From positions 1 through 64,000 of IMG/VR virus record IMGVR_UViG_3300048591_000147: a stretch of 64,000 nt of DNA, one strand, 5' to 3'. How positions within the stretch are numbered: position 1 is the stretch's first letter; the number at the start of each line of letters is the position of its first letter. Shown here piece after piece: positions 1 to 64,000 of the stretch. The position numbers and the translations under genes are program-made. The notes beneath the pieces are model-generated. The model ran no database searches and was not told the origin of the DNA. It saw nothing but the letters and a program-made list of their open reading frames with translations.

Positions 1-130
1 TTACTCCAACAGTTACTCCAACAGTTACTCCAACAGTTACTCCAACAGTTACTCCAACAGTTACTCCAACAGTTACTCCAACAGTTACTCCAACAGTTAC
101 TCCAACAGTTACTCCAACAGTTACTCCAAC
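1..130 (+). repeat. Perfect 12-nt tandem repeat (GTTACTCCAACA, about 10.8 copies) encoding VTPT
   Basis: Read directly from the sequence; in frame with ORF 168..773 and truncated by the window edge. Confidence 0.95.
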
Positions 131-773
131 TATATCGATTACGCCTACAATTACGCCTACAGAGACTGTGACACCTACAGTAACTCCAACCACTTCGTCT
201 ACGTCCAATGACATTATATTTGATATTGTCCAAACGGTTGGATTAGATTTAAGCAACGCAAACAGAACCGCAACAGTGTCAAATCCGGCATGGTGGGAAT
301 GTCTTTCATATTGTAATAAATTAGTGGATGCGACTGATAGTAATTATATTGAAATAGAATGCACAGTGGTGGATGCAGCGGCGGGTCATATCATGGTGGG
401 CATTGGCAGTGATTACACGTTGGCGTTTCCACACAACTCACCAAATTCATATATGTATTACGCGCATGGGTCTATATGGAATGGGGGTAGTTCATCGTCA
501 TATGGTAGTTCATGGTTATCCGTGGGAACTCACAACATAGGCATATTACTGAAAAATGGTAAATTGTATTTTAGGGTGGATGGGGTTTGGCAAAATAGTG
601 CTGATGTAGACTCTGAAACCGGGTTCGCATTCTCTGGTTTGACTGGTTCGTTTAACGTATTGTTTAGCGTATCTGGAGACACAGATCCAAATGCATATGG
701 TACATTGAATAATACGTCAGGTCTTCTGGTTTATTCATTACCTACTGGCGCTTCCGTCTGGGGGCAGCTATAA
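3..773 (+). CDS. 5'-partial Pro/Thr-repeat virion protein with C-terminal SPRY/ConA-like beta-sandwich
   Basis: Frame open from nt 3 through VTPT repeats into ORF 168..773; C-terminal pattern YIEIEC..IMVGIG..YMYYAHG..YG..IGILL..GKLYFRVDG resembles SPRY domains. Confidence 0.65.
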   Translation, partial: TPTVTPTVTPTVTPTVTPTVTPTVTPTVTPTVTPTVTPTVTPTISITPTITPTETVTPTVTPTTSSTSNDIIFDIVQTVGLDLSNANRTATVSNPAWWECLSYCNKLVDATDSNYIEIECTVVDAAAGHIMVGIGSDYTLAFPHNSPNSYMYYAHGSIWNGGSSSSYGSSWLSVGTHNIGILLKNGKLYFRVDGVWQNSADVDSETGFAFSGLTGSFNVLFSVSGDTDPNAYGTLNNTSGLLVYSLPTGASVWGQL

Positions 774-833
774 ACTATCTTCTCATATGTTATGGCATAA
801 ATAGTATGAATAATATTTTTATAGGATTAAAAA

Positions 834-1370
834 ATGGCTGACAGTAAAATCTCTGATTTACCATTAAGGGATGCATTAACAGGCGCGGAACAGTTCCCGC
901 TCGATCAGGGCTTAGTGACTGTGAAAGCATCGTTGGATGATGTTAAACAGTATTGTAATACTATACTAACTTTAACTGATGGTACTTGGTCTGGGATATT
1001 CTCAGAATATGGAATTCTAGGCGAAGCAGTGGCATTCGGTGAATTAATTTATCTAAGTGCTGCTGATAGTAAATGGTATAAAGCTGATGCAACAACAGCC
1101 GCTACATCTGGTGATGTAAAAGTTGGTGTATGTGTTGTAGGTGGGGTTTTGGATGCGGTTACAACGATATTATATATTGGTAGTATACGCGCAGACGCAC
1201 TGTTCCCAACATTTACCATTTCTGGCCCAGTAATGATATCAGAAACTCCGGGTGAAATGACACAAACCGCGCCAGTCACGAGCAATTCTGTGACAAGACG
1301 AATAGGATTCGCTAGCACCGCTAATGAAGTCCTGATAAATATCAGTAACGATTATTACACGCACATATAA
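834..1370 (+). CDS. Putative virion structural/decoration protein
   Basis: MADSKISDLP start typical of phage fibre proteins; C-terminus (TAPVT..RRIGF..EVLINI) similar to C-terminus of 14905..15858. Confidence 0.5.
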   Translation: MADSKISDLPLRDALTGAEQFPLDQGLVTVKASLDDVKQYCNTILTLTDGTWSGIFSEYGILGEAVAFGELIYLSAADSKWYKADATTAATSGDVKVGVCVVGGVLDAVTTILYIGSIRADALFPTFTISGPVMISETPGEMTQTAPVTSNSVTRRIGFASTANEVLINISNDYYTHI

Positions 1371-1387
1371 CAGGATATAAATTAATA

Positions 1388-2299
1388 ATGACTACACAAA
1401 CGTGGACGACTGCGCTAAATCATGCCAACACCGCTGGTTGGAGAGCAACACATTCTGAATTATCAACACATTTAACAACAGTGGGCGCGCCTAAGTCTGC
1501 CGATACTGGTCAAGTTGATTGGACAACGAATAACATACCAACAACGGCTGGTACACCTAGATATGAAATACGATATCTAAATGATTCATTGCACGCCACT
1601 TCTCCGATTTACTTTAAATTAGAGTGGGATAATGAAACCGCAGGCGGAACAATTCCATATATGTTCCTAACTGTTGGCACTGGGAGTGACGGTGCTGGCA
1701 CTTTAACTGGTGATGTGACTGCTAGAGTTGCAATATCTATTGGTGAATTATTATCATCAAACGTAACTGCAAGGGCTTCATATCTATGTGGAATTTCAGG
1801 TTATTTGGGTTTATCTTATAAAAGATACGCACAACATAACGGTGGCAGCGCCCCAATGGGATTTTCATTTTTTGCTATAAGCAGATTTAGGGATGCTTCG
1901 GGTACGCCTATTGATGGTGGATTTTATGTTTATTATTCATCTGGCGCAAATCATAATGTGTATAGGTATACTGTGAACACAACACTTAACACGGTTTCAG
2001 ACGATGGAAATGCTATTTGTTTCTTCCCCGGCGCAGTTGGAGCGCCCACTTTGGTGGGTGGTGAGGCACAGGTAATGCGCCATTTCGGCATGCAGCCTAC
2101 TGTTACATGTGTACCAGACTTTTTGAGTTACCTAAGTACAGAAATCGGAACTACAAGCACTTTTACGGCTACTCCAGTCGGCGTAACACCAATAACATAT
2201 TTGGCACTTGGTCCTGATGGTAGTGGTAATATAGCAGCACCCGGAATAGCATCTGTGCATGCAAGCCCTTATCACATGCTAGCCATGCGGTGGGAGTAA
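1388..2299 (+). CDS. Putative tail/fibre-associated protein, paralog of 11950..12843
   Basis: Shared motifs KSADTGQ.DW, YEIRYLNDSLH.T.PIY.K.E, TVGTGS.G.GT.TG. Confidence 0.6.
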   Translation: MTTQTWTTALNHANTAGWRATHSELSTHLTTVGAPKSADTGQVDWTTNNIPTTAGTPRYEIRYLNDSLHATSPIYFKLEWDNETAGGTIPYMFLTVGTGSDGAGTLTGDVTARVAISIGELLSSNVTARASYLCGISGYLGLSYKRYAQHNGGSAPMGFSFFAISRFRDASGTPIDGGFYVYYSSGANHNVYRYTVNTTLNTVSDDGNAICFFPGAVGAPTLVGGEAQVMRHFGMQPTVTCVPDFLSYLSTEIGTTSTFTATPVGVTPITYLALGPDGSGNIAAPGIASVHASPYHMLAMRWE

Positions 2300-2300
2300 A

Positions 2301-2648
2301 ATGCCTCATTATAATGCCACACCTGATATATTAGTTGGAGAAGGCGTTCCACTAGTCACGATTAATATCGTGCCAATTTATCAGTTCCCCCTATTTAATA
2401 CTGTGCCTCCCGGTGACAAAAGGATTGCTGCTGATAATCCGGCACGAGTAATTCTGGGTAGTGCTCCAGTGTCTAGAATAATAGACATATTCGATAAAGA
2501 AACTAATGTACATGTAGCTCGCACCACATCATCCGCTATTGACGGTACTTATAGCTTTGGCCAATTACCTAACAGAGAATATTTTGTTATATGTAGAGGG
2601 ATTAATGGAGAAAATGATACAATACACACAAGAGTGGCCCCAGTATGA
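2301..2648 (+). CDS. Small beta-sandwich fibre accessory protein, paralog of 11587..11946
   Basis: Shared G.AP.SR..D.FD.E....VA.T.S..DGTY.F..L motif. Confidence 0.55.
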   Translation: MPHYNATPDILVGEGVPLVTINIVPIYQFPLFNTVPPGDKRIAADNPARVILGSAPVSRIIDIFDKETNVHVARTTSSAIDGTYSFGQLPNREYFVICRGINGENDTIHTRVAPV

Positions 2649-2884
2649 GTTATACGCCACCATCCGGTGATAGTGTCGGTTTTTTAGTATATCCTGACAT
2701 AGTATTACCAGAAATAAAGAAACAGATAAATGCACAAACTATAGTGGACGGTGAACCGCCCCCACCATATGGTGCTTACGATGCACCATTAGGCGATTCT
2801 GTCGGATTTGTAATAGATCCAGCACCAGTGGTCATAACCATTAGAAAGATAAATGGAATTGATATAGACCAGTTAATAGCATAA
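2645..2884 (+). CDS. Hypothetical protein with YTPPSGDSVG motif
   Basis: Motif occurs twice here and twice at the C-terminus of 12884..13894. Confidence 0.5.
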   Translation: MSYTPPSGDSVGFLVYPDIVLPEIKKQINAQTIVDGEPPPPYGAYDAPLGDSVGFVIDPAPVVITIRKINGIDIDQLIA

Positions 2885-2909
2885 ATATATTACTAATGCA
2901 GGAATTGAT

Positions 2910-3179
2910 ATGAAACTAATTGATCTGATACAAGAACATAAAGACGAGAATAAAGACATAAGCAAGGCGCCACCACCAGATTCGGAGTGGATAACAACTG
3001 CGCAAGCCGCGAAGATGTTAGGTGTTACCATGTCTAGAATCAGACAAATGATAATGGATGGTCAGATTTCTTCAAAATCACCGATAAAGGGTAGACGAGA
3101 TAATCTAGTTTCTAGAAAAACCATAACAGCATTATCAAAGAAAGAAAGAAAACCAACCGGACGTCCAGAAGGCACCTAA
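2910..3179 (+). CDS. Helix-turn-helix DNA-binding protein (excisionase/HTH_17-like)
   Basis: WITTAQAAKMLGVTMSRIRQMIMDG pattern. Confidence 0.7.
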   Translation: MKLIDLIQEHKDENKDISKAPPPDSEWITTAQAAKMLGVTMSRIRQMIMDGQISSKSPIKGRRDNLVSRKTITALSKKERKPTGRPEGT

Positions 3180-3401
3180 ATGATTAAAATACGTAGTGAT
3201 TTTGGAAATTTAAGTATTGACGAAGACACAATTGCATATTACAGTGTGTATGCTGATTTATCTGCCAAGAAATATACAATAACCTTTTATTTTAAGGAGA
3301 CTGGCAGTTCTATCAACACCACATTATCAACAGTAGATGAACTGGTAAAGATAATAAAAGCTATAGATTTTCAATCAACATTTAAAAGGAAAACATTATG
3401 A
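3180..3401 (+). CDS. Hypothetical protein
   Basis: ORF abutting its neighbours. Confidence 0.5.
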   Translation: MIKIRSDFGNLSIDEDTIAYYSVYADLSAKKYTITFYFKETGSSINTTLSTVDELVKIIKAIDFQSTFKRKTL

Positions 3402-3625
3402 TAGTTGAGGTATATTCAAAAGATGGTTGCTCATATTGTGTCAGAGCAAAGCAGTTGTTAACCAATAAGAAAATTTCGTACAAAGAATACAAGTTGGGTG
3501 AGGATGGTATTGACAGAGCCTTCATACAGGAGAAAGTTGGAAAGCCTATAAGTACGGTGCCACAGATTTTCATTGACGGTAACCACATTGGCGGTTACAC
3601 TGAATTAGAAAAATATCTAAGATAA
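3398..3625 (+). CDS. Glutaredoxin
   Basis: VYSKDGCSYC active site, TVPQIFIDGNHIGGY motif, 75 aa. Confidence 0.95.
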   Translation: MIVEVYSKDGCSYCVRAKQLLTNKKISYKEYKLGEDGIDRAFIQEKVGKPISTVPQIFIDGNHIGGYTELEKYLR

Positions 3626-3633
3626 ATACTGAT

Positions 3634-3677
3634 AAAACCCTCGTAATGGATAAATAATTATAAATTACGAGGGTTTT
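3634..3677 (+). promoter_or_regulatory. 14-bp inverted repeat enclosing an ATAAATA box and masking the RBS of ORF 3681 (may also terminate transcription)
   Basis: AAAACCCTCGTAAT / ATTACGAGGGTTTT. Confidence 0.6.
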
Positions 3678-3680
3678 TGT

Positions 3681-3992
3681 ATGTTCGATATGACAATTTT
3701 ATTACTAATCATCTTTGCGGTCCTATCTTTTGTGGTGTATCACACCATTAAGACTAAGCTCACGTACAAGCCTTCTGAAGTCATTATTGGTAAACAGGTA
3801 TACATCCATCCTGAAACACGCTTGTGCGTCGATGTAGTGGACTTTGATGGCACTTCAGTGTACTTCCGCCTTAGCATCGAATCAGAAATCGCACCAATTA
3901 GTGTCTTACCCAAAAAAGAATTCCTATTACACTATAGTAAAGTGTTAAGACCGTCTACGATAAAATCAGACTACTCTGAAATAGACGATTAA
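3681..3992 (+). CDS. Hypothetical membrane-anchored protein
   Basis: N-terminal hydrophobic helix. Confidence 0.5.
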   Translation: MFDMTILLLIIFAVLSFVVYHTIKTKLTYKPSEVIIGKQVYIHPETRLCVDVVDFDGTSVYFRLSIESEIAPISVLPKKEFLLHYSKVLRPSTIKSDYSEIDD

Positions 3993-5258
3993 TCACTCAA
4001 AATTTGTGAGCACAAATTTCTTTGATTTAACATCTATGTATCGGTAATAGGGCTCGGTAAGAAACCAATACCAACGTGCTGGCATTTTAGGGTTTACCGC
4101 GTTTCCATACCCGTCAGTAACAATAAATACTGCGCCGGGATATTTCTTGAACTCTTTTAATACGCTAGTCTCTATGATGGAGAAACTTGTACCATATCCA
4201 GAAGGAAGTCTTGCGTCTTTCAAATCAATTTCTTCAACGTATGTAGAGAATCCAAAGAATCGCACATTGAATCTGTCCAATGGCACTGATTTTGCCGCGT
4301 TAAAAAACCGCTGTGTATAGTTTCTACAAGATGGTGAAGTGTCTATGTAGAATGCCACATCTATCTTTTCTGGTTTGATCTTAATAAATTCGTCATCAGT
4401 GGGCAATATAAGCGACTTGTCCAAAGTGGTGAACCGCCTATTAAGCTTCACCCATTGTTGATTCTGATGTTCTGTTTCTTTTAGTTTATTATTGACCCAT
4501 CGGTGTATAATAGTTTCCCATTTCTTCTTCTTTCTGATTTTCTTGTTCTGTAAGTACTGTGATATTTTACCAGAACAATCACCAGCATTTAATCCAGTCT
4601 CTTCACTTACGTCTTTTTGAATCTTGTTAAGAAGCTCAAGCTCTTGCACGGACATATTGTCCAGAATATCGTCTACTAGTTTGTCTGATGCGTCTGTTTG
4701 CTCCCATTGTGCATGATCATCCGCTAGACTTGGAAGTGCCTGATCCGTACTTGTCGAACCATCGGATGACTGACCATCTAGTTTATTGTTGAGCATTTCA
4801 AAATAATATTCAAAATTGTGGTTTGGTTGTAAATCGGGATCGTTTGGAAATACATTTTTTAACCAACATAATTCAGTGTTGGGATCTATTTCTTGCCTCA
4901 CAAAGTTATAGTATTTTACTAGGGATTCATTAATAGTTAGATCCATAGCGATGTTGGCAACGTGCATGGTACTCTTACTCATGCCGTTATTCACCATATA
5001 AATATATCGTGTAATATGGTTAAGCATGACATGCAGACATTCATGTGCGATATAAAATGTTTTTTGGTTTAAATCCAGAGTGTTCCAAAACTTCTCGTTC
5101 AATAATAATTTGAAATTGTTGTTCAACGGGTCGAAGCTGATAGCACAACGCTCAATCTCTTCGGTAAAGTATGGTTGACCCAGATTGAAAAACGTATGGT
5201 ACATATTGCCATACAACTGTAAATTATTTAAGATGTCTTGCTTTTCGTTGTTATCCAT
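3993..5258 (-). CDS. Metallopeptidase-like (HExxH) plus vWA domain protein (DUF2201-like)
   Basis: AHECLHVMLNH, N.A.D..IN motif, C-terminal DTSPS MIDAS-like, GYGTSF, VTDG. Confidence 0.85.
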   Translation of the reverse strand: MDNNEKQDILNNLQLYGNMYHTFFNLGQPYFTEEIERCAISFDPLNNNFKLLLNEKFWNTLDLNQKTFYIAHECLHVMLNHITRYIYMVNNGMSKSTMHVANIAMDLTINESLVKYYNFVRQEIDPNTELCWLKNVFPNDPDLQPNHNFEYYFEMLNNKLDGQSSDGSTSTDQALPSLADDHAQWEQTDASDKLVDDILDNMSVQELELLNKIQKDVSEETGLNAGDCSGKISQYLQNKKIRKKKKWETIIHRWVNNKLKETEHQNQQWVKLNRRFTTLDKSLILPTDDEFIKIKPEKIDVAFYIDTSPSCRNYTQRFFNAAKSVPLDRFNVRFFGFSTYVEEIDLKDARLPSGYGTSFSIIETSVLKEFKKYPGAVFIVTDGYGNAVNPKMPARWYWFLTEPYYRYIDVKSKKFVLTNFE

Positions 5259-5320
5259 TTATAACCTTGATTTTTAGAGATTTCTACACATACATATGAA
5301 GACGATGGAATATTTATTGA

Positions 5321-6328
5321 ATGAATAAAAACATAATGAACCAATTGGAGTTTGCGGTCAAGAACAATTATAACGTTCTGCTGATTGGTGATGCTGGAGT
5401 TGGTAAAACAGCAGTCATAAAACAAGTGTTCGAATCGATGAACTTCAGTTATATGTATTTCTCAGCAGCGACCATGGACCCTTGGGTGGATTTCGTTGGA
5501 GTTCCAAAGGAAGTAGAAGATGCTGATGGTAATAAGTATCTGGACCTAATCAGACCTAAACAGTTTGCATTTGATACGGTAGATGCCATCTTCATGGACG
5601 AGTATAATAGGGCAGCGCCAAAGGTAAGAAATTCTACCATGGAGTTGATACAGTTCAAGAGTATCAATGGAAAGAAATATAATAGGCTCAAAATGGTGTG
5701 GGCTGCTATAAATCCATACTCAGAAGATGATAACAAGTATAATGTTGAGGAACTAGACCCAGCACAATTGGATCGATTTGATTTTCATATTGAGATACCG
5801 TACAAAATCAATATGGAATATTTTACATTGAAGTATCCGACAATCGCTAGACCTAGCGCGGAGTGGTGGAACGCTCTACCAGCAGAACAAAAGAAAATAG
5901 TCTCACCAAGACGATTGGATAAAGCATTACAAACATTTACTGAAGGTGGGGACTTATCGTGGGTGATTCCTAAAGGCGTCAATGTATCGCAATTAGCTAT
6001 TAGCCTAAAGTACGGCTGTTACCAAGACAGACTGAAGGAAGTGTTTGAAAGTAAGAATGAGGCTGATATTAAAAAATTGGTCAATGATAAGAATACTCTA
6101 AGTGACTTTGTCAAACATATCGTAAAGAACAAAGATTATTGTAATTTCTTCCTACCGTTTGTGTCAGACGAGCGACTGTCGTCCTTATTGGAACATGAAC
6201 AGATAATAGATTATTTGATGCAGCCAGAAGTTGTCATCATGCGAAAAAATTTGATCCGTAGCATTGTAAACACTAAATCGGTTAAATCAAATATATTGGA
6301 TAAGTTTACTAGTCTGCTGGCACGCTAA
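5321..6328 (+). CDS. MoxR/dynein-related AAA+ ATPase
   Basis: Walker A GDAGVGKT, Walker B MDEYNRA, AAINP, LDPAQLDRF. Confidence 0.9.
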   Translation: MNKNIMNQLEFAVKNNYNVLLIGDAGVGKTAVIKQVFESMNFSYMYFSAATMDPWVDFVGVPKEVEDADGNKYLDLIRPKQFAFDTVDAIFMDEYNRAAPKVRNSTMELIQFKSINGKKYNRLKMVWAAINPYSEDDNKYNVEELDPAQLDRFDFHIEIPYKINMEYFTLKYPTIARPSAEWWNALPAEQKKIVSPRRLDKALQTFTEGGDLSWVIPKGVNVSQLAISLKYGCYQDRLKEVFESKNEADIKKLVNDKNTLSDFVKHIVKNKDYCNFFLPFVSDERLSSLLEHEQIIDYLMQPEVVIMRKNLIRSIVNTKSVKSNILDKFTSLLAR

Positions 6329-6922
6329 TTATTTTGTTATCAATTTGGCTGGTGTGCCAACGTAAGTGCCAGATTCGGTGATGTGCTTTACGACACCAGA
6401 GTTCAAACCAATAGTAACATCATCACAAATGTTTATTTTCTCTTTAACGCAGGCGTTAGTTCCAAAATATACCCGATTACCAATGTTACAGTTTCCAGAT
6501 ATTTTTGCGCCGGGTGCAGTTGTGAAGAAGTCTCCGATTCGACAGTCATGTCCTATGGTGGTCTGTAGGTTTAGATGACAGTGGTCCCCAATTACTATAT
6601 TGGTGGTTAGAATCGATCCAGCACATATTACAGAACCTTTTCCAACCTTGATAAACTCATCCAACACAATAGCTGAAGAATGTACGAAAGAAAAGAACTT
6701 TGTGGCATCTGGTAACGAATTCAATATCTTTTGGCGGTGATGTGGACTACCCACAGCTATCAACACTTCGTATTCATTAATATCTAGTGTACTCAGAGCG
6801 GCGGACGTTTCATCGGCGTATTCATCATTGACGAAGAATTTTATTTCTGCATCTATGTCACTTAATATGTGGTGATAAACTTCTCTCCCAAATCCACCAG
6901 ACCCTATAATAGCTTTCTTCAT
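6329..6922 (-). CDS. Sugar N/O-acetyltransferase, NeuD/PglD family
   Basis: N-terminal IIGSGGFGREV, hexapeptide repeats, IGHDC catalytic His, YVGTPAK. Confidence 0.92.
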   Translation of the reverse strand: MKKAIIGSGGFGREVYHHILSDIDAEIKFFVNDEYADETSAALSTLDINEYEVLIAVGSPHHRQKILNSLPDATKFFSFVHSSAIVLDEFIKVGKGSVICAGSILTTNIVIGDHCHLNLQTTIGHDCRIGDFFTTAPGAKISGNCNIGNRVYFGTNACVKEKINICDDVTIGLNSGVVKHITESGTYVGTPAKLITK

Positions 6923-6931
6923 ATCGTTTCC

Positions 6932-7816
6932 TTATAATGGTGCGTATTGGCTGTAACTTCTAACGAATGCGTCTGAGTAGGGACACACAGCCGATCCCAT
7001 ATCAATTTGTGTAATATTCTTATACTCGTGATAAAAATCATCTATTAGCTTCTTCGCCACATATGAACAAGCGTATATCAAGACCGTGTTTTCGTTTCTA
7101 TCAAATTTATCTAATAGGTTTTTTATTTCGTCTTGGACTCTATCGCTTTCTTTCCAAACGTCATTATTGTTCAGCGTTTGTACATGAGAAAATGAAAAAT
7201 ATTTACGCATATTTATACAGTAATCTGGCCCAATCACGATCACATTACGTTTCTTGAATTGGTCAAAATACTTCTGCATTTCACCAGTTATACTAAGCCG
7301 CACGAATAGGAATCCATCACAGAGCTTCATCCCATTTAAATGTGGGTATATCTGCTCACTCATATAAGGTTTTTTGTATACTTGTGAAGATATACCAATA
7401 AAATATGGGGGGACTTTCTTTATGATAGGCATAAGATAATCGTCAACATATTTCTGTCCAGATTCGCCCCAGACCCAGTTATTACAATTGTACTCAGTTG
7501 GGGGGCGTGTTATTACACTGTTACCAGTATACGCTATTCGTAGCATAGGAATCCACTCACCGTCATTATATCTGGCAACCGAGAATGGCTTATGGTCTTG
7601 TAATTGGTTTAAAAAATGTGTGTTGATATTTGCTTGTAACACATTTACATTATAATTCTCCGTTAGTGGGAACTGTAATTTTTTAAATGAGAAAATCATA
7701 TCTTGGCAATAAAACTTTGGAGCCAGCGTATAAAGTCTTTGTAGACCTTGTGCCATTTTATTTTTGAATTGTTTGGAGTCTTCTATTGTTATTGATTTAT
7801 ACTGTTCATCTATCAT
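6932..7816 (-). CDS. Putative GT-D-fold (DUF1792-like) glycosyltransferase
   Basis: FSVARYNDGEW resembles the GT-D S..RFGDGE motif; C-terminal AKKL..D..IDMGS; paralogous to the C-terminal half of 7813..9777. Confidence 0.6.
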   Translation of the reverse strand: MIDEQYKSITIEDSKQFKNKMAQGLQRLYTLAPKFYCQDMIFSFKKLQFPLTENYNVNVLQANINTHFLNQLQDHKPFSVARYNDGEWIPMLRIAYTGNSVITRPPTEYNCNNWVWGESGQKYVDDYLMPIIKKVPPYFIGISSQVYKKPYMSEQIYPHLNGMKLCDGFLFVRLSITGEMQKYFDQFKKRNVIVIGPDYCINMRKYFSFSHVQTLNNNDVWKESDRVQDEIKNLLDKFDRNENTVLIYACSYVAKKLIDDFYHEYKNITQIDMGSAVCPYSDAFVRSYSQYAPL

Positions 7817-9777
7817 AGTGGGGTAAATTTATGCCAAGGTCTTATATTTATGCCACAATATGCGCATAGTGCGGCACCTATATCGATCTGGGTGATCATT
7901 TTATACTCATGGTATAAAGCGTCGATCATTGTTTTGGCAACATACGAGCAGCAGTATAATACCACAGGACTGTCTATTTTATTTACATTGTTCTTAAGTT
8001 CATTATAGATTCTATCATGCTCATCCCATACGTTGTTGTTGGTAACAATATGAGTGAATTTAAAATATTTTGTCATCTTGCTCAGGTATTGAGGTCCAAC
8101 TATTATTATATTTCTTTTCTTGAATTGATCGAAATACTTAATCAGTTCACCATTGATACTTAACTTAGCCCACAACCCACCATCAACCAATTGTAAGTCC
8201 TTCAGATATGGCGTTATGAAACTCATCATATAAGGTTTTTGTAATACTTGGGACGCTATACCAATATAATATTTTGGCTTGCTCTTTATCACTGGTAACA
8301 TCCGCTCTTCGGCATATTTTTGCCCGGATTCATTTAATGTCCAATCTTTAAAATTGTATGGTGGGTGATTGGGTGGAACGCTGCTTGAAATGCCGGAATA
8401 TGATATTTTTAACATTGGTGACCACTCACCGTCATTATATCTGGCAAATGAAAATGGTATATTATTCTCTAAGTTATTGAGAAATAATTGATTAACATCA
8501 TTCTCCAGTGTTGTTATATTTGATGGTGTTATTAAAGGAAATTTGACCGTGCAATCATTGATAGTATACACACTATCTTCCGTGAAGAACTCAGGACATA
8601 CCAAGCGATATGCTTGTAAACCATCCTTTATCTGTTTCTTAATTTGATATGCTTTAGGATCTGCTCTTGATTCTAGATAATCAAATATTTTTTGTTGCTG
8701 CACGCCATAATCGAAACGCATAAATGAATGCGATTGAATGTTGGTAGACATTTGATGTAGCAGTTTACGATCAGCTTCTAACTTTTTAATTATATTGCAT
8801 GCTCTATCGACCTCATTATTCTTTATGATGAACATCATATCAGTAGTGTATTTGAACTGATTGTTACTGTTATGGATATCAGTTGTGATTAGCACTACAC
8901 CCTGCAATGCTGCTTCTATACCAAGAGGCCAGCCGTTGAATGCATCACCAGTCTCGGCGTTTATTAGAATGTCAACATGCTTATTATAGAATTCATCGAG
9001 TTCTACTTGTGCCTTCGGACTATAATTTGTTATATTGGCATCTGGGATACAATTACCAATGGATATAAATCTCACATTTAATGATGGAAAGGTCTTTTTA
9101 AATGTCGAGGCTATTTGACGATAACTATCACTTCCCTTACTGGCATTGTGCCCCATGTTAGAGAAGCAAACCGTCAGAGTCGATCTATTTAACTTTTTTT
9201 GTTGTGGCTTTTCATCTTTGTTTAAACATGTACTACCATAGCATGAGATATAGTTAGTGAAGCCATAATTACTCAACCATTTATCAGTCTTTTCTTGTGT
9301 GGAGATTATGTTGGCTTTTTTGTTTATTTTCAATATGTCTTCTTTGCCACCTAGCCCACCACCGGGATACAGATGAATGAACTGTTTTTCGTGCGGTACT
9401 TTAGTATATTCTTTGTTAAATTTTATGTAGTTTGACAAGAAAATGTGATATATTGTCTTATATGAATCTACGTTGAATTCGGTGCCAGTGGTGAAGAGAT
9501 AACTGAATGAACTTAGCCCATTGAATTTAGTACCATCTACCATTGTATTATACTTGTTCAAATGATTATATTGTGGATCAAATATTAGAATGTTGAAACT
9601 AGACAAATTGAAATACTTGGACATCTGTTCATAATCAACGTCATATGATATGTTGGCATAGGACTGTATCTTATTGACTAATATATCACAGTTACCACGA
9701 TCTATGAATGCTTTAGTCTCAGCAATGCGCCACTTTGCGTATTTTGATGGAAACAAAATATCTACTAATAGGTTCAT
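7813..9777 (-). CDS. Two-domain glycosyltransferase (GT-B/GT4-like N-terminus plus GT-D-like C-terminus)
   Basis: SKG.D, DILIN, GWPLGIEAALQGVVLITTD GT4-like signature; FSFARYNDGEW in C-terminal domain. Confidence 0.75.
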   Translation of the reverse strand: MNLLVDILFPSKYAKWRIAETKAFIDRGNCDILVNKIQSYANISYDVDYEQMSKYFNLSSFNILIFDPQYNHLNKYNTMVDGTKFNGLSSFSYLFTTGTEFNVDSYKTIYHIFLSNYIKFNKEYTKVPHEKQFIHLYPGGGLGGKEDILKINKKANIISTQEKTDKWLSNYGFTNYISCYGSTCLNKDEKPQQKKLNRSTLTVCFSNMGHNASKGSDSYRQIASTFKKTFPSLNVRFISIGNCIPDANITNYSPKAQVELDEFYNKHVDILINAETGDAFNGWPLGIEAALQGVVLITTDIHNSNNQFKYTTDMMFIIKNNEVDRACNIIKKLEADRKLLHQMSTNIQSHSFMRFDYGVQQQKIFDYLESRADPKAYQIKKQIKDGLQAYRLVCPEFFTEDSVYTINDCTVKFPLITPSNITTLENDVNQLFLNNLENNIPFSFARYNDGEWSPMLKISYSGISSSVPPNHPPYNFKDWTLNESGQKYAEERMLPVIKSKPKYYIGIASQVLQKPYMMSFITPYLKDLQLVDGGLWAKLSINGELIKYFDQFKKRNIIIVGPQYLSKMTKYFKFTHIVTNNNVWDEHDRIYNELKNNVNKIDSPVVLYCCSYVAKTMIDALYHEYKMITQIDIGAALCAYCGINIRPWHKFTPL

Positions 9778-10790
9778 GATTTAAATTTTTTGATGGCCGC
9801 ACAGATATAATTAATCTCAAAATCAGTTACATTACAGTGTAATGGAAAATTGATTATTCTGTCATATAAGTATGTGGCGTTATCATGGCCGTCAGCTATA
9901 GGTTTGTAATACTTGTTCGCCTCTATACCTATATCCCTAAATGCGTTTGGTGAGATGGGATTCTCGAATACTACTGGTAGATTACCATAGAAATTTCTGT
10001 CATTGAAATTGAATATTTTGACGTCTTTGTTATCGGTCAAGACCTCACAGTATTTTTTCTGCGCATTAAGATGCTTGTCAATGTCATAATTATCTATATG
10101 TTGTAAGATGAATGCGGCAGATACTTCGGATATCTTGAAGTTTGACGATTTTGGTTTGTGTATTCGGTTATAGTGAAAACCAAATCCACATATAGCCTGT
10201 AGTACTTCATACTCATCGGTGTCAACAACTAAAAATCCACCTTCTCCAAATCCAAATGTTTTAGTGTGATGTAGCGAACCAAATGATGCGTCACCCAATA
10301 AGCAAATGTTGACACCATCTTTATTACATGTTAGAAATGAAGATGCATTGTCATAGATTATGATTTTATCTTTGAATGTATTAATGTCAAAGTCCACTAC
10401 AGTACCAAATAGATTGGTTATTATGATACCATCGGCATCACCAACATCTTCTGGTCTAAGCGTGTATGTATTCAAATCTATATCGACAAGCCTAGTATTA
10501 GTTTCGTTTACTACACAACTTGGAAATGTAAACGATGGACTAACCCATTTCAATTTTCGTTTGTGTTTTGTTTCATAGTGGAATATTAGAGCGTGTAGCG
10601 CAGTGGTCCCATTCGATACGCACAATACCCTCTTGTTAGAAGGGCAATTAATCATTCTTTCTATTTGCTTTTCTAATAGGTCTTTGACTGGACCGTTATT
10701 TGTGAATTGGTTGTGGTCAGTGGATATCTTTAAATATTTCTGTACCAACTCGGAATCGATTGTTTTATGTTGAATATAGCTAATTTTCAT
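9774..10790 (-). CDS. DegT/DnrJ/EryC1/StrS PLP-dependent sugar aminotransferase
   Basis: FTNNGP, SNGTTALHAL, PSFTF, DNASS, GSLHHTK (PLP lysine), GEGG. Confidence 0.92.
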   Translation of the reverse strand: MKISYIQHKTIDSELVQKYLKISTDHNQFTNNGPVKDLLEKQIERMINCPSNKRVLCVSNGTTALHALIFHYETKHKRKLKWVSPSFTFPSCVVNETNTRLVDIDLNTYTLRPEDVGDADGIIITNLFGTVVDFDINTFKDKIIIYDNASSFLTCNKDGVNICLLGDASFGSLHHTKTFGFGEGGFLVVDTDEYEVLQAICGFGFHYNRIHKPKSSNFKISEVSAAFILQHIDNYDIDKHLNAQKKYCEVLTDNKDVKIFNFNDRNFYGNLPVVFENPISPNAFRDIGIEANKYYKPIADGHDNATYLYDRIINFPLHCNVTDFEINYICAAIKKFKS

Positions 10791-10801
10791 TTACGTTCTC
10801 G

Positions 10802-11587
10802 TCAATTTGGTGGAATATCCATTGTGTCTGCGTCAAACAATGTTTTATATGGTGGATCTTCTCTTGTAACGTCAGTCACTTTTTCCCAAATATCGTCTTG
10901 AGTTCGTATAGTATCCAATCGCAGTTTGATGGATTTTATGAAATTCTGTTTGATGTTGACTGGTGGGCTTAAATAAAACTGCACTCTGAAATTTAATGAT
11001 GTAACTATGACCCGCTTATCAGCGAGTTTTGGGTAATTTTTGTTAAAATCTACATTAACTAGCTCTACGCTAGTGATTTTCGTCAAGTCGTGAAAGTCGT
11101 CAGAAGTTTGAATTTGTAATACAGGATCAAAGATCATTAATATCTGTTCTAATATCTGTAAATGTTGGTCTTCATTACTACAATACATTGAAAGCTCAAA
11201 TAATCCGTCATATGGTATTGGTTGAGCTTGATAGACTACTTTTATGTCATCTGGTAACGATCCGCCCGCTGGTAGCACGCTATGGCGCATGAAAGTTCCG
11301 ACACCTTTTCTTCTAGATGGTACTTGTTCCATTCCGGCAAAATCAGCCGCGAACATGGGCAATCGTATAGGTTTATTTTGTGTATTCTCAGAAAGAATTG
11401 CATCCACTATTCGACTAGAATTACCATACCGGATAGGCACATACATTAGATTCTTAGTAGAATTGAAATTGTTTTTTCCAACAGATACTTGCAGCCCGGA
11501 AAATATGGCCATGAATTGTATTATATAGCTTCTGATTTGTTCGTCATAGAAATAGGTATCTAAGTCTTTCTTGAAATCATTATCCAT
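10802..11587 (-). CDS. Tail sheath stabiliser/completion protein, T4 gp15-like
   Basis: YFYDEQIRSYIIQF..IFS, VPIRYG, LPM, P.PYD..FELSMY, LQILEQIL..FDP pattern. Confidence 0.75.
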   Translation of the reverse strand: MDNDFKKDLDTYFYDEQIRSYIIQFMAIFSGLQVSVGKNNFNSTKNLMYVPIRYGNSSRIVDAILSENTQNKPIRLPMFAADFAGMEQVPSRRKGVGTFMRHSVLPAGGSLPDDIKVVYQAQPIPYDGLFELSMYCSNEDQHLQILEQILMIFDPVLQIQTSDDFHDLTKITSVELVNVDFNKNYPKLADKRVIVTSLNFRVQFYLSPPVNIKQNFIKSIKLRLDTIRTQDDIWEKVTDVTREDPPYKTLFDADTMDIPPN

Positions 11588-11946
11588 TAGACTGGGTGAA
11601 CTCCGGGTATAATAACATCCCTTTCATTACTAGCAATAACGCCTCTAATAATTACATCATATCCTTGTGTACGGGCAGACAAATTGGTAAATTCATATGT
11701 ACCATCACCCGCTGATGTAGTTGAAGCGACTAGAACCTTAAACTCTCTGTCAAAGACATCCACAACCCGAGATGCTGGCGCCATTCCAACTAGTACTAAA
11801 CCAGTGGGAGAGTCGCCAGCAACTCTTAACTCGCCGGGAGGTACATATTCATTCACAATAAATGAGGGTGTGAATGTTAATATATTAGATAGCGGGGCTA
11901 CAGGAAATAATACAGTATCTAAATACGCATCAATAATAAGAGCCAT
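11587..11946 (-). CDS. Small beta-sandwich fibre accessory protein, paralog of 2301..2648
   Basis: Motif similarity as above. Confidence 0.55.
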   Translation of the reverse strand: MALIIDAYLDTVLFPVAPLSNILTFTPSFIVNEYVPPGELRVAGDSPTGLVLVGMAPASRVVDVFDREFKVLVASTTSAGDGTYEFTNLSARTQGYDVIIRGVIASNERDVIIPGVHPV

Positions 11947-11949
11947 AGG

Positions 11950-12843
11950 TTACTCCCAGATTAACCCGAAATAATCGCGCCATGACATATTATTTTCAAG
12001 CACAATAAATGTTTTTGGTGTAACACCAAGAGTAGTGCAGGTAAATGTTGTTCCTAGTGTTAAACCATCAGTTGATGACAATGATACTACGTTAGATAAC
12101 GGCTGTATTAGTGGCATTGCACAATAATGTCGTGCCACCTGATAATCACCCGGAACACCAGCATGAATAGTCCCTGACGTACCGAGAAGACCGGGCATGA
12201 ATGCATATGCGTTACATCCAAAAATCCCAACATCAGTAGATGACCAAGTGTATCCAGTGGTAAATTCATATGTTGTGACTGAGGGACACACAGTGACAGT
12301 AGCTACATAAACGACAACGCCCTGTGCGGTAGGTGTTCCAGAACTGTCTACTGTACGATGTATTACAAGCCCAGAAACAGCTCCAGATGTAAAAACTACA
12401 TTACACTTTAATGCAAACCATACACACCCTTCTACCATACACGCATAAGTTTGTTTGGCCAGAACTGTAGAATCAAGAACGAATTGAGAAGAATAACATT
12501 GAACACGCGCCACGAATATACCTGTGATGGTGCCGCTTCCATTAGAACCAGTACCCACAGTTATCCATATTGATGGATATGTATGAACAACACCATTACC
12601 ATATTCTATTTTAACATAAATTGGTGCAGTGCCGTGTAATGAATCATTTAAATATCTTATTTCATATCCAGCAGCGGTATCAGTCGATCCTGATTTGTTT
12701 ACAGACGCCCAGTTTATTTGACCAGTGTCTGCGGATTTAATGAATCCTACCGCTGTTAAAGCATTTGAAAACGCCAACCCCCATGCTCTGAAGTTAGCAG
12801 TTGCTGCATGTGAAATTAATGTTGTATAATTATTTGTTGCCAT
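11950..12843 (-). CDS. Putative tail/fibre-associated protein, paralog of 1388..2299
   Basis: Motif similarity as above. Confidence 0.6.
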   Translation of the reverse strand: MATNNYTTLISHAATANFRAWGLAFSNALTAVGFIKSADTGQINWASVNKSGSTDTAAGYEIRYLNDSLHGTAPIYVKIEYGNGVVHTYPSIWITVGTGSNGSGTITGIFVARVQCYSSQFVLDSTVLAKQTYACMVEGCVWFALKCNVVFTSGAVSGLVIHRTVDSSGTPTAQGVVVYVATVTVCPSVTTYEFTTGYTWSSTDVGIFGCNAYAFMPGLLGTSGTIHAGVPGDYQVARHYCAMPLIQPLSNVVSLSSTDGLTLGTTFTCTTLGVTPKTFIVLENNMSWRDYFGLIWE

Positions 12844-12883
12844 TTTTATAATACCTTTAGTAGTTCGTTACATTATTTATACG

Positions 12884-13894
12884 TTAGGCGCACAAATTAC
12901 CGCCTACGTCATCGCCGCTTGGTGGTGTATATCCAGTGACTATATTTCCACCCACATCATCACCATTCGGTGGCGTGTAAGTGCAACCTACTACATATGA
13001 CGGGCTAGGAGTCACGGTTGGCGTAACTGTTGGTGTTACCGACTCTGTAGGAGTAATAGTTGGAGTGATTGAAGGCGTCACCGTTGGCGTCACGGTTGGT
13101 GTAACAGTCGGCATTACTGACTCTGTAGGAGTAATAGTTGGTGTTACAGTCGGTGTAATTGTAGGCGTCACAGTCGGTGTTACAGACTCTGTCGGTGTAA
13201 TGGTTGGTGTAACAGTCGGTGTTACAGTTGGTGTAATCGTAGGCGTAATTGTAGGCGTTACCGTAGGCGTCACAGTTGGTGTAATTGTAGGCGTCACAGT
13301 TGGTGTAATTGTAGGCGTCACAGTTGGTGTTACCGTTGGAGTGACCGAAGCGGTTGGTGTAACAGTCGGTGTAACACTAATCGTTGGTGTAACAGTCGGT
13401 GTAACTGACATCGTTGGTGTCACTGTTGGTGTTGGTGTTGGAGTTCTAGTTGTTGTAGGTGTAATGGTCACCGTGGGTGTTATTGTAGGTGTTACTGTAG
13501 GCGTCACAGTCGGTGTAATGGTTGGAGTAATAGTAGGTGTGACTGTTGTTGTAGGCGTCACAGTCGGTGTTGGAGTTGGAGTTGGCGTGACGTTTATTAC
13601 ACCATCGTTTAACGGTTTTATGAACAATACATTACAAAAGCCAGAAACGCTTTCTGAAAAATATATGTTAATCGACGAATCAGTTGCTTCGACATAATCT
13701 GGATATATTAATTTGTTATCAGTGTCAAAAACTTGAATTAATAGATTATCGGTATTGAATGTGTGTGAAATGTTCCAAACGCTAGTAGCTACAACTTGTG
13801 TGTTGGTCGCAACAGCAGGATTACTAGAAACGTCGACTGTTTCTAGTTCATTTGTCTTTGTGTTTATATAAATTTTCTTAAAACTAGAATTCAT
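12884..13894 (-). CDS. Pro/Thr-repeat (mucin-like) putative virion protein
   Basis: About 190 aa of xTPT repeats between an N-terminal beta domain and a YTPPxGDDVGG C-terminus. Confidence 0.75.
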
Positions 13895-13972
13895 GGGTCA
13901 TTCACCACTCACTAGTTCTAGTCCACAATATGATTTCATTTTATCACTCTTTAAGATATTTATTAATACCAA

Positions 13973-14908
13973 TTAAATTGGCGTTACAGATGGGGTAACT
14001 GTTGGAGTCACAGATAACGTAGGAGTAACTGTTTCCGTAGGTGTAATCGTTGGGGTCACAGATATTGTAGGGGTTATCGTAGGCGTCACAGATATTGTTG
14101 GTGTGACTGTTGGAGTGATAGTTGGAGTAGGGGTTATCGTCACTGGTACACAAGTAATTAATGGAGATCCAGCCTCCATTTCTATATCTGAATCATCTTC
14201 CATTGTTATCGGGCTGCAATTCTCCATCAACATCGCCTTAATCACATCTGTCGTAGTTGGTGTAATTGTAGGTGTAATAGTTGGCGTAACGGTGACAGTT
14301 GGGGTCACAGTTTCTGTAGGAGTAATGGTTGGTGTTAAACTAATAGTTGGTGTAATAGTTGGCGTGACGGTGACAGTTGGAGTAATAGTCGGAGTAACCG
14401 TAGGTGTCGGTGTAGGTGTTCTAGTTGTCGTAGGTGTCGGTGTAGGTGTTCTAGTTGTCGTTACAGTTGGTGTGACAGTCGCAGTTGTAGTTATTGTAGG
14501 AGTAATAGTCACAGTCGGCGTAATAGTTGGTGTTACGGTCGGCGTAATTGTAGGTGTAATGGTTGGAGTTATTGTAGGTGTAATGGTTGGTGTCACCGTT
14601 GGAGTAGGCGAATTTGTCACCTGTACCAAGGTTACATTAGGAATTGAAAAATGTATTGCTACCGTCCCAGTAACTATATCAGAAAAGTTGAATACTAAGT
14701 GGCTACCAGTGTCTATTACACTATTGGGTATGATGATTTCATTATTAGCGATAACTACGAATGAATAATCAGAAGAGTGTTTCTTGATGGTAACTTGGGC
14801 GGCATTGAATTCATAGATTACATCATTTATGTCGTCTGGTAGCGGACCGTTGAATAAAACGGTATTCCCTGTTTCTATGTCTAATGTGTATCGATACAAG
14901 ATATTCAT
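13973..14908 (-). CDS. Pro/Thr-repeat (mucin-like) putative virion protein
   Basis: Two xTPT tracts; N-terminal domain related to that of 12884..13894. Confidence 0.75.
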   Translation of the reverse strand: MNILYRYTLDIETGNTVLFNGPLPDDINDVIYEFNAAQVTIKKHSSDYSFVVIANNEIIIPNSVIDTGSHLVFNFSDIVTGTVAIHFSIPNVTLVQVTNSPTPTVTPTITPTITPTITPTITPTVTPTITPTVTITPTITTTATVTPTVTTTRTPTPTPTTTRTPTPTPTVTPTITPTVTVTPTITPTISLTPTITPTETVTPTVTVTPTITPTITPTTTDVIKAMLMENCSPITMEDDSDIEMEAGSPLITCVPVTITPTPTITPTVTPTISVTPTITPTISVTPTITPTETVTPTLSVTPTVTPSVTPI

Positions 14909-15858
14909 CTGTTTATCAATACTTGGTCAGTGATGTCAACGAATATGCTATTACTGTCTACTATAAAACCTATTCTCTGCATCGAGTACTCATTTGGTAC
15001 GGTAGTGGTTATTTCACCATTTTTCCCAACGAAAACTGTGGTCATTGGCGGTTCACTCCAATTCCAAGAGTTCGGATTTGATATCTTACCAAATTTTATA
15101 AATCTTACTACTTCACCGTTTGAATATGGTGCCAGTGAAACGCCTACACATTGTCGTGTGATATCCGTGCTGGATGCTACACCTAATTTGTTATAGTCCT
15201 TATAACATACACAATAATTTGCTGGGATCGTTTCTATAGCCTTAGCAGTGATTGCATGGCCCTCGGCTTTAGTGGATTGATCTAAAGCGTTCTGGTAGCT
15301 AATAAATGATTCAGTAGTTAAGAACGCACCACTACCAAATTTGTCTAATCTTTTAACAGGTTTTCCAGCATCATCAAATAAGATCTGGCCAGAGTAATTA
15401 CTTTGATTCAGTCCAACTGTAGAGCCGACAGAATATGCATTAACAATCGAACCGCTTTGTAAGTATCCTACAAATAAACGAACCTTATCTACCCAGCGAT
15501 TTCCAACCCTAACCTGCATGACTTTAGTCTTTAAATTAAAGAAGTGCTGGTCAGCGACTGGCGAAGCTGGTATTGTTGACCCGTATGTTGGTGCTACTGT
15601 CGTGTAACCAAAAGTTCTAACTCCAGTAGGAATGTCAATATCTATATAAAGATAATAGTTGTTGCTGCTTGGGAATGACCCAGTCCATGCGGTTAGGTTG
15701 GTTTCTGATTCTACTAATAGGTAATTATGGTTACCGTGGGCAAAAGTTCCGATGAATGGGGTAGAATCACAAATCAAACGAACATTATTACCAACTTTTG
15801 ATAAAAAAGATGGACTTGTTTGGACTTGAACTAGACCTTGGCGAAAAGATAATAACAT
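14905..15858 (-). CDS. Putative virion structural protein
   Basis: First gene of the minus-strand module; C-terminus similar to 834..1370. Confidence 0.55.
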   Translation of the reverse strand: MLLSFRQGLVQVQTSPSFLSKVGNNVRLICDSTPFIGTFAHGNHNYLLVESETNLTAWTGSFPSSNNYYLYIDIDIPTGVRTFGYTTVAPTYGSTIPASPVADQHFFNLKTKVMQVRVGNRWVDKVRLFVGYLQSGSIVNAYSVGSTVGLNQSNYSGQILFDDAGKPVKRLDKFGSGAFLTTESFISYQNALDQSTKAEGHAITAKAIETIPANYCVCYKDYNKLGVASSTDITRQCVGVSLAPYSNGEVVRFIKFGKISNPNSWNWSEPPMTTVFVGKNGEITTTVPNEYSMQRIGFIVDSNSIFVDITDQVLINR

Positions 15859-15887
15859 TAAGATTCCCTGTTTTGTATATTTATTTT

Positions 15888-16187
15888 TTAATCATTTAAA
15901 ACCGAATTAACCTGTTCATTTGATGTAACTGGTACACAGATATAATTATCTAACTCAAATTCGTTAAGCATTCTCTTATGATTGAAAATGTCAACGAAGG
16001 TTATCTGCATCACTCCAGTGGATTGTGAAAGATATTCTGATTTTTTAGAGTCGTAAAAGACTATGTCATCTTTTACATCATACTTATTAGTGCATGCGGT
16101 AACTGTACCAATAGTGAAGTCTACGGATGGTGAGTCTTTACAACCATATAAGCTAATTGCTAGAATTAATAAAACTATAAACCTCAT
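15888..16187 (-). CDS. Putative lipoprotein
   Basis: Signal peptide with LYGC lipobox. Confidence 0.6.
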   Translation of the reverse strand: MRFIVLLILAISLYGCKDSPSVDFTIGTVTACTNKYDVKDDIVFYDSKKSEYLSQSTGVMQITFVDIFNHKRMLNEFELDNYICVPVTSNEQVNSVLND

Positions 16188-16258
16188 GATTGCACCAACC
16201 TTTCAAATAATATGTCTATTTATCGTTATAAATAGTTGAAAATAGATAGGTAAAATAC

Positions 16259-16753
16259 ATGATGACACAAGCCAAAAGAAATAATGCTATATTAGGGGCT
16301 TCATGGTTAGCTTTGGGAGTGTTATTGATATTGTATGTGGCTGCGATAACGCTTTCTGGTTTGGGACAATCAGATGAATCTGCCCCAATGGCATCATCTC
16401 CAGCGCCCATGGAGTACACCGAAAGTATTTCTAATGTGTTAGTGAGTAGAGAATCATCACCTAGAGTTATATTAGAACCCCAGTTGATGATAAGTCAATC
16501 CAATTTGGCTTTTAAACTGGATGAGAGTTACATGGTCGCTTATGAAATGTTTAAATCAAAGACCATCGTGAGTGAAAATTCCACCAACACGAAAAAACAG
16601 TTTGAAAATTTTCTAGAACTGTATGGTATAAAATTGGATGACAATGGAATGTTGGTGGATGTTAGGGGGAGTATCGTACCCAGCAAATTAATCGAATGTC
16701 ATATAATGGGCTATTTTCCAGACAAGCCTTATATAAAATCTAATTGCGTATGA
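16259..16753 (+). CDS. Hypothetical membrane-anchored protein
   Basis: N-terminal TM segment; TATAAATA box about 30 nt upstream. Confidence 0.5.
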   Translation: MMTQAKRNNAILGASWLALGVLLILYVAAITLSGLGQSDESAPMASSPAPMEYTESISNVLVSRESSPRVILEPQLMISQSNLAFKLDESYMVAYEMFKSKTIVSENSTNTKKQFENFLELYGIKLDDNGMLVDVRGSIVPSKLIECHIMGYFPDKPYIKSNCV

Positions 16754-16929
16754 GCTTGTATATTTCTCTTAATTGAGCCGCCATAATCCCTGCTAGCAAT
16801 AAACAAAACACGATAAAAACGCTGTCCACCAAAAAATTGGTGGCAACAAATCCCATTATGGAATAAATCAAAATATAACCAGTTCCGCAAAAAAATAGGG
16901 ATAGTACAAAAACTAGTAACACTTTCATA

Positions 16930-17181
16930 TTATTCTGCATCACATTGCCTTTCTCTATAAGCCAACAATTCTGCATCATCCATATATGTGTATGTATATG
17001 CGATATTGTTACTATCCAAATGGCCAAAACACTCATCAAGGAAACCATTGAAGTCTGCATATGCAGAACTGTCGATGACTATAGCACCCTCATGCTCAAC
17101 ATTAATTAATATATATTTTTTAATCATACCGCCTCCGGGATTATGGTATTTATTGACCATATTGTGCGGTGATGATATCAT
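16930..17181 (-). CDS. Hypothetical protein
   Basis: ORF track only. Confidence 0.35.
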   Translation of the reverse strand: MISSPHNMVNKYHNPGGGMIKKYILINVEHEGAIVIDSSAYADFNGFLDECFGHLDSNNIAYTYTYMDDAELLAYRERQCDAE

Positions 17182-17216
17182 AAGCCGGATAGTAAAAGAA
17201 TATAGGGTGTTACTTT

Positions 17217-17917
17217 ATGAAATTTAAATTATATGGTGGACAATCTGAAGATGGTAGAGGCGCAGCCAGATACCTAAGAACTACGACCGATGTCAATGTA
17301 GCTAAAAAGCATTATGACAAAGTTTATAACGACCCATATTCTACGGGTAAAGTAGTTGTGCAGTATGATGACAAAGAAGATGATGAAATTGGCCAGTGGA
17401 CTGATTGGGAATCTCTGGGTTTAGTTATCGAAAAGGAAAAGGAAATGCGATATTGGCTTTATAAGGAAGGTACTGATAGATTAGTTCGTGGAAGTCACGG
17501 GGATTCTGGTGGGATGTCGCGTTTCGTGTATTTTGATGCTCTTACAAAAACTTATAAAGTAGAAGAAAACGCTAAGCCGAGAGTCGGTGGTGCCATTCAA
17601 GTAGGTTCGCCATATCCTAGACAATTTTGTGAGCAAGATTTTTGGCAAACTACTTTGATTGTAGAAATTTTGGAAGATTCCGAAAATTATGTTAAATTCT
17701 TAACTGAAAATGGTTCGATCTATGAATGGAAAATTTTATGAAATTTGAAATGCACCAAGGTTTGGTTATATTCTCAGCAGTTATGTTGGTGTTATCAACG
17801 ATAATGTCAGCTTATTTTGTTTATAATCATGGATTTATTGCACCATACTCAACTTTAGCGGGTATGACGGTGTTAGGCCATGTATTCATGGCATATATAC
17901 TCTTAACCGAGAGTTGA
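17217..17917 (+). CDS. Two hypothetical proteins (17217..17741; 17726..17917, membrane)
   Basis: Overlapping ORFs with RBS. Confidence 0.5.
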
Positions 17918-17943
17918 CGCTCGGGATAAAAGCTGTATAGTAG

Positions 17944-18069
17944 ATGACACAACCAGAAGGAAACAAAATGCCACACGAAAAAATCGAAATGAATAAATCC
18001 AACGATCTGACCGAAATGGCTAAATTGTATACTCAATTGTCATCGGCATTGTCCTCCGCAACGGAGTGA
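17944..18069 (+). CDS. Small ORF (MTQPEGNKMPHEK...SATE), below the track cut-off
   Basis: Open frame followed by a terminator. Confidence 0.35.
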   Translation: MTQPEGNKMPHEKIEMNKSNDLTEMAKLYTQLSSALSSATE

Positions 18070-18074
18070 ACAAA

Positions 18075-18100
18075 GAGGGGGGGCGCAAGGCCCCCTTTTT
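18075..18100 (+). terminator. Rho-independent terminator
   Basis: G-run / GCAA / C-run hairpin followed by T5. Confidence 0.75.
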
Positions 18101-18112
18101 CATTGGTAAAAT

Positions 18113-18180
18113 AAAACTCTCCAACATTTATTGTAATTAAAATTACAAGCGTATAAATACTCTTAATACTGGAGAGTTTT
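18113..18180 (+). promoter_or_regulatory. Late promoter (TATAAATA 18152..18159) inside an 11-bp RBS-occluding inverted repeat
   Basis: AAAACTCTCCA / TGGAGAGTTTT, with GGAG in the 3' arm. Confidence 0.75.
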
Positions 18181-18182
18181 AT

Positions 18183-19016
18183 ATGAACATATATTACACA
18201 TACATTTACTTAGATCCAAGAATAACTGGCATATGGGAAACAACGTTTGGAGTATTTAACTATGAACCATTCTACGTTGGTAAAGGAAAAGGGCAGCGAT
18301 ATTTAGTCCACCTTAAAGGTTGGGCATATAAGTATAAAAACCCACATTTATATAATAGAATAAGTAATATCAAGTCTGATGGGTTTGAGCCAATTGTAAT
18401 GATATTAAAAAACAACATATTACAAGAGGACGCATTAGCTATTGAGGCTAAATTAATAAATGAATTGGGCACTAGAAAGAATATATCACAAATAAAACTA
18501 GGACCGTTAGTAAATCTAAAATTGGACGGGAAGGTTCAGCGATTTTCAGATGAAACCAAACAAAAAATTAGTGAATCCGCACGAACAAGAAAGAGGAAAT
18601 CACATTCAGATGAAACCAAACAAAAAATGAGACTCGCGTCTGCGAATTTCACCGAAGAACAAAGAAAACAAAAATCAGAAAGAATAAGTAAGAAAATAAA
18701 AGGTAAAAAATTGTCAGAACAGCAATGTGAGCGCTTATCCCTATTACATAAAGGTAAAAAATTATCTGATGAACAAAAAGAGAAATTACGGATAACGTCT
18801 ACTGGCCGAAAACATTCTCCCGAATCGTTATTAAAGATGTCATTATGGCAAATTAAAAAATGGAAAATAGAAAATATAAATACTGGGATTTTTATAACGG
18901 ATAATCTAGCAGATTGGTGTAAATCTAACAATATAAATTATCATACACTCTATAATACATTAAAATCTCAAAAGTTTCACAAATTACATCGGTTGGTAGA
19001 AAAAGTGGCTGATTAG
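18183..19016 (+). CDS. GIY-YIG-family homing endonuclease with NUMOD3-like repeats
   Basis: YYTYIYLDPR..PFYVGKG..R; repeated HS.ETK.K / LS.EQK.K motifs. Confidence 0.85.
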   Translation: MNIYYTYIYLDPRITGIWETTFGVFNYEPFYVGKGKGQRYLVHLKGWAYKYKNPHLYNRISNIKSDGFEPIVMILKNNILQEDALAIEAKLINELGTRKNISQIKLGPLVNLKLDGKVQRFSDETKQKISESARTRKRKSHSDETKQKMRLASANFTEEQRKQKSERISKKIKGKKLSEQQCERLSLLHKGKKLSDEQKEKLRITSTGRKHSPESLLKMSLWQIKKWKIENINTGIFITDNLADWCKSNNINYHTLYNTLKSQKFHKLHRLVEKVAD

Positions 19017-19042
19017 GGTATACGAATTTAACCACCCTTCAA

Positions 19043-19954
19043 TCAGAAGGGTGGTAGTTTTTTCAATAATTCTATATAATTGTCTTTTTGAGGGTCATTA
19101 TTTTTAACCCCATCAATCCACATAGTTACCATTTCTGGAGTTGGTGGCTCAGGTTCTGGTAATTTTTCTACAGGTTCCGCAAATGGATTATATGGACAGT
19201 AGAATGCACCAGCATCTGTTTCTATTTGACATTTATACATAATTGGACCATCAATATTTTTTCTAGGTTCTTTTCTACTGAACTTCTGTTCTAGTGCCAT
19301 AATCAGATCTGTCATGTTGGCTGCGTATAGGCCCGCCGCGTTGAGCGTGTTAATTTCGACGATCTTAATACCGTCTGGCGTTTCGCAAACATCTATCACG
19401 TATGCCTCATGTGGTTGCCAGTCTCTACGATAAGAACAGCACAGGTTGTAAACGAAATTGTCAAATCGTTTATCAACGTCAGATGAGTAATGCACCGTGC
19501 CTCCACGTTTATACATGGATTTCGTTACAATTTTTCTATCTACTATCCAGTACCTATACTCCGCGTAGATTTCTTTAACAGGGCATACTTGGATTAATGT
19601 ATCACCGTTCATAGAAGAACCATAGTCATCACCCATCGTGAGAATACTATGTTGCCAATCTGTAAGCTCTTGATCCGTAAAGACTTTTCCAGCAAATACC
19701 TTGGAATCTTCAATTGGACGAAGGAATGCCGTTCCTGTTACAATCTTGGCATCAGCAAATCTCGACACAACAGCATCAGCATTGAGCATATATGAGCCCC
19801 AATGCTTCATCTGCTCATTGAAATTGACTGGCTCTAGATCGAACACACCGGGATACCAACCTTTCTTTCTTGCAATATGACGCATGGAATAAGATCCCAT
19901 GCATATTACATTAAGTAATAAATAAGAAAAAAGATTCAGTCGAATGACAATCAT
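19043..19954 (-). CDS. ATP-grasp protein (DUF4343/R2K-like), possibly N-terminally truncated
   Basis: F.RP..DSK.FAG, EYRYWIVD, YVIDV..T..G.KIVEIN..AAG.YAA. Confidence 0.7.
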   Translation of the reverse strand: MIVIRLNLFSYLLLNVICMGSYSMRHIARKKGWYPGVFDLEPVNFNEQMKHWGSYMLNADAVVSRFADAKIVTGTAFLRPIEDSKVFAGKVFTDQELTDWQHSILTMGDDYGSSMNGDTLIQVCPVKEIYAEYRYWIVDRKIVTKSMYKRGGTVHYSSDVDKRFDNFVYNLCCSYRRDWQPHEAYVIDVCETPDGIKIVEINTLNAAGLYAANMTDLIMALEQKFSRKEPRKNIDGPIMYKCQIETDAGAFYCPYNPFAEPVEKLPEPEPPTPEMVTMWIDGVKNNDPQKDNYIELLKKLPPF

Positions 19955-20008
19955 GGGTTATCTCCTTATACGATAAAACCCCCATAACCGTCGATAAACT
20001 TACTGAAT
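19934..20008 (+). ncRNA. Y-RNA-like element A (minimal)
   Basis: ATTCAGT-CGAA...CTT-ACTGAAT terminal helix with bulged C; inner ATGGGTT/AAccCCCAT stem; TTATC. Confidence 0.65.
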
Positions 20009-20736
20009 TATATGTGTCTAGGTGCCAGAATGGTATTGGGTTGCGCTGCAAACGCAAATTGCGGGGGTTCGATTCCCTCCCTAGACTCCAAATCTTTAAC
20101 CTTGGCAATCCAGTTTTTAACTTTTTGCCTTTTCATACCCAAAAGGTTGGCGACTTTGGTCACCCAACCATATTTTGTAAAATCTATACCAGATTCGTTT
20201 AGTAATGTTATACGTTCTTGCTGTGATTTAAACCACTCGTTTAAGTGAGTCGCCAACCATTCTTTTCTTTCTTTCTTCTGCGGTTTGATTAATGCCGTTT
20301 TTTTATTTTTAGAACAGTAGTTGGTAGTCTGAGTATGACAATTTGGACACAGCAATCTAAGATTTTCAAATCTGTTATCATCATTTAGACCGTTGATATG
20401 ATCTAATTGTAAAGTTAATGGTAAATTATTATGCGTTCCGGTATTTGCGCATAATGCACACGAGTAATTTGTTAATTCAATAAACCTAGCTTTGACCCTT
20501 TTTCTAGGGACTTCGCAACCTGTAGTAAATAATTCATCATCTGTGTAGTATCTCTTTAAGGCGGTCATATCTCTGCATTTAAAATGTGAAATATCTAAAT
20601 TATATTGTTTTATATATTTGGATAAGGTTCTATAACCTCCACCAGACGTTGAGTTGCAACCCATTTTTGCAATTGCTTCTCTTTTACTTAAACTATTTTG
20701 AATTATTGATTTAATTTCTTCTGCTTTTGTTTCCAT
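20008..20736 (-). CDS. HNH homing endonuclease
   Basis: CALC..LQLDHINGLNDDNRFENLRLLCPNCH; own TATAAATA box in a hairpin at 20742..20787 (minus strand). Confidence 0.9.
   Translation of the reverse strand: METKAEEIKSIIQNSLSKREAIAKMGCNSTSGGGYRTLSKYIKQYNLDISHFKCRDMTALKRYYTDDELFTTGCEVPRKRVKARFIELTNYSCALCANTGTHNNLPLTLQLDHINGLNDDNRFENLRLLCPNCHTQTTNYCSKNKKTALIKPQKKERKEWLATHLNEWFKSQQERITLLNESGIDFTKYGWVTKVANLLGMKRQKVKNWIAKVKDLESREGIEPPQFAFAAQPNTILAPRHI
20016..20090 (+). tRNA. tRNA-Cys(GCA)
   Basis: Full cloverleaf: GTCTAGG/CCTAGAC, TTGCG-CTGCAAA-CGCAA, U73, encoded CCA. Confidence 0.92.
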
Positions 20737-20840
20737 GATTAGATGAACCCCTGTTGTTAATTGTATTTATAATAACTGTAGTTCATCCTCAAATTTGACA
20801 GATACGAATTGGTGTGTTAACATGCTTCACATGAGATCAG

Positions 20841-20868
20841 GGGAGTTCGACTCTCTCACGAGACTCCA
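20841..20868 (+). pseudogene. Orphan tRNA 3' half (T arm, acceptor 3' strand, CCA)
   Basis: GGGAG-TTCGACT-CTCTC-ACGAGAC-T-CCA with no matching 5' acceptor strand upstream. Confidence 0.5.
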
Positions 20869-20876
20869 AATAGAAT

Positions 20877-21010
20877 TACTAGTCGAATTGTAAAGGGTTA
20901 TCGCATTCGGAGCGGCTGATATTGGTTCGATTCCAGTGTGTTCCATACAGAGGGACACTAGCTTAATGGATAAAAGCAGCTAAAACATCCTTTCTTAATA
21001 CTTACTAGTA
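20877..21010 (+). ncRNA. Y-RNA-like element B with circularly permuted tRNA domain (YrlA-like)
   Basis: TACTAGT-CGAA...CTT-ACTAGTA; T arm ATTGG-TTCGATT-CCAGT, acceptor GTGTTCC/GGGACAC, then D arm GCTT..AAAGC. Confidence 0.8.
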
Positions 21011-21040
21011 TATTAATTTATGTCATAATGAGGAAGCAGC

Positions 21041-21988
21041 ATGGAATGTTACATGGTAGCAAGAAATCCATCAGGTGGAGATTATCTAGTCATGGATTAT
21101 TCATCCTTCGTTAGACAAGGTGGTAACGACCAATCATGGGGTAAGTGTTGGGTAACAATTTACGCTCGCTCCGCGAGTGAAGCTAGAGCTAAGGCATATC
21201 AATACTTATGAAAGTTAATATCAAATTAGAAATTGTCCCATTTACGGTGCCGGATGACGTTGCTTTAAAAGGACCACCAGCACTTAGACAAGATGGATTT
21301 AAACCATTGCAAAGATATCCGCTATCAGCCTTAGACTATGATAGTTTGTCAGAATTATGTTCTAACTTTAGAAAAGAAATTTTCAAAAAGGCTGGAATCA
21401 TTGATCAACAAAATCATAATCCGTATCGCAGTTATGATTCGAATGGTGATCTTGAGGGTGGAAAATGACAGACAGATTTCATAGTTTTACAGTGGTTTTA
21501 AAAGAACCGATTCGCGAAGATGACGCAGAAGCATTGATGAATGCCATTAAATGCTTGAAAGGTGTAATTGATGTAGCTGGTAATGTTGCGGATGCTAACG
21601 CATATGTGGCATACTCCAGAGCACGCAGCGAGCTTCGTGATAAATTATGGGATGCACTGAAATGACATCCACAATGGAAAGATTAAAAAAACATCTGGTA
21701 GCGGACAGGCAGAAGAGATTAGATGATCTAAGTGAACAAGATAATACGTTCTTTGATTTGACGAAAACTTCGGCTGAAAGATTTTTAAACAGAGTTAATG
21801 CGCAATTAGATCAAAGATGTCAAGTGATGGAAGCTATATTGCTTAGTCCAACATTTTCCAATGATGACAACAATCAGGAATATATTAACTGTAGCTTGTT
21901 GTTGGATAAGTATGAGAGTTTAATAAAACTTCTTCAACGAGATGATCTACTTGACATACTGGAAAAATGCGGTACAATAGAAGAATAA
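21041..21988 (+). CDS. Four small hypothetical proteins (21041..21211, 21208..21468, 21465..21665, 21647..21988)
   Basis: Overlapping start/stop codons. Confidence 0.55.
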
Positions 21989-21993
21989 AGAAT

Positions 21994-22153
21994 ATTGGTC
22001 GAACGATAAAAGGTTATCTCATTATCAGGGGCTGTAGGAAAGGTTCGAGTCCTTTCTCTTTTCACCAGAATGTAATTTGTGAAGATTATATCCATGTGAA
22101 AAGATGCGCTAGCGGCTGGCGGGCAAAAACATCTTTTTCATTAACTTACCAAT
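21994..22153 (+). ncRNA. Y-RNA-like element C with permuted tRNA domain
   Basis: ATTGGT-CGAA...CTT-ACCAAT; T arm AAAGG-TTCGAGT-CCTTT; acceptor-like TCTTTTCAC/GTGAAAAGA; upstream TTGACA..TACAAT promoter. Confidence 0.8.
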
Positions 22154-22215
22154 TAATTAACAAAGTAGTTGACAGCAAGAATAATACGCAGTAGAATGTA
22201 CTAAATAAAGAGAAC

Positions 22216-22375
22216 ATTGGTCGAACTATAAAAGGTTACCACGTAAAGGGGATGTAGGAATGGTTTAAGTCCATTCGCTTTCCACCAAAATGTAATTTGA
22301 GAAGATTGCATTTCTATGGAAAGCTAGGCGAGGGTCCAGCCGTCCAAAAAAGTCTTTTGTAATAAACTTACCAAT
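22216..22375 (+). ncRNA. Y-RNA-like element D (close paralog of C)
   Basis: ATTGGT-CGAA...CTT-ACCAAT; acceptor-like GCTTTCCA/TGGAAAGC; promoter TTGACA(22169)-17-TAGAAT. Confidence 0.8.
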
Positions 22376-22398
22376 TAATGTATAAATAGAATAAAAAT

Positions 22399-22511
22399 GT
22401 TGGTCGTTGATAGAAGTTTATCCGATAATCGTCCTAAGTAGAATGAAATAGTTCTGGATCTGGTAGATCTGATGATAAGAAAAATTACTTTTATTGTTAC
22501 ACCTTACCAAC
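22399..22511 (+). ncRNA. Y-RNA-like element E
   Basis: GTTGGT-CG...CTT-ACCAAC; TTTATC; preceded by TATAAATA at 22381. Confidence 0.65.
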
Positions 22512-22523
22512 GAAAATTAAAAT

Positions 22524-22661
22524 TGTTTAAGTCGAAAATGTAAAGGTTATCACAAACAGTCGTATGTGGGTTCGAGTCCCACCATTGCTGGAAGCAGTAA
22601 TAGTAGGCAAATTGGTTTAGCCAACCGTCAAAAACATCTTTCATTATTACTTACTTGAACA
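22524..22661 (+). ncRNA. Y-RNA-like element F with permuted tRNA domain
   Basis: TGTTTAAGT-CGAA...CTT-ACTTGAACA; T arm GTGGG-TTCGAGT-CCCAC; loop-closed acceptor ATTGCTG-GAAG-CAGTAAT; D arm GGC-AAATTGGTTTA-GCC. Confidence 0.8.
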
Positions 22662-22677
22662 TATAATTAGAATAAAA

Positions 22678-22785
22678 TTGTCAGTCGATTTGTAGAAGAT
22701 TATCTTTCGTGAAAAAGGAAATATGGGTTCGACTCCCATCTCGGGCTTGGTGCTATCAAACTCTTTTACTATAACTTATTGACAA
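22678..22785 (+). ncRNA. Y-RNA-like element G
   Basis: TTGTCAGT-CGA...CTT-ATTGACAA; T arm ATGGG-TTCGACT-CCCAT. Confidence 0.72.
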
Positions 22786-22800
22786 ACATATAAATAGAAT

Positions 22801-22881
22801 TTGTAGTCGATCTGCTAAGAATTATCTTTCAAATGGTGAAGTGGGCTAGGCCCATAATTTCTTGCTAATAACTTACTACAA
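22801..22881 (+). ncRNA. Y-RNA-like element H (minimal)
   Basis: TTGTAGT-CGA...CTT-ACTACAA; TTATC; preceded by TATAAATA at 22789. Confidence 0.7.
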
Positions 22882-22892
22882 TAATTTTGAAT

Positions 22893-23001
22893 TTATCAGT
22901 CGATAAATGATCATTATCACTCCGCCAAAACTTGGAGATTAGATGGTTCGAATCCATCACTAGCGTCGGTTCGCACTTGGTCGTTGACAACTTACTGGTA
23001 A
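22893..23001 (+). ncRNA. Y-RNA-like element I
   Basis: TTATCAGT-CGA...CTT-ACTGGTAA; T arm GATGG-TTCGAAT-CCATC. Confidence 0.72.
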
Positions 23002-23010
23002 TATATATTT

Positions 23011-23102
23011 GGATAGGTGTTCGAGCGGTTTAAGAAACTTGCCTTGAAAGCAAGAGATCCACCTAAAAACTGGGTCCGTGGGTTCGAATCCCACTCTATC
23101 CT
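23011..23102 (+). tRNA. tRNA-Ser(TGA)
   Basis: CTTGC-CTTGAAA-GCAAG, long variable arm, GTGGG-TTCGAAT-CCCAC; CCA not encoded. Confidence 0.88.
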
Positions 23103-23157
23103 CAGTTTTGTGTCCCCACATAAATAGATAAAGACTATTTAATGTGGGAACATAAGC

Positions 23158-23778
23158 ATGTATTATACGATATATCTAGTAACTAATACTATTAATGGTA
23201 ATGTTTACATAGGTAAACATCAAACGAATGATTTAAACGATGGCTATATGGGATCTGGTAAGATCCTTAAAAATGCCATTAAAAAATATGGACTTTGTAG
23301 TTTTCAAAAAACAATTTTACACATATTTGAAAACGAACAAGAGATGAATAAAAAAGAAGCAGAATTAGTAAATGAAGAGTTTATAGTACGAAAGGATACT
23401 TATAATATCTGTGTCGGTGGTTGTGGTGGATTTGGTTATATAAATAAAAATTTACCGAATGGTATGCTTGGTAAAAAGCAAACCGATTTCCAGAAACAAA
23501 GAGTGTCAGAGTGGCATGAGAAAAACAAACATCTTGTTGATAAAAACAAACACTCTGAAATGATTAAAAATGGATTGAAAAAAATGCTCAAACCTTCCGA
23601 TGGCTTTACAGGAAGGACACATACAGAAGATACCAAAAATAAAATGTGCAAGCCTAAAAATATTGGTGAAAGTAATTCACAGTTTGGTAGTATGTGGATA
23701 ACAGATGGTATAAATAGTATTAAAATAAAGAAGACAGATCTTATTCCAGAAGGATGGTATAAAGGTCGTAAAACGTGA
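23158..23778 (+). CDS. GIY-YIG homing endonuclease (Seg-like)
   Basis: TIYLVTNTING.VYIGKH..Y.GSG..LK.AIKKYG; upstream CATAAATA within hairpin 23111..23152. Confidence 0.9.
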   Translation: MYYTIYLVTNTINGNVYIGKHQTNDLNDGYMGSGKILKNAIKKYGLCSFQKTILHIFENEQEMNKKEAELVNEEFIVRKDTYNICVGGCGGFGYINKNLPNGMLGKKQTDFQKQRVSEWHEKNKHLVDKNKHSEMIKNGLKKMLKPSDGFTGRTHTEDTKNKMCKPKNIGESNSQFGSMWITDGINSIKIKKTDLIPEGWYKGRKT

Positions 23779-23966
23779 AAATGTTTTCTTTTTGGCGTGT
23801 CGTGTTACTGTTTAGTTGGGCTAAAGATGGACTTTGGTTCACTAGACGAAAAGATGGTGACAATGAGAAGCACTTAATAAGTTTTTGTTTTGTAGATAGA
23901 AAAGAAGGTCGCGTGTATACATTCATATGTTGGCGCTTCATGATTAAATTAGGTATTGTATAATTT

Positions 23967-24094
23967 TCACAGTCGATTAATCTGGTTTACCTTGGAGAAA
24001 CGTCCGACCTAAAAATCGGGTGCGAGTCTGGTTCAAACCCGGACAAAATAGCGAAAGCTATGCTGTATAAAACCATTTTAGCAACTTATTGTGA
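23967..24094 (+). ncRNA. Y-RNA-like element J
   Basis: TCACAGT-CGA...CTT-ATTGTGA; TGGTTT/AAACCA stem; TTACC; T-arm-like GTCTGG-TTCAAAC-CCGGAC. Confidence 0.7.
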
Positions 24095-24102
24095 TTTATA
24101 AG

Positions 24103-24128
24103 AAAAGGCCAGCGAAAGCTGGCCTTTT
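24103..24128. terminator. Bidirectional Rho-independent terminator
   Basis: AAAAGGCCAGC-GAAA-GCTGGCCTTTT. Confidence 0.9.
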
Positions 24129-24137
24129 TGTTTGCGC

Positions 24138-24166
24138 TTGACAGTGGATCACTGTGACGCTATCAT
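24138..24166 (+). promoter_or_regulatory. Sigma70-type early promoter
   Basis: TTGACA-17-TATCAT; similar promoters start at 26235, 33018, 34294, 35031, 45980, 46232, 48171, 55484. Confidence 0.75.
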
Positions 24167-24331
24167 TGCTTCATAGATCAAGAGCCATCATATTATGGAT
24201 GTTAAAAAACAGATAGAAGATGCTAAAGCTGAGATAGCATCTTGGCCGCAATGGATGCAGGATGCGGCGGTGACAGCGTCAGCGACATTCCCAAAAGTTC
24301 CAGAAAGTCTTTCCAAGCCTGATGAAGACGA

Positions 24332-24876
24332 GTGGATTATATGAAAATTATCAAACGTGGTACGGTCCCAACCCCAGAAGGTGAAAAGGTACACAAAGCC
24401 ACATGCCGTAATTGTAAAACAAAAATAGAATTCCAACAGAAAGAAGCAAATGTTGATGGGCGTGATGGTGATCGTTCCTTGTCCATTGCTTGTCCAGTCT
24501 GTAATACCTCAATTTATAAGAATCTTTAACCATGCTTGATGCATTAAAACAGAAAGCGCTGGAGGCGTTCAAACACAATTGCCATAGCGGCATTCAAGCA
24601 TATGCAATGGTTGAAGAGTTCAAAGGCGACTATAGCGTTGAACGTGCAATGGTGGTCATTGCCCATACTTATTTTAATGTAGCGCAGGCATTCGCAAATA
24701 ATTATGTACTGAGTGATAGCTGTGATGATTTCTTTCCATATGTGGTATTGCGGACATTGGATCAAAGAGGGCAGAAACCAATTCCTGATTGGATTCTAAA
24801 AGTCATTGAAGATAATGATGGAATCATTCCAGACGCAATAGACTGGGTTGATGGTGTGGCAGTAGTTCGCGAGTGA
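24332..24876 (+). CDS. Zn-ribbon small protein (24332..24529) and hypothetical protein (24532..24876)
   Basis: CRNC...CPVC in the first ORF. Confidence 0.55.
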
Positions 24877-25202
24877 AACTAATATGGCACCGAGGTAGAC
24901 AAGATTCAGGTTACTTTAAACTGAAATTGTTTGAGATACGCTGGCCGATTGGCATCGATTGCTATCTGTTAAAATTTGAAGACGGAGTGTCAGTACCATC
25001 CCACACCGATCTGGTTGATGATAAAAAACATTATAGAATGAATGTGACAATACGTAAGCCAGTGGATGGTGGCGAATTCATTTGTGAGAAATATGTGTTC
25101 AAATTTTGGCGTGTGTGTCTGTTCAGACCGGATATCAATAAACATAGCTTGACAACCGTTCGCGGAAAACTTATCATGTTTTCACTAGGAGTGGCAGTAT
25201 GA
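24873..25202 (+). CDS. 2OG-Fe(II) oxygenase-like protein
   Basis: LLKF..G..VPSHTD (HxD), GGEF, FRPD..KHS.T (distal His). Confidence 0.75.
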   Translation: MKLIWHRGRQDSGYFKLKLFEIRWPIGIDCYLLKFEDGVSVPSHTDLVDDKKHYRMNVTIRKPVDGGEFICEKYVFKFWRVCLFRPDINKHSLTTVRGKLIMFSLGVAV

Positions 25203-25393
25203 TCAAAATTATATTAACAATCGTTGCATTCTTCTGTATCTTCTTCTTCGGTATTGACTATGTCGTCAAGCATGCGTATCATGTAAAACTCAAGAAGAGT
25301 CAGAGACTGACATATGCGGTAATCTGTACCACATTGACAAGCGTTGCACTATATCTCTTCGTTACTCTATTCTAACCATTTAAGGAAAACAAA

Positions 25394-26200
25394 ATGACCA
25401 AATTTACCAAGTTGTCCCTAGCTATTGCCATTTCAGCTTTTGCTGTCGGTTGTACCCGTATTGAAACGGGTGAAGTGGGAGTGCGCGTTGACTATTTTAA
25501 GCAAGTTCAAAATGAAGAACTGATGGCAGGATCAGTAAACCAGACGCTAATTGGTGACGTACTTACCTTTCCGGTGAAAGACGTTCAGATCGATGTTGTG
25601 GACATGAATCCAGTTGCATCTGATAATAGCACCATGAAAGATTTTGACATGGTTGTCATTTACAGCATCAATGTTGACCAGATTGCTGACATCTATATCG
25701 ATAAGAATAAAAAGTTTCATTTTGTAGATGCAGATGGTGACATTCTACTGATGTATAACTACATCTATCAGGTAGCGCGTAATGCTGCCTATAAGTCTGC
25801 GCGCAAATACGAAGCATTGAAGATGGGTGACAATCGCGAAAGTATTGAGCAAGAAGTTAAAGAAATTATGGTAGCTTCGCTTGAAGCGGAAGGATTATCT
25901 GAGTCCATTTTAATTCAGCAGGTATTGGTCAGAAATATTCTACCAGCAGATGAGATTGTTGATTCTGCAAATGCTCTCGTAGAATCTAAGAACCGTTACC
26001 TCCAGAAGGAAGTGGAAGTACAGACAGCACGCAAGGAAGCGGAGCGTATTGCAGTTTTGAATGCGAATGCTGGGGCAGTAGGCTATATGGAAGCGTCTGC
26101 CACTGTGATGATTGCAGAGGCTGTACGTGATGGTAAGGTCAACACCATTATTATTCCATATGACTTCAAAGGCATCGTTGATACGAGAAAGCCTCAATAA
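25394..26200 (+). CDS. SPFH/band-7 (prohibitin) family lipoprotein
   Basis: AVGC lipobox, RIETGEVGV, coiled-coil C-terminus (QKEVEVQTARKEAER). Confidence 0.85.
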   Translation: MTKFTKLSLAIAISAFAVGCTRIETGEVGVRVDYFKQVQNEELMAGSVNQTLIGDVLTFPVKDVQIDVVDMNPVASDNSTMKDFDMVVIYSINVDQIADIYIDKNKKFHFVDADGDILLMYNYIYQVARNAAYKSARKYEALKMGDNRESIEQEVKEIMVASLEAEGLSESILIQQVLVRNILPADEIVDSANALVESKNRYLQKEVEVQTARKEAERIAVLNANAGAVGYMEASATVMIAEAVRDGKVNTIIIPYDFKGIVDTRKPQ

Positions 26201-26211
26201 GTTATAAAACA

Positions 26212-26263
26212 TACATCATGGATGTTGAGTAAGCTTGACATCCATGATGTAACGTTGTATTGT
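26212..26263 (+). promoter_or_regulatory. 14-bp inverted repeat overlapping the -35 of a TTGACA-17-TATTGT promoter
   Basis: TACATCATGGATGT / ACATCCATGATGTA. Confidence 0.6.
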
Positions 26264-26293
26264 TACTACATCAACCACCACTGAGATAAAACC

Positions 26294-27822
26294 ATGTCCA
26301 ATACCAAATTAAACATCGCAAAGACCTTAAAGGTCGGCTTCAACACGCGAACTGACACCTATACTGGGATGCTCGCATATATCATCTATTATGATGAAAA
26401 GAATGTGCTGCGAAAAGAAAAAAGTTGGGAATCGTGGCGCGATAAGAAGATTGAAGCACAGGAATATCCGAATGAGCCAACTTCTGGGTTCGTTCTGAAC
26501 AAGAAAGTTGGCGATTATAGAAGTGATTGGAATCACCGATCTGCTGCTGTTCGCGTATACGATCCTCGCGGGTTTGAATTTGAGATTTCCGTAGAAAATC
26601 TCTTGTATATTCTCCAAGAATGTACTTCTACCAAGGGCAAGGGTCTGGAAGGTGACTTTGTATACGCATGGGATGGTTCCAACTTGGTTTTACTCCCTAC
26701 ATCCTCAGTAGAATATCAAGCATCCAAAGTTTTCACTGATCATAAACTGTCAAAGGTTTCGAAGAGTGAAATGGTTCCCGGATGTGTCTACATGAATAAG
26801 GACATGGAAAATGTTCTATATCTGGGCAGAGAGGACTATTACGAGTTCGAAACTAATTATAACGATGGTGGTTTTTACTCTCGTTATTATGCGAACAAGG
26901 GTAAGAAACACATATTCGTCTATATTGATAATGGTAAGACAGGATATTGGGTTCAATCCGGTTTCACCAAGATCGCATCTAAGATTTCTGATGTAATCTC
27001 TACAGATTTCCCAGAACAATACGAGAAGTTTAAACAATCGTTTAACGGGTCACCAGTAACCAAAATCACATTTGAAGAATGTGAACCAGTAATTTGTAAC
27101 CAATATGGATATGCACGTCTAGCAAATAACTATGAGACGGTTATAATGAAGGGTGGTAAATACTACAACTATAACGCTGATAGAATTACAAGCGATTCTG
27201 TAACTATACACGCTAGCGAAGAATGTACTATTGTCGGTGATAAGTTGATGGTCGCTGCTCGAAATTATAATAATTCCTATTATTATGGGCGTAACTTGGG
27301 CGATACTGTACGAATTCAAGATTTAAAGCTGTATGTTCCAACCATTCATAATGAATATGGCAACACCCACAAAATTCGATAAGGAATAAGAAAATGTCAA
27401 ACAATGATACTAAGATTAAAGCCCTGTTAGAAACTATCGCTGTCAAGAAAGAGGCACTAGGCCAAAAGCCTCGAATTAGCTACAAGACCAATGGCGTGTT
27501 TAAGTATGAGAATAATGAGTTTTTCAATATTAACACCATTGTAGATCCACAGAAACTAGTTGACGCGCTATCGTATCTTCTGATCAAACAGAACTTTAAT
27601 GATGTTGCGGCAAATCTTCTATCAGTACCACATAAAGTATTACAGTGGAATGGATATACTCTAGACGAATGGTGTGATGATTTCAAAACCCGTCTAAGCG
27701 TAGTATCTTGGGAATCCAAGAAGAAGGAATTGGAAGCCGCTGAACTGAAACTTAAGAAGTTGGTCAGTGAAGACACCAGAACTGCGATGGAAATTGATGA
27801 AATCGCCAGCCTGTTTAAATAA
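26294..27822 (+). CDS. Two hypothetical phage proteins (26294..27382, 27394..27822)
   Basis: Long ORFs with RBS; no motif recognised. Confidence 0.6.
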
Positions 27823-27840
27823 GATCAAGGAAAATCCATA

Positions 27841-29050
27841 ATGAACTTTAGTAGATTTGATTTTTTAGATAATGGCAGTATTTTAGTAATAGATGAAAAC
27901 GGCTCTGCCATTGTACACGGGCCTGATAGCTTGTTTAAAAATTGGAATTGTCCCGAAAAGAGCTTTTCTGTAAGAGTAAAGCAACTATATGATGCGTATA
28001 TCACTCTGCGTGATCAAGCACAAAATACTAAATCAGAAACCATTCAAAAACCAAAACAGTTTCTGATATTCGATTACGAAGATGAAAATGTGGTCGAAGT
28101 AAACGTCGGGGAGAATGAAATCCAGAATGTTATTCGGCGTTATGCTGAAGAAGATTGTGAAGGTTTCGAAGAGGACTTCAGACTTGGAGTTTATGAGTTG
28201 AAGGATAATTACCTTATCTCTCAGGTACAAAAAATCAATATAACCAAGCTATAAATCATGAACTTAACCGATCTCAAAGAGAAGAAGCAGAGAGAAGTCC
28301 TCAAGCTAATAGGCGAGAAATTTATAGAAGTTTCTAGAGATGGGTCGGAGGTTGACATTGATATCATTTTAGGATATCTTCAGGATAACTTCCTTGATCC
28401 ATTAGGGAATGATGATTTCTTCGGTACTGAAGGATGGGAACACTGGTTAGGTTTAGACTAAAATAAAGGAAAAGCAATGCAGCTATTTATCCCGCCATTA
28501 GGCACTGTACTAAGATTGACAGCTAAATGGGAGTTCAGTTATTATGACGAATATCGAAACACCCAGTTGCGAGAATATCTTGGTCTTCCAAGACCTAGCT
28601 ATTATGAGCCAGATAAAGTTACACAATGTCAGCTACCTAGAGATGCGCTATTAAAAATTGATAGGATCTATATTAAGAAGGGATCACCAGCATATGATAG
28701 CGTTACATTCCTGTGGTTAAAGGAATCAGTTCCGGTGATCAATAACAAAAAGATTACAAAAAGCATCAGGTTTTGGGTAAAATTGCGTGACGCCAACCAA
28801 ATAGAGTGTGAAATTCATGAAAAATAAAGTTGAGTTGGTGATTAACGAGGACAATTTTAAGCCATTCTATAAAGTAGAACTGTATGTATCCGTAGAAGGG
28901 TTACAGGACTTGAGGCATTCTAAAATTGCACGTTATACCACGGAAGCATTAGGTACAACAGTTCTCGAAGAAATTGAAAAATTCACTATTCAATTCGAAG
29001 AACATATGAAGGCCCAGATAGCGCGGGAATTAAAGCCGGTTACACCATAA
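27841..29050 (+). CDS. Hypothetical ORFs 27841..28254, 28258..28461, 28477..28827, 28808..29050
   Basis: Tandem same-strand ORFs. Confidence 0.5.
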
Positions 29051-29080
29051 ATAGTTTTAAGTTCATATAGGAGAAGCACC

Positions 29081-29440
29081 ATGAACAAATTTTTAATGGT
29101 TTTGGTATTGATCACATCACTGTTTACAACTAGTGTTAATGCTGGTAGTGATGTAAGATTGATCTACGATAATGGTAATTTCGCTGTAGCCGTAGATCGA
29201 TATGATGATAGCGGATACTATAATAGAGGAAATTACTATTATGGTGATAGATATGTACCGCCCCAGTACCGCCCATATGATCCTTACGGAAGATATGTAC
29301 CGCCTCAGTATCGCCCATATGGTTATTATGGTATTACTAGATATAATCACCGCTACTATCGTCATGATCGTCGATTTGACAATCGTAGAGAATATAGGCG
29401 TGATAGATATAATAGACGTTATGATAGGTGGGATCGTTAA
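29081..29440 (+). CDS. Secreted Tyr/Arg/Asp-rich protein with a duplicated RYVPPQYRPY repeat
   Basis: Signal peptide; two 39-nt-spaced repeats; CATAAATA upstream. Confidence 0.6.
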   Translation: MNKFLMVLVLITSLFTTSVNAGSDVRLIYDNGNFAVAVDRYDDSGYYNRGNYYYGDRYVPPQYRPYDPYGRYVPPQYRPYGYYGITRYNHRYYRHDRRFDNRREYRRDRYNRRYDRWDR

Positions 29441-29616
29441 TTGAGAGAGTTGTATATCGCGCTAAGATATGGCGAGTGGCAATTCGGTTATAGTAACGAA
29501 CAGGAATGGTCGAACAAGAAGTTGTTCGGCTATTTTTCGATGTATTATAATGGGCATCACAAAGTTCTCCATGTGTGGAGATTCTATATCGCTGTTTATT
29601 ACTAAGGATTTGGTCA

Positions 29617-29784
29617 ATGAAGACTATCAATGAAATACTCTCAGGAGGTTGTAAACCCGGTGAGTTAGTGGTACTATTTGCGAATCCTAGCACTGGTAAG
29701 TCAATTTGGAAAGAATTACAAATGGCGAAGTGCTTGGCTGAAGCTGACTCACAACAACCCTCAAATGAGAATGACGATGGATAA
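29617..29784 (+). CDS. Mini-protein resembling a DnaB Walker-A fragment
   Basis: LSGGCKPGELVVLFANPSTGKS. Confidence 0.4.
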   Translation: MKTINEILSGGCKPGELVVLFANPSTGKSIWKELQMAKCLAEADSQQPSNENDDG

Positions 29785-30248
29785 TAATGTGCTAGCTGGT
29801 GGTTTACTTGGCGCATTCATGTTGAAGCATTTGTATGATGAAAACGTCAAACGTGACGAGTTAAACAATCAGCGAATTGTTAACGCAGTCCTCAGTATCA
29901 AGCCGATTGAAGACGTAGTGACTCCAGCAGAGGAAATTTACGAAGCTCCTAAATCTGTCTGGCCATTCGTATAAACCATAAAAGGATAAATGCTATGAGA
30001 GTTTATGAGAAAGACCCGGAATTTCACTATACGGTGTTTGGTAACTCCGTACAGATTAAAGAACAGTGCGAGCATTGGAAAATGGTAGAGCATAAAGAAA
30101 GGCTAGAAGCGGCATGCGAACAAGCATACCAAGTCGTTGGGTTAATTGCGTTGGAAGATAGTGAGCGTTTTAAGAGTTTAAAAACACTACTTGACAATCT
30201 TCTTGCAGCGATGAATAATAGACCACTACCACATTCGGATGTACTACC

Positions 30249-30647
30249 ATGGTCCAAGAAGTCATAACGATACAAAATTTTGAGAAATTCACGGGGCAGG
30301 AAGTCTTTGATTACGTGGTTTCGAAAATCTTTGGACAGGGTGAGCCAGCTTTCGATAACGAACGTGGAATATGTTGTTATCGATTAGGTGATCTGAAATG
30401 CGCCGCTGGACATCTAATACCAGACTCAATGTATAGTCTACATCTAGAAAGTTTTGATTGGCTTAAATTGGTAGCTCTTAAGAGAGTACCTGATGCTCAT
30501 TGCCAACTGATTAAACAGTTACAATCAACGCATGATACGGTTGCCATAAATTTCTCAGGCGAATTATTTTTGAAAAAATTTGATTACTGGTGTGGTGATC
30601 TCGCAAGAGACAATAATTTAACGTATGTGAGAAAATATGAAGACTAA
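30249..30647 (+). CDS. KCAAGHLI-family hypothetical protein 1
   Basis: QEVFDYV..C.Y....KCAAGHLIPD..QLQ..HD. Confidence 0.65.
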   Translation: MVQEVITIQNFEKFTGQEVFDYVVSKIFGQGEPAFDNERGICCYRLGDLKCAAGHLIPDSMYSLHLESFDWLKLVALKRVPDAHCQLIKQLQSTHDTVAINFSGELFLKKFDYWCGDLARDNNLTYVRKYED

Positions 30648-31029
30648 AACTATAACAATAAATAATTTACACGAATTCACAGAACAAGAAGTTTTTGATT
30701 ATGTGGTTGAAAAGACCTTTCAACAAGGTGTACCGTCTTATAACGCGAAAGAACATCGTTGTTATTATAGACTTAATGGACTTAAATGTGCTGCTGGCCA
30801 TTTAATACCAGACGATTTTGATGTCGGATTGCTTTCCAATAGCACTTGGACTACACTAGTCCAAGACGGTTATGTTCCAGTCGTTCATAGTTGTTTGATA
30901 CAGCAATTACAAATCGCACACGATAGTGCCGCGATCAGGTCCGTACCATTTTTGCGTGGAATTGATGCCCGTTTGGCACAAGTAGCCGAAGATTTTAACC
31001 TCACCTATGAGCGAAAATATGAAGACTAA
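30637..31029 (+). CDS. KCAAGHLI-family hypothetical protein 2
   Basis: Same motifs. Confidence 0.65.
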   Translation: MKTKTITINNLHEFTEQEVFDYVVEKTFQQGVPSYNAKEHRCYYRLNGLKCAAGHLIPDDFDVGLLSNSTWTTLVQDGYVPVVHSCLIQQLQIAHDSAAIRSVPFLRGIDARLAQVAEDFNLTYERKYED

Positions 31030-31288
31030 AATTATAACAACAGAAAATCTTGATGAAGTTACGGCTCAGGAAGTTTTTGATTATGTCACAGGTAAGGTTA
31101 TAGAACAGGGTAAGCCTTCTATAGATTTAGAACGTGATACATGCGTGTATAATGACGGCAAATTACGGTGTGCTGCCGGTCATCTTATCCCAAGTTCAGT
31201 GAATACCAAGAAATGGGACTCTCATATGTATACATGGCTTCAACTTATTGAACAGGATCTAGTACCTGACAATCATTGTGATCTGTAA
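31007..31288 (+). pseudogene. KCAAGHLI-family copy 3, C-terminally truncated
   Basis: Stops before the LQ..HD motif present in the other copies. Confidence 0.5.
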
Positions 31289-31335
31289 AATGTTGAAGGA
31301 AAAGTTCAATATTGATGCTCAAATCATCAGCTTAG

Positions 31336-31599
31336 ATGATGGGGAAGATTCGACTAGATTTGAAGATTACACAAAATTTAAACTGCGTGGTAATTGGCAG
31401 ATCAAAGAGGCACAACTCGCACGAGCATCTATTGATGACTGAACCATGCCCATATTGTTCTCGGGCAATTCTAATCGGGGACGGTTGGAGTATACATGCT
31501 CGCATCATAAAGTGCCCGCATTGTAGGAAAAAGATTTCATTACTGTGGGATGAAGATGGCTCTGGAGAAGGTTGGTTCTATTTTGAAAAGGAAGAGTAA
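31336..31599 (+). CDS. Zn-ribbon protein
   Basis: CPYC...CPHC. Confidence 0.5.
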   Translation: MMGKIRLDLKITQNLNCVVIGRSKRHNSHEHLLMTEPCPYCSRAILIGDGWSIHARIIKCPHCRKKISLLWDEDGSGEGWFYFEKEE

Positions 31600-32093
31600 T
31601 GAGATTAAATGAAGTGCATGATGAAGATGCCAAGGTCATATGCGGGTTTCCCGGAGTAGGAAAGACAACACTATATAAAGAATTGAAAGATACTAAAGCT
31701 AAAGTATTGGATTCTGATAGCAGTCAGTTCGACAAAAAAGAATTCCCCGACAATTATATAAAGCATATAAAAGAGTCTACCAAAAAGGGATACACTGTGT
31801 TAGCATCATCTCACGATGTTGTGAGAGATGCGTTAATACAGAACAAAATACCGTTTATTCTGGTTTACCCTTCGGCAGAATTGAAAGAAGAATACCTGAA
31901 ACGTTACGCTGATCGTGGAAGTCCTACCCCATTCATTACCTTATTAGAAAAGAATTGGGATAAATGGATTGGAGAGTGTGATTCAATTAAAAACGATTTA
32001 GTTAAAAAGATAAAGTTAAAAGCTGGCGAGTATATTTCACTGGACAAGATCAACGAAAAAGGTGATAATGATGGACGATCAAGCAAAAATTAA
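31599..32093 (+). CDS. P-loop nucleoside/nucleotide kinase-like protein
   Basis: VICGFPGVGKTT, LDSDSS, YADRG. Confidence 0.7.
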   Translation: MRLNEVHDEDAKVICGFPGVGKTTLYKELKDTKAKVLDSDSSQFDKKEFPDNYIKHIKESTKKGYTVLASSHDVVRDALIQNKIPFILVYPSAELKEEYLKRYADRGSPTPFITLLEKNWDKWIGECDSIKNDLVKKIKLKAGEYISLDKINEKGDNDGRSSKN

Positions 32094-32627
32094 ACAATTT
32101 CTTGACTTGTTTGAGAAGCGCACTAAGACCTCTGATAGCTATGCTTCTAGGGCTTTGTATAAATTGCTTAGAGAATATGAATCAAAGCTACCAAATATTG
32201 ATGACTACTTCCATAAAGCATTCCGCCAGATAGATGTTACCGACAGTGGCAATATCGACATGGCTATTTGGCTACTGATCAATGAATCGGATGATTTCTG
32301 GTATTGTTATGGTGTTGTTAATAAAGATAAACCAGAAGAGGATGCAATAGTATGAGTATGTCAATGCGTGTTGTGGGATTAATCCCAGTAGATGGTAGAT
32401 GGCGAGCAATGAAGGCTGTTTGGGATTCTTGTCTACAATTAAAAATCGAACCACCAGTTGAAGTTGTAAATTTTTTTGAGGGGGAATACCCCGAAGAAGA
32501 AGAGTCCACAGTCACATCATTGGATTATGTCAGAAAATATAATTCTGAGATGCGCGAGGGTCTAGAAGTAGACTTAAAGCATGTGCCAAAAGATGTACAG
32601 ACGATCAGATTCTATTGCTCATGGTAA
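32062..32627 (+). CDS. Two hypothetical proteins (32062..32355, 32352..32627)
   Basis: Overlapping ORFs. Confidence 0.5.
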
Positions 32628-33021
32628 AACAATTATGAATATAACAACAAAAAACTTACACGAATACACAGAGCAGCAAATTTTTGATTATGTGGTAGAT
32701 AAACTATTTACTCAAAATAGAGCTAGTATTAATGAAGATGATCATTGCCAATATCGTGGTGAGAACGGTATTAAATGTGCTGCCGGTCATTTAATAGCAG
32801 ATGAGGATTATGATCGCTCGTTTGAAGGTGCTATCTGGAGTGAATTGGTTGATAATGGTGATGTACCAAAGGAACATTTCAATTTGATTGGAAAATTACA
32901 ACAGATGCATGATTCTGTTGCATTTAACAATAGTGGGTGGTTCGCTAGCATGTTGGATTACGCTGCTGACGAATTGGCTTCAGAACTACATCTGAAATAT
33001 ACCAGAAAAAATTTCAGTTGA
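32581..33021 (+). CDS. KCAAGHLI-family hypothetical protein 4 (likely start MNITT)
   Basis: Same motifs. Confidence 0.65.
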   Translation: MCQKMYRRSDSIAHGKTIMNITTKNLHEYTEQQIFDYVVDKLFTQNRASINEDDHCQYRGENGIKCAAGHLIADEDYDRSFEGAIWSELVDNGDVPKEHFNLIGKLQQMHDSVAFNNSGWFASMLDYAADELASELHLKYTRKNFS

Positions 33022-33057
33022 CAGCAGCACTAAATAGATGTAAGATACACAAACTAA

Positions 33058-33136
33058 CTCGTTGTAACATTCAACTGGAAAGAATAAATCGCTACGAACG
33101 ATTTACGTGCAGGTTCGACTCCTGTCAACGGGGCCA
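33058..33136 (+). tRNA. tRNA-Arg(ACG)
   Basis: AATCG-CTACGAA-CGATT; CTCGTTG/CAACGGG; CCA; two extra nt before the D stem. Confidence 0.85.
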
Positions 33137-33151
33137 GAATTAAGAATATGT

Positions 33152-33226
33152 AGCGGTGAAGCTAAATGGTCAAGCACGGTCCTTTGAAGTCCGTATTAGA
33201 AAGTTCGATTCTTTCCACCGTTGCCA
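33152..33226 (+). tRNA. tRNA-Gln(TTG)
   Basis: CGGTC-CTTTGAA-GTCCG (one U-U), G73, CCA. Confidence 0.85.
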
Positions 33227-33240
33227 AAATTAGAAGTAAT

Positions 33241-33316
33241 GCCACTGTAGCTCAATTGCTAGAGCTTCTGAGTGAAGATCAGAGAGTTGGAGGTTGGAGT
33301 CCTCTCGGTGGCACCA
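33241..33316 (+). tRNA. tRNA-Phe(GAA)
   Basis: TCTGA-GTGAAGA-TCAGA, A73, CCA; atypical G32 and TTG T-loop. Confidence 0.82.
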
Positions 33317-33325
33317 AAATTCAAT

Positions 33326-33396
33326 GCGGGTATGGTATAGTGGTTGTGCCGTAGCCTTCCAAGCTTCAGACGCGGTTTCGATTACCGCTACCCGCT
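33326..33396 (+). tRNA. tRNA-Gly(TCC)
   Basis: GCGGGTA/TACCCGC, CTTCCAA loop, U73; CCA not encoded. Confidence 0.88.
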
Positions 33397-33437
33397 AGTT
33401 TTCAAAACGTATAAATACATAGAAATGAGAATTTTCT

Positions 33438-34313
33438 ATGAAAGTTTATACCGTATATAAAACCACAAACATCGTAAATAACAAATATTATATCGGCGTA
33501 CATAAGACTGCCAATCCAAATGATGATTATCTTGGTTCTGGCACCGTCTTCAAGTTAGCAATCAAAAAATACGGAAAACAAAACTTCAAAAAAGAAGTTT
33601 TGTTTGTATTTGATGATTTAAAAGACGCATATGAAAAAGAATATGAATTAGTTAATGAAGCATTTGTAAAATGTGAAGATAATTATAACTTGCACATTGG
33701 TGGGTCTGGTGGATTAGCTTTTGAATACATCAACAATGATGTTGAATTTAGAAAAGCAAAGAATAGAAAAGCCCAAGCCGCCATGATAGCTACTGGATAT
33801 TATAAAACACCAGAACATAAAGCTAAAATGTCTGAGTTAAGGAAACAAGAATATAAAGAAGGTAAAAGAGTAGTTAATCCAGAATTTCCAAATGCTTTTA
33901 AAGGAAAGAAACATTCTGAAGAAACTTTAAGAAAAATGAGTGAGTCATCGAAAGGTGTAACTGCGGGGGAGAAAAATTCGCAGTTTGGCACTAGATGGTG
34001 TAATGATGGCGTGAATAATATCAAAATATCCAAGGGTGGGGAAATTCCAGAAGGCTACCACTTGGGTAAAGTTAAACTGGCTAAAGAGCAGCGCAAGCCG
34101 CGTATAGTAAAGTCACAAAAGAAACATGATAATTATGATTTTGGTGCACCAAGAAGAAAAGCTACAATAGAAGATATTAAAATTGCATTATTAAAACATG
34201 ATAAAAACATAAACGATGCGATGGTTAGTTTAGGATATAAAGCGAATAGTTCAGGCAACTCTAGATATAGATTTGAAAAGGTGTTAAAAGCACTTGACAT
34301 CAGCACTAAATAG
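33438..34313 (+). CDS. GIY-YIG homing endonuclease (Seg-like, NUMOD3)
   Basis: TVYKTTN..NNKYYIGVH..YLGSG; KHSEET..KMS; TATAAATA at 33410. Confidence 0.9.
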   Translation: MKVYTVYKTTNIVNNKYYIGVHKTANPNDDYLGSGTVFKLAIKKYGKQNFKKEVLFVFDDLKDAYEKEYELVNEAFVKCEDNYNLHIGGSGGLAFEYINNDVEFRKAKNRKAQAAMIATGYYKTPEHKAKMSELRKQEYKEGKRVVNPEFPNAFKGKKHSEETLRKMSESSKGVTAGEKNSQFGTRWCNDGVNNIKISKGGEIPEGYHLGKVKLAKEQRKPRIVKSQKKHDNYDFGAPRRKATIEDIKIALLKHDKNINDAMVSLGYKANSSGNSRYRFEKVLKALDISTK

Positions 34314-34336
34314 AAGTATCATAGCAACATATCAAT

Positions 34337-34423
34337 TGGATCGTCACCCAGTGGACGAAGGTAGCGGGCTTTTAACCCGATTGCGAAAGCACAACGTGGG
34401 TTCGAATCCCACCGATCCAACCA
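34337..34423 (+). tRNA. tRNA with Lys(TTT) anticodon and long variable arm
   Basis: TGGATCG/CGATCCA, GCGGG-CTTTTAA-CCCGA, 15-nt V arm TTGCGAAAGCACAAC, CCA. Confidence 0.85.
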
Positions 34424-34450
34424 TTTTATCCCTCCAAAAATAAAGCCGCC

Positions 34451-35361
34451 ATGCGCATAGTCATCGAAATTCCTGACGACCAAGTTCCACCATCCTTTAT
34501 TACGCCACTATACCCTTCCGGTTATGCCGAGGATAATTTACACGATCTATTAATAAATAATTCCGCATTACACATATTTGATAATAAGATGTTGATGACG
34601 ATATCACAGGATGTCGCAGACGATCATAAATTAGCATATAAAGATGCATGTGATGCTCATTTAGCATTCCTAAAACTCTTACAACAAAACATGAGAATAG
34701 AGTCAGGCGACTCTAAAGAGAAAGTTCTGATTGACGGCTTGACTGAGGTAGCGAAGGATTGGTATGATGGTTGTCCTAAGTCGATGAACTTTGTTTCAAG
34801 AACCCTTAAACTCCTTAAAACATATATGGGAAACCCAAAATGAGTGCTGCATTACAAGTTGGAAAAGCCATTGATATTCTTTCAAAATATGAAGAAATCT
34901 CTATTGCTGCTGATCATGATGAAATTTATTTAGGTGTTGGGTATGAGAATACCGTTTCATTGGAAGATGAAACCGCTTTGAAAGAACTCGGTTTTCGAGA
35001 GAATAGTCACAATTATTGGCGCAAGTACATTTGACAGTGGCCGAATGGTCAGGTAAGATACATCCACACTAAATAGGATACACCAATGTTTTTCTTATCA
35101 GCGTTTTTGATATTCTTGACTGTAGTGTTTTTTATAGCGACTCTGAACTCGTACAAATACGATCTTGTCTATATGATATTAACAGTCGTCTTGCTAATAT
35201 CAAGTCTGATGGCTCTAGACATCGCTATGACAGAGCGGTCGTGCACAGTAACGTGGAATATGTCAAATACACCATCACAGTATACAATTCTAACGGGTTG
35301 TATGATTAAAGTAGATGGTAAATGGATTCCTGCTAGAAATTACAGGGCATTCACAGATTAA
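34451..35361 (+). CDS. Hypothetical ORFs 34451..34843, 34840..35034, 35086..35361
   Basis: ORFs lying between the two tRNA-Lys copies. Confidence 0.5.
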
Positions 35362-35366
35362 TTTAA

Positions 35367-35479
35367 TGGATCGTCACCCAGTGGACGAAGGTAGCGGGCT
35401 CTTAAAATACTTTTACGAGAGTATTTTGAAACCCGATTGCGAAAGCACAACGTGGGTTCGAATCCCACCGATCCAACCA
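35367..35479 (+). tRNA. Second copy of the long-V-arm tRNA-Lys, anticodon CTT, with a 26-nt hairpin insertion in the anticodon loop
   Basis: Identical to 34337..34423 outside the anticodon loop; insert 35403..35428. Confidence 0.85.
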
Positions 35480-35494
35480 ACTTACGAGTGATTT

Positions 35495-37950
35495 ATGAAG
35501 ATCGCACTAGTTCTCATGTTATACTTAGGCACTCAAAATCCTAAAATAGAAGTCATCCACGGGTTTAAACGCATGGATGTGTGTAATACGGCAGGCGAAA
35601 GAATCTTGGCCAAAAGAAATCCAGCACTAAATGATTTCGCCTGTATTATCATCGACAATAACAACCTTGTAGAACAGGAATAAGACATGTTAATCTTGGG
35701 TTTAATTTGTATCATCGTTGGTGGTTATTTATTTCTATATAACGTTAATAACGAGTATAATAGCAGCATTCTCCCAGAGGTAATGGGCATAATTATGGTA
35801 TTTCTTGGAATGCTTTTTACCACTATTGGTGCTGATAAACAGCGCTGTTATGATAAATGGGAAGAGAGTAATATCGAATTTAAATACCAAGGTATGTGTA
35901 AAGTGAAAGTTAATGGTGTCTGGATGCCTGACAAACACTATCACGTATATGATAACAACCAGATTGAGGCAAAGTAATGAAAGTCATCATGGCATGGATT
36001 TTTTTATTTATTGTAGGTTTTGGACTCTATTACAAAGATCTAGGGTATTTCCAAGAAACTAACAGGGCTTGTATCGTCCTAGACAAGTTAGAATCGACTC
36101 ACATTGGAAAGTACACCGCAACCAATGAGTTCATTTTAGTATTAAGACTACCAGACAATACCGTGACAGACCTTGAGGTTCGCCCTCACGTCTGGTCCCA
36201 GACTAAGGAAGGTGACACATTATACTTCTTATTGTCAGATTTCGAACTACACCGCGATGGGTGGAAGTTCTTCCCCCATTTTTTCGGAATATGTTTGATG
36301 CTGATAAGTGGTATTATGACCTTGTCTCACATCGCTGTAAATAGTTATAGGAAGTTCTCCTGAAATGGCGACAGCACAAAACATGGTCGGATATAAACTT
36401 TTTAGAAAGCGTGTTGACGGCACCTACGGTCCTCTTTTTATCAATAAAAAATTGCAGATGGTGAAAGATGTTGTATATCATGCAGAAGAGCACAGAACAA
36501 AGGGATACGCTTATCGTCCCGGCTGGCATATATGTAGAACTCCTGACGCGCCACACCTATCGACAAAAGGTAGAGTGTGGTGTATGGTAGAGTTTGAGCA
36601 TAAGCAGACACTGAATAGACCAGCACATCAAGGTGGAATTTGGTATCTCGGCAACACGATTAAAATTATAAAGGAAGTATGATTCGTGAAATACAATATT
36701 AAAGAAATGGTAAAGGATAACAAGAGAGTTAAATTCTGTTATTACAGAAGCGGTGAACTCTTTTATAAAACTGAATGCGGCTTCATGTTTCCAGTCCCAG
36801 TAAGTGATACCGGCAACGGAGTCTTTCTGGATGAAGACAAAGCAATGTTCTTTATGCGATATATCCGCAAACAGGTCCAAGCTATTAAAGATGACAACAA
36901 CGAGTTTGAATCGATCAAAGATGCTACACCATTGACACAAGATGAAAGCTTAAAGGTTTTGAGGTCTGCTGGCGTCATCAATGATAAAAACGAATTGACC
37001 GAAACATTCGGTGGTGTTGGAATGGTCACGGAATAAACTGGAGAAATAAGATGAGTAGAAATATTTGGATTGTTATGTCTGTCGTGATGTTAGTGTGTGG
37101 TATAATTCAAGCTCTTAGTTATTTCACCGGAAACTCCCTTGCGCTTGTCCAAGCATTTGCATCCTTTACATTTTCTTATGCGATGAATATTCAAGTTCAA
37201 GTATATGATCTGCGTGAAAAACTCGCAAAATTAAGTTTGTAAATATTTGGAGATATAATAATCATGTTTAGAGGCGTAGACGGTATAGGTTATAGCAACG
37301 AAAAGAAGAAATGGTTTATTTACAACACTTCTGTTGACTATGACGCAATTGAAAGAAATGAAAATTACTTTCCGAAACTCCGCAGAGAGATGGAATATAC
37401 CGTATATTTCGATAAGTTTGAAGACGCATCCATTGAGCTTGGTATTATTCAAGAAAAATATAAGGGTAGCCTATAAAGATGCGTAATTTGGTTATCTCTC
37501 CAAAGGAACTATCCATCTTAGGTGTGATTGCAATGAAGCCTAAAGTTGATCCCGATATTATAGAAAAAGAGATAGGACAAATCGAGTTAGGCACTGATGC
37601 CACTATAGTTGCTAATATAATGATTCAACAAATGCGTAAAGTTCCAGTAGCCGCTGATAGAAAATATATAAACCTTGCAAATGCTATTAGGGCTTGGGCC
37701 GAAGCAATGCGTAACATGAAAAATAGGAGAGAATATTATGGGTGATATGTTAGTAATACATGCGTACAATCCAGAAAAACGGGCTGGAGAGGTTCTAATC
37801 GACGATTTTGAAGTAGCGTCTACCGATTACGATGCAACAGGGTGGGCGGGATTAGCTTTGCTCGAAGAATTGGCCAATAATCTTGCAACCTATTTCGGTG
37901 TGACAGTCACTGATCGCGACACGGGTGGATGTGAAGAAGAAAGTGAATAG
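35495..37950 (+). CDS. Run of small hypothetical/membrane ORFs (35495, 35687, 35977, 36365, 36686, 37051, 37264, 37479, 37738)
   Basis: Tightly packed + strand ORFs with RBS. Confidence 0.5.
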
Positions 37951-38009
37951 TTGAAGTAGTCAATCATAGCTGGTATGATTCCCACCACACAATCAAAAAG
38001 GATATAACC

Positions 38010-38525
38010 ATGTCACTCATTTATACTCTATTCATCATATTCGTCATCGGTTGTCTGATCTATTATTTCTTTTCTCTCAGAAATCAAAAGAGTGATTTGG
38101 ACAAGTATAAAATTGCATTGGATGAATATGACAGGCATCTAGAAGAATGCTCAAGAGCTATGGCGCAGCAATACAAGCATACGGTGACAACAATCACCAC
38201 GACTGCGGAACAACCTGCTAATACGCCTGCGAAGAAGGCTAAAAAAGCACCTACGAAGGTGTATGCGGCTAAAAGTGCTCCATACTCGTATGATCGTTCA
38301 AAATCTAATGCAAATAGCAACAACAACGCTGACAATAATATTATTCAATTCCCATATGTGCATCATGCGGTAGTTGATGACGATTCGTGCAAGACTTCAA
38401 ATTCCTCTAGACAATCCTGTGAGTCTCCTGTAGAATCATATTCTGGTTCCAGTTACTCAAGCGATAGTTCAAGTTCATCGTCTTGCGATTCTGGTGGTTC
38501 CTCATGTGGTGGCGGTGGAGATTGA
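38010..38525 (+). CDS. Membrane-anchored protein with Ser/Gly/Cys low-complexity tail
   Basis: N-terminal TM; ends SSSSSSCDSGGSSCGGGGD. Confidence 0.6.
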   Translation: MSLIYTLFIIFVIGCLIYYFFSLRNQKSDLDKYKIALDEYDRHLEECSRAMAQQYKHTVTTITTTAEQPANTPAKKAKKAPTKVYAAKSAPYSYDRSKSNANSNNNADNNIIQFPYVHHAVVDDDSCKTSNSSRQSCESPVESYSGSSYSSDSSSSSSCDSGGSSCGGGGD

Positions 38526-39180
38526 AATGTTTGACTTCGACCCCAGTGTTCGTCATTTCTTAAGCATAAGAAAGCGTCTTGGAGATGGTGGACCAGAATT
38601 TATCGCTTACCGTTATGGTAGCAGAGTTTATGGGACTGAATCATATGACTCAGACTATGATTATATCGTAGTCTCTGAAAAAGCAGAGGATGGTAAAGAA
38701 GAATATTTCTACGCTCAGCAGGATCAACTGAACGTTCATTATCATACGCCAGCACATTGGCAACAGATGGTGGACGATCATAAAATTTTCGCTTTGGAGA
38801 GTATCTTTCAATGTGAGCAATCACACCAATATAGAAAGAATTTTAAACTTGATCTAACCAAACTGCGCAAAGAGATTTCTGAAAAGTCAAATCATAGTTG
38901 GGTGAAGGCTAAGAAAAAATTACTGGTCGAACATGACTATAAGATCGGCTTGAAAAGCTTCTTCCATTCCTTTAGAATCATCATGTTCGGCTGTCAAATT
39001 GCAAGGGACGGTCACATTTATGATTATAAGATCGGGCATACCATATGGGAGCCTATCAAAGCCCTTATGCTTGAAATTAACGCGGATAACGTAGAAGAAA
39101 TCTACGCGAAATTGGTTATAGATTATAAGTGGTATCACAATAACCTCATGACAGAATTTAGGAAGTTGGCACCAAAATGA
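38494..39180 (+). CDS. Pol-beta-superfamily nucleotidyltransferase (likely start 38527)
   Basis: YGSRVYGTESYDSDYDYIVV (GS..DxD); helical C-terminus KS.FH.FRI. Confidence 0.8.
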   Translation: MVPHVVAVEIEMFDFDPSVRHFLSIRKRLGDGGPEFIAYRYGSRVYGTESYDSDYDYIVVSEKAEDGKEEYFYAQQDQLNVHYHTPAHWQQMVDDHKIFALESIFQCEQSHQYRKNFKLDLTKLRKEISEKSNHSWVKAKKKLLVEHDYKIGLKSFFHSFRIIMFGCQIARDGHIYDYKIGHTIWEPIKALMLEINADNVEEIYAKLVIDYKWYHNNLMTEFRKLAPK

Positions 39181-41078
39181 ACAAAGATGATATCAGATTA
39201 GGTATTTACTTAGTTCTCGGATTGCTATGTGGCAATCTACTTGCAGAATTCTTCATATACAAATTGAAAAAATCTCATGAGTATTGTAACGAGGACGGTT
39301 ATTGGGTTAAAACAGGTATGACAGGCAATCCAATTGGTATCGCCATAGACAAGAATGGTAAACAAATTACTTGCGAGTATAAAGTAGAGCGGTCCAATTG
39401 AAAACGTATTATACATTAAGCGATGATGGTAGTTGCATCAGAATACGTATAGATGATAATATAGTGGCAATTGTTGAAGACTACCACTATGGCGGTCATG
39501 TCCATGCGGCCATACTTCAGCTATTAGAAGAGCTAGAAGAAATGCACGAAACAGTTAAAATATACGAAGACAAGGAAATGTAAGATGGAACTTTTCAACA
39601 CAGTATTTACGGATGTATCATCCATTGCATTCTGGATGTATTGGACATCCGTAGTCCTATGCTTATACCATGCAGCAACACACTGGGCGTATTATTACAA
39701 AACGGATTTGGAACGATGTTACAGTTCTAACTATAGACCACGCTTGACCGTTGGATCAATCGTCGGAAAGACATTCGTGGCATTGATTCCTTTCGTTAAT
39801 AGTATATTAGCGGTGTTTGTAACCCTTGACCTCATATCTCTTGTGACGGCTAGATTAGATAGAGTATGGTCTTATGGTCTTATAAAAAAGAAACAACCAA
39901 TTACGAAGGACGCAGCACCGAATGCTTAATATAAAGAATTTGATTGCAATATATGATAAGATGCTTGATGGTTACGGCACAAAGACCAAAGCAGACCTTA
40001 ATAGTAAATATTTAACAGATCACGAGCGGTTGTCACATCTTATTTTCATGCTCGATAGTATGAAAACTGAGACTGACGAGGGAAAACTGAATCGATGGAT
40101 TGGCTTTATTCAGGGTGTGCTCTGGGCCAATAGCTGGTGTACCATTGATGATTTGCGCAAGCATGTCATTTCATGTACAATCCAACCAGAAACTAAATCA
40201 GCATTAGAGCAATGCTGGTTGGTAGAGCCACAGACTCCGGTTATTGACCTAGAAATGGATTAAATTTTATGAGCACAGAAGATAGAATTATGGTAATTCG
40301 CAACATCGAATTGGACGAAGGTGACAACTTGTTAGATATTTTAACAAAGTTGCCCAAGAATGTGTCGTATACGGACTTAAAATTAAAGACGTATGCTGAT
40401 AAGTATGGCGATTCAGATCGTGCGCAGGTTTGGTTTGAATATAAGAGTCTAGAAACAGACGAAGAATATGATACTAGAATCAGATTACAAAAGTTGCGTG
40501 CTACGCAGGAAGAAGAACGTGAAAAGCGTCAGCTAGAATATCTTAAATCTAAGTACGGGTAATGTCATGAGCGAAAAAGTAATGTTTAAGGATAGTATCA
40601 CATTAAATTATGGTGATACTATTGCTGATATTATGGAACGGATTCCGTCTGGCGTTGCTCCGCATGAAATTTATATAGAGTATGATCATGAAGAACGATT
40701 CGTAGCGCTTTCTTACACAAGACTAGAAACAGACGCAGAGATGCAGAAACGAATCGAACAGGAGACACGATTTAAGGAAACACGAAAAAATCGTGAAATC
40801 CAGCAATTAAAATACTTGATTTCTATACATGGAATACCAGAATGAGCACTGAGGGTAAAATCTACAAAGATATGTTCAATGATCCACCGGAACATGGTGA
40901 AGTAATTGCATACTACTTTGAGCCTTTTGAAAGTTGGCATATTGGAACATACCATGCACCAGAAGTCGGTGATAAGTATAGCGCCTGTGTCTCTGGTAAA
41001 AGTGGGTTTACAACAGTATATCATGAAGTGCCGTATTGGATTAGATTACCTAAATTTGATTTGACTGAGGAAGAATAA
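39177..41078 (+). CDS. Run of small hypothetical ORFs (39177, 39398, 39585, 39922, 40269, 40567, 40842)
   Basis: Packed ORFs; 40269 and 40567 are paralogs (LETD.E...RI). Confidence 0.5.
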
Positions 41079-41079
41079 T

Positions 41080-41547
41080 ATGAACACAGTAAAAACGTCC
41101 ACAGTAAGGACCACTAAGGAATTATCAGTTATACAGCAGTATTTTGGAGATAAGATAGTTTCTGAAACATATCGTTATGATAACAAAACTCATAATGATG
41201 TTGGTCCAGCATTTCGTGGTTGGCATCCTAATGGTACTATTTCTCGTGAAGAATATTATCAATACGGAGTTAAAAATCGTGAGGGCGGTCCAGCTATTAC
41301 ACACTATAATGAGGATGGGTCAGTAATTCTCCAATCTTACTATAAAGATAATATGCTACATCGTCTGGACGGTCCCGCATTTGTTCGCTGGTATTCTGAT
41401 TCAGGTGAACTCGCACTCAAGGAATTCTATATTAATGGTAGGGAAATTTCTGAAGAAGATCTTCATAAAAGAAATGCCGTAAAACCATTAGAAGGAAAGA
41501 CGATGGTGATTGATGGTGTTGAATATAAGTTGGTGAGGGTTGATTAG
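41080..41547 (+). CDS. MORN-like HRxDGPA-repeat protein
   Basis: HNDVGPA, NREGGPA, HRLDGPA repeats; paralog of 63293..63910. Confidence 0.7.
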   Translation: MNTVKTSTVRTTKELSVIQQYFGDKIVSETYRYDNKTHNDVGPAFRGWHPNGTISREEYYQYGVKNREGGPAITHYNEDGSVILQSYYKDNMLHRLDGPAFVRWYSDSGELALKEFYINGREISEEDLHKRNAVKPLEGKTMVIDGVEYKLVRVD

Positions 41548-41551
41548 CAAT

Positions 41552-41804
41552 CATAAATAATAGTGATGTTGGGTAGCACCCAACTGATTTTAGGGAATCG
41601 CAAGTTAGCCTAAAAAAGAATGACAAAAATCTTGCCCAGAATTACCCACTCGGGGTAAACAGTCCTTATACCACGACTATAAACTGGATGCCAGCTATGG
41701 CGGAAATAGTATGGTAACCAGATCAATCCATTGACATTAAGGATGTCAAAAGAGTTTGAGCGATTCTGATCTATAATTAAGCCACTGTAACAGGTGGCTT
41801 TTTT
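41552..41804 (+). ncRNA. Candidate structured late ncRNA bounded by CATAAATA and a terminator
   Basis: At least six hairpins (see findings); terminator AAGCCAC..GTGGCTTTTTT at 41779..41804. Confidence 0.5.
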
Positions 41805-44142
41805 ATTGACCAATATTTTGTGCATGTGGTATGATACACGTAACGAGGATAATAAAATGACAACACAAGAACTGCTAGAAAATCCGAACCTTACATTAGA
41901 AATGTTAGAACAAAATCTAAAAATTGTAACCCGCGAAGATGCTATTTTAGTTGCTAAATTTATAAAAATGCATTTCGAAAAAATTGGTGCAATTTTTGGC
42001 AAGGCATTTGCAGAACTCGAAAAAGAATGAGCGTATATAAAGTCGGTGATTTAAGACTTGAAGACAAGTTTCTATGGTGGCCAATGCGTTACAATGGTCG
42101 CTGGCATTGGTGGAAGAAAGTCTGTATCATGAAGCAACTAACCTTGATAACCGTTAACGGTGGTCCCGGTACTATTTGGGTCACTATTAAAGTAATGGAA
42201 TTTCCGAAATAACACATAGGTCAAAGCAGATGGTCTTTAACATAAAACGAAAGCCTGAAGTAACACCAGATATCAATACAAAGCGATTTTATATCAAATT
42301 CGCTTGGTTCCCATTGCTATGGGATGACAAGATATATTGGCTGGAAACGTTATGCATCTCTGAAATATATAAATGTCGCAAAAAGATCAACGTGTATGGC
42401 GGCTATGACTATTATGTTAATGAATGGGAACGAATTAGCGTTTCCATATTGGAACCGAAATGAAAATTGAAAAACGTAATTTATATGAAATGTTGAAAAG
42501 AGCAATGTCCTATGAAATTCTAGGAACAATTGAAATTTTTGACGCTGGTCCATGTGCTGGCATCGCCATTCCCTATGATGATGAGTCTTATAAAGAATTT
42601 CTTAGCGATAATAGCGCTGAAGAGACTTGCTTGGGCCTTAAATTCATGATGGTTGTTAGACAATTTATTGAAAATCCAGCTAATGATATTTGTATAGTTC
42701 CCACACAGTGGCCTTGCACTTCATTGATTCCGCCAGAAGATTACAATACCTACATAAAGATTAATTGTATTGAATATGCACTGGACGAGGATCAAGCTGA
42801 TGAGTATCATAGGCTGATTCGTGAAACGAACGCCATTAAGGCTGGACAGTATCTTGTACAGGTGCTTTCAATTCCATTAGTAACAGCGGTCGCCTTTGCA
42901 AAGAACAATAGATATTTACCGTATAGAGGACTAAAATGACCGAAATTCTTACAAGAGTTGACAGATACTGTGTAGAAAAATTATGCGCCAATTGTTATGT
43001 TGGTACTATGATTTTTACTGGGCATATTGTTGGAGAGGTTTTTCGGAGAACCGCGTGACATATATCAACACGCCTGTGTCGAGTGTAGTTATTGCGAGAT
43101 GTATCCGACAAAGTATCCAACCTTCAAAGACATTAAGATACAGTGACCCATAATGAAACTCCGTAAAGAATATTTACATCGCATATTAAGTGACGCATTA
43201 TCTTATGAAATTATAAGATATGTTGACATGACATGTGGGGGCGCGCATTCTGGTGGCATACACGGCTATGATGTTCGGATCAAATTTGATGATTTAGAGG
43301 CTAGACTAGCCCGCAAATTTATAGGGAATATTCGCGAATTTTTGAAAGATAATGAACTGAGTCTGATCGAACCAGAAAGAACTGATTATAACTATAACGA
43401 ACGTGTTGAAATAGATGACGTCCCATATGTTATAACAGAAGACCAGTTATACGAGTATCGCAGACTTATGCAGGAATCAAATGCTATTAATGCGGCGAAA
43501 TACCTATCTAAAATATTTTCATTACCGTTATCAGTAACATATCCGTTTGCAAAAAATAATACACAACTGAAAACGTTATACGAATAAGAGCAGTCATGAA
43601 ATTCAATATACCAAAACGTGGTGACAAACGAGTTATAAAACATTTTTGTTTATTGCCCAGAACGGTGAACAACGTGAGATATTGGCTAAAATATATTAAT
43701 ATCTCGCAGACCTATGAAATTTGTTATGATTTGATATATGATTATGTCATATTTGATTCTGTGCCAGTGTGTTATGATGGTTGGGTTGATAAAGAAGTCA
43801 TAGAAAATGAAACAGTGTAAATGTAAACATTGCCAAGCGAAGCTGACAATGGAAGAAGTGAACACATTAAGTGTGATATTTCTGCATCGGGAAAGTATTC
43901 CAGCGGACTACGCTTTACACTATATCAAAAAATATAATCTGAGTGACTATGTTAGAGAACTGTGTACCTTAGCTGCAAAGAAAGAATACCCTAAAGGCAA
44001 ATGCGGCTTAGATTTCTTCAAATTTTATGAAGCATGGGTCGCTAACTGTCGTAGGATTGCGGATGAAAATGCGTTGACTGCAAAGATCAATGACAAGATT
44101 GACAAGATGAAAGAAGCTCACTATAATAGTCGAAAGAATTAA
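41794..44142 (+). CDS. Run of small hypothetical ORFs (about 41855, 42027, 42230, 42460, 43153, 43596, 43807)
   Basis: Packed ORFs; 42460 and 43153 paralogous; 42027, 42230, 43596 paralogous. Confidence 0.5.
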
Positions 44143-44149
44143 AGAGCGC

Positions 44150-44284
44150 CGTTGTGGAAAGTACGATGTTATGACGTACACGACCAAGAGGGGTTACAGT
44201 AGGTGTGTCTTGGCCTCAATCATTCGTGGGAATGGTGAAGGGGACTGTAACAGATGGAGAAAGCTAGAACTATCCACCACAACG
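44150..44284 (+). ncRNA. Candidate pseudoknotted ncRNA
   Basis: 8-bp closing helix CGTTGTGG/CCACAACG; crossing helices CCAAGA/TCTTGG and GTTACAGT/ACTGTAAC. Confidence 0.55.
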
Positions 44285-44308
44285 TTAAATTATAACTAAG
44301 AGAAAAAT

Positions 44309-44854
44309 ATGAATAATTACTTCAAGATCCATAAGCTTACAGATGACAGAAAAGAAATGTTAAAGTCGTTCGGAACGTTGTCGCATATTAATGCGGAGTT
44401 TGTTAAAAACGTGAATAAGTATGATGAATATGTCGATCCGAAATCAGTTGTAGATTTTATCGCACAGATGAAACTTGAAGGTAAGTATTGTGTCTTCGTA
44501 GCGTCAAAGAAAACTGGCACAGAGCGTTTTCTTTCGTGGGAAGAGATCGAAGAGAAAGTAATTAGTAAGCGTGATTCTATCTTAGAAGAAGGTAGAATCA
44601 AATTGGACAAGATTGTGCTTGATCTCAATCAACAGATAATGAACCTTGATGAAAATTATGTACATGCCAATAAGACGTCCCTGTCTTGGAAGCTAGTTTA
44701 TGAGGCTCAGGCGGAAGCGGAGTTCTTACAGGTACATAAGAAGCTTGTACAGCATCAAAAAGAATATGCGAATGGTGATTTCCACCTACATGTGGATGGA
44801 TTTCATAATAATAGGGTCTACCATTACGTTTCGGCGGATGATTTTGTGCTATGA
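44309..44854 (+). CDS. Hypothetical protein
   Basis: ORF track. Confidence 0.55.
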   Translation: MNNYFKIHKLTDDRKEMLKSFGTLSHINAEFVKNVNKYDEYVDPKSVVDFIAQMKLEGKYCVFVASKKTGTERFLSWEEIEEKVISKRDSILEEGRIKLDKIVLDLNQQIMNLDENYVHANKTSLSWKLVYEAQAEAEFLQVHKKLVQHQKEYANGDFHLHVDGFHNNRVYHYVSADDFVL

Positions 44855-45810
44855 AATTAATTCTAAACGATAAACTAACCAAAGCTGAAAAGATATACGA
44901 ATATTCGTTGGGAGATATCATTCGGTCAAATATGACCAAGGTATTGAAACCTGATGAAAAATATCAATTCTTCTATCAGTTTCCTAAAACAAAATTACAT
45001 AATGCGGGGTTTTTGGGCTTTTTGAGCCATGCCTATTCGAATCATGTGAATGTATCTATCTCACCATACGATATCTGGATTGTGATTATTAGTGAAGTGT
45101 CCAAATTTATTGTAGATAAGCCGGAACCATTTAGAGGTTTGTTCACTGATTCTGCCGAAAAGAAAGAAATTTTAGTTCCAACGGATAGTGAATATGAGAT
45201 GCCGATGGATTTATTATCAGAGGCTTTATCGAAGAGCATTAATTTTGATGCGTCTATCCTCTTTCCAGAATTATCAATTGAGAGCGACGAAGCTGTTGGA
45301 ATGATTCAGGCTTTATTTTGTGAAATGGCGTCACCGTATTATTCGTACTCAATGTTTATGTGTGGTCTGCCAGAGATAAAAGTTCTAGGCACCGTAGACG
45401 ATTGGAAAAATATTAGCACGAACTTTGATAAGCTTTTCGAATTACTTGGCAAGTGCTATAATTTTAAGAATTATCCGGTAAGAGTTAAAATAATTCTAGA
45501 CAATATAGTTAACTCATTTGAATCTAGTATGGCGGATAGAATTTCTTTTTGGAAGGACATTTTCACACAAAAGAACGTTGGATCTGGTGGTCAATTAGAG
45601 GTAAACGGTTGGATTACTCATTTCCTAATTGTACAGGAAAAGCCACTAAAGCTTGAAAACTTTACCAACACCATTGGTTATGTCAGATATAAAAATGTGT
45701 CATCTGGTAATAGCTATATAAGTGTTCACGGCGGGTTCGATTACGATCTTGACGAGGAAGACTTTGCGGTGCTAAGATACTCTAAGTACATAGCGATGAA
45801 GCAGCCATGA
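44851..45810 (+). CDS. DUF4419-like protein
   Basis: AYSNH..V.ISP.DIW.VI, YYSY.MF.CGLPEI...GTVDDW, GWI..F. Confidence 0.7.
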   Translation: MKLILNDKLTKAEKIYEYSLGDIIRSNMTKVLKPDEKYQFFYQFPKTKLHNAGFLGFLSHAYSNHVNVSISPYDIWIVIISEVSKFIVDKPEPFRGLFTDSAEKKEILVPTDSEYEMPMDLLSEALSKSINFDASILFPELSIESDEAVGMIQALFCEMASPYYSYSMFMCGLPEIKVLGTVDDWKNISTNFDKLFELLGKCYNFKNYPVRVKIILDNIVNSFESSMADRISFWKDIFTQKNVGSGGQLEVNGWITHFLIVQEKPLKLENFTNTIGYVRYKNVSSGNSYISVHGGFDYDLDEEDFAVLRYSKYIAMKQP

Positions 45811-46275
45811 AAGAAGTATTTGTTGTAACAACTGAAATTGCGACCGATGACGGATACAAATATAAAGTTGAAGGCGTAAGATCAACAATGCAATTGGCCA
45901 GAGAACTTAAAAAGTTAGCTGGTCGCAAACGCCAAGTTACAGATGTAATGATAGAATGTTTCCAAGTTGATGAAGAGTCTTGACAAGAAGTTGGGTGCCA
46001 GTTACCATAGTACAACTTAAAACAGACAGTATCGGAGCATTCAGATGCAATGGAAGCGACCAAAACCACCAGCAGTAGGCGAAGAAAGAAACATATACAA
46101 ATTCTGCTTTTTTCCTACAACGATTGATGATACAACTTATTGGTTGGAGTGGATTAGAGTAGTACAAAAATTTACTAGTTGTAAATTCAGCGAACCAAGA
46201 TGGGTAATTGTGCGAGTCCTGCGATAAAGTGTTGACAAGAGTTAGTGCATCAGTTACCATAGCACAACTTAGAAA

Positions 46276-46380
46276 TTCGGTGATCTCACACCGAACCCCG
46301 GTCAAGGGGTGAATTGACCAGTCTATTTTGGGTGACTTAAAACGACCCGATCACGTCAGGCACATTATGACTTAATAGAT
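46276..46380 (+). promoter_or_regulatory. Structured 5' leader with alternative pairings upstream of ORF 46399
   Basis: TTCGGTG/CACCGAA; CCCC-GGTCAA-GGGG versus GGTCAA/TTGACC; GTCTATT/AATAGAT multiloop; follows promoter at 46232. Confidence 0.45.
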
Positions 46381-46398
46381 GCCATAGCTTGAGCAACT

Positions 46399-47364
46399 AT
46401 GTGGACCTCGAAATCCACGAAGGAATTGAGAAATCCTGCTCAAAAATTATTAGGATCTGGCATGACTAAAGATGCGACCGAAGTTAGATGGATTGTTAAA
46501 TATGGTCCAGAATTAGAATGTGACAGAGAACAGAAGGTGGTGTATGATGAAAAATCCGCCATGGCACTATTTAAGAAGTACCAAGACAAGAATTTTCACG
46601 TAGATGTTTACAAACAATCTACAAAGATTGTAACAGAAAAGTTAACATAATACAGAGATAATATAAAAATGTACCCAGATAAGTTCGTTAGTAAGCCGGA
46701 AGAAATTCCATTAGAAGAACACTTTGCAATTTTTGAAGCTGCGTCTTACTACACTGAAGGGTATGATAAGGGCGATTCGGGAACAAATACGCCGTTTGTG
46801 CAGTATAGAGCGTATTTGACCAAAGAAACTCTTCTTGAGGGTATCAGACAAAGTGAATCTAGTGGATACGGTAAGAAATCTTATAAGGTGTGTAAAATCA
46901 TTCCAATGAGAATTGAAATCAGTATTGATGTTGCTGTACGATAAACGGAGTTACATGCAATGCAAAAGAAGAAACCGCATGAATTAAAAGAGACTGACAT
47001 CATTATTTACATTCAGGCTGCTATGGGTGTAAAGATATATAAAATCCTATCAATTGATAGGGTGTGGATGCAGATAAAGAATCAGTTTAATGCGTATCCG
47101 AAGGTGAGTAAGGCTATAGACTGGAATGGTTTACCACCATCCGCGAGAGCCAGATCAAAGACATTGTATAGGGATGAATACATCACTATTAATGATGAAT
47201 ACGCAGCGTTATGTGAGTTGAACAAGTTGAATGTCGATAACAATGAAAATGTGGCTCGACAAAACTTGCAGAACATGATACAATCGGTTAAAAGAGAATT
47301 ATACCCTGACGGATGGATTGAAGATTACGCAGAGTATAAAGCTAAAAGAGATGGTGCGCGATAA
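46399..47364 (+). CDS. Hypothetical ORFs 46399..46650, 46669..46944, 46960..47364
   Basis: ORF track. Confidence 0.5.
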
Positions 47365-47429
47365 AAACATGTTGCAGATTCTTTGAGTGTGTGATACCAT
47401 ATATACAAGATGTAGGAAATAAAAATTAC

Positions 47430-47503
47430 GGGACTGTCTTCTAACTGGCGAAGAATCCTCACTGTCGATGAGTATAATGTGGGTTCGAATCCCATCAGTC
47501 CCG
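47430..47503 (+). tRNA. tRNA-Asp(GTC)
   Basis: GGGACTG/CAGTCCC, CTGTCGA loop, G73; CCA not encoded. Confidence 0.85.
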
Positions 47504-47536
47504 CATAAATAGAGAATATCAATATGAGAATTCTCT

Positions 47537-48187
47537 ATGTTTTATACGGTTTATAAAATAACAAACATAAAAAATAATATGGTTTATGTAGGTGTCCATA
47601 AAACACTTGATTTAAATGATAATTATTTTGGGTCTGGACAGTATCTACGTGCCGCTATCAAAAAGTATGGAATATCAATCTTCACAAAGAAGATATTAGC
47701 AGTATTTGATACTCCCGAAGAAATGTTTAACATGGAGCGAAAAATAGTAACTGAGGAATTTGTAAAATCTAAAAATACGTATAACCTTGGAATAGGTGGG
47801 TCTGGTGGTAATAGAGTAGGTAAAGATCATCATACCCATTCGCTCTCCAATATGACAAGCATGTCAGAAAAAGCAAAGGCATCTTGGAATGATGTGACTT
47901 CAAGGGGGGAGAGGGTGAAAAAGTTAGCTACCAGAAATAGTAAGCTACATAAAATTGGCATACTTAAAAGACCTGATTGGACAGGCAGAAAACATAAAGA
48001 AAGTACAAAGCAGAAAATTTCTGAGAAAAATTCTAAAAATAGAACTGGTGAAGCAAACCATAGATTTGGTAAATGCTGGATAACAGATGGTACGATAAAT
48101 CGATCCGTATGTAAGGAAGCGGAATTACCAGATGGTTGGAGATATGGTAGAGTAATGAAAACGAACATAGTTGACAACACTAAATAA
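47537..48187 (+). CDS. GIY-YIG homing endonuclease (Seg-like)
   Basis: TVYKITNIKNNMVYVGVH..YFGSG; KHKESTK.KIS; CATAAATA upstream. Confidence 0.9.
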   Translation: MFYTVYKITNIKNNMVYVGVHKTLDLNDNYFGSGQYLRAAIKKYGISIFTKKILAVFDTPEEMFNMERKIVTEEFVKSKNTYNLGIGGSGGNRVGKDHHTHSLSNMTSMSEKAKASWNDVTSRGERVKKLATRNSKLHKIGILKRPDWTGRKHKESTKQKISEKNSKNRTGEANHRFGKCWITDGTINRSVCKEAELPDGWRYGRVMKTNIVDNTK

Positions 48188-48212
48188 GTTGTGTATGATA
48201 CAAAATAAAAAT

Positions 48213-48315
48213 GGGAACCTCGTATAAAGTGTGAGCAAGTGCATTAACCTCACATTTGGAATTATGGACAGCGTAATAACTGTCAGATTATGGTTCGAAT
48301 CCATGGGTCCCGCCA
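48213..48315 (+). ncRNA. tRNA-like RNA: acceptor stem, T arm and CCA with two non-canonical internal hairpins
   Basis: GGGAACC/GGGTCCC-G-CCA; ATGG-TTCGAAT-CCAT; TGTGAG/CTCACA; GACAG-8nt-CTGTC. Confidence 0.6.
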
Positions 48316-48335
48316 AAGTATAAATAAAGTAATAT

Positions 48336-48411
48336 GGGTTATTAGTGTAATCAGGCCGCACGCGAGTCTCCAAAACTCTTAGTCTGGGTTCAAATCCTAG
48401 ATAGCCCGCCA
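48336..48411 (+). tRNA. tRNA-Trp(CCA)
   Basis: GGGTTAT/ATAGCCC, CTCCAAA loop, G73, CCA. Confidence 0.88.
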
Positions 48412-48433
48412 TATAATGTAATAAAAGATAAGT

Positions 48434-48512
48434 GAGCGGTTGGCGGAACGGTAGACGCAGATGGCCTAAAAAACTGTCTCCTTAGTGGTTCGAATCCACT
48501 ACAGGCTCACCA
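48434..48512 (+). pseudogene. Degenerate Leu-like tRNA
   Basis: Leu-type D arm GCG-GAACGGTAGA-CGC, T arm and CCA, but 9-nt anticodon loop CCTAAAAAA, mismatched acceptor, no long V arm. Confidence 0.5.
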
Positions 48513-48531
48513 GAATAATGTAATAGTATAA

Positions 48532-48653
48532 TGGCATGTAGCTTAGAGGCAGAGCGAGTGACTGTGGAAGGAAACGTCAAGGCGTTGATCAGTTCGAATC
48601 TGATAACTTCAAAAGTAATCACTAGGTCGTAGGTTCGATCCCTACCTTGCCAG
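48532..48653 (+). tRNA. tRNA (Asn-like body) interrupted by a 50-nt structured insert in the anticodon loop
   Basis: AGTGA-CTGT[48566..48615]TAA-TCACT; G73; removing 50 nt gives a standard 72-nt tRNA-Asn(GTT). Confidence 0.8.
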
Positions 48654-48667
48654 CATAAAATTTAAAT

Positions 48668-48806
48668 GTCTCTTTGGCCGAGTGGACTATGGCAACAGGC
48701 TGTGGGTGTAAGAGTAAAGGCTCTGATCAGTTCGAATCTGAAATCACCGAAAGTAACCTGTCAGATGAAAATCTAATCACTGGTTCGAATCCAGTAGGGG
48801 ACTCCA
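48668..48806 (+). tRNA. Long-V-arm tRNA interrupted by a homologous 50-nt insert
   Basis: ACAGG-CTGT[48704..48753]TAA-CCTGT; 17-nt V arm; U73; CCA. Confidence 0.78.
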
Positions 48807-48861
48807 ATATTTTTTAGGACACGACATACATAAATAACATGTATATACAGAGTGTCCTAAA

Positions 48862-49767
48862 ATGAAAAATAACATAACAAACGATATTGAGCTTTTCAAG
48901 CAGATAGTTCTTAAAAGTAAGAGCATAAGACAGGTTTTAAAATTTTTTAACATCTCATCAAATTCTGCTAGATATTTTACAGCCTTCCATGATCTCGTTA
49001 AATTATATGACATTGATATAAATCATTTCATTGCTTATAAAAGACTAATTGTACCAACAGACTTCGATTGGGGGCGGGTTAACTCTATAAAAGATGCCGC
49101 AGAACAATTAAAATTGATCGAACCGGAAGCCAAGCTATGTTCAACGTGGTATGGAAAAATTAAACAATACATTAACAATAATAATGTTGATGTGTCACAC
49201 TTCAACTACAATGGCAGATATAGAAATTTAAATAGAAGATATAATCATGATGATATCTTCATAGAAGACTCCATGGTATCTAAACAAACATTAAAGGCAA
49301 GATATTCAGCGCTGCGTTCAGACAATATCAGATGTGATATGAGCGATTGCATCATATCCGATAATTGGTTAGGTCGTCAGATCACATTACATCTGGACCA
49401 TATTGATGGTAATAATAGAAATAATTGTTTAACAAATTTACGCTTCTTGTGCCCGAACTGTCACAGCCAAACGTCCACATATGCTGGAAGAAACTTAAAG
49501 TTACACTCTAAAAAGCCAGAATATAAAAGAAAATACGTACCAAAACCAAAAAAGCAAAAAACTGAAAATATTATACCGCGTGAGAAGTACAAAAGGCCAG
49601 AACAGTTCACCGTAGATAAAGATGCGTTACAATCATTGATCATGACTAATTCCATGGTGGAGGTTGCAAAACTCTTCAAAGTGTCGGATAATGCGATTAG
49701 AAAGAGATGCAAGAAATTGGGCATTGATTTGTCGCTTTCTAAAAATAAAAGGACTTCAAAAATATGA
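48862..49767 (+). CDS. HNH homing endonuclease with C-terminal HTH
   Basis: LHLDHIDGNNRNNCLTNLRFLCPNCH; SMVEVAKLFKVSDNAIRKRC; late box within 11-bp hairpin 48812..48862. Confidence 0.9.
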   Translation: MKNNITNDIELFKQIVLKSKSIRQVLKFFNISSNSARYFTAFHDLVKLYDIDINHFIAYKRLIVPTDFDWGRVNSIKDAAEQLKLIEPEAKLCSTWYGKIKQYINNNNVDVSHFNYNGRYRNLNRRYNHDDIFIEDSMVSKQTLKARYSALRSDNIRCDMSDCIISDNWLGRQITLHLDHIDGNNRNNCLTNLRFLCPNCHSQTSTYAGRNLKLHSKKPEYKRKYVPKPKKQKTENIIPREKYKRPEQFTVDKDALQSLIMTNSMVEVAKLFKVSDNAIRKRCKKLGIDLSLSKNKRTSKI

Positions 49768-50027
49768 AATTCCCACCGTGGCAATCTATGGAAAACGCTC
49801 CCAAGGATAGAGATATTCTTATGGTGTGGCAATTTACTCACTCTACCGATCCGCGCCACAATTGTAAGCAAATTGGCATAAGTTGGTTCAACGGTGTCTT
49901 TGAAGAGCATCATCCGGGTAGTGGATTCTGGAATGGTTATGTTGTCGGTGGACATATTACAACCAGATCAAATAACTATAAACCAATCGCATGGATGGAA
50001 CTTCCACCAATTGATATAGAACAATGA
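49764..50027 (+). CDS. DUF551-like protein (paralog 52460..52747)
   Basis: WQSMENAPKD...P.AWMELP. Confidence 0.6.
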   Translation: MKFPPWQSMENAPKDRDILMVWQFTHSTDPRHNCKQIGISWFNGVFEEHHPGSGFWNGYVVGGHITTRSNNYKPIAWMELPPIDIEQ

Positions 50028-51261
50028 AAACCCGTAGAGATATTGGCGTTGGTCAAAAATATAACAAACATCAATGCACTTGTTATGTATGTGTGGGTGA
50101 TATCATAGCCTATAGAGACAAAAAATCCCTTGCAGAATACGAAGACTCCGTGTTAGAATATGATCTAACAAAGGATGAAGAACATGAAAGTATTTTGGGT
50201 GTTGGGCTGGGATCAGTATTATCCACGCAGAGATAATTTCTTAGCATCATTTGATAATGAAAAGGATGCGCGACAGTTTATCTACGAGCAAGGCGACTAT
50301 TGGGATAATTATGAAGTCATAAACATCTCCCATAGACTATAGAGTATAATAATCATGATGGTAAATCCTAAAGATACCGTAGTACTAATTGTGCAACATC
50401 TAATAACCAACAAATATAGATTAATCGAATTGGAATCACCAATTGCTAACAAATTGGATGAAGATGAATGCATAGTCGATTCAATTGAAATTGGAAAAAG
50501 TGAACCGTCGCATTTCGTCGCATTCATTACCACTATTCGCTTACAGTATGGTGTTGACTGTAGAATTAGCATTTGTTCTGGAGAACTTGGTTCATATGGT
50601 GAGATACTCTATTTTGAGATTAGAGATGGTAAAAGAAATAAAAATTTCAATCATATCCAATAAATTGAGAACTGTTAATGAATATTAAGATCGGTATGAT
50701 CGTAGAGTTTGTGGACAAGGTCTATGAGCCGCCATTCTACCCTTATTATGAAGCCTACAAGGGCCATAAATTTAAAGTTGATCACATCTATCACGGTGAC
50801 CATCTTGCGTTAACCTGCACCACTGGGGACGTTCTGGTGAACGGTTACGTGCATGACTTTGATGTGAGGGTTGTATGAGCTACGAATTAGACTATTTTCC
50901 ACCAAAACCCTTTAATAGTAACGGGTGGAGTTCAAAGACATTAAATTATAGTCCTTGGCGGAAATCACTATACTTAGGCTCCCCAGCGCAAATTTCATTA
51001 GAAGTCGATCTATTTGATGGCGTATATAAATGGGTCGTGAATGTTACCGATTGGAATTATAAGCATACCCGATATGTTGGAAGAGCTAAGACGGCAAAAG
51101 AAGCATGTCAAAAAGCAGAAGATATGGGCGAAACACAATTATATGTCTTAACTCCCGATTGGATTAAAACAGCGCTACAACATAAATGGCGCCCACCTTT
51201 TATAGAAGGTAATCGTTCTGGGTATTTGGGTGTAGCTGTAGAAATTATTGAGATGGATTAA
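50024..51261 (+). CDS. Hypothetical ORFs (50024, 50355, 50678, 50875)
   Basis: ORF track. Confidence 0.45.
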
Positions 51262-51266
51262 TACAA

Positions 51267-51551
51267 ATGAATGATGTAACGCTACTACCATGCCCATTTT
51301 GTGGGATGGAACCAGAAGATGATTTAATAGACACGTTATATCGATCTGGAATAATGTGGAGAGATCATCCACATCCAGATGGGTCTACCATGCGTTCTTA
51401 TCACGGTAGAGATAAAGCTCAACCGGGAGATGGTTGGTGTTGGACCATGCATTGCACCGAAAATATTGGTGGATGCGGTGCAGAAATAAGTGCTGATAGC
51501 AGAGAAGAAGCTATCGCACGTTGGAATAGACGACCAAGTCAGGAAACTTGA
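51267..51551 (+). CDS. Lar-like (restriction alleviation) Zn-finger protein
   Basis: LLPCPFCG...C..CGA...EAIARWNRR. Confidence 0.7.
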   Translation: MNDVTLLPCPFCGMEPEDDLIDTLYRSGIMWRDHPHPDGSTMRSYHGRDKAQPGDGWCWTMHCTENIGGCGAEISADSREEAIARWNRRPSQET

Positions 51552-52270
51552 TTATGAAAATTATAAGATTTGATACACCTAACCATACCGCTGAGCAAGT
51601 CAAAACAGTGCTATCAACCATCGGATGCGGGTTTGAGTCACATGATGAATCGGCTTGGTTGGTTGGTATAGAAGAAGATAATAAAAATAGCTGTCTTACA
51701 GACTTCTTTGAGGCTATTGGCTTCAAGTATGTCATGGTAGTTTCGATTGACGATGTTAAATCTCTCTTCGTTAATTCTCAAGATGATAATACTATTACAT
51801 TAACAAAATATGTATTAGTTTATCGCATGTACGATAATAAGACTTTTTGCTTTTCTGCAATTAACCCCACCTTCAAGGCTAAGGTGAATGCTGATTATAT
51901 CTTTGCTCCGGGAGTTTATCCAATTCCTATGAAAGATAGATATGGCATATTCTCTAATTCTCATCCTCAGATTCCAAGTGATAGTGAACTTATGCGTTTG
52001 ATGGGGCGATGAGACATGGAAGAAATAACCAAAGAAACATACGGGGACTTTGTCCGCAAGTATTGGTCACAAGACTTGACTGACGAAGAGTGTGATTTCG
52101 TATTATGGAATTTAACAGGATTTCCTATGGTGCCTATTGAAACCATGAAAGAACAACTCCAAACACAGTATAAAGAAAGTGGTGGAAATATCGATCTTGC
52201 TATGAAGACTTATGATGACTATGTCCGTAGAGAGCTTAAACGATTACGGGAAGAAGAAAATGGATTATGA
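51548..52270 (+). CDS. Hypothetical ORFs 51548..52012, 52016..52270
   Basis: ORF track. Confidence 0.45.
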
Positions 52271-52463
52271 TGATATCAGAGTTAAGACACGAGTTGCTTC
52301 AGATCAAGAAAGTGATGCTCTGGATGCTGCTTTAGGATTAAAGAAAGTTGAATTTAGAGTGTCAGAAGACACCTATGATTTGCTAAAACAATTAGCAATA
52401 CACAACGGAGTTAGCCTACCACATCTACTGCGCACGATTATCGAACAAAGGTTAAAGATATGA
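52212..52463 (+). CDS. Ribbon-helix-helix/CopG-like DNA-binding protein
   Basis: VEFRVSEDTYDLLKQLA..NGVSL..LLR.II. Confidence 0.6.
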   Translation: MMTMSVESLNDYGKKKMDYDDIRVKTRVASDQESDALDAALGLKKVEFRVSEDTYDLLKQLAIHNGVSLPHLLRTIIEQRLKI

Positions 52464-54333
52464 ATGATATAAAAGATTGTGCGGAGTTTTATGTATGGAA
52501 GCCATTTGACACTGCACCGAAAGATGGTAGACTAATAGTAATTCGCATGAAGAAATCAGCATTTCCGTTCGTTGCATATTGGTCGCCAGTATTCAAGGCA
52601 TGGGCCGCACCGTCCTTTGAGAAAGAAGAAATTATACAGGACGGAGAATTTACTAGGTTGCGATTTGTGGCTATTATGCCAGAAACTGGTATGGGCGGGT
52701 GGGCACCGATCCCACAAATTACGAGCAGGATGCCATTAGATGATTGAATTAGATAGAGAAGAATATTTTTCTGAAGAAGAATATCAAATCGACGTCCGTA
52801 GGGAACAGATCAAACAACTACAAGCCGAAATTAGAGGGTTGCAGAGTGACGTGCCATGGATTTGTCCGAACTGCGACTATCATAATTTGACGAAACACAG
52901 TACCCTTCATTTATATGAATATTATGTGCCACCATATTCATGCGCCGGTGGCGATTATTATACCCCAGAAAAATATGCAAGAATACAATGTGATAGTTGT
53001 GAACACTATATGCAATTCCTTAGAGCGGAATTAGATATTCCAACTGATTTATTTTTAAGAATTCTGACGCACAAGACAGGTGGATGATGGGCTATATTCC
53101 ACCACCACGACCATTGTATTATCCTATGACCAGAAACTCTGTTCCGCCTCCACCGCCTCCAAAAAGAATTATCAGGGAGGATGCTCCGCTATTATTCAAA
53201 CCGAAAAAGAAAGCCAAAGAAATGAAATTAGAAGTCCTTTCCCATGCCCTTGAAGGTGATACTTTAATTATTAGATATGGCAATGCGGATGGATATCGCA
53301 CGATGAAAGTTGGTCGTCATGGGTCATTAACTGACGTTGACATAAATGAAGCGTTAGAGCAGATAGTTGAGCAAAAAGATTTGGCAGAGGTTAAAAAATT
53401 ATATAGCCCATATCTCAGTCCATCATATTCTTCTAAAGAAGAATGGTTTGGGAAAATAGTTGTTGACGAGAGTAAGAAATATTGTAATAGAGTTACTAAA
53501 TACGCGGATGCGGCAGACTACTATAAAAAATTGAGCACAAACCAAAAAGAGCAAATTGAAAAGCCTAAATTTCCGCCAAATATGTTGATTAATGAATCCA
53601 CTGGTAAAGTTACATATGATGTGGATGATCGCGTAATAGTGGAACAGGCACAAGCAGACCATCATGCTGAATGGGGTAATCATGCCCCATCAAAAAGCGA
53701 ATGGTATGATATTTTCCCAGAAAAAAGAAAAAAGAAATCATTGTGGGAAAGGATCATTGACAGAATTATCAAAAATATAGTATGGGGTAAGTGAATGCGT
53801 AAGCTAGAAGGTGAGTGGACAATAGAATATGAAAAGCCGGTTAGGCAATATCATAGTCGGGCATTACGAATGATGGTTAAACAGTTAAAACAAGAGATAG
53901 CCGATGATGCTAAAGTAATTGTTGACAAATATGCGACTGAAGCCGTCTTAAAACATCTGATTAAAGAGCTTCGTAAACAGACGAAAGAGAGATTTAAGAA
54001 ATGAATTATACAGTGAATGGCCCATTTATTATATTGGATGGAGTTAATAGGGGAGGTCCGAGCTATAAGCTTGATGCCAATTTTGATTTAGATATATCTT
54101 GGGAGAAAACTTCGAAGCGTAGATTGAATACCAATAGAATCCTACCAAAGAGTAAAAGAAATCATAATATTATTCAACCTTGGCAGTCATCATATAAGCG
54201 GTGGAATAGAAATCCCCATATTATCGAAAGACTTCTCGTTAAGAAATGCGCTAAAGAGATATGTGATGAAATTGATAAGGAGCTTATGGCAGATTTAGTA
54301 AAATTATTTAGAGGGCCATTATTTAATGTATAA
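52460..54333 (+). CDS. DUF551-like 52460..52747, Zn-finger 52740..53087, Pro-rich 53084..53794, hypotheticals 53795..54004 and 54001..54333
   Basis: Motifs WKPFDTAPKDG; CPNC/CDSC; PPPPPP. Confidence 0.5.
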
Positions 54334-54730
54334 CATAGCAAACTTGACATATAACTGCAATTTCAAGATTGATTACACGAACTATAAGGGCGAACGTTCA
54401 GTAAGAACTATTCGCCCAATTTGCATATGGTTTGGATCAACAGAATATCACAAAGAGTCGCAATTTCTTTTAAACGCTTTGGATGTCGATAAAAATGAAG
54501 AGAGGGATTTCGCGATGAAGGATATCCACGATCTAGAGCTTGATAACCAAGACGGTTATTACAATCCACTATTGTTACAAGAAGATTACATTTTTCCATA
54601 TCCTTCCAATAGTGGGGCGACAGTTGAAGGTGATAATGTAATTATACTAGACAGAGAAGAATTGCTCAAACAGTTGACAAGGACTCTGCTACCAGATACT
54701 ATAGAGCCATCAAATGAGAAACAAGAATAA
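54326..54730 (+). CDS. WYL-domain protein
   Basis: IDYTNYKGERSVRTIRP..IW.G......LLNALD.DK..ERDFAM.DI. Confidence 0.8.
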   Translation: MYNIANLTYNCNFKIDYTNYKGERSVRTIRPICIWFGSTEYHKESQFLLNALDVDKNEERDFAMKDIHDLELDNQDGYYNPLLLQEDYIFPYPSNSGATVEGDNVIILDREELLKQLTRTLLPDTIEPSNEKQE

Positions 54731-54871
54731 CATATGTAACCGGAAACGGTGTCATTAAAGGCGGTTGAATACTACCCGGCTGAGATTAGACAGAGAGGTT
54801 CGAAACTCTCAAACTATCGAGAACTAAGGAATGGACCGGGTTCGTTATCACAATGTCAACCTGCATATGTT
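54729..54871 (+). ncRNA. Candidate structured RNA with a T-arm-like hairpin
   Basis: AACATATG/CATATGTT closing helix; ACCG-GAAA-CGGT; ACCCGG/CCGGGT; GAGAG-GTTCGAAA-CTCTC. Confidence 0.5.
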
Positions 54872-54891
54872 TTACTTATATGTAATAGTAC

Positions 54892-54963
54892 ACCCTGTTA
54901 GTAATAGCGGCTAGAATATCTATATTGATCTGGAAGAGGACGGTTCGATACCGTCACAGGGTG
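54892..54963 (+). pseudogene. tRNA-like gene with distorted anticodon arm (Gln TTG-like)
   Basis: ACCCTGT/ACAGGGT, GACGG-TTCGATA-CCGTC intact; 4-bp stem with 8-nt loop TATTGATC. Confidence 0.55.
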
Positions 54964-54979
54964 TATGAAAAAGAATTAA

Positions 54980-55054
54980 GCCCATTTAGCTCAGAGAAAG
55001 AGCAGCGATAGCGTATAGCGGCGAGCGCGGGTTCAAGTCCCGTAGTGGGCTCCA
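54980..55054 (+). pseudogene. tRNA-like gene with intact acceptor/D/T arms and CCA but an unpaired anticodon arm
   Basis: GCCCATT/AGTGGGC-T-CCA; GCTC/GAGC; GCGGG-TTCAAGT-CCCGT. Confidence 0.6.
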
Positions 55055-55077
55055 AATTATACAGGAATATTGGCTTT

Positions 55078-55488
55078 ATGATGTCTGCAAATGGTTTAAC
55101 AAAATTGATGGAAGAATGTGGTGAACTAGTTCAGATATGCGCGAAGAAAATTGCCTATTATGATAGTGATGATCACCCGGATGGTAAAGGTTCCATGAGA
55201 ACCAGAATGACTGAAGAGATGGGTGATGTGCTTGCAGCAATAGCATTCGTTGTAAGAAAATTTGAGATCAATCAAGACACTCTTGACGCCAGAAAAAAGA
55301 AAAAGCTAGAACTATTTCTAGAATGGGATAACCGTGATTCCAACATTGCTGACGGTTGTGACTTTAATAATGTCAATTTGAAGAAAGTCCTTAAGACGTT
55401 GGAGTTCGAACGAGACAACATAAAACATATGAGTGTGATCAACGCAGAGCTTCGTAAGCGTATCAAAGAGCTTGAGACTGCTAGTTGA
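55078..55488 (+). CDS. MazG-like nucleotide pyrophosphohydrolase
   Basis: KLMEECGELVQ...EEMGDVLAAI. Confidence 0.8.
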   Translation: MMSANGLTKLMEECGELVQICAKKIAYYDSDDHPDGKGSMRTRMTEEMGDVLAAIAFVVRKFEINQDTLDARKKKKLELFLEWDNRDSNIADGCDFNNVNLKKVLKTLEFERDNIKHMSVINAELRKRIKELETAS

Positions 55489-55539
55489 CAACCGCCCTGT
55501 ACGTCTCTATCATGTGTCAACACTTACGGAATCTTAGAA

Positions 55540-56851
55540 ATGTTTACATATTTTTTAATTTGGTACGTCGCACCAGCAATCTTACTATCGATTATCCATA
55601 ATTATGATGTTTTCATAAAAAAGGCAACGAATTATTCAATCAGAGAATACATTATAGGCGTAATTTGGTGTCTAGTACCAGTAGCAAATATTGTCTTTTT
55701 TCTTGGATGTATAATTTCGGATATTCATGCATTCCTCACGAATGGTAGATTTTCAGATTGGTTAGATAAATCTATTAATAACTATAGGAAGTAAGATGAT
55801 GCTATTTTTTACTTTAATATACGTTATACCAACTGTGTTTATGCTCTGTTTCAACCACTATGAGATCGTATATAGCAGTTGTAGGGCTTACACGAATGCA
55901 GAATACTTGTTCGGTGTACTAATCTCTTTCGTACCAATCATCAATGCTGTAATGATGTTGTCATTACTGTCTATGTATGTAGAAAATTGGAATTTACTAA
56001 GTCGATTTACCAATAAAATAACCAAGTGGTTGGATACTCCAGTTAAAAAAGGAAAGTTGTCATGAGTTCAATTGCAATATTTGTAGTAGTTTACCTAATA
56101 CCTTGCGTGATTATTTTATCAATCATGAATTATAGCGTTTTCATTAACAAAGAAGAAGTAACAATCGGCGGGTATATCGGTTTCACAGTATTAGCGCTGT
56201 TCCCAGTAATGAACGTTATTGTGTGTATGGCATTCATAATAATGTATATCGATGAATTTGCCATGAACTGTAAAGCAATAGACAGATTTAAAGCATGGCT
56301 GGATAAGCCGCTACTAAAACGATAGGAATAATGTGTTATGATGATGATTGTAGTATTTGGATATATTTTACCACTAATAGTTACACTGGCTTGTCTAAAC
56401 TATTACACATTCGTGTATAAGAAAGAGATCATTACGATAACCCAATACGCTTGTGTGACAGTTGCCGCACTGGCGCCCGTGCTGAATTTGATGGCCGCGA
56501 TTATAGGTACGGGGTTCATAGTTGAAGAGACAACATTGTTTGACGGTATTAAAAAAGTTTTAAGCAAACCAATCAACAGGGATTAATATGATTTTACTTT
56601 CGATATGGCTAGTTCCAGCGATCATTAGCTTGATCTGCCTCTTCATTGCGATAGTCATTCAAAAGATGACAGGATTTAATAGGTTTAATGTAATCGTATT
56701 AGCTTTACTGTCATTTGCGCCTGTAATGAATATGTTTTTAGCTGCAATTGGAATGATTCAAGTTTTGATATCTAGTAGATTCTATCCAAAAATTGAAGAA
56801 TGGAGTGATTCGGCATCTAGTTGGTTGACTAAACCAATAAACAAGGATTGA
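55540..56851 (+). CDS. Five tandem paralogous small two-TM membrane proteins (55540, 55796, 56062, 56338, 56588)
   Basis: Shared Y.(I/L)P TM1, (F/L).P..N TM2 and C-terminal (W)L.KP(I/V). Confidence 0.7.
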
Positions 56852-56852
56852 C

Positions 56853-57189
56853 ATGGACGCAGAAGAGATTAAAGAATTGATAAGAGATTATATTAAAGAT
56901 AGTCTCAGCATAGAAATTAGAAGATCTTACGATTATGGGTTCGGTGGTGATACTGATGTGCGTCTGGAAGTCAAGCTATTTTTAGGTAGCGATCAGATAT
57001 CATCTGATTATATTACATTGTAGTGAGAATACTATGGACAAAGAAGAACTTAAAGAGTATCTTAGGGATAACCTTAAGGTGCGCGTAAAGGCCGAATACG
57101 GTGACTATGATGGCACACCGTCATCATTCTCTGTTAGACTCTTCTTAGAAGATGAAGAGATTTCCTACGATAATGATTCTCTACGCTAA
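56853..57189 (+). CDS. Two small paralogous acidic proteins (56853..57023, 57034..57189), below the track cut-off
   Basis: MD.EE.KE..RD.....  ..V.LFL..  .IS.D. Confidence 0.55.
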
Positions 57190-57213
57190 TAATTCAATTA
57201 AGGATTAAGGTAA

Positions 57214-58206
57214 ATGGGCTGCTATAACAACACATGCGGAATCTCACAATTTCCCATCATTGCCGGTGATAAGACTGTAAACTTTATCATTGTATCTACA
57301 TCTTGGAAGACTGATCCTCGTCCTTCCTATATGAATACCGCTTGGAACGTAATTCCAATTCCATTTTATGGAGAGTATGACGATTATGGTTGGCAAAAAG
57401 ATGATAAGAAACAACAACTTAAATACAAGTTTTTGTCAAACTTTTATAAAGGTCAGTTAGTCTGCATGGACGCTGATAGGGCTAGCCGTGATAAGATCGA
57501 AGACCCGTTCAAAGATAATAAATCACTGGGTAGTTCCATCCATGGTAATGTTTGGCATATTAATAATCCATGGCATGAGCAAGACATCGCGAATGAGTCA
57601 CCCACCAGAACAATTTCCAATTTTATGGTGAGCCGTACAGTCCTTGATACCTTAACTGAATCGGTCGTGGAAACGTACCCAACAGAGAAAGTATATACAA
57701 AGGCTGATTTCATCGAAACGTTGGATGAATTTTTTAAGCTGTCTGCAAATAATCCAAACGAACGTAGGTTTCAAGAGCTTTCCGAAAAGAAGAAAGTGCG
57801 TGAACTAGATGAAACAGAAAACAAAGAGTTTTATGAATTGATAGTCGAAAAGCTTCACGGTTTAAAGAAACACAATTTAGTACAAGAATTTCTTACTAAA
57901 AAATATGGTGAGAGAAGTTATTTCAATACGATGGGTGGGCTGTTGCGTTGGGTGACTGAACGTTCCGGTTCAGAGTGGCGCGATGAAATCAGTATGACTG
58001 AATTGTTAGAGGCCAATGTATTATCTTCGGAAGATATTGTTAATATGTTCTTGATGAAGAGTTCCATGGATACTCTTCGTAAGAGTTTTCATCCGATGTC
58101 TGGCTATGGTTCGCAGGAAGGATTTGGTGCTGCACATAGCAAGTTGATTGTAGCCATGCAAAAGATGATAGACTATGATAACGTCAGGTATGCGGAGTAC
58201 GAGTGA
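57214..58206 (+). CDS. Hypothetical protein
   Basis: 330-aa ORF; MGCYN.TC.IS..PI motif. Confidence 0.6.
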   Translation: MGCYNNTCGISQFPIIAGDKTVNFIIVSTSWKTDPRPSYMNTAWNVIPIPFYGEYDDYGWQKDDKKQQLKYKFLSNFYKGQLVCMDADRASRDKIEDPFKDNKSLGSSIHGNVWHINNPWHEQDIANESPTRTISNFMVSRTVLDTLTESVVETYPTEKVYTKADFIETLDEFFKLSANNPNERRFQELSEKKKVRELDETENKEFYELIVEKLHGLKKHNLVQEFLTKKYGERSYFNTMGGLLRWVTERSGSEWRDEISMTELLEANVLSSEDIVNMFLMKSSMDTLRKSFHPMSGYGSQEGFGAAHSKLIVAMQKMIDYDNVRYAEYE

Positions 58207-58300
58207 ACATATTTGTAGTAGATTACAATCTAAATTTTTGCATGAACTCACCACATAAAGCATAAATACTCTTGAAGTTGTTCAAAATCAGGAGCATAAT

Positions 58301-58885
58301 ATGAACACATGTAAAGAATGCGGAAAAGAAAGAAGAGAAGGTCGTCAATTTTGTTCTGTTGTATGTTCGAATACACATAAAGGTAGAATAATATTTAAAA
58401 TTAATGATGAAAAAGGTATACACAAAACATGTGTGACTTGCAACAAGTCTAAATGTCTCAACGCTTTTTCTTTCAACATACGAAATAATTTTGAATCTGG
58501 GAAAAAAGACCAGTGTAAACGTTGTGGTGCTAATATCCGAGAAACTAAGAGAAGAGATAGAACTTGGAAAGATGATGCGACACTAATAATGTTGTCCAAT
58601 TCTAGACAACGCGCAAAAAATGCGGGTATGGAGAACACATTAAAAAGATCTGACATCCAAATCCCAGATCTTTGTCCAGTATTTAATGTCCCCCTAATGC
58701 GTGAAGATAAAAGTACATGGCTGTATTCCCCATCGATAGACAGAATAGATAATACAAAAGGGTATACACCCGATAACATAGTAATTGTTAGTAGAAGAGC
58801 GAATATTTTAAAGAAAGACGCTACAATTGACGAATTAAGAATGATGCACGAATTTTACCAAAAATTATGGAGGGATAAGAATTAA
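58301..58885 (+). CDS. HNH-like homing endonuclease
   Basis: Zn-finger Cys pairs; CPVF..PL..SPSIDRIDN.KGYT.DNI..VS.RAN. Confidence 0.85.
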   Translation: MNTCKECGKERREGRQFCSVVCSNTHKGRIIFKINDEKGIHKTCVTCNKSKCLNAFSFNIRNNFESGKKDQCKRCGANIRETKRRDRTWKDDATLIMLSNSRQRAKNAGMENTLKRSDIQIPDLCPVFNVPLMREDKSTWLYSPSIDRIDNTKGYTPDNIVIVSRRANILKKDATIDELRMMHEFYQKLWRDKN

Positions 58886-59345
58886 CATATTCATTGTAAA
58901 CTATAATCCAATTTTAGCTGCGCAACAACTAAATGATAAACATGTCGTGCGCATGCCGTTAGAAGGTTCCCAAATGCTATCTACTGTAATGCATCGCTAT
59001 GGTGTTGTGTGTACTTACAAGCCAACGCATCGTAATCATCCCTGTACGCTCTGGGCTGGCAACAGTAAGCAGAATTTCATCTGGCTATGGATTCATACCA
59101 TGGAACTGTTTAAAGAGTATACGCGACGTTACGGAAAGATTCATAAGAGCGAACAGTATATGAAGGAATACACATGCCCTGTGGAGATTCCTAATATTGG
59201 TCTAACTCCGTTTGCGCAGGCTATGCCTGACCAGTATAGACATGAAGATGCGGTCACCGCATATCGTAGTTATTATATTGGTGATAAATCTGGTTTTTCA
59301 ACGTGGAAGCTTGGTAACACTCCAGAGTGGTTCTTGACACAGTAA
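58881..59345 (+). CDS. Pyrimidine-dimer DNA glycosylase (DenV-like) family protein, probable ATT start
   Basis: (I)NIFIV...A.Q.L.DKHVV.M.LE..QMLST; YK.TH.NHPC..W; AYR.YY..K. Confidence 0.75.
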   Translation: MNIFIVNYNPILAAQQLNDKHVVRMPLEGSQMLSTVMHRYGVVCTYKPTHRNHPCTLWAGNSKQNFIWLWIHTMELFKEYTRRYGKIHKSEQYMKEYTCPVEIPNIGLTPFAQAMPDQYRHEDAVTAYRSYYIGDKSGFSTWKLGNTPEWFLTQ

Positions 59346-59389
59346 CCAAATTATCCTATGATTGAGACAAACTCCAAAAGGAATTCACT

Positions 59390-59847
59390 ATGTTTTTCGT
59401 TATATATTTAATACTCGTTATCTGTAGCTTGTTTGGCATTTACAGATTAGTATATTTTAGTGACACCACCTACTTTAATTGGATAGGTTTAATTGCATCT
59501 ATATTTCTCAGTTTCGTTCCGTTTGTTAACTTGGCCATAGCAATTGCTTTTTGCGGAATTGCCATTGGAGAGACAGACCGCTGGAAGCGAATAGCGGAAT
59601 TTCTTGAGTCGTCTGTTAAACTTAAAAAGGATTGATCATGAAATTGTCAGTTTCAGAACAGAAAACTAGAGAATTAATACAACCTATGTTGGATTTATTT
59701 GGTGGTGCGGATGGTGGTGTTGGTTTCGTAAGGATGCGTGCATTTATAAATGACATTATCGAGAAGACCGATAAGTCAGCTCTAGAATCACACTTCTTAT
59801 CTGACTTGGAAAGAATGTCAAGATTATGTGAAGGTATGATGAAATGA
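59390..59847 (+). CDS. Small membrane protein of the P..N family (59390..59635) and hypothetical (59632..59847)
   Basis: FVPFVNL motif. Confidence 0.5.
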
Positions 59848-60191
59848 AGGATGATGTCTGGACTTTAAATAATGCTGCGCTGTTTTGCACGCTGCTAGAG
59901 GCTATTGCACCTTCATATGGTTTTCATGTAGCATTGACTGGTGGTTGTCTATACAAAGACGGTCCCCGAAAGGACTGTGATGTTATTTTGTATAGAATTA
60001 GAACAGATGGGCAGCCATCAACTACTCCCGTAGAAGAGCTATTAAAAGCCTTCAAAACTAAGATCGGAATTTCCAGACTGACGGATCATGGATTCGTTGT
60101 CAAGGCCGAATACGAAGGTAGACAGGTAGATTTTTTGATTCCTGAAAGCGAGCCTACGGAAGTTGATTATGCTGGTAACCACGGTGGATGA
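59844..60191 (+). CDS. Minimal nucleotidyltransferase-like protein
   Basis: VALTGGCLY.....KDCDVILY...VDFL (GG/DxD/D triad). Confidence 0.6.
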   Translation: MKDDVWTLNNAALFCTLLEAIAPSYGFHVALTGGCLYKDGPRKDCDVILYRIRTDGQPSTTPVEELLKAFKTKIGISRLTDHGFVVKAEYEGRQVDFLIPESEPTEVDYAGNHGG

Positions 60192-60351
60192 TTTATGTTA
60201 GATTACTATCCAGAATTTTCATGGCGTAAGGCGTCAACTAGACAAAGATTAAGACATTGTGTAAGTCAAGCGTCTTGGTTGTGCCTGCTACCAGTATTAT
60301 ACGTAATTGGAATGACGCAAAAGAAACGTAAACAACGAAGGACACAGAACA

Positions 60352-62561
60352 ATGACTGACGAAATTACTAAAGAATTGGGCAAGATCAAAAACGTGAAGT
60401 TTGGGCATGTTGGCTATAATGACGCAGGGCTGGGAATCCAATTTGAGCTAGGTGGTGAATCATGGGGTGTCTGCGACACCAAATGGACTTGGGATTACAA
60501 TCTAATTAAGCGTGATTCGCATACGCGATGGACAGAAGAAGAACGAGAAAAGCTTCATATTGAAATGCTTAAATTTATCTCTAACCTTCTGAGAGATGCC
60601 AAGGTGGACAGTATCGAAAAATTAAAAGGCAAACCAATTGAAGTGACATTCAGGGGCTTCAATACGCTAGATAGCTGGCGAATTCTTTCGGAAGTGCTAT
60701 GAAAGCCAGTGAACTAATTGATCGTCTAAAGCTCATGATAGAAGAGCAGGGTGATTACGAGGTTTTCTATTCAGATTACTGGCGTGGTGCTGAAGTTGTA
60801 CATTTTATCAAGATTGAATCTAATATCAGAAATAACGACAAAGTTATTCTATTATCTTAAAGGAAAGGTATATGTTTCTATTTTATGTTCTACCAATGAT
60901 TATCGTTCTACTGTCATTGTATTATTTCACATTCGTAGTTGATCCTGTTAAGATTCACAATGGGATGGTGGTGCTTCTATTTGCATGTGCTTTTATGCCG
61001 TTAATGAATATCTTGGTTGTGGGTGGACTGATTATCTTTTGGCTTATAGAAAGTGATTGGTCTAATAGCACGTTCCGAAAGCCATGGTAAGCGTCTGGGC
61101 GACATCATACAAATGCGCTGCATGCAACGATCAACTGATCAATATAACACAACTACAATATTCAGACCGCCCCGTAGTCAAATCGTTGAACCCGTGTAGC
61201 AACTGTGATAGAATACAGCAGATAGATAAGGACGTTCAAAATGATCTGGGACTCACCGCGCAAGAGTAATGGCGATATATTTTATAAAACACATTTCTGC
61301 ATCATGCCATTTCCATATAAAGATAAAACATATTGGTTCGAAAAGTTGTACCTGAAAATGGAATACAATAGAACCTGTGGACCGGATGGCGAATGTGGTG
61401 ACAATCACAAAATTCTGGAATTGCGATTATCCCCCGAAGAAGGTGTAATTTACGAATGAGTATGACATTTGCGCTCTTACTTGCTCTACATTTCTTATAC
61501 CACCTAATTGCTACTATTACAGTGGTGTACTCACTGTATCACTCTAATACCGTACACAAACGCGCGTGGTGGAAGTTAGCCGCAGCCTTTGCGTGGACTG
61601 CACTATCTGTGTATCTTGCAGTAGAAGTGTTTCTAGGCGCACACAATCATGTCTAGAAAGAACAAAGTCTATAAAGAAAAAGCTAAGAAATCACTAGCAG
61701 ATCATGCGGATATCAATTGTGAAAAATGCGGTGCCGTGGGGTCGGAACATTCTTGCCCATATTCGGAAGAAATGAGTGGTACTGACGAATATTTTGCGTG
61801 TACCTGTTGCAGGGCATGTACCAGACAATGTGCAGAGGATATTTAAAATGAAAGTCAAAAACGAAAAGACGATTACGCTATCTGCGAAACAGTTAGAAAT
61901 GATATTGAATAATATGTTTGTGGCTGAATTTGCTCCTAGCACGAAGTTACAAATCTCATTTTTGCTAGAGCCCTATGGCGATGATGAAGACCGATTCAGC
62001 AGATACAGGCTTGACCGTGTCACTGTATCTGGCGTCGAAGAACTCGAATGGAATAAAAATCATGAGCACTAAATTCAAATATCTAATCAGAGATTATTCA
62101 AGAGTTAACTATAATAGTATGCTTATTGAACGCAACATCAATATCCTCGGAGATGATGGATGGGAATTAGTAAGTGTTAGATGGGAAGGCGATCTCACGC
62201 AGTGTTTCTTTAAGAAAACTATAAATATTATAGCAAACACTGGACCGAGATGAAACGACCATTAAAATTGTCAATTAAATTAGATCTACCTTGCGGATGT
62301 GTGGAAGAACACACCTTTGATGAGGGAGAGATAGTATATTTTATTGAGCGCGAAGATAAATTATTAGATCAAGAACTATTTGGTTTCTGGATCAACCAGA
62401 AGATCAACAAACACCTGTGCGTTGCATCTACCGAAGATGTGGAAAGATATTTATTATTGGTTGTGAACGAAGCTTATAGAGACAGAACTGACTATGAAGA
62501 AGATGTAGTCAGATTTTTAGCCAACATGTACGCGAAGAAAGAGCGTAAGAAAATTGTATGA
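60352..62561 (+). CDS. Run of small hypothetical ORFs (60352, 60872, 61084, 61241, 61456, 61649, about 61848, about 62082, 62250)
   Basis: Packed + strand ORFs. Confidence 0.45.
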
Positions 62562-62730
62562 CTTTATTTTACATTCTCCCACTAATAGTATTAATCACAA
62601 TCGCCTGCTCAATTGACCATAGTTCTTTTGATGGTATAATTTTATTTGTTATAGCATTTGTCCCGATCATAAACATCCTTGTTCTGGTCTTCCTACTTTA
62701 TTTGTTTATAACTTCCTACAGAAATCCTAA

Positions 62731-63258
62731 TTAAAAGAATTTCTTGAACCTATCCTTCCATGATGGAGGGGTTGTGCTAGGATCGGATGCTGTCTGAGCT
62801 TTAAGAGAGGCAGCAGCTTCTGGTGATGTATTACGAGGTCCAACATTCAATGGAGCCAATGAACCGACATTTCGCCCGTTGCTGTTCTGTTCCATTTCAT
62901 AATTATATCGGATATTATCTACGATATCATCGACAAGTTTGCCAGCGGTCTGTAGGTTGCTCATGATACGAGAGGTATTCTTTTTGACAGATTCCTTTCC
63001 AGCTTTGTATTTCTCTAGAGCTTCAGGGTCTTTGGCAAACTTTTCTTTATCCATTAAATAGAATTTGCTTAATTTCTTGACCAGTGCCATTCCACGTCTA
63101 GCGGCTTCCAATCGTGCGACAGCTAAATCAAACTGCTGATCTATGTCCATGCCTTCAGGAAGATCGCCTGTACCCTCGTTGATCTTCTCTAATTCATTCT
63201 GAAGGATTTCAACTTGAGTAGAACTCAAGTTGTCCTGTATCTCTTTAATTAAACTCAT
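62731..63258 (-). CDS. Hypothetical protein
   Basis: ORF with upstream late-like box. Confidence 0.55.
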   Translation of the reverse strand: MSLIKEIQDNLSSTQVEILQNELEKINEGTGDLPEGMDIDQQFDLAVARLEAARRGMALVKKLSKFYLMDKEKFAKDPEALEKYKAGKESVKKNTSRIMSNLQTAGKLVDDIVDNIRYNYEMEQNSNGRNVGSLAPLNVGPRNTSPEAAASLKAQTASDPSTTPPSWKDRFKKFF

Positions 63259-63292
63259 TTATCGATTCCTTAGATTTAATATATTTATCACA

Positions 63293-63910
63293 TTATGGAC
63301 TTATTTCGTCTAGAATAACCTGAGTGCCACGAATCGAAGCGATTCTGTATTTCTTAAAATCGATGGTATAAATCTTGTCGTGGAGAAAGGTGTCGTATTC
63401 GTGAGGAAGGTATTTTTTCAAAAATTTGGCTTTTGACATCCTAACACCTTCAACATAATACAAATATTGTGGTTTCTTCTGATCTGGATACTGAGTTATG
63501 GAAGCTGGGCCAGATATATTATGCTGTTTATGTCTAATCCACCACTCCCGATGAACGATTGAACCATCTTCAGCATAATAAATCACAGCAGGACCGTTTT
63601 CTCTATGTAATTTTCCTGCACGGTGCCAACGCTCAACGTCTGGCTGACCATTTCGATGATATGTTATCATTGCGGGTAAATCATTGCCCCTATGAAGAGC
63701 ACCATCAATGTAATATTCTTCTATTATCTTAAAGTTGGGTGTTGTGTGTACACCAAATCGTTGGACGGCTGGACCTGTTTCACAATGAAATATTTCACGC
63801 TCCGCATCTTTATATTTGTTTGCTTCAGCTAATCGCATTGGGTTATCGTAATAAATGTGCCCAACGAAACAACCATCAATAAATCCAAGGTCTTTGTAAA
63901 TTCTAGCCAT
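63293..63910 (-). CDS. MORN-like HRxxGPA-repeat protein
   Basis: HCETGPA, HRGNDLPA, HRENGPA, HNISGPA. Confidence 0.7.
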   Translation of the reverse strand: MARIYKDLGFIDGCFVGHIYYDNPMRLAEANKYKDAEREIFHCETGPAVQRFGVHTTPNFKIIEEYYIDGALHRGNDLPAMITYHRNGQPDVERWHRAGKLHRENGPAVIYYAEDGSIVHREWWIRHKQHNISGPASITQYPDQKKPQYLYYVEGVRMSKAKFLKKYLPHEYDTFLHDKIYTIDFKKYRIASIRGTQVILDEISP

Positions 63911-64000
63911 AATGTAATTCCAGTAGTCATTAGTGACGACGAGTCTAGCACAAGATCAAAAATTGCGCTACAATGTGCGTCACAAATCATACAAGGTAAT

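What the first reader, a model, noticed from the sequence alone, without database searches (positions are those of the whole stretch)
6329..15858. Candidate virion O-glycosylation system: amino-sugar/GT operon in line with mucin-like Thr/Pro tail proteins
Seen: one contiguous minus-strand run with small or overlapping gaps: structural gene, two xTPT-repeat proteins, two fibre-like genes, gp15-like, DegT aminotransferase, GT4+GT-D protein, GT-D protein, NeuD/PglD acetyltransferase. A third xTPT protein lies at 3..773. Established: DegT plus PglD-type enzymes make N-acetylated amino-deoxysugar nucleotides; GT-D (DUF1792) enzymes extend glycans on streptococcal serine-rich repeat adhesins; Pro/Thr linkers are classic O-glycosylation acceptors. 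Inference: the phage glycosylates its own appendages (a glycan coat for protease resistance, receptor mimicry or adhesion) rather than DNA or LPS. No dehydratase or priming transferase is visible in this window.
Basis: partly seen in the sequence, partly recalled or inferred. Interest (0 to 1): 0.75.

Follow-up and report, generated by a model that had tools for sequence, protein, structure and literature searches.

The report
Jumbo-phage sugar module beside Thr/Pro-repeat proteins
An uncultured 315-kb phage carries genes for making an N-acetylated amino-sugar and three sugar-transferring domains, placed in the same tail-gene operon region as proteins made of dozens of Thr-Pro-Thr repeats, so it probably sugar-coats its own appendages, but this is not proven.

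Summary
Window 6329-15858 is one minus-strand gene run (gaps from -4 to +78 nt). In transcription order it encodes p317, two proteins with 36 and 44 xTPT units, p297, p119, T4 gp15, a DegT aminotransferase, a 654-aa GT4-like+GT-D protein, a 294-aa GT-D paralogue and a NeuD/PglB/VioB acetyltransferase.

GT-D shows only at profile level. The GT4-like half shows by fold (AF2 pLDDT 96, Z 24). The closest solved relatives are Mimivirus L136 (viosamine aminotransferase, E 9e-40) and VioB (E 9e-30), so the likely product is NDP-N-acetylviosamine. The genome has no dehydratase, nucleotidyltransferase or priming transferase.

The phage is a relative of Xanthomonas jumbo phage XacN1, whose virions contain Schiff-stained glycoproteins.

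Support for virion O-glycosylation is circumstantial:
- a late-type promoter motif lies upstream of p297, followed by an operon with no further intergenic motif;
- the transferases are soluble;
- Thr/Pro-repeat proteins occur in 7 of 8 related records that carry the transferase and in 0 of 7 that lack it;
- in another relative, an unrelated GT9 gene overlaps the stop codon of a PT-stalk gene.

In other lineages the module lies away from structural genes. The acceptor is inferred, not shown. Verdict: a real and interesting new variant of virus-encoded virion glycosylation.

The parts
6329..6922 (-). Sugar N-acetyltransferase of the NeuD/PglB/VioB family (197 aa). It is the last gene of the operon.
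   Evidence: TIGR03570 scores 170.8 bits against a cut-off of 160.8. PglD_N and Hexapep also hit. The best solved relative is VioB 7txp, E 9e-30, with the active-site His aligned.
6932..7816 (-). Stand-alone GT-D-type glycosyltransferase (294 aa). It is a paralogue of the C-terminal half of the 654-aa protein.
   Evidence: It is 47% identical to residues 378-654 of the neighbour. A family of 659 relatives exists. The family profile hits GalT1/DUF1792 4phr at E 8e-8. Of 78 members, 19 hit PF08759 and 33 hit PF22882. The R82, D85-G86-E87, D272 and G274 columns are conserved. There is no direct Pfam hit.
7813..9777 (-). Two-domain glycosyltransferase (654 aa). Residues 1-374 form a GT-B/GT4-like domain and residues ~403-654 a GT-D domain.
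   Evidence: The AF2 model has pLDDT 96.2. The N-domain aligns at Z 20-24 to GT4-type enzymes (6eji, BshA, PimA, PglA). K214, G215 and E288 are invariant among 40 homologues. The N-domain family has more than 150 members, either stand-alone or fused to GT-D, GT2 or methyltransferase domains.
9774..10790 (-). PLP-dependent sugar aminotransferase (DegT family, L136-like; 338 aa).
   Evidence: PF01041 scores 78.7 bits. The best solved relative is Mimivirus L136 7mfo, E 9e-40, full length, with the HHTK Schiff-base lysine motif aligned. The best NCBIfam hit is DesI, below its cut-off.
10802..11587 (-). T4 gp15-type tail sheath stabiliser/completion protein (261 aa).
   Evidence: PF16724 scores 137 bits and phrog_227 also hits. 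It is 50% identical to XacN1 ORF368.
11587..11946 (-). p119, function unknown. It has a paralogue at 2301-2648(+).
   Evidence: There are no family hits, only faint beta-sandwich hints at E~0.08. The paralogue was found by BLAST.
11950..12843 (-). p297, from a phage-only family of unknown function. It has a paralogue at 1388-2299(+) and is the first gene after the late-type promoter motif.
   Evidence: The Atlas gives Uroviricota-only clusters with no Pfam family. The paralogue was found. TATAAATA lies at 12874-12881(-), 31 nt upstream of the start codon.
12874..12881 (-). T4-late-type promoter motif TATAAATA upstream of p297. It is the likely start of the p297-p119-gp15-DegT-GT654-GTD294-AcT transcript.
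   Evidence: Genome-wide, 19 of 35 TATAAATA sites lie 20-37 nt upstream of a same-strand start codon, against 13% for composition-matched 8-mers. The 7-mer core ATAAATA also lies upstream of p99, p317 and PT336, and inside GT654 29 nt before the GTD294 start. No such motif precedes gp15, DegT, GT654 or AcT.
12884..13894 (-). PT336: a ~95-aa N-terminal domain followed by 44 xTPT units. Candidate glycan acceptor.
   Evidence: The N-domain hits phrog_21918. The homologue in the nearest relative has a shorter repeat tract, 186-217 aa in total.
13973..14908 (-). PT311: a ~95-aa N-terminal domain followed by 36 xTPT units, interrupted by an acidic Met/Glu/Asp-rich segment. Candidate glycan acceptor.
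   Evidence: The acidic segment is conserved in the L002 homologue.
14905..15858 (-). p317: a conserved module that in relatives and in a paralogue carries a PT stalk and variable distal domains.
   Evidence: Its C-terminal part hits phrog_4368, as does the N-terminus of the PT-plus-beta-propeller protein at 159892-161634. Homologues are extended by PT tracts (L005, P0280, P0282), a carbohydrate-binding module (P0286, PF02839) or other distal sequence.
1..773 (+). C-terminal part of PT678, a 678-aa xTPT protein whose gene spans the ends of the record (it starts at genome position 313566).
   Evidence: The 127-nt 'terminal repeat' is a perfect 12-bp tandem repeat inside this gene. Homologues lie near the sugar module in L002 and L005.

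Best explanation
This is a phage-encoded glycosylation module, probably expressed late, that decorates virion appendage proteins.

Proposed mechanism:
1. The host supplies NDP-4-keto-6-deoxy-D-glucose, the RmlA/RmlB-type intermediate. The phage has no nucleotidyltransferase or 4,6-dehydratase of its own.
2. The L136-like aminotransferase converts it to NDP-viosamine.
3. The VioB-like acetyltransferase makes NDP-4-acetamido-4,6-dideoxyglucose (N-acetylviosamine).
4. Three soluble transferase domains (one GT-B/GT4-like and two GT-D) then build a short O-glycan in the cytoplasm. They would use this sugar plus host NDP-sugars.
5. The most likely acceptors are the Thr residues of the very long xTPT tracts of PT336, PT311 and the three other PT proteins of the genome. 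The result would be mucin-like stalks or bristles.

What is shown: gene identities, the operon layout, the absence of the upstream pathway genes, and co-occurrence with PT proteins.

What is inferred: the sugar's identity, late timing, protein as the target, and Thr in the repeats as the acceptor.
For: Enzyme identities:
- Searches identify the aminotransferase and acetyltransferase. Their nearest solved relatives are the viosamine pair, L136 and VioB, and the catalytic Lys and His align.
- establish GT-D through the family profile and the conserved DxE columns.
- establish the GT-B/GT4-like fold, Z 24.

Dependence on the host and a cytoplasmic route:
- The 315-kb genome has no Epimerase/dehydratase, NTP_transferase, Bac_transf or GT2 family genes.
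- The 654-aa model is compact and confidently folded (pLDDT 96, pTM 0.90), consistent with a soluble enzyme; no transmembrane prediction was run.
- The PT proteins show no obvious signal peptide by eye.

Operon layout:
- A T4-late-type motif lies 31 nt before p297. No further motif precedes gp15, DegT, GT654 or AcT, and the genes abut or overlap. One copy does lie inside GT654, 29 nt before the GTD294 start.

Association with PT proteins:
- The nearest relative keeps PT311-PT336-gp15-DegT-GT654-GTD294-AcT.
- In the complete 307-kb relative the module lies between two PT proteins.
- Three fragments that have the module but no nearby PT gene carry PT(S)-repeat proteins elsewhere.
- The [TS]P[TS]x x3 pattern occurs in 6 of 8 records with the GT4-like gene (7 of 8 by composition) and in 0 of 7 gp15 relatives without it.
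- In relative L083 a GT9-family gene overlaps the stop codon of a p317-PT gene, next to gp15 and the sheath gene.

Precedent:
- XacN1 is the nearest cultured relative by gp15. Its virions show Schiff-positive bands, it encodes its own GTs (PMC5852040), and it has xTPT linkers in ORF369, ORF370 and ORF372 beside gp15.
- Mimivirus uses L136 plus N-L142 to make Vio4NAc for its glycosylated fibrils. Those genes are clustered with GTs, a pyruvyl transferase and a methyltransferase (PMC9614988). Relatives of this phage add a pyruvyl transferase and a methyltransferase to the module.
Against: - There is no direct evidence of any glycoprotein, transcript or enzyme activity for this phage.
- The position in line with tail genes is seen only here and in the nearest relative. 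In L005/L008, L073, L074 and L075 the module lies among non-structural genes such as ClpP, helicase, PARP and anti-defence genes.
- The co-occurrence count is small and not phylogenetically independent. The Pfam scans used to look for other GTs in the non-carrier relatives missed at least one of XacN1's two annotated GTs (only a sub-threshold 17.6-bit GT2 hit), so they are insensitive.
- XacN1 has xTPT linkers without this module.
- Thr/Pro linkers also serve as plain extended spacers.
- The complex prediction of GT654 with a PT peptide gave no answer.
- The sugar's stereochemistry rests on best hits only; the NCBIfam equivalog cut-offs are not reached.
Confidence: 0.45

Rival explanations
1. 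The module glycosylates virion proteins, but not the Thr/Pro repeats. The targets would be capsid, sheath or decoration proteins, as in mycobacteriophages. The PT tracts would be plain extended spacers that happen to be a trait of this lineage.
For: The evidence on enzymes, promoter and operon is the same as for the main explanation. In several relatives the module is not near any PT gene. XacN1 has xTPT linkers with different GTs. From my own knowledge, Freeman et al. 2023 (cited in PMC12691614) found glycans on capsid and tail-tube subunits.
Against: PT proteins co-occur with the module at genome level. A GT9 gene is translationally coupled to a PT-stalk gene in L083. PT311 and PT336 are almost nothing but an anchor domain plus a 200-aa Thr/Pro tract, which makes little sense as a spacer with nothing at its end.
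Confidence: 0.17
2. The module remodels a host envelope glycan during infection, such as O-antigen, capsule or S-layer glycan. The effect could be to block superinfection or to prevent progeny being trapped on cell debris.
For: DegT/VioB-type enzymes and GT4 enzymes are typical of O-antigen and capsule loci; the best solved relatives include VioB, PglD, WbpE and WaaG. In many relatives the module sits among non-structural auxiliary genes.
Against: The genome has no priming phosphoglycosyl transferase and no GT2. No membrane-associated component is evident in the module itself. Flippase and polymerase genes were not searched for. The module shares an operon with gp15 behind a late-type promoter motif. 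Known GT-D enzymes act on protein-bound glycans in the cytoplasm (my own knowledge; PMC5063993 abstract).
Confidence: 0.18
3. The transferases hypermodify phage DNA with a glycan on hydroxymethylated bases.
For: Phage GTs that build di- and tri-saccharides on 5hmC exist (bioRxiv 10.1101/2023.12.21.572611). T4 alpha- and beta-glucosyltransferases share the GT-B fold and appear in the fold list at Z 19.1 and 16.6.
Against: The only thymidylate-synthase-family gene (162705-163538) scores 283 bits and keeps the uracil-specifying Asn, so it is not a dCMP hydroxymethylase. No Tet/JBP gene was found, although that search had no positive control. The N-domain is closer to GT4 sugar, protein and lipid transferases (Z 24) than to DNA transferases. 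Timing is probably late. No amino-sugar DNA modification is known to me.
Confidence: 0.06
4. The module makes a glycan or glycoconjugate that is not attached to protein, for example a lipid or small-molecule conjugate, or a free polysaccharide that coats particles non-covalently.
For: One relative's cluster adds acyl-carrier, AMP-binding, LuxC/LuxE and SDR genes. That suggests acylated sugars or glycolipids.
Against: Those genes are absent here. This genome has only three transferase domains and no export or polymerisation genes.
Confidence: 0.08

Closest known systems
Mimivirus fibril glycosylation cluster (R135-L143: L136 aminotransferase, N-L142 acetyltransferase, R141 dehydratase, five GTs, L143 pyruvyl transferase, R132 methyltransferase)
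   Same: The aminotransferase here is closer to L136 than to any other solved enzyme (E 9e-40, full length). It is paired with a PglB/VioB-type acetyltransferase, like N-L142. The genes are clustered with several GTs and lie next to genes for virion appendages. Relatives of this phage add pyruvyl transferase and methyltransferase genes. The GT-D-like family also has Nucleocytoviricota clusters.
   Different: This phage has no 4,6-dehydratase, so the precursor must come from the host. The GTs are a GT4-like/GT-D set. The candidate acceptors are Thr/Pro-repeat proteins rather than a GMC oxidoreductase. The host is a bacterium. Homology between the GTs of the two systems was not tested.
Serine-rich-repeat adhesin glycosylation of streptococci (GtfA/B, Gtf3, dGT1 with its DUF1792 GT-D domain)
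   Same: Soluble cytoplasmic GT-B plus GT-D transferases are encoded beside a highly repetitive hydroxy-amino-acid-rich acceptor. The family profile hits GalT1/DUF1792 4phr at E 8e-8 with the DxE motif aligned. GtfA, Gtf3 and SdgB appear in the fold list at Z 17.7-18.7.
   Different: The repeats are Thr/Pro, not Ser-rich. There is no GtfA/GtfB pair and no accessory Sec system. Generic GT4 enzymes match better (Z 24) than the adhesin enzymes. An amino-sugar pathway is present. This system works like it but is not a member.
Virion glycosylation of mycobacteriophages (Freeman et al. 2023, cited in PMC12691614) and the Schiff-positive virion proteins of jumbo phage XacN1 (PMC5852040)
   Same: Phage-encoded GTs modify structural proteins. 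XacN1 is the nearest cultured relative by gp15 (50% identity). It has xTPT linkers in the proteins encoded next to gp15.
   Different: XacN1 has no homologue of the GT-D family or of the 654-aa protein, and its glycoprotein bands were not identified. From my own knowledge, the mycobacteriophage acceptors are capsid and tail-tube subunits and no amino-sugar pathway is involved.
O-glycosylated Pro/Thr linkers of bacterial and fungal glycoside hydrolases
   Same: They are extended (Pro-Thr)n tracts whose Thr residues carry O-glycans that protect against proteolysis (my own knowledge).
   Different: Those linkers are short and are modified by host systems after export. Here the tracts have 36-44 units, in proteins without signal peptides, and lie next to dedicated phage enzymes.

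Membership tests
GT-D glycosyltransferases (DUF1792, PF08759; related PF22882 GT-D-like) | Match to the Pfam model above its gathering score | tested here: not met
   The 294-aa and 654-aa proteins have no hit even at E<=10. A six-frame scan of the genome with PF08759 finds nothing. Of 78 homologues, 19 hit PF08759 and 33 hit PF22882.
GT-D glycosyltransferases (DUF1792, PF08759; related PF22882 GT-D-like) | Profile-level homology to the solved founding member, GalT1/dGT1 DUF1792 | tested here: met
   The profile of 78 homologues hits 4phr at E 8e-8 and 5v4a at E 2.6e-5. Atlas neighbours are GT-D and GT-D-like clusters.
GT-D glycosyltransferases (DUF1792, PF08759; related PF22882 GT-D-like) | Metal-binding DxE motif | tested here: met
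   G86 and E87 are invariant, and R82 and D85 nearly invariant (>=90%), across 78 sequences. The motif aligns with the RFGDGE segment of 4phr.
GT-D glycosyltransferases (DUF1792, PF08759; related PF22882 GT-D-like) | GT-D fold shown by structure comparison | tested here: inconclusive
   The stand-alone model was poor (pLDDT 48). The C-domain of the good model (residues 403-654) is an alpha/beta fold, but the fold searches were dominated by the N-domain.
GT-B fold, GT4-like retaining glycosyltransferases | Two-Rossmann GT-B fold close to GT4 enzymes | tested here: met
   Residues 1-374 align at Z 20-24, over 292-324 aligned residues, to 6eji, BshA, PimA, PglA and HepE. Foldseek probability is 1.00.
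GT-B fold, GT4-like retaining glycosyltransferases | Match to Glycos_transf_1 (PF00534) above its cut-off | tested here: not met
   E 0.11, 12.4 bits against a cut-off of 26.4. A few homologues carry PF00534 or PF13692.
GT-B fold, GT4-like retaining glycosyltransferases | Donor-binding Lys/Arg and Glu of the C-terminal domain (EX7E-type motif) | tested here: inconclusive
   K214, G215, E288 and D300 are invariant in 40 homologues. They were not aligned residue by residue to a solved GT4 enzyme.
DegT/DnrJ/EryC1 sugar aminotransferases, L136/DesI-like C-4 type | Family match and PLP Schiff-base lysine | tested here: met
   PF01041 scores 78.7 bits against 19.8. The HHTK motif aligns with that of L136.
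DegT/DnrJ/EryC1 sugar aminotransferases, L136/DesI-like C-4 type | C-4 amination of NDP-4-keto-6-deoxyglucose to viosamine | not testable with these tools
   This rests only on best hits: L136 at E 9e-40, and DesI as the top NCBIfam hit but far below its equivalog cut-off.
NeuD/PglB/VioB sugar N-acetyltransferases | Family model above its cut-off, and the catalytic His | tested here: met
   TIGR03570 scores 170.8 bits against 160.8. The alignment to VioB 7txp keeps the His of the IGHD segment.
T4 gp15 tail sheath stabiliser | Pfam T4-gp15_tss above its cut-off | tested here: met
   137 bits against 25; phrog_227 at E 1.9e-36.
Mimivirus-type autonomous Vio4NAc pathway | Virus-encoded NDP-glucose 4,6-dehydratase (R141-like) | tested here: not met
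   The whole genome has no PF01370-family gene; the control rang in 14 of 14 genomes. There is also no nucleotidyltransferase.
Und-P-linked surface polysaccharide pathway | Priming phosphoglycosyl transferase | tested here: not met
   No PF02397 (Bac_transf) gene in the genome. PF00953 was not searched.
DNA glycan hypermodification clusters | An enzyme that makes 5-hydroxymethyl pyrimidine (dCMP hydroxymethylase or Tet/JBP) | tested here: not met
   There is a single ThyA-like gene with Asn at the base-specifying position. No PF12851 hit, but the control genomes did not ring either.

The most novel reading that the evidence does not exclude
XacN1-like jumbo phages carry mucin-like appendages: anchor domains bearing 100-250-residue xTPT stalks that are densely O-glycosylated in the cytoplasm by phage-encoded soluble GT4-like and GT-D transferases. 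The glycan would contain N-acetylviosamine, made by a pathway whose aminotransferase is closest among solved structures to the one Mimivirus uses for its fibrils. Bacterial and eukaryotic giant viruses would then share a virion-coating strategy, and possibly the genes for it. The repeat tracts are perfect at the DNA level, break assemblies, and differ in length between close relatives. They would therefore give rapidly tunable glycan-brush lengths.
Probability: 0.3. Interest if true: 0.82.

Novelty: new variant of a known kind. Interest (0 to 1): 0.62.

Why it matters
Protein glycosylation of bacteriophage particles has been shown for very few phages. The acceptor rules and the enzymes are hardly known. 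This locus gives a concrete, testable system of four enzymes and two small acceptor proteins, all clonable, in a lineage whose cultured member XacN1 already shows unexplained glycoprotein bands.

If confirmed, it would have four consequences:
- It would add a cytoplasmic O-glycosylation route for Thr/Pro repeats.
- It would assign a function to a large unannotated phage and giant-virus GT-D-like family (659 hits) and to a GT4-like family (more than 150 hits).
- It would link phage and Mimivirus glycan machinery.
- It would bear on phage stability, adsorption and immune recognition.

There is also a practical point. The perfect 12-bp repeats cause false 'direct terminal repeat' calls in at least two IMG/VR genomes.

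Tried and rejected
- Megablast of the region against cultured phages found no match. A tblastn search with the 654-aa protein also found none.
- Direct Pfam, PHROG and NCBIfam scans of the two GT proteins gave nothing. phmmer against PDB gave only noise.
- The first AF2 model of the 294-aa protein, built from 5 sequences, was unusable (pLDDT 48). I did not search with it.
- The strict TPTx x4 DNA pattern missed degenerate repeats. I replaced it with [TS]P[TS]x x3 and with composition scans.
- The complex prediction of GT654 with a 55-aa PT peptide gave no answer and is not evidence either way.
- Sequencing runs: four wastewater 'RNA-Seq' runs hold about half of the words. They are probably DNA and give only short contigs, so they carry no expression information.
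- A lead that p317 is a head-cement protein (Atlas score 0.79) got no Pfam support, and I dropped it.
- No homology was found between this region's non-gp15 proteins and the XacN1 gp15 neighbourhood.
- The listing of cluster members returned no names for GT-D relatives.
- The Freeman 2023 paper is not held.
- The long antisense ORFs at 12981-13697 and 14103-14768 (Gly-Val repeats) were rejected as mirror images of the repeats.

Full report
**What the window is**

The window is the first 64 kb of a 314,956-bp IMG/VR virus record. By gp15, the nearest cultured relatives are:
- Xanthomonas jumbo phage XacN1, 50% identity;
- Xoo-sp13, 46%;
- two Stenotrophomonas phages, 42%;
- a Ralstonia jumbo phage, 45%.

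Near-identical DNA occurs in wastewater runs. The record's 127-nt 'direct terminal repeat' is a perfect 12-bp tandem repeat (TPTV codons) inside a gene. It therefore marks an assembly closure, not a physical end. A related 'complete' genome, G005, shows the same thing.

**The observation**

Spacing ranges from a 4-nt overlap to a 78-nt gap. PT336 (12884-13894) has 44 xTPT units. PT311 (13973-14908) has 36 units. The third xTPT protein at 3..773 is the tail of a 678-aa gene that crosses the record junction. Two more xTPT proteins lie at 159892-161634 and 265585-267411. The first of these has a DUF5122 beta-propeller at its tip.

**The enzymes**

- gp15, DegT and the acetyltransferase pass curated cut-offs.
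- The aminotransferase matches Mimivirus L136, the viosamine aminotransferase, at E 9e-40 over its full length. The next solved enzyme, QdtB, reaches only 1e-9. The PLP-lysine motif is aligned.
- The acetyltransferase matches VioB best (E 9e-30), then WeeI, PglD, PglB and PerB. The catalytic His is kept.
- The 294-aa protein is 47% identical to the C-terminal half of the 654-aa protein. Neither hits Pfam. An exhaustive profile search found 659 relatives. Of 78 aligned relatives, 19 hit PF08759 (GT-D) and 33 hit PF22882 (GT-D-like). Their profile hits the founding GT-D structure 4phr at E 8e-8, with the DxE motif aligned. Atlas neighbours agree and include clusters from phages and from Nucleocytoviricota.
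- With a 100-sequence alignment, AF2 gave a pLDDT 96 model of the 654-aa protein. Residues 1-374 form a GT-B fold closest to GT4 enzymes, Z 20-24.
- That N-domain defines a family of more than 150 metagenomic proteins. Members stand alone or are fused to GT-D, GT2 or methyltransferase domains, often on 200-700-kb contigs.

The GT-D and GT4 assignments rest on profile and fold, not on direct family membership.

**What is missing**

The whole genome lacks the following:
- an SDR epimerase/dehydratase;
- a sugar nucleotidyltransferase;
- a Bac_transf priming enzyme;
- any GT2;
- any further copy of the GT-D or GT4-like families.

The pathway therefore has to start from a host NDP-4-keto-6-deoxyhexose. 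Nothing points to an undecaprenyl-phosphate-linked route.

**Expression layout**

TATAAATA, the T4 late-promoter consensus, occurs 35 times in the genome. Nineteen of these sites lie 20-37 nt upstream of a same-strand start codon, against 13% for composition-matched 8-mers. On the minus strand of the region, the 7-mer core ATAAATA precedes p99, p317, PT336 and p297; only the p297 copy is the full 8-mer. It also occurs inside GT654, 29 nt before the GTD294 start. No such motif precedes gp15, DegT, GT654 or AcT, whose genes abut or overlap. The sugar genes are thus most simply read as the distal part of a p297-p119-gp15 transcript. That this promoter class is 'late' is inferred from T4, not shown.

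**Relatives**

- L002, the nearest relative (72-90% protein identity), keeps p99, p317, PT311, PT336, gp15, DegT, GT654, GTD294 and AcT in order. Its repeat tracts are shorter.
- L005/L008, the complete 306,759-bp relative, has pyruvyl transferase, GT-D-like, DegT, GT654, ATP-grasp and methyltransferase genes. They lie between a PT678 homologue and a p317 homologue that itself ends in a PT/PS tract. Its gp15 sits elsewhere, again beside a PT gene.
- G001, G002 and G003 are three fragments with the module but no PT gene within 10 kb. Each carries large PT(S)-repeat proteins elsewhere on the contig.
- Across 15 records, the [TS]P[TS]x x3 pattern is present in 6 of 8 that carry the GT4-like gene (7 of 8 by composition). 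It is present in 0 of 7 gp15 relatives that lack the gene, including a complete 363-kb genome. These counts are small and clade-structured.
- Other lineages embed the GT4-like gene in varied sugar islands, mostly in non-structural surroundings. The added genes include GT2s, CmcI-type methyltransferases, PhyH, and acyl-carrier with LuxC/LuxE.
- p317 homologues carry variable C-terminal extensions. Among the closer ones (43% identity), two of three carry PT tracts. The more distant ones carry a carbohydrate-binding module or other distal sequence.
- In L083, a p317-PT gene is overlapped at its stop codon by a GT9-family gene (55 bits against a cut-off of 22), just upstream of gp15 and the sheath gene. 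This is an independent pairing of a PT-stalk gene with an unrelated transferase.

**Precedents**

XacN1 virions show at least two Schiff-stained bands, and the phage encodes two GTs and a carbamoyl transferase (PMC5852040). I find xTPT linkers of 3-4 units in XacN1 ORF369, ORF370 and ORF372, directly upstream of its gp15, and in ORF350. XacN1 has no GT-D homologue and no GT654 homologue.

Mimivirus makes UDP-Vio4NAc with L136 and N-L142 for its glycosylated fibrils. Those genes are clustered with five GTs, a pyruvyl transferase, a methyltransferase and the fibril protein (PMC9614988). Natural capsid glycosylation of mycobacteriophages is cited in PMC12691614.

**Rivals**

- DNA hypermodification (bioRxiv 10.1101/2023.12.21.572611) is unlikely. 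The only thymidylate-synthase-family gene is ThyA-like with Asn at the base-specifying position, and no Tet/JBP gene was found.
- Host envelope remodelling cannot be excluded. It lacks any membrane-linked component in the module and does not explain the operon position.
- A protein target other than the PT tracts remains a real possibility.

**Verdict**

The finding is real, and the biochemical reading is supported. The appendage-glycosylation reading is the best available explanation at roughly even odds. It is a new variant of virus-encoded virion glycosylation rather than a new kind of system.

Noticed in passing
window 1-130 and genome 314830-314956: The record's 'direct terminal repeat' (127 nt) is a perfect 12-bp tandem repeat inside the PT678 gene. 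The ends are an assembly artefact, and the true copy number of the repeat is unknown. The related 'complete' genome G005 also begins and ends inside a perfect TPTV repeat.
   Followed up: yes
window 834-2648 (+) versus 11587-12843 (-): There are two inverted paralogous cassettes. Cassette A is PT678, p178, p303 (1388-2299) and p115 (2301-2648). Cassette B is PT311, PT336, p297 and p119. p303 and p297 are 38% identical; p115 and p119 are 49% identical. Together the cassettes bracket the sugar module.
   Followed up: partly
window 15888-16187 (-): p99 begins with a signal-peptide-like segment ending in a Cys, which resembles a lipobox. It is conserved next to p317 in all close relatives. It could be a lipoprotein, for example a spanin or exclusion component.
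   Followed up: no
genome 159300-161634 (+), outside the window: A p317 paralogue appears split into two overlapping ORFs. The second continues into an xTPT tract and a DUF5122 beta-propeller. This could be a frameshift or two separate genes.
   Followed up: partly
genome 76266-76343 (+), outside the window: ARAGORN calls a tRNA with anticodon CUA, which would be amber-suppressor-like, among 34 tRNA genes. Nine tRNAs lie in the window, at 20016-48411. The ORFs of the finding are intact under code 11.
   Followed up: no
window 14200-14300 (within PT311) and L002 6609-7472, L004 4558-5019: An acidic Met/Glu/Asp-rich segment with repeated 'MED'-type motifs interrupts the xTPT blocks. It is conserved in relatives, even in a different PT protein. 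Its function is unknown; it could be a docking or metal-binding element.
   Followed up: no
window 12981-13697 (+) and 14103-14768 (+): Long antisense ORFs encode Gly-Val repeats. They are mirror images of the xTPT tracts and should not be annotated as genes.
   Followed up: yes
window 3993-6328: A convergent pair lies beside the module and is conserved there in relatives: a DUF2201_N putative metallopeptidase (421 aa) and a MoxR-like AAA ATPase (335 aa). In L004/L005 the ATPase homologue is 876 aa and carries an intein.
   Followed up: partly
L083 10001-12282: A GT9-family (heptosyltransferase-type) gene overlaps the stop codon of a p317-PT-distal-domain gene. It lies next to a Laminin_G_3 plus beta-propeller protein, gp15 and the tail sheath gene. 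From my own knowledge, GT9 relatives include cytoplasmic protein heptosyltransferases of autotransporter adhesins.
   Followed up: partly
L072 1-12007; L075 17800-20500: Sugar islands of other jumbo-phage lineages add acyl-carrier, AMP-binding, LuxC/LuxE and SDR genes, which suggests acylated sugars. One island lies beside anti-defence genes (Tad3, Acb2/Tad1-like) and a PARP/WGR pair.
   Followed up: no
window 7845-7851 (-): A copy of the promoter-like motif ATAAATAT lies inside the 3' end of the GT654 gene, 29 nt before the GTD294 start. It may be an internal promoter for the last two genes.
   Followed up: no

What the first reader, a model, noticed from the sequence alone, without database searches (positions are those of the whole stretch)
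19934..24094. Family of ten phage-encoded Y-RNA-like genes, seven in a tandem array
Seen: ten elements (19934, 20877, 21994, 22216, 22399, 22524, 22678, 22801, 22893, 23967) share a bipartite frame. A variable 6-9 bp terminal helix ends in 5'-GTCG(A)...CTTA(C/T)-3', giving G-C, U-A, bulged C, G-U, A-U. A second A/G-rich stem, usually with a 1-2 nt bulge, follows, then TTATC or TTACC. The terminal helices differ in sequence but pair in every copy (ATTCAGT/ACTGAAT, TACTAGT/ACTAGTA, TTGTAGT/ACTACAA and so on), which is covariation. Established: a bulged-C helix of this form is the Ro60/Rsr-binding site of Y RNAs, UUAUC is conserved in Y/stem-bulge RNAs, and bacterial YrlA RNAs carry tRNA-like domains. 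Inference: an expanded, diversified Y RNA repertoire, expressed from its own early (21951, 22169) and late (22381, 22789) promoters, that could sponge or retarget a host or phage Ro60, or tether different nucleases. No Ro60 gene is visible in this window.
Basis: partly seen in the sequence, partly recalled or inferred. Interest (0 to 1): 0.92.

Follow-up and report, generated by a model that had tools for sequence, protein, structure and literature searches.

The report
Ten phage Y-RNA-like genes, no Ro60 nearby
A 315-kb T4-like jumbo phage carries ten small RNA genes of the bacterial/phage Y RNA (YrlA/YrlB) kind inside its tRNA cluster; the RNA type is already known from phages, but here there are ten copies and no gene for their usual partner protein Ro60 anywhere in the 128 kb read around them.

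Summary
Ten elements share one frame on the + strand between 19933 and 24094. Dinucleotide shuffles of the window give 0.125 such matches on average. Both stems pair only with their own partner strand.

The Y-RNA reading is supported by association, not by binding data. In 80 viral loci fetched only through their Ro60/Rsr protein, the frame occurs 21 times on the Rsr strand and never on the other (0.4 expected). A covariance model built from non-window elements, six of the eight Rsr-adjacent, matches e2, e6 and e7 at 45-46 bits and e3 at 27 bits. It also finds the Y RNA pair upstream of Ro in mycobacteriophage Catera. e2 and e6 have the full permuted tRNA-like domain of YrlA. e1, e5 and e8 lack a T-arm; e1 and e8 resemble the short forms found beside Rsr.

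Rfam's YrlA and Y_RNA models do not hit the window. No Rsr was found in the window, in 64-74 kb or in 261-315 kb of the circular contig; 74-261 kb is unread.

Phage Y RNAs beside Ro60 have been published since 2014. What differs here is the tRNA-cluster setting, the separate early-type and late-type promoters, and the distance from any Ro60.

The parts
19933..20009 (+). e1, short Y-RNA-like element (77 nt, no T-arm); it ends 6 nt before tRNA-Cys
   Evidence: Frame scan. Second-best window hit of the short-form model R2, 13.7 bits. An orthologue is kept in relative L003.
20877..21010 (+). e2, full YrlA-like element with T-arm, 7-bp acceptor-like hairpin and D-arm
   Evidence: R1 45.2 bits, E 1.6e-11, full-length match. 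Aligns with Rsr-adjacent YrlAs. Sub-threshold Rfam tRNA hit of 22.5 bits.
21994..22153 (+). e3, 160-nt element with a T-arm and a long acceptor-like hairpin
   Evidence: R1 27.1 bits, E 3e-6. A TTGACA-16-TACAAT promoter-like site ends at 21978.
22216..22375 (+). e4, paralogue of e3 with a degenerate T-loop
   Evidence: R1 14.1 bits, E 0.02. A TTGACA-17-TAGAAT site ends at 22197. MFE z -2.76.
22398..22512 (+). e5, element with the frame only (GTCGT variant) and two internal hairpins
   Evidence: Frame scan. 9-bp second stem. Not recognised by R1 or R2.
22524..22661 (+). e6, full YrlA-like element with T-arm, 7-bp acceptor-like stem closed by GAAG, and D-arm
   Evidence: R1 45.8 bits, E 1.1e-11. 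Its L003 orthologue shows compensatory changes in the acceptor-like stem.
22678..22785 (+). e7, element with a T-arm and one further hairpin, no D-arm
   Evidence: R1 46.0 bits, E 9.3e-12. The T-stem changes A-U to G-C in the L003 orthologue.
22801..22881 (+). e8, short element (81 nt) with one GC hairpin
   Evidence: Best window hit of the short-form model R2, 19.1 bits, E 0.02 over the whole window. A TATAAATA box lies at 22789.
22893..23001 (+). e9, element with a V hairpin, T-arm and one further hairpin; it ends 9 nt before tRNA-Ser
   Evidence: R1 11.7 bits. Compensatory changes in the T-stem, the V hairpin and the second stem against L003.
23967..24094 (+). e10, element with a divergent T-like hairpin, followed by a terminator
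   Evidence: Frame scan. 85% identical orthologue sits directly after tRNA-Ser in L003. Not recognised by R1 or R2.
20016..20090 (+). tRNA-Cys(GCA), abutting e1
   Evidence: ARAGORN and Rfam.
23011..23103 (+). tRNA-Ser(UGA), abutting e9
   Evidence: ARAGORN and Rfam.
21951..21978 (+). sigma-70-type promoter-like site in front of e3
   Evidence: 11 of 12 consensus matches.
22169..22197 (+). sigma-70-type promoter-like site in front of e4; the homologous site drives e6 in L003
   Evidence: 11 of 12 matches. L003 sequence.
20795..20823 (+). sigma-70-type promoter-like site upstream of the tRNA-Cys fragment and e2
   Evidence: 10 of 12 matches with an extended TG.
22381..22388 (+). TATAAATA box (T4 late-promoter type) in front of e5
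   Evidence: The same box precedes ORFs at 16227, 18152, 33410 and 62220.
22789..22796 (+). TATAAATA box in front of e8
24103..24133 (+). intrinsic-terminator-like hairpin (GGCCAGC-GAAA-GCTGGCC followed by a T run) closing the unit after e10
   Evidence: Read from the sequence. Weak Rfam hits to terminator-bearing sRNAs lie here. The scan tool did not list it, perhaps because part of the T run can pair into the stem.

Best explanation
The ten elements are genes for small non-coding RNAs of the bacterial/phage Y RNA class: YrlA-like forms carrying a permuted tRNA-like domain, and short YrlB-like forms without it.

Each RNA closes its 5' and 3' ends into a copy-specific helix. That helix ends in the conserved G-C, U-A, bulged C, G-U, A-U module, followed by a second stem and the motif GUUAYC. 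This is the part that, in known Y RNAs, docks on the outer face of the ring protein Ro60/Rsr. The far end is a variable effector module: a full T/acceptor-like/D-arm tRNA mimic in e2 and e6, a T-arm plus hairpins in e3, e4, e7, e9 and e10, and a plain loop or hairpin in e1, e5 and e8.

The genes sit in the tRNA cluster. They are probably transcribed with the tRNAs from early-type (sigma-70-like) and late-type (TATAAATA) promoters and cut out of multi-gene precursors.

Inferred function: they bind an Rsr protein, either encoded elsewhere in the phage genome or supplied by the host. They would then gate its cavity and tether it to tRNA-recognising or exonucleolytic partners such as PNPase, with different modules recruiting different partners or acting at different times of infection.

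Shown here: the frame, the pairing, conservation under compensatory change, and the statistical link of this frame to Rsr genes. Inferred: transcription, processing, Rsr binding and the downstream activity.
For: 1. The frame is real and partner-specific.

2. Orthologues in a related 307-kb phage contig (L003) keep both stems and the conserved motifs almost unchanged while loops drift. Compensatory changes occur in the T-stems (e7 A-U to G-C, e9 A-U to U-A), the V hairpin, the acceptor-like stem and the second stem.

3. The invariant G-U in the core and the single orientation argue for RNA rather than DNA structure.

4. A DNA pattern taken from the window found 101 viral loci, about 40 of which carry a TROVE + vWA_Ro60 gene within a few kb.

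5. In 80 loci fetched by Rsr protein alone, the window's frame regex hits 21 times on the Rsr strand, 0 on the other, against 0.4 in shuffles.

6. Model R1, built from non-window elements, scores e7, e6 and e2 at 45-46 bits and e3 at 27 bits, all full length, while true tRNAs match only the T-arm at about 16 bits.

7. R1 gives 103 hits in the Rsr loci, all on the Rsr strand and flanking the gene. It finds a long and a short element just upstream of Ro in mycobacteriophage Catera.

8. The short-form model R2, built from 23 Rsr-adjacent RNAs (84.9% of cells paired against 62.5% in shuffles, 0/500; the U-A to C-G switch next to the bulged C occurs 13:10), ranks e8, e1 and e7 as its top three hits in the window.

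9. Nine of the ten carry GUCGA and five of those read GUCGAA, which fits the published YrlA motif GNCGAA (PMC4201824).

10. In Streptomyces phage EGole, which has a Ro-like gene, four unannotated elements of this family lie in the tRNA cluster, three of them beside tRNA genes, as e1 and e9 do here.
Against: Rfam's curated YrlA (RF02553) and Y_RNA models give no hit in the region even at E up to 10.

No Rsr gene lies in the window, in 64-74 kb or in 261-315 kb of the circular contig. This rests on tblastn, an HMM with working positive controls, and precomputed Pfam tables. Every Rsr-linked relative I examined has its Y RNAs within about 10 kb of Rsr.

e5 and e10 are not recognised by either model, and e1, e4, e8 and e9 only weakly.

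R1's training sequences were found with a pattern derived from the window, so R1's scores on the window are partly circular. The independent evidence is their adjacency to Rsr and the tests on protein-fetched loci.

There is no expression or binding data. The terminal helix next to the core is A-U rich here, whereas Rsr-adjacent relatives have GGG/CC(C).
Confidence: 0.75

Rival explanations
1. The RNAs are Y-like in shape but work without Ro60. They would act as tRNA mimics that soak up or redirect host tRNA-binding enzymes or tRNA-targeting defence nucleases, or they would serve another role, as nematode stem-bulge RNAs do without binding Ro.
For: No Rsr in the 128 kb read around the array. 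T-arms and acceptor-like stems are kept under compensatory change. The phage invests in tRNA and RNA repair, with a Thg1-like gene and two RNA-ligase paralogues. There is precedent: C. elegans has 18 stem-bulge RNAs that share UUAUC and were not found in immunoprecipitates of its Ro60 orthologue (PMC4726728).
Against: The most conserved part is the Ro-docking module, not the tRNA-like part, and three elements have no tRNA-like part at all. No anticodon arm is present, so they cannot be decoys for anticodon nucleases. The frame is tightly linked to Rsr elsewhere. 187 kb of the genome and the host remain unexamined.
Confidence: 0.15
2. They are cis-acting punctuation of the tRNA operon: stable hairpins that guide RNase cleavage or protect neighbouring tRNAs, with no function as free RNAs.
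For: They abut tRNA genes with 6-16 nt spacers and lie in polycistronic arrangement. The same abutment is seen in EGole.
Against: e3 and e4 each have a sigma-70-type site and e5 and e8 a TATAAATA box directly upstream, and the four run on into further elements before the next tRNA. Sequence motifs (GUCGA, GUUAYC, CUUAY) are conserved far beyond what a processing hairpin needs and are shared with Rsr-linked RNAs across phyla.
Confidence: 0.05
3. They are decayed or rearranged tRNA genes, or tRNA pseudogenes, left by homing-endonuclease traffic in the tRNA cluster.
For: T-arm and D-arm sequences resemble tRNA. Rfam's tRNA model gives sub-threshold hits to e2 and e7. HNH and GIY-YIG endonuclease genes and a tRNA-Cys fragment lie among them.
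Against: ARAGORN finds no tRNA in any element. The arm order is permuted and the anticodon arm is missing. A non-tRNA frame is shared by all ten, including three with no tRNA-like sequence. Structure is maintained by compensatory substitutions between related phages.
Confidence: 0.03
4. They are DNA-level repeats, such as miniature inverted-repeat elements or recombination or endonuclease target sites.
For: They have terminal inverted repeats and variable copy number between relatives (10 against 6).
Against: The inverted repeats differ between copies while pairing is kept. Invariant G-U pairs would be A-C mismatches on the other strand. All copies face one way. There are no target-site duplications. 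The relatives sit on the Rsr coding strand only.
Confidence: 0.02

Closest known systems
YrlA / YrlB, bacterial and phage Y RNAs (Chen et al. 2014, PMC4201824; Rfam RF02553)
   Same: Closed 5'/3' stem, the GNCGA(A) motif near the 5' end, and a permuted tRNA-like domain in the order V, T-arm, acceptor-like stem, D-arm in e2 and e6. Shorter companions lack it, and there are several genes per locus. A model built from Rsr-adjacent members matches four window elements strongly and finds the Y RNA pair upstream of Ro in mycobacteriophage Catera.
   Different: Not adjacent to any Rsr gene within 128 kb. There are ten copies. The outer helix next to the core is A-U rich. Early-type and late-type promoter-like sites lie in front of individual copies. 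Below detection for RF02553.
Thermus phage phiLo Yrl1/Yrl2 with phage Ro60 (PMC12135203)
   Same: Phage-encoded Y-like RNAs with a CGAA-type motif in a stem-bulge-stem fold. In that paper they bind the phage Ro60 and assemble with host PNPase, which is the mechanism proposed here.
   Different: phiLo has two RNAs directly upstream of its Ro60 gene. Here ten RNAs have no Ro60 gene in reach. I made no sequence comparison with phiLo.
Metazoan Y RNAs and nematode stem-bulge RNAs
   Same: A bulged-C helix in the terminal stem, a UUAUC motif and modular architecture. Nematodes carry a large paralogous family, most of which were not found bound to Ro (PMC4726728).
   Different: The core helix is one base pair shorter (GUCGA against GGUCCGA). 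There is no Rfam Y_RNA hit. [quoted passage not shown]
T4 species 1 and species 2 RNAs (rnaC, rnaD)
   Same: Small stable RNAs of unknown function embedded in a T4-type tRNA cluster next to a Seg homing endonuclease gene.
   Different: They do not have the frame (read) and are not hit by R1.
Y-like arrays next to Rsr in uncultured viral contigs (for example L166)
   Same: Same frame, a mix of long and short forms, tandem spacing and interspersed tRNAs. L166 gives 14 model hits upstream of Rsr.
   Different: Those arrays touch the Rsr gene and are GC-richer.

Membership tests
YrlA/YrlB bacterial-phage Y RNA | The 5' and 3' ends pair into a terminal stem | tested here: met
   All ten. The own-partner permutation test gives 0/20000.
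YrlA/YrlB bacterial-phage Y RNA | GNCGAA(N0-1)G motif near the 5' end (PMC4201824) | tested here: met
   GUCGA in 9 of 10, GUCGAA in 5 of 10, and e5 has GUCGU. In Rsr-adjacent relatives the N covaries with its partner, U-A 13 to C-G 10.
YrlA/YrlB bacterial-phage Y RNA | tRNA-like domain with T-arm, acceptor-like stem-loop and D-arm in that order (YrlA proper) | tested here: inconclusive
   Complete in e2 and e6, each with a 7-bp acceptor-like stem. e3, e4, e7, e9 and e10 have a T-arm only or a degenerate one. Absent in e1, e5 and e8, which resemble the short forms.
YrlA/YrlB bacterial-phage Y RNA | Encoded next to a Ro60/Rsr (TROVE + vWA) gene | tested here: not met
   None in the window, in 64-74 kb or in 261-315 kb of the contig. 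The HMM detects the positive controls Catera and EGole at E of 1e-198 or lower. 74-261 kb was not read.
YrlA/YrlB bacterial-phage Y RNA | Reaches the Rfam RF02553 gathering score (69 bits) | tested here: not met
   No RF02553 hit at E up to 10. As a control, Ro-adjacent elements in Catera, L166 and L102 also stay below it at 33-46 bits, so the model is narrow.
YrlA/YrlB bacterial-phage Y RNA | Significant match to a structure-sequence model of Rsr-linked members | tested here: met
   R1: e7 46.0, e6 45.8, e2 45.2, e3 27.1, e4 14.1 and e9 11.7 bits. R2: e8 19.1 and e1 13.7 bits. e5 and e10 are not matched. R1's seed choice is partly circular, as explained in the report.
YrlA/YrlB bacterial-phage Y RNA | Physically bound by Rsr | not testable with these tools
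   Needs a pull-down or gel shift.
Metazoan Y RNA (RF00019) | GGUCCGA/UUGAC bulged-C helix and a model match | tested here: not met
   The core here is GUCGA/CUUAY, one pair shorter. No Y_RNA hit.
tRNA | Cloverleaf with an anticodon arm, detectable by ARAGORN or Rfam RF00005 | tested here: not met
   ARAGORN finds none in the elements. RF00005 gives 22.5 bits for e2 and 17.6 bits for e7, against a gathering score of 29.
T4 rnaC/rnaD | Similarity to T4 species 1 and 2 RNAs | tested here: not met
   The frame is absent in the T4 sequence. No R1 hit on the T4 locus.

The most novel reading that the evidence does not exclude
The phage has no Ro60 gene at all and keeps a ten-member, temporally staged Y RNA family. 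These RNAs either capture the host's Rsr-PNPase machinery or act without Ro, making them a prokaryotic-virus counterpart of the nematode stem-bulge RNA expansion.
Probability: 0.25. Interest if true: 0.75.

Novelty: new variant of a known kind. Interest (0 to 1): 0.58.

Why it matters
Y RNAs are understood as partners of Ro60, and the few studied bacteria and phages have two to four of them beside the Ro60 gene. This window shows a jumbo phage that has multiplied and diversified them to ten, against six in a close relative. It places them among its tRNAs, gives some of them early-type and others late-type promoter-like sites, and keeps them at least 50 kb from any Ro60 gene.

If the phage lacks Ro60, it would be a natural test of whether Y RNAs can work through a host protein or without Ro. 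If it has one, the set of different end modules is a ready-made panel for asking what each module tethers.

The side results also matter. Many viral contigs carry unannotated arrays of these RNAs, isolated Streptomyces phages carry them unannotated beside tRNA genes, and Rfam's YrlA model misses most of them. Phage small-RNA annotation is therefore incomplete for this family.

Tried and rejected
- Rfam at gathering threshold and at E up to 10 gave no Y_RNA or YrlA hit in the region.
- Megablast and blastn of the region against 50,697 phage records found no homologue of the elements. The hits were to the Seg endonuclease gene and one 31-nt T-arm match in Aeromonas phage phiAS5, which lies in an unannotated tRNA-like stretch (my reading of the sequence).
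- T4 rnaC/rnaD as relatives: rejected.
- MAFFT plus RNAalifold on the ten elements or on the seeds recovered only the terminal helix and the T-arm, because lengths differ. I therefore tested the second stem with anchored segments instead.
- The hunt for Rsr on the contig had several parts. A single-protein search with a low-GC jumbo-contig Rsr found only itself. Walking by exact-protein look-ups covered 64-74 and 261-315 kb without a TROVE hit. A 564-aa ORFan near the RNA ligases shows no Ro-like signal by HMM, hhalign or PHROGs.
- The phiAS5 'RNA-binding protein' (DUF2828/DUF7788/vWA) has no counterpart in the window or in the fetched loci.
By my own estimate most of those matches are chance at that database size, and 20 of 120 loci carried Rsr, so it gave no host clue.
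- The model R1 hits in the pattern-fetched loci L001-L101 are not counted as independent evidence, because the pattern alone guarantees a good score.

Full report
**Setting.** The window is the first 64 kb of a 314,956-bp metagenomic contig: JGI sample 3300048591, Ga0498929_0000056, which is IMG/VR UViG_3300048591_000147. A near-identical 314,913-bp contig comes from a sister sample. Both ends of the contig lie in the same 12-nt tandem repeat, so the map is effectively circular.

The phage is a T4-type jumbo myovirus. It has a T4 gp15-like tail protein, TATAAATA boxes in front of ORFs, many homing endonucleases, and at least 9 tRNAs in the window. It has no close relative among 50,697 deposited phage genomes. 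A related 306,759-bp viral contig (L003) shares the locus at 75-85% identity.

**Observation.** All are on the + strand and nothing else in the window matches. Dinucleotide shuffles give 0.125 on average.

Anchoring on GTCG and CTTAY shows a common plan:
- a copy-specific outer helix;
- GUCGA;
- 2-4 nt;
- a purine-rich 5' strand of a second stem;
- UUAUC or UUACC;
- a variable interior;
- an A-rich run;
- the 3' strand of the second stem;
- 3-5 nt;
- CUUAY;
- the outer helix.

Each outer 5' strand pairs with its own 3' strand (mean 5.3 contiguous pairs beyond the core) and not with those of the other copies (mean 1.9). The second stem is 7-9 bp in every copy. Both are partner-specific in permutation tests, 0 of 20000 each. 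MFE z-scores are modest, with a mean of -1.7. The case therefore rests on conservation and pairing, not on thermodynamic stability.

**Interior modules.** e2 and e6 align along their whole length with Rsr-adjacent RNAs from other phages. The aligned parts are a V hairpin, a T-arm with GGUUCGAnUCC, a 7-bp hairpin in the place of the acceptor stem, and a D-arm with the GG loop. This is the permuted tRNA mimic described for YrlA (PMC4201824).

e3 and e4 are 160-nt paralogues with a T-arm and a long acceptor-like hairpin. e7 and e9 keep the T-arm, and e10 has a divergent one. e1, e5 and e8 have only a loop or simple hairpins. e1 and e8 resemble the 62-84-nt forms found next to Rsr elsewhere.

**Conservation.** L003 carries orthologues of e1, e6, e7, e8, e9 and e10. 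The two stems, GUCGA, UUAUC and CUUAY are almost invariant, while loops change.

Stems change by compensation:
- the e7 T-stem goes from A-U to G-C;
- the e9 T-stem goes from A-U to U-A;
- the e9 V hairpin goes from CUCC/GGAG to UCCC/GGGA;
- several pairs change in the e6 acceptor-like stem;
- the second stems of e8 and e9 change A-U to G-C and make G-U transitions.

L003 lacks e2-e5, the HNH gene and the Seg gene. Copy number is therefore fluid: six against ten.

**Link to Ro60/Rsr.** A pattern taken from the window (GTCGA, GGTTATC and GGTTCGA with gaps) found 101 viral loci. About 40 of them encode a protein with TROVE and vWA_Ro60 domains within a few kb.

This selection starts from the window, so I made an independent test. 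Eighty viral loci were fetched through an alignment of Rsr proteins alone. In them the window's frame regex occurs 21 times on the Rsr coding strand and never on the other, against 0.4 in shuffles.

Model R1 was built from eight non-window elements. Six of them are adjacent to Rsr; two were not checked. It gives 103 hits in the Rsr loci, all on the Rsr strand and directly flanking the gene, with up to 14 per locus.

R1 also finds a long form (58 bits) and a short form (24 bits) immediately upstream of the Ro gene of mycobacteriophage Catera. Mycobacteriophages are among the phages named for published YrlA.

In the window R1 matches e7, e6 and e2 at 45-46 bits and e3 at 27 bits over the full model. 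It matches e4 and e9 weakly. True tRNAs match only in the T-arm, at about 16 bits. R1's scores on the window are partly circular, because its seeds were found with a window-derived pattern. The Rsr adjacency of those seeds, and the behaviour on protein-fetched loci, are not circular.

A second model, R2, was built from 23 short Rsr-adjacent RNAs. In that alignment 84.9% of cells are paired, against 62.5% in shuffles. The pair next to the bulged C switches between U-A and C-G (13:10), and the C itself is invariant. R2 ranks e8, e1 and e7 as its top three hits in the whole window, though at weak scores of 19.1, 13.7 and 11.9 bits.

**Against membership.** Rfam has a YrlA family (RF02553, gathering score 69 bits). 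It does not hit the window even at E up to 10. It also stays below threshold, at 33-46 bits, on Ro-adjacent elements of Catera, L166 and L102. It is therefore a narrow model rather than a decisive negative. e5 and e10 are members only through the frame they share with their paralogues.

**The missing partner.** No Rsr is encoded in the window by tblastn or by an HMM of 13 phage Rsr proteins. Precomputed Pfam tables and the same HMM show none in 64-74 kb or in 261-315 kb. The HMM detects Catera and EGole Ro at E of 1e-198 or lower, and even the distant vWA protein of phage phiAS5 at 1.7e-7. On the circular map there is thus no Rsr within about 75 kb on one side and 50 kb on the other. The stretch 74-261 kb could not be read with the caps available.

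For comparison, Streptomyces phage EGole has a Ro-like gene. There, four unannotated members lie in its tRNA cluster from 0.8 to 10 kb upstream of it, three of them beside tRNA genes. Scattering among tRNAs is therefore a family habit. A gap of 50 kb or more is not something I saw elsewhere.

**Expression signals.** All of these are consensus matches only.
- Strong sigma-70-type sites end at 21978, 16 nt before e3, and at 22197, 19 nt before e4. A weaker one ends at 20823, upstream of e2.
- The site before e4 is homologous to the one that sits directly before e6 in L003.
- TATAAATA boxes, which elsewhere in the window precede ORFs, lie 9 nt before e5 and 4 nt before e8.
- Spacers of 11-16 nt separate e5 through e9. 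e1 and e9 run into tRNA-Cys and tRNA-Ser. A GC hairpin with a T run follows e10.

This fits multi-gene precursors that are cut up like tRNA operons, with both early and late transcription.

**Mechanism proposed.** By analogy with Deinococcus, Salmonella and Thermus phage phiLo, the terminal module docks on Ro60/Rsr and the distal module tethers a partner such as PNPase (PMC4201824, PMC12135203). Different distal modules and promoter classes would then give different complexes at different times. The 7-bp acceptor-like stems of e2 and e6 are the feature that made M. smegmatis YrlA an RNase P substrate (PMC4201824). The far end of the genome holds a Thg1-like gene, two RNA-ligase paralogues and NAD-salvage genes, so the phage has an RNA-repair toolkit. 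All of this paragraph is inference.

**Novelty.** Phage Y RNAs beside Ro60 are published, in mycobacteriophages, CcrColossus, phage G and phiLo (PMC4201824, PMC12135203). A TROVE protein with a tRNA-like partner is noted for a subset of jumbo phages (PMC7824862). My literature searches did not surface a ten-member set inside a T4-type tRNA cluster, with its own early and late promoter-like sites, mixed long and short forms, and no Ro60 within 50 kb. The two main Y RNA reviews could not be read. I rate it a new variant of a known kind.

Noticed in passing
window 20008-20871: An HNH endonuclease gene (20008-20736, minus strand) overlaps the 3' part of tRNA-Cys on the other strand. It is followed by a 33-nt fragment (20839-20871) that is 97% identical to the 3' end of the intact tRNA-Cys of relative L003, which has no HNH gene. 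This looks like an endonuclease insertion that replaced or duplicated the tRNA.
   Followed up: partly
window 23158-23778: A Seg-like GIY-YIG homing endonuclease gene sits between tRNA-Ser and e10. In L003, e10 follows tRNA-Ser directly. This mirrors segB in the T4 tRNA cluster.
   Followed up: partly
window 35367-35476, 48532-48653, about 48670-48805; L187 5650-6050: tRNA genes with long insertions that contain a second T-arm-like hairpin (GATCAGTTCGAATCTGAT). Two of them (35367-35476, 48532-48653) are called by Rfam but not by ARAGORN; the third I read by eye. Similar odd tRNAs occur in Aeromonas phage phiAS5.
   Followed up: no
window 1-130 and L191 6487-6594: Both contig ends lie in a 12-nt tandem repeat (TTACTCCAACAG, read in frame as a Thr-Pro-Thr-Val repeat) inside a gene of at least 463 aa. 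The assembly broke there in two independent samples, so the genome map is circular or permuted.
   Followed up: partly
L192, L193, L194, L196 (contig about 270-305 kb): A cluster of RNA-repair, NAD-salvage and counter-defence genes: a Thg1-like protein, two PF09414 RNA-ligase paralogues, NMNAT-NUDIX, NAMPT, NADAR, PhoH, Acb1 (anti-CBASS family) and a Tad2-like protein (anti-Thoeris family).
   Followed up: no
L166 686-2981: A 74-kb viral contig has 14 model hits of Y-like elements in tandem upstream of Rsr. One frame (1218-1353) encloses a sequence that scores 56.8 bits as tRNA (1263-1323).
   Followed up: partly
L197 (Streptomyces phage EGole, MK494112) 10989-11078, 12565-12721, 15555-15703, 20485-20599: Four Y-like elements lie in unannotated intergenic DNA of an isolated phage. 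Three are directly beside tRNA genes and one is 0.8 kb upstream of the Ro-like gene.
   Followed up: partly
alignments A3 and A4: GUUAYC just after the second stem is nearly invariant in the 31 sequences of A3 and A4, all but two of them confirmed Rsr-adjacent, and in the window. UUAUC is also the motif reported as conserved in nematode stem-bulge RNAs and vertebrate Y RNAs (PMC4726728). I did not test whether this reflects shared ancestry or convergence.
   Followed up: no
L187 1894-3327: Aeromonas phage phiAS5 encodes a 477-aa 'RNA-binding protein' with DUF2828, DUF7788 and vWA domains. It scores weakly (E 1.7e-7) against the Rsr HMM and may be a distant Ro-like family in T4-type phages. No Y-like element was found in the 12 kb around it.
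   Followed up: partly
Rfam RF02553: The curated YrlA model leaves Ro-adjacent elements of mycobacteriophage Catera and of two viral contigs at 33-46 bits, below its 69-bit gathering score. Routine annotation will therefore miss most phage members.
   Followed up: partly

What the first reader, a model, noticed from the sequence alone, without database searches (positions are those of the whole stretch)
20877..22661. Circularly permuted tRNA modules inside elements B, C, D and F, with variable cargo in the acceptor loop
Seen: inside the Y frame the order is T arm, acceptor 3' strand, loop, acceptor 5' strand, D arm, so the Ro helix replaces the anticodon stem. The acceptor 'end' is closed by about 7 nt (B), a GAAG tetraloop (F), or an extra hairpin TGTAATTT-GWGA-AGATTRYA (C and D, a recent duplicate pair). 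The permuted tRNA bodies differ from one another, suggesting independent capture of different tRNAs. Established: this topology is that of YrlA. Inference: a modular scaffold with an invariant protein-binding handle and swappable tRNA-mimic heads, possibly decoys for tRNA-elbow-binding or tRNA-cleaving defence proteins.
Basis: partly seen in the sequence, partly recalled or inferred. Interest (0 to 1): 0.75.

Follow-up and report, generated by a model that had tools for sequence, protein, structure and literature searches.

The report
Phage Y RNA array with tRNA-like heads
A 315-kb phage that encodes its own Ro60 protein carries eleven small RNA genes sharing one Ro60-type stem, and four of them (B, C, D, F) hold a circularly permuted tRNA body, so this is an unusually large and varied set of a known RNA class (YrlA-type Y RNAs), not a new kind of element.

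Summary
B (20877-21010), C (21994-22153), D (22216-22375) and F (22526-22659) each have a long bulged stem enclosing T arm, acceptor 3' strand, closing piece, acceptor 5' strand, then D arm.

They are four of eleven paralogues: ten lie at 19.9-24.1 kb and one at 86.6 kb. All share an invariant GU[C]GA/UUAC helix, a UUAYC motif and a covarying lower stem. The genome encodes a full-length Ro60, 125 kb away. A covariance model built from the array also finds untrained copies directly upstream of Ro60 genes in three other giant phages. The elements are therefore YrlA-type Y RNAs, although Rfam's YrlA model misses them.

- In B the stem does not replace the anticodon stem. B keeps an anticodon-arm homologue, and after re-permutation it is called tRNA-Arg(UCG).
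- C and D encode ACCA after a 7-bp acceptor stem, so their "cargo" hairpin looks like a tRNA-tRNA spacer.
- C and D are only 74% identical, so the duplication is not recent.

A tRNA origin ("capture") is supported for B only. The decoy idea was not tested. Overall this is a new variant of a known kind, of moderate interest.

The parts
20877..21010 (+). Element B: Y-type stem carrying a complete, circularly permuted tRNA-Arg-like body with five arms
   Evidence: Sequence. CM R1 77.1 bits. Re-permuted native sequence is called tRNA-Arg(UCG) at 112.9-117.6. Colinear at 76-78% with phage tRNA-Arg genes.
20877..20886 (+). B handle, 5' strand: 7-nt lower stem, bulged C at 20884, and G-A that pairs with U-U at 21002-21003
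   Evidence: Columns 3-12 of alignment A1. GU[C]GA is invariant in 17 sequences. Pairs 4-8 covary.
20898..20902 (+). UUAUC motif at the top of the stem (UUAYC is invariant in all 17 aligned elements)
   Evidence: The same motif is described in vertebrate Y RNAs and nematode sbRNAs (PMC4726728).
20902..20914 (+). B 'V' hairpin: 3-4 bp stem with 7-nt loop AUUCGGA. It is the homologue of an anticodon arm (U33, anticodon UCG, G37).
   Evidence: ARAGORN cloverleaf. Alignment with the Erwinia phage Kaldavass tRNA-Arg.
20921..20937 (+). B T arm (5 bp plus UUCGAUU)
20938..20958 (+). B acceptor stem, 7 bp, closed by AUACAGA. A at 20945 sits where the discriminator would be.
20959..20978 (+). B U8-A9, D arm (GCUU / AAUGGAUAA / AAGC) and A26
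20987..21010 (+). B handle, 3' strand, with the invariant CUUA at 21001-21004
21951..21978 (+). Sigma-70-like promoter (TTGACA-16-TACAAT, 11 of 12 positions) just upstream of C
   Evidence: This is a consensus match only.
21994..22153 (+). Element C: Y stem, short V hairpin (22018-22030), T arm (22038-22056), 7-bp acceptor (22057-22063 with 22098-22104), encoded ACCA (22064-22067), spacer hairpin (22070-22091), U8-G9 and D arm (22105-22121)
   Evidence: CM R1 69.9 bits.
22169..22197 (+). Sigma-70-like promoter (TTGACA-17-TAGAAT, 11 of 12 positions) upstream of D. It is homologous to the promoter that precedes F' in the related phage.
22216..22375 (+). Element D, paralogue of C: T arm 22258-22276 (loop UUUAAGU, with U at position 56), acceptor 22277-22283 with 22318-22324, encoded ACCA 22284-22287, spacer hairpin 22290-22311, U8-A9 and D arm 22325-22341
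   Evidence: CM R1 67.7 bits. Absent from the variant strains seen in sequencing runs.
22526..22659 (+). Element F: T arm 22566-22582, one extra C, acceptor-like stem 22584-22601 closed by GAAG, two extra nt, UA plus D arm 22604-22622
   Evidence: CM R1 73.4 bits. Orthologue F' is present in phage G001.
19934..20008 (+). Element A: same handle with a plain hairpin head, 7 nt upstream of tRNA-Cys (20016-20090)
22398..22512 (+). Element E: same handle (GUCG-U variant), head without a T arm
22679..22784 (+). Element G: handle, V hairpin, T arm (22723-22739). No acceptor stem or D arm.
22801..22881 (+). Element H: handle with two small hairpins
22894..23000 (+). Element I: handle, V hairpin, T arm (22942-22958), UA plus D-like arm (22961-22974), no acceptor stem. 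It lies 10 nt upstream of tRNA-Ser (23011-23103).
23967..24094 (+). Element J: handle, V hairpin, T arm (24026-24044), GAAA-capped hairpin (24048-24061)
24107..24133 (+). Intrinsic terminator (GGCCAGC-GAAA-GCUGGCC followed by a U run) that closes the array. The related phage has the same arrangement.
   Evidence: Sequence. The consensus scan did not list it.

Best explanation
B, C, D and F are genes for phage Y RNAs of the YrlA type. They belong to a family of eleven paralogues in this genome.

Anatomy (shown). Each RNA is a bulged stem of about 20 bp. Its base carries the invariant helix GU[C]GA/UUAC and its top carries UUAYC.

Binding (inferred). The stem is the docking site for the phage's own Ro60 protein (genome 146067-147656, minus strand).

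The head. The distal end of the stem carries a variable head. In B, C, D and F the head is a tRNA body in permuted order.
- Shown: the arms are present and carry the nucleotides that build the tRNA elbow (U8, A14, G18-G19, G53, U54-U55-C56, A58, C61). B and F also have an A15-U48 Levitt pair.
- Inferred: the head folds into an L shape and is handled by tRNA enzymes.

Expression.
- Shown: the genes sit in a tRNA operon. C and D have sigma-70-like promoters. A TAAATA motif is shared with the tRNA genes. A terminator follows J.
- Inferred: the 3' ends of A, I and K are made by RNase P cutting the tRNA that follows 6-10 nt downstream.
- Inferred: B, C and D have a 7-bp acceptor stem and a single-stranded leader, and C and D have an encoded ACCA. 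They are likely also cut at G1 (20952, 22098, 22318). That would give two-piece RNAs with a tRNA-like 3' end, as reported for M. smegmatis YrlA. F, closed by a tetraloop, would stay in one piece like Salmonella YrlA.

Function (inferred from the Rsr/Y RNA/PNPase complex and the Thermus phage phiLo work). Each Y RNA gates Ro60 or tethers it to a partner, and the different heads select different partners or substrates during infection. The most likely target is the tRNA or structured-RNA pool.

Origin (partly shown). The heads derive from tRNA genes. B is an Arg-type tRNA opened at position 26/27. C and D preserve a tRNA 3' end, spacer and tRNA 5' end.
For: - Handle. GUCG, UUA.C and CUUA are invariant in 17 sequences. 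The lower stem is fully paired at columns 4-9 with up to 5 pair types per column. Overall 92% of cells pair against 72.8% in shuffles (0/500) and 40-57% when slid.
- Ro60. A 529-aa ORF has TROVE and Ro60-vWA domains (E 1e-39 and 1e-49). It matches D. radiodurans Rsr and Xenopus/human Ro60 over its full length (E about 1e-100).
- Independent link between handle and Ro60. CM R1 finds untrained copies immediately upstream of, and on the same strand as, the Ro60 genes of G003 and G004, and within about 3 kb of the Ro60 gene of G002. In 650 kb of other loci it found only those same G003/G004 copies (L014, L058).
- The 5' GNCGAA motif and the V-T-AS-D order are those published for YrlA.
- tRNA-likeness of the heads.
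- Compensatory changes between orthologues and paralogues: F 2, G 2, H 1, I 3, K 1, C/D 5.
- The YrlA-like fold lies within 0.1-1.9 kcal/mol of the minimum free energy.
- Y elements sit 3-10 nt upstream of tRNA genes in four phage lineages.
- TAAATA lies within 25 nt upstream of 14 of 43 Y or tRNA starts, where about 0.65 would be expected.
- Contigs from rRNA-depleted wastewater metatranscriptomes cover B, C, F-J and tRNA-Ser. One contig ends at the 3' end of J. The same runs are not listed as holders of the adjacent 8.8 kb of coding DNA.
- The genome has a candidate CCA-adding enzyme and RNA ligase-domain ORFs.
Against: - Rfam's YrlA and Y_RNA models give no hit, even at E up to 10.
- The array is 125 kb from Ro60 and on the opposite strand, whereas published YrlA genes lie within 4 kb on the same strand. 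No Y element lies in the 1.5 kb upstream of this Ro60 gene.
- Folding z-scores are weak.
- D and F deviate from the cloverleaf. D has U at position 56. F has extra nucleotides at both junctions. C and D have 6-bp T stems.
- Nothing here shows binding or processing. The RNA-library contigs could derive from DNA and come from variant strains.
- Only one related genome was available for comparison.
Confidence: 0.7

Rival explanations
1. Decoy reading. The tRNA-like heads are baits that soak up host defence proteins which bind or cut tRNA. The stem serves only to stabilise them or to mark the cut bait for Ro60.
For: The phage invests heavily in tRNA supply and repair: 34 tRNAs, a candidate CCA-adding enzyme and RNA-ligase-domain ORFs. 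The number of heads differs between strains, as is usual for counter-defence genes: B-E are absent from G001, and D and E are absent from the variants seen in sequencing runs. B keeps an Arg-type anticodon loop.
Against: D and F have no recognisable anticodon loop and C's is degenerate, so at best B could bait anticodon nucleases. Four of the eleven elements (A, E, H, K) have no tRNA part at all yet keep the handle. This reading is compatible with, rather than exclusive of, the Ro60 scaffold reading.
Confidence: 0.12
2. Working permuted or split tRNA. B (perhaps also C and D) matures into a two-piece tRNA that is charged and used in translation. The stem merely holds the halves together.
For: Re-permuted B scores like the phage's real tRNAs. 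By my reading of its sequence it keeps A20, C35, G36 and A73, which established knowledge lists as E. coli ArgRS identity elements. The genome has no other tRNA-Arg(UCG). C and D encode ACCA. M. smegmatis YrlA is cut by RNase P and receives CCA in vivo (PMC4201824).
Against: A roughly 20-bp arm projecting from position 26/27 would probably clash with the ribosome. B's anticodon stem has only 3-4 pairs and A at position 32. The same handle is shared with elements that have no tRNA body. No bulge-helix-bulge motif of the kind used by permuted tRNA genes in algae is present. B is missing from the related phage.
Confidence: 0.06
3. Inert debris. The elements are decaying leftovers of tRNA genes scrambled by the homing endonucleases in this region.
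For: Two homing endonuclease genes (HNH 20008-20736, GIY-YIG 23158-23778) and a tRNA-Cys 3' remnant (20838-20872) lie inside the array. Element content varies between strains.
Against: The handle has invariant motifs and covarying pairs across 17 copies. Stems are kept by compensatory changes between two phages. The same handle sits next to Ro60 genes in unrelated giant phages. Promoters and a terminator frame the array.
Confidence: 0.07
4. Processing or regulatory punctuation. The stems are RNase or termination signals that shape the tRNA operon transcript. They have no life of their own as RNAs.
For: AU-rich spacers of 10-22 nt separate the elements from D through tRNA-Ser. Elements directly abut tRNA genes.
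Against: This does not explain the sequence-specific invariant helix, the UUAYC motif, the full tRNA-like heads or the linkage with Ro60 genes in other phages.
Confidence: 0.05

Closest known systems
YrlA-type bacterial and phage Y RNAs (Chen et al. 2014, PMC4201824; structure of the Salmonella YrlA tRNA-like domain, bioRxiv 10.1101/312249; Rfam RF02553)
   Same: A Ro60-binding stem holds both RNA ends. A GNCGA(A) motif lies near the 5' end. The order is V, T arm, acceptor-like stem-loop, D arm. The UA linker and T/D-loop nucleotides are conserved. The acceptor-like stem varies in length. Some members have a 7-bp stem that RNase P can cut. The host genome encodes Ro60.
   Different: - Not found by the Rfam model.
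- Eleven copies instead of one to a few.
- 125 kb from Ro60 and on the other strand, embedded in tRNA operons.
- Both strands of the Ro60-type helix and a UUAYC motif are conserved, whereas only the 5' strand is recognisable in Salmonella and Mycobacterium YrlA.
- Heads range from a full five-arm tRNA (B) to plain hairpins.
- C and D carry an encoded ACCA plus a spacer hairpin.
Vertebrate Y RNAs and nematode stem-bulge RNAs
   Same: The lower stem has a bulged C followed by G-U and A-U pairs (GGUC[C]GA/UUGACU in vertebrates, GU[C]GA/UUAC here). UUAUC lies at the start of the loop domain (PMC4726728). A related element next to Ro60 in contig G006 gives a weak Rfam hit to a nematode sbRNA family (26.5 bits, E 0.33).
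   Different: One C-G pair fewer next to the bulge. No Pol III terminator or oligo-U tail. No Rfam Y_RNA hit. The heads are tRNA-like. Shared descent as opposed to convergence cannot be decided here.
Yrl1 and Yrl2 of Thermus phage phiLo with phage Ro60 (PMC12135203)
   Same: A phage-encoded Ro60 together with phage-encoded Y-like RNAs that have a CGAA motif in a stem-bulge-stem. Binding to host PNPase has been shown for that system.
   Different: There the two RNAs lie directly upstream of Ro60, and no tRNA-like head is mentioned in the passages I read. phiLo Ro60 is only distantly similar to this Ro60 (E 1e-07).
Non-permuted tRNA/Y chimera next to Ro60 in giant phage contigs G003 and G004 (L127:579-701), found here
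   Same: It has the same five arms as B: acceptor, D arm, Y arm (the string GCUAAAACAUCC is identical to B), V hairpin with a 7-nt loop, and T arm.
   Different: Its ends are in the acceptor stem as in a normal tRNA, and the Y arm is capped by a GAACA loop. B is therefore its circular permutation. None is present in this genome.
Circularly permuted tRNA genes of the red alga Cyanidioschyzon merolae (recalled from established knowledge, not read here)
   Same: The 3' half of the tRNA is encoded upstream of the 5' half, with the acceptor ends joined by a short intervening sequence.
   Different: Those genes mature through a bulge-helix-bulge cut and circular intermediates into ordinary tRNAs. 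Here the ends lie in a long Ro60-type stem that is shared with non-tRNA elements.

Membership tests
YrlA-type Y RNA | Conserved GNCGAA(N0-1)G motif near the 5' end, in the strand of the Ro60-binding stem | tested here: met
   GUCGA is present in 10 of the 11 genomic elements. GUCGAA is present in A, B, C, D, F and K. The full motif with the trailing G is present in A, C and K only.
YrlA-type Y RNA | Order: stem 5' strand, V, T arm, acceptor-like stem-loop, D arm, stem 3' strand, with tRNA-type tertiary nucleotides | tested here: met
   Met for B, C, D and F. The Levitt pair A15-U48 is present in B and F but not evident in C and D. G, I and J are partial.
YrlA-type Y RNA | Score at or above the Rfam RF02553 gathering threshold (69 bits) | tested here: not met
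   No hit in the region at E up to 10, and none in the genome at E up to 0.001. This shows the model does not reach these sequences. It does not show a different architecture.
YrlA-type Y RNA | Encoded within about 4 kb of the Ro60 gene, on the same strand | tested here: not met
   The array is on the plus strand at 19.9-24.1 kb. Ro60 is on the minus strand at 146.1-147.7 kb. No Y element lies in the 1.5 kb upstream of Ro60. Copies of the same handle do meet this criterion in G002, G003 and G004.
YrlA-type Y RNA | Ro60 orthologue encoded in the same genome | tested here: met
   TROVE plus Ro60-vWA domains, 529 aa.
YrlA-type Y RNA | Physical binding to Ro60/Rsr, and tRNA-type modifications (D, T54, pseudouridine 55) | not testable with these tools
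   The complex-prediction job with RNA was not folded.
Metazoan Y RNA / sbRNA | Lower-stem helix with bulged C, UUAUC at the loop entry, and a match to the Rfam Y_RNA model | tested here: inconclusive
   The helix and UUAYC are present. There is no Rfam Y_RNA or sbRNA hit for the window's elements.
Canonical tRNA gene | Contiguous cloverleaf recognised by ARAGORN or Rfam RF00005 (29 bits) | tested here: not met
   No ARAGORN call at B, C, D or F. The best Rfam tRNA score is 22.5 bits at 20873-20945.
Circularly permuted tRNA | After re-joining the acceptor ends and opening elsewhere, native sequence alone gives a full cloverleaf | tested here: met
   Met for B only: tRNA-Arg(UCG), 112.9-117.6. 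C is marginal (40 of 72 constructs, about 106). D and F fail.
Circularly permuted tRNA (algal type) | Bulge-helix-bulge motif at the junction of the transcript ends | tested here: not met
   The junction is a 7-bp stem, a 1-nt C bulge and G-U/A-U pairs. This is not a 3-4-3 bulge-helix-bulge.

The most novel reading that the evidence does not exclude
B, and its non-permuted twin next to Ro60 in other giant phages, is a five-armed tRNA-Arg that still works as a tRNA substrate. RNase P and CCA addition would turn it into a two-piece RNA with a free acceptor end and an Arg anticodon loop, held on Ro60 by its extra arm. It could then be charged. Alternatively it could be cut by an Arg-specific anticodon nuclease while docked on Ro60, giving the phage a tethered sensor or bait for attacks on tRNA, coupled directly to RNA decay or repair. 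More broadly, the array would be a living record of how Y RNAs are made from tandem tRNA genes.
Probability: 0.12. Interest if true: 0.85.

Novelty: new variant of a known kind. Interest (0 to 1): 0.58.

Why it matters
Y RNAs with tRNA-like domains have been known in bacteria and some phages since 2014, but the partner of the tRNA-like domain and the origin of these RNAs are still open questions. This locus helps in four ways.

1. It offers eleven natural variants of one scaffold in one genome, from a plain hairpin to a complete tRNA. That is a ready-made series for asking what the head recruits.

2. It bears on the proposal that YrlA arose from tandem tRNAs. B is an Arg-type tRNA opened at position 26/27. 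C and D keep an ACCA-spacer-leader junction. Other giant phages hold the non-permuted form next to Ro60.

3. It shows that the current Rfam model and the 'within 4 kb of Ro60' rule miss such genes, so Y RNAs in large phages are probably under-counted.

4. It places Ro60 and Y RNAs inside the tRNA economy of a giant phage, which can be tested against tRNA-targeting host defences.

Tried and rejected
- Naive circularisation, keeping all linkers and closing the stem with a 7-nt loop, then ARAGORN: nothing was called for any element. The linkers between the stem and the D or T arms are too long for a four-arm cloverleaf.
- ARAGORN with a synthetic anticodon arm calls almost every construct, but also 14-55 of 96 shuffled controls. 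Only the scores compared with shuffles were used.
- Rfam at gathering and at E up to 10: no Y_RNA, YrlA or sbRNA hit in the window. No RF02553 hit in the genome.
- Donor search among the phage's own 34 tRNAs: no close copy. BLAST of re-permuted C against phages gave no match. Re-permuted F gave only a marginal tRNA-Leu hit (E 0.2).
- Search for more relatives. Handle patterns in viral contigs found one related phage, G001. The cargo-hairpin pattern gave a chance match, L133. Two metagenome scans gave nothing, or the same phage as G001.
- Folding energy alone: z-scores from -0.7 to -2.6, not decisive.
- Complex prediction with Ro60 plus element H: not folded and no verdict. This is no evidence either way.
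- Expression. No silent control stretch could be laid, so transcription is suggested but not shown.
- GOLLD RNA, found in the relative, was sought in this genome and not found. The control genomes did not ring either.
- RtcB: absent.
- Supplementary tables of PMC4201824 and two reviews (PMC10870794, PMC6047535) are not held. I therefore could not check how many Y RNAs per phage were reported before.
Full report
**Where the window lies.** The window is the first 64 kb of a complete 314,956-bp virus record with terminal repeats. It is AT-rich and has 34 tRNA genes. The finding covers 20877-22661.

**What is in the sequence.** Between 19.9 and 24.1 kb there are ten elements that begin with (R)GUCGA ... 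UUAYC and end with CUUAY. An eleventh lies at 86.6 kb.

| Element | Coordinates |
|---|---|
| A | 19934-20008 |
| B | 20877-21010 |
| C | 21994-22153 |
| D | 22216-22375 |
| E | 22398-22512 |
| F | 22526-22659 |
| G | 22679-22784 |
| H | 22801-22881 |
| I | 22894-23000 |
| J | 23967-24094 |
| K | genome 86606-86668 |

**The shared stem.** I aligned these eleven with six orthologues from a related phage. GUCG, UUA.C and CUUA are invariant. The 5' and 3' ends pair as follows:
- a 7-bp lower stem;
- then a bulged C;
- then invariant G-U and A-U pairs;
- then an internal loop;
- then a 6-8-bp upper stem that ends just before UUAYC.

Columns 4-8 of the lower stem are paired in all 17 sequences, with two to five pair types each. 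Over the whole stem, 92% of cells pair. Shuffles give 72.8 +/- 1.9% (0 of 500 reach the observed value). Sliding the partners gives 40-57%. The stem is therefore a selected structure with a sequence-specific core.

**The four tRNA-like heads.**
- The closing pieces are as described: AUACAGA in B, GAAG in F, and the hairpin UGUAAUUU-GWGA-AGAUURYA in C and D.
- The T-loop motif occurs 20 times in the window against 3.0 +/- 1.8 expected. Six of these are in array elements B, C, F, G, I and J.
  - Naive circularisation is not recognised.
  - With a synthetic anticodon arm, the modules score 124.9 (B), 116.9 (C), 106.1 (D) and 118.6 (F). The phage's own tRNAs score about 101-123. D-arm shuffles reach these values in 0, 5, 13 and 0 of 300 trials.
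  - With native nucleotides only and default thresholds, B is called tRNA-Arg(UCG) at 112.9-117.6. C is marginal. D and F fail.
- Folding energies alone are unremarkable, with z from -0.7 to -2.6. The YrlA-like fold lies within 0.1-1.9 kcal/mol of the minimum.
- Stems are kept by compensatory changes: five between C and D, and one to three in each of F, G, H, I and K between the two phages.

1. *B keeps an anticodon arm.* B contains a small hairpin (20902-20914, loop AUUCGGA) between the stem and the T arm.
   - Re-permuted B is colinear over positions 8-62 (D arm, this hairpin, variable loop, T arm) with annotated tRNA-Arg genes of large Erwinia and Serratia phages. Identity is 76-78% and E is 0.01-0.6.
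   - Most of that identity lies in the D arm and the variable loop/T arm; the hairpin itself matches only 9 of 17 positions.
   - ARAGORN reads an Arg anticodon in the hairpin.
   - The hairpin is thus the homologue of an anticodon arm, and the Y stem is inserted at position 26/27 instead of replacing the anticodon stem.
   - It occupies the place of the 'V' arm of published YrlA RNAs.

2. *C and D encode ACCA.* Both have a 7-bp acceptor stem followed by an encoded ACCA (22064-22067 and 22284-22287). Their 'cargo' hairpin lies between that CCA and a short leader before G1. This is the layout of the junction between two tandem tRNA genes.

3. *C and D are not a recent pair.* They are 74% identical. 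D and E are missing from variant strains seen in sequencing runs, and B-E are missing from the related phage.

**Why these are Y RNAs.**
- The genome encodes a 529-aa protein with TROVE and Ro60-vWA domains. It matches D. radiodurans Rsr and Xenopus/human Ro60 over its whole length at E about 1e-100.
- The 5' motif is the GNCGAA described for YrlA, and the order V-T-AS-D is the YrlA order (PMC4201824; bioRxiv 10.1101/312249).
- The helix resembles the vertebrate Ro60 site: a bulged C followed by G-U and A-U. [quoted passage not shown]
- The strongest independent evidence comes from a covariance model built from the 17 sequences (R1).
  - It recovers all copies in this genome and in the relative.
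  - It also finds untrained copies in three other giant phage contigs. In G003 and G004 these lie immediately upstream of the Ro60 gene on the same strand. In G002 they lie within about 3 kb of the Ro60 gene, across the junction of the circular map.
  - In 650 kb of loci picked by a loose pattern, the model hit only those same Ro60-adjacent G003/G004 copies (L014, L058).

**What speaks against simple membership.** Rfam's YrlA and Y_RNA models do not reach these sequences. The array is 125 kb from Ro60 on the other strand, and no Y element lies in the 1.5 kb upstream of this Ro60 gene.

**Setting and expression.**
- The array is part of a tRNA operon. A, I and K end 6-10 nt before tRNA-Cys, tRNA-Ser and tRNA-Glu.
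- In G002 and G004 the untrained copies end 3-5 nt before tRNA genes. RNase P cleavage of the downstream tRNA would therefore make the 3' end of these Y RNAs. This is inferred.
- Sigma-70-like promoters (11 of 12 positions) precede C and D. A terminator follows J.
- TAAATA lies within 25 nt upstream of 14 of 43 Y or tRNA starts, against about 0.65 expected.
- An HNH gene (20008-20736, minus strand) and a GIY-YIG gene (23158-23778) interrupt the array. Both are absent from the relative and from variant contigs.
- Contigs from two rRNA-depleted wastewater metatranscriptome studies cover B, C, F, G, H, I, tRNA-Ser and J. One contig runs from the start of I to the last base of J. Those runs are not listed as holders of the adjacent 8.8 kb of coding DNA. 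This suggests stable transcripts but does not prove them. Only contigs were available, they come from variant strains, and DNA runs also hold the array more widely than its flank.

**A useful comparator found on the way.** Next to Ro60 in G003 and G004 lies a 123-nt gene that Rfam scores as a tRNA (39.6 bits) with a 50-nt insertion.
- It reads, in order: acceptor 5' strand, D arm, Y 3' strand, GAACA loop, Y 5' strand (GGUCGAA ... GGGUUAUC), V hairpin, T arm, acceptor 3' strand.
- It has the same five arms as B, but its ends are in the acceptor stem. B is its circular permutation.
- Two such genes in tandem, read from the middle of one to the middle of the next, would give exactly the B/C/D layout, including a CCA-spacer-leader junction. 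This fits the tandem-tRNA origin proposed for YrlA.
- No such gene is present in this genome.

**How it most likely works.** I take the elements to be Ro60-binding Y RNAs with exchangeable heads.
- Shown: the conserved handle, the tRNA-like heads, the Ro60 gene, and the tRNA-operon setting.
- Inferred: binding to Ro60, L-shaped folding, processing by RNase P and CCA addition for B, C and D (by analogy with M. smegmatis YrlA), and a role in gating Ro60 or tethering it to partners. Partners could include PNPase, as shown for D. radiodurans and Salmonella and for Thermus phage phiLo.
- The phage also has a candidate CCA-adding enzyme and RNA-ligase-domain ORFs but no RtcB. This fits a link with tRNA upkeep during infection.
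- The decoy idea, a working split tRNA-Arg, inert debris and mere processing signals are kept as rivals with lower weight.

**Verdict.** The identification as YrlA-type Y RNAs is well supported, although two formal membership criteria fail (the Rfam score and proximity to Ro60). New here are:
- the size and diversity of the family in one phage;
- its location in tRNA operons far from Ro60;
- the complete Arg-type tRNA in B;
- the ACCA-spacer junctions in C and D;
- the existence of the non-permuted form in other giant phages.

I rate it a new variant of a known kind, of moderate interest.

Noticed in passing
window 20008-20872: An HNH homing endonuclease gene (20008-20736, minus strand) lies between an intact tRNA-Cys (20016-20090) and a 3' remnant of a different tRNA-Cys (about 20838-20872). 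That remnant matches the single tRNA-Cys of the related phage. This looks like endonuclease-linked replacement of a tRNA gene. The ORF as listed overlaps the new tRNA on the opposite strand.
   Followed up: partly
window 23158-23778: A SegE-like GIY-YIG homing endonuclease gene is inserted between tRNA-Ser and element J. It is absent from the related phage and from variant contigs in RNA and DNA runs, which show joints at 23103/23105 to 23956/23964. A further GIY-YIG gene lies at 18183-19016.
   Followed up: partly
L127:579-701 (G004) and L128:374-496 (G003), next to their Ro60 genes: A non-permuted chimera: a tRNA-shaped gene with a Y-RNA arm (capped by GAACA) inserted between the D arm and an anticodon-like hairpin. 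Rfam scores it as a tRNA at 39.6 bits. I found no description of such a gene in the papers searched.
   Followed up: partly
window 48213-48805 and 35367-35476: A cluster of odd tRNA genes. Rfam calls 48532-48653 (122 nt) and 35367-35476 (110 nt) as tRNAs with insertions of about 35-50 nt that ARAGORN misses. Further T-arm motifs at 48292, 48487 and 48782 belong to tRNA-like genes that neither tool called. Two of the insertions contain the same T-arm-like hairpin (GAUCAGUUCGAAUCUGA).
   Followed up: no
L129:2223-2670 (related phage G001, about 97.7-98.2 kb): A GOLLD RNA (Rfam RF02032, 198 bits, E 2e-54) sits in the tRNA cluster of the related phage, close to its copy of element K. None was found in this genome, though the search's controls did not ring.
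   Followed up: partly
L125:3550-3799 (giant phage contig G002): A partial match to bacterial RNase P RNA class A (53 bits, below the gathering score of 100, E 1.6e-13) lies inside a phage tRNA array that has more than 30 tRNAs and several Y-like elements.
   Followed up: no
genome-wide; for example window 19919, 22202, 22383, 22791, 33031, 34307, 48321: TAAATA (often inside TATAAATAGAAT) lies within 25 nt upstream of 14 of 43 Y-RNA or tRNA starts, against about 0.65 expected. It may be a promoter shared by the small-RNA genes (it resembles the T4 late-promoter core) or a processing signal.
   Followed up: partly
L006, L026, L028, L036, L040, L062, L072, L096, L102, L104 (short viral contigs of about 1-4 kb, several of them from metatranscriptomes): These contigs share GUCGAA ... 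GAAGGGUUAUCG followed by a perfect hairpin, the same words as the Y-RNA 5' strand. The handle model R1 does not match them. They are probably unrelated, but the recurrence is unexplained.
   Followed up: no
genome 76266-76343 and 87001-87076 (outside the window): ARAGORN calls a tRNA with anticodon CUA, which would read the amber stop codon, and a tRNA with a two-base anticodon loop call. I did not check whether the phage uses amber codons in its genes.
   Followed up: no
window 19043-19954 (minus strand): An R2K-clade ATP-grasp protein gene (Pfam R2K_3, E 1e-15) lies directly upstream of element A on the opposite strand.
   Followed up: no

Follow-up and report, generated by a model that had tools for sequence, protein, structure and literature searches.

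Short tRNA introns removed by proteins are regarded as a hallmark of archaea and eukaryotes (EndA/TSEN plus RtcB/Trl1), whereas bacteria and phages are thought to carry only self-splicing group I introns in their tRNA genes. In 2019, "enigmatic" introns were reported in the tRNA genes of Lak megaphages (PMC6784885), and our literature searches found no paper that explains how these are removed. Here, we describe a jumbo phage that carries two copies of an unusual long-armed tRNA-Lys gene, one of which is interrupted in its anticodon loop by a 26-nt hairpin that is conserved in related phages and of a kind that bacteria and their viruses have no known machinery to remove. The sequence analyzed (hereafter the window) is a 64,000-nt stretch of IMGVR_UViG_3300048591_000147, a 315-kb phage contig with a near-identical sister contig in sample 3300048590. 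Megablast of 4 kb and tblastn of a 654-aa protein gave no match among GenBank phages, so no isolate is close.

The original prediction described a duplicated tRNA-Lys in which the second copy carries a hairpin insert, and this observation was correct in every detail. Copy 1 (34337-34423) and copy 2 (35367-35479), both on the plus strand as are the hairpin, promoters, GIY-YIG gene, and two small ORFs described below, are identical at 86 of 87 shared positions. The single difference is T>C at 35401, the wobble base, which changes TTT to CTT, and the flanks of the two copies are unrelated. ARAGORN called copy 1 as tRNA-Lys(ttt) of 87 nt but missed the 113-nt copy 2. By contrast, the Rfam tRNA model (RF00005, gathering threshold 29 bits) detected both, scoring copy 1 at 49.8 bits and copy 2 at 35.6 bits with a 28-nt insertion in the anticodon loop, while relatives scored 39.6-42.7 bits. 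The hairpin reads T35403 / AAAATACTTT / TACG / AGAGTATTTT / G35428. With the additional pair U35402-A35429, it forms a 12-bp helix between 35402-35413, which includes anticodon bases U35 and U36, and 35418-35429, closed by the tetraloop UACG at 35414-35417. The anticodon arm folds at -15.2 kcal/mol compared to -6.0 +/- 2.2 for shuffled sequences (z = -4.2, with 0 of 200 shuffles as good), and the cloverleaf is kept in the MFE fold.

The tRNA itself is unusual, a feature that the original prediction missed and that is the more widespread oddity. It has a class-II-like long variable arm (UGC-GAAA-GCA), atypical for Lys, together with a 3-bp D stem, U1-A72, A73, and an encoded CCA. The E. coli LysRS identity set comprises a UUU or CUU anticodon with U35 and U36 and the discriminator A73, and both genes satisfy it once the insert is removed (loop CUUUUAA or CUCUUAA), although charging was not assayed. 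Similar long-armed tRNAs with Lys or Asn anticodons are annotated in several phages, including phiCbK-like Caulobacter phages (Lys CTT), Ruegeria, Roseobacter, and Rhodobacter phages (Lys), and phiKZ-like Pseudomonas phages (Asn), and they also occur in a few IMG/VR contigs. Among one genome for each of 185,579 bacterial and archaeal species, the Lys form was found only once, on a 230-kb MAG contig whose 8-tRNA cluster looks like a jumbo phage. A literature search found no description of this family, and none of these other members has an insert.

Conservation of the insert in relatives had been set out beforehand as a point on which the interpretation would stand or fall, and the insert passed, being conserved in many relatives. 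DNA pattern scans for insert-bearing members of the long-armed Lys family and for the hairpin itself found only the window's own contig in IMG/VR, and a looser pattern gave 96 hits, of which none of the other 95 had a T-arm. Scans of JGI metagenome contigs and GTDB genomes for insert-bearing members also found nothing (the metagenome collection evidently lacks this phage), and exact look-ups of the two proteins flanking copy 2 returned nothing. However, homologs of the two small ORFs next to the tRNAs, a 130-aa ORF between the copies (34451-34843) and a 91-aa ORF ending 5 nt before copy 2 (35086-35361), served as synteny anchors and led to contigs of related phages in Logan, ENA, JGI, and NCBI assemblies (designated by L numbers below). 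Sixteen assemblies carry the same interrupted gene at the same site, giving seven distinct gene sequences, and a wastewater sequencing run (X4) adds an eighth variant and makes 17 assemblies in all. The flanking proteins of these phages are only 53-81% identical to those of the window.

Within this set, the insert varied less than the tRNA that carries it. Among six distinct interrupted genes in one alignment, only 3 of 26 insert positions varied, compared to 23 of 87 body positions, and L108, L109, and L110 have 26/26 identical inserts although their bodies are only 78-89% identical. The three changes all preserve the structure: A>G at 35407 (A-U to G-U), G>A at 35428 (U-G to U-A), and the second loop base. 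Changes among relatives are concentrated in the loop, which is UACG, UUCG, or UGCG, but in the most distant relative, L126, it is the pentaloop UUAUG, which led us to drop a strict UNCG requirement. In an eight-sequence alignment, every cell paired, and eight cloverleaf pairs, spread over all helices, changed on both sides compared to 0-1 when partners were slid. No hairpin pair was ever lost, with 100% of cells paired in the six insert-bearing sequences. Body covariation could, however, predate a recent horizontal spread of the insert. The two G-U pairs (35412-35419 and 35403-35428) would be A-C mismatches on the other strand, indicating that the helix is selected in the sense RNA and not as a DNA palindrome. 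Moreover, the hairpin does not behave as a dispersed REP- or MITE-like element, as it occurs once in the window at up to 3 mismatches, only in this contig in IMG/VR, and always at the same tRNA site in relatives.

Comparison of the two loci revealed insert-less alleles at both. At the first, between tRNA-Gly and the 130-aa ORF, L116-L124 have the interrupted Lys(UUU) gene 10 nt after tRNA-Gly with no endonuclease gene between them, and in L116-L119 it lies inside a tRNA cluster. L110 has a GIY-YIG homing endonuclease gene (L110:3324-4193) between tRNA-Gly and the still-interrupted tRNA, 24 nt upstream of the latter. The window has the homologous free-standing gene (33438-34313, matching PHROG 314 and Pfam GIY-YIG/NUMOD3; 85% aa identity) followed by the uninterrupted copy 1. 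L105 and L115 have no tRNA there, and a wastewater allele (the 33404>34442 joint) lacks both the endonuclease and the tRNA. This allele initially suggested that copy 1 is cargo of the endonuclease cassette, a reading we rejected because L116-L119 have the tRNA without the endonuclease. At the second locus, following the 91-aa ORF, the window has the interrupted CUU gene, and L108, L109, and L126 have an interrupted UUU gene, followed in L109 and L126 by an uninterrupted long-armed CUU gene, while L110, L112, L113, and L105 have ordinary 76-nt Lys tRNAs. In addition, a 232-nt contig from wastewater run X2 spans 35289-35503 with exactly 26 bases left out at 35404 and with C retained at 35401, and it therefore cannot be a chimera with copy 1. 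This contig has 43 nt at one end that do not lie on the window, and it could be a DNA allele, a spliced precursor, or a slippage or reverse-transcriptase skip across a hairpin flanked by AA repeats. All uninterrupted alleles read CTYTTAA, placing the insert at 35404-35429 or, because of the flanking A runs, the indistinguishable registers 35405-35430 and 35406-35431 (36/37 to 38/39). Its removal gives the canonical loop CUCUUAA, that is, Lys(CUU) here, and Lys(UUU) in most relatives.

Taken together, the original interpretation was partly supported. The insert is a discrete intervening sequence in an otherwise intact tRNA-Lys gene, as proposed, and the arithmetic of the three proposed excision registers was correct. 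By contrast, the suggested amber suppressor was not supported, and neither was the idea of copy 1 as a built-in control, because copy 1 is the exception at its locus, where its orthologs in L110 and L116-L124 carry the insert. The proposal that the insert armors the tRNA against PrrC, RloC, or PARIS was not tested here, although it is reasonable given that tRNA-Lys is an established target of anticodon nucleases and phage tRNAs are known counter-measures (PMC10264068, PMC11455837). In the same window, the two other interrupted tRNAs, with 50-nt inserts at 48532-48803, are most simply read as Asn. These inserts sit at position 35/36 and look different, so there is no single shared rule.

Our best explanation, held with only moderate confidence, is that the 26 bases are a conserved hairpin-shaped mini-intron removed by proteins. 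In this view, the gene is transcribed as part of the phage's tRNA region, the insert folds back on U35 and U36 and extends the anticodon arm by a 12-bp A/U-rich helix, and the hairpin has to be cut out at its base and the two halves rejoined. The sequences themselves show the clean insertion, the non-random hairpin, its conservation, the selection on the sense RNA, and the insert-less alleles, whereas the steps of removal are our inference from geometry and the properties of known enzymes. We propose a double-strand-specific, RNase III-type staggered cut, after U36 on the 5' strand, two base pairs into the helix, and after the last paired base on the 3' strand, at the helix end. This would release a 26-nt hairpin with a 2-nt 3' overhang, a geometry given only by register 35404-35429, and would leave a 3'-OH on the 5' half and a 5'-phosphate on the 3' half for sealing by an Rnl1/Rnl2-type RNA ligase, the class that T4 uses to reseal tRNA-Lys anticodon loops. 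However, ten base pairs between the proposed cut and the loop is at or below the usual minimum for bacterial RNase III, and no enzymatic cleavage was assayed. RNase P plus RNase Z release of the helix as a tRNA minihelix was also considered, but the predicted piece lengths (25, 27, or 29 nt) do not match 26.

Removal from the RNA is supported only indirectly. The interrupted gene sits inside tRNA clusters and behind sigma-70-like promoters, namely, TTGACA-17-TATCAT at 34294-34322 (11 of 12 matches), ending 15 nt before copy 1, and TTGACA-17-TAAGAT at 35031-35059, upstream of the 91-aa ORF and copy 2, although both are consensus matches only. It also keeps every decoding-relevant loop base, has no broken cloverleaf pair in any interrupted copy, and is maintained in many lineages although precise loss is evidently easy. 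There is no RNA evidence, as the only runs holding this phage are wastewater libraries labeled RNA-Seq that were rated as probably DNA and are kept only as contigs. Among about 85 ORFs of the window scanned with Pfam or PHROGs, we found no RNA ligase, RtcB, Pnkp, RNase III, or EndA-like gene. This leaves undecided whether the phage or its host supplies a splicing endonuclease and ligase, because the other 250 kb of the contig and the host genome were not examined. Two possible enzymes were considered and set aside: a P-loop kinase at 31599-32093 looks like a nucleotide kinase rather than a polynucleotide kinase, and a Pol-beta-type nucleotidyltransferase at 38494-39180 has only marginal hits. 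The hairpin was not picked up by a terminator scan, no ribozyme family in Rfam matched and the insert is too short for a self-cleaving ribozyme, and AAG makes up 33-37% of Lys codons with no early/late difference, giving no hint of timing. Conservation of the stem at the sequence level suggests recognition by a specific protein, whether a processing enzyme, a homing endonuclease acting on DNA, or a defense nuclease.

Why the hairpin is kept is a separate matter, and sequestering the Lys anticodon in the precursor, for timing or for protection from anticodon nucleases, is possible but untested. A bolder and more tentative reading is that a clade of jumbo phages uses a protein-only cut-and-rejoin pathway inside a bacterial cell to remove a sequence-conserved hairpin from tRNA-Lys, with a double-strand-specific nuclease plus an Rnl-type ligase as one candidate route. 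The hairpin would then keep the anticodon hidden from anticodon nucleases until the tRNA matures, and this would be the first tractable non-group-I tRNA splicing system in the bacterial world.

Of the alternatives, the one that survives best, although we consider it unlikely, is that the interrupted RNA is never spliced and is itself the functional product. Such a tRNA-Lys look-alike, its anticodon locked in a helix, could act as a decoy or inhibitor of tRNA-Lys-directed nucleases (PrrC, RloC, PARIS AriB), in line with the proposed armor, or as a binding site for a phage protein. The greater conservation of the stem than of the tRNA body would be expected for a sequence-specific partner, and L110 keeps the interrupted gene alongside ordinary class-I Lys(UUU) and Lys(CUU) genes, so it is not needed there simply as a Lys decoder. 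Yet, the loop bases that matter only for decoding (C32, U33, N34, A37, and A38) are all retained, precise deletion always restores a perfect 7-nt loop, the anticodon differs meaningfully between genes, with the window's two copies complementing each other, and no defense or anti-defense gene was identified nearby.

Less likely still, the insert may act mainly on DNA by interrupting the recognition site of a homing endonuclease that cuts uninterrupted tRNA-Lys genes of competing phages, spreading with that endonuclease by collaborative homing, as is reported for a free-standing endonuclease and an endonuclease-less intron in cyanophage psbA. The region is full of free-standing GIY-YIG and HNH genes, the GIY-YIG gene of L110 lies next to the insert-bearing tRNA, presence/absence polymorphism is seen at two loci, and near-identical inserts occur in diverged tRNA bodies within an identical anticodon arm, which looks like a co-conversion tract. 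However, RNA-level removal would still be needed, the same endonuclease sits next to the uninterrupted copy 1 in the window, L116-L124 carry the insert without it, and the G-U pairs argue for selection on the RNA.

It is improbable that the insert is a disabling insertion and copy 2 a hitch-hiking pseudogene. In its favor, no splicing machinery was found among the ORFs scanned, ARAGORN does not call the gene, the window, L109, L110, and L126 each also have an uninterrupted Lys tRNA, and precise loss by slippage between the flanking AA repeats seems to have happened more than once, but conservation in 17 assemblies with diverged flanking proteins, the low variability of the insert, and the intact pairing of every interrupted copy all speak against it. 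Finally, although excision of exactly 35403-35428 would yield loop CUCUAAA with anticodon CUA, and would leave a U at the end of the 5' exon and a G at the end of the insert as for the 50-nt inserts, we reject this Lys-charged amber suppressor as very unlikely because every natural insert-less allele is CTYTTAA, the same register in nearly all relatives would give UUA, an ochre suppressor, although TAA ends 65 of 127 ORFs, and TAG is an ordinary, rarer stop (12 of 127) with no sign of recoding; the mature RNA was not observed.

This case is the smallest and cleanest example we could find, offering a 26-nt stem-loop with exact boundaries, natural interrupted and uninterrupted alleles, a set of sequence variants that define what is constrained, and a target tRNA that is central to phage-defense conflicts. 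It therefore provides an easy substrate for finding the enzymes involved, and it allows a test of whether anticodon-loop inserts are counter-defense devices, selfish elements, or regulators. Automated annotation misses or mislabels these genes, as ARAGORN returns no call in standard mode and "tRNA-Stop" or "tRNA-Gln" in intron mode; the tRNA-Stop(tta) calls assume a 24-nt intron and a shifted loop and are an algorithmic artifact.

Compared with known systems, the insert resembles archaeal and eukaryotic protein-spliced tRNA introns in being short, lying in the anticodon loop with 37/38 as one of three equivalent registers, pairing with the anticodon, and being unable to self-splice. However, it lacks their bulge-helix-bulge motif (two 3-nt bulges separated by a 4-bp helix), instead showing, here and in all relatives, a 3x2 internal loop followed by an uninterrupted 12-bp helix. 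Its sequence is also unusually conserved, and its host is bacterial, judging from the sigma-70-like promoters and a T4-like tail gene. Group I introns likewise interrupt the anticodon loop of bacterial-type tRNA genes and are often associated with homing endonucleases, but they are 200 nt or longer with a ribozyme core (P3-P9), and no intron hit was obtained in the window at E<=5. The insert must therefore be cut and rejoined by proteins, or else not be removed at all. The T4 pathway of PrrC cleavage, Pnkp healing, and Rnl1 sealing also rejoins two halves of tRNA-Lys within the anticodon loop, in a T4-like phage setting, but repairs damage and removes no sequence. Bacterial RNase III processing hairpins, such as the phage T7 R1.1 site, are A/U-rich stem-loops in phage transcripts as well, and one excision register here matches their 2-nt 3' overhang, although we know of no precedent for such cutting followed by religation. 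The closest precedent is the set of Lak megaphage introns, which also lie in the anticodon loop of oversized phage tRNA genes, are identical across cohorts, are present or absent among close variants, had their excision point deduced from uninterrupted alleles, and have no known splicing mechanism. The Lak intron sequences were not compared with this insert. The lineage differs, this being a T4-like-tail jumbo phage from wastewater rather than a Prevotella megaphage, as does the isotype (Lys), and what is added here to that known but unexplained group is a real, conserved, and well-delimited insert that consists of a minimal 26-nt stem-loop in a class-II-shaped tRNA.

Beyond the interrupted tRNA-Lys gene, two more interrupted tRNA genes were found in the window, at 48532-48653 and 48668-48803, scoring 50.2 and 36.1 bits against the Rfam tRNA model. 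Both read CUGU[50 nt, GG...AAAG]UAA in the anticodon loop, and the two 50-nt inserts are homologous to one another and contain a T-arm-like hairpin, GATCAGTTCGAATCTGA. The body of the first gene has U1-A72 and G73 like E. coli tRNA-Asn, so a GUU reading puts the insert at position 35/36. The body of the second gene has a long variable arm. In a pattern scan of IMG/VR, this arrangement was found only in this contig. A weak tRNA-like sequence (Rfam 16.7 bits) lies between tRNA-Trp and the first of these genes, at 48439-48502, and has good D and T arms but a 9-nt loop and a poor anticodon stem.

At least six free-standing homing endonuclease genes of the GIY-YIG or HNH type (18183-19016, 20008-20736, 23158-23778, 33438-34313, 47537-48187, and 48862-49767) lie next to tRNA genes within 30 kb. 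The GIY-YIG gene at 33438-34313 contains a perfect 12-bp A/T-rich palindrome with a 6-nt loop (33576-33605), which was picked up as terminator-like on both strands. One contig in wastewater run X1 joins 33404 to 34442 with 12 other letters (CTCCATAACCAA) in between, replacing 33405-34441, and this allele lacks both the GIY-YIG gene and the uninterrupted tRNA-Lys copy. The same 12 letters precede the homologue of the 130-aa ORF in L105, a contig from a related phage.

We also found three near-consensus promoter-like sites of the form TTGACA-17-TAnnAT (33018-33046, 34294-34322, and 35031-35059), each lying just upstream of a tRNA or tRNA-containing unit. This suggests that the tRNA region undergoes early transcription driven by host sigma-70. 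Three enzymes are encoded close to the tRNA genes: an R2K-clade ATP-grasp protein (19043-19954, minus strand), a small phage "nucleotide kinase"-like P-loop protein (31599-32093, plus strand), and a Pol-beta-type nucleotidyltransferase (38494-39180, plus strand). Although the last of these had a marginal hit to RlaP, which is associated with RNA repair, none of the three could be tied to tRNA processing.

Among the relatives carrying an interrupted tRNA-Lys gene, the acceptor end differed between contigs. The genes in L108 (825-939) and L109 (396-508) have G1-C72 and do not encode CCA, with A73 instead followed by TAA or CAA, whereas the versions in the window, L110, L116, L117, and L126 do encode ACCA. 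In intron mode, ARAGORN labeled the interrupted genes of L108, L110, and L116-L119 as "tRNA-Stop(tta) i(40,24)" and that of the window (35367-35479) as "tRNA-Gln(ttg) i(35,24)." These calls are an artefact of forcing a 24-nt intron, and automated annotation could wrongly report suppressor tRNAs in these phages.

The uninterrupted tRNA-Lys at 34337-34423 belongs to a phage-wide family of class-II-shaped tRNAs with a long variable arm (GCGAAAGC), which was also seen in the sequences designated L001 (1490-1577), L002 (295-378), L003 (290-378), L005-L007, and L107 (6559-6643). Its members have Lys (UUU/CUU) or Asn (GUU) anticodons, with one exception that has CAU. A literature search returned no description of this family, which is essentially absent from cellular genomes. 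Lys and Asn are both charged by class IIb synthetases, and both are targets of anticodon nucleases.
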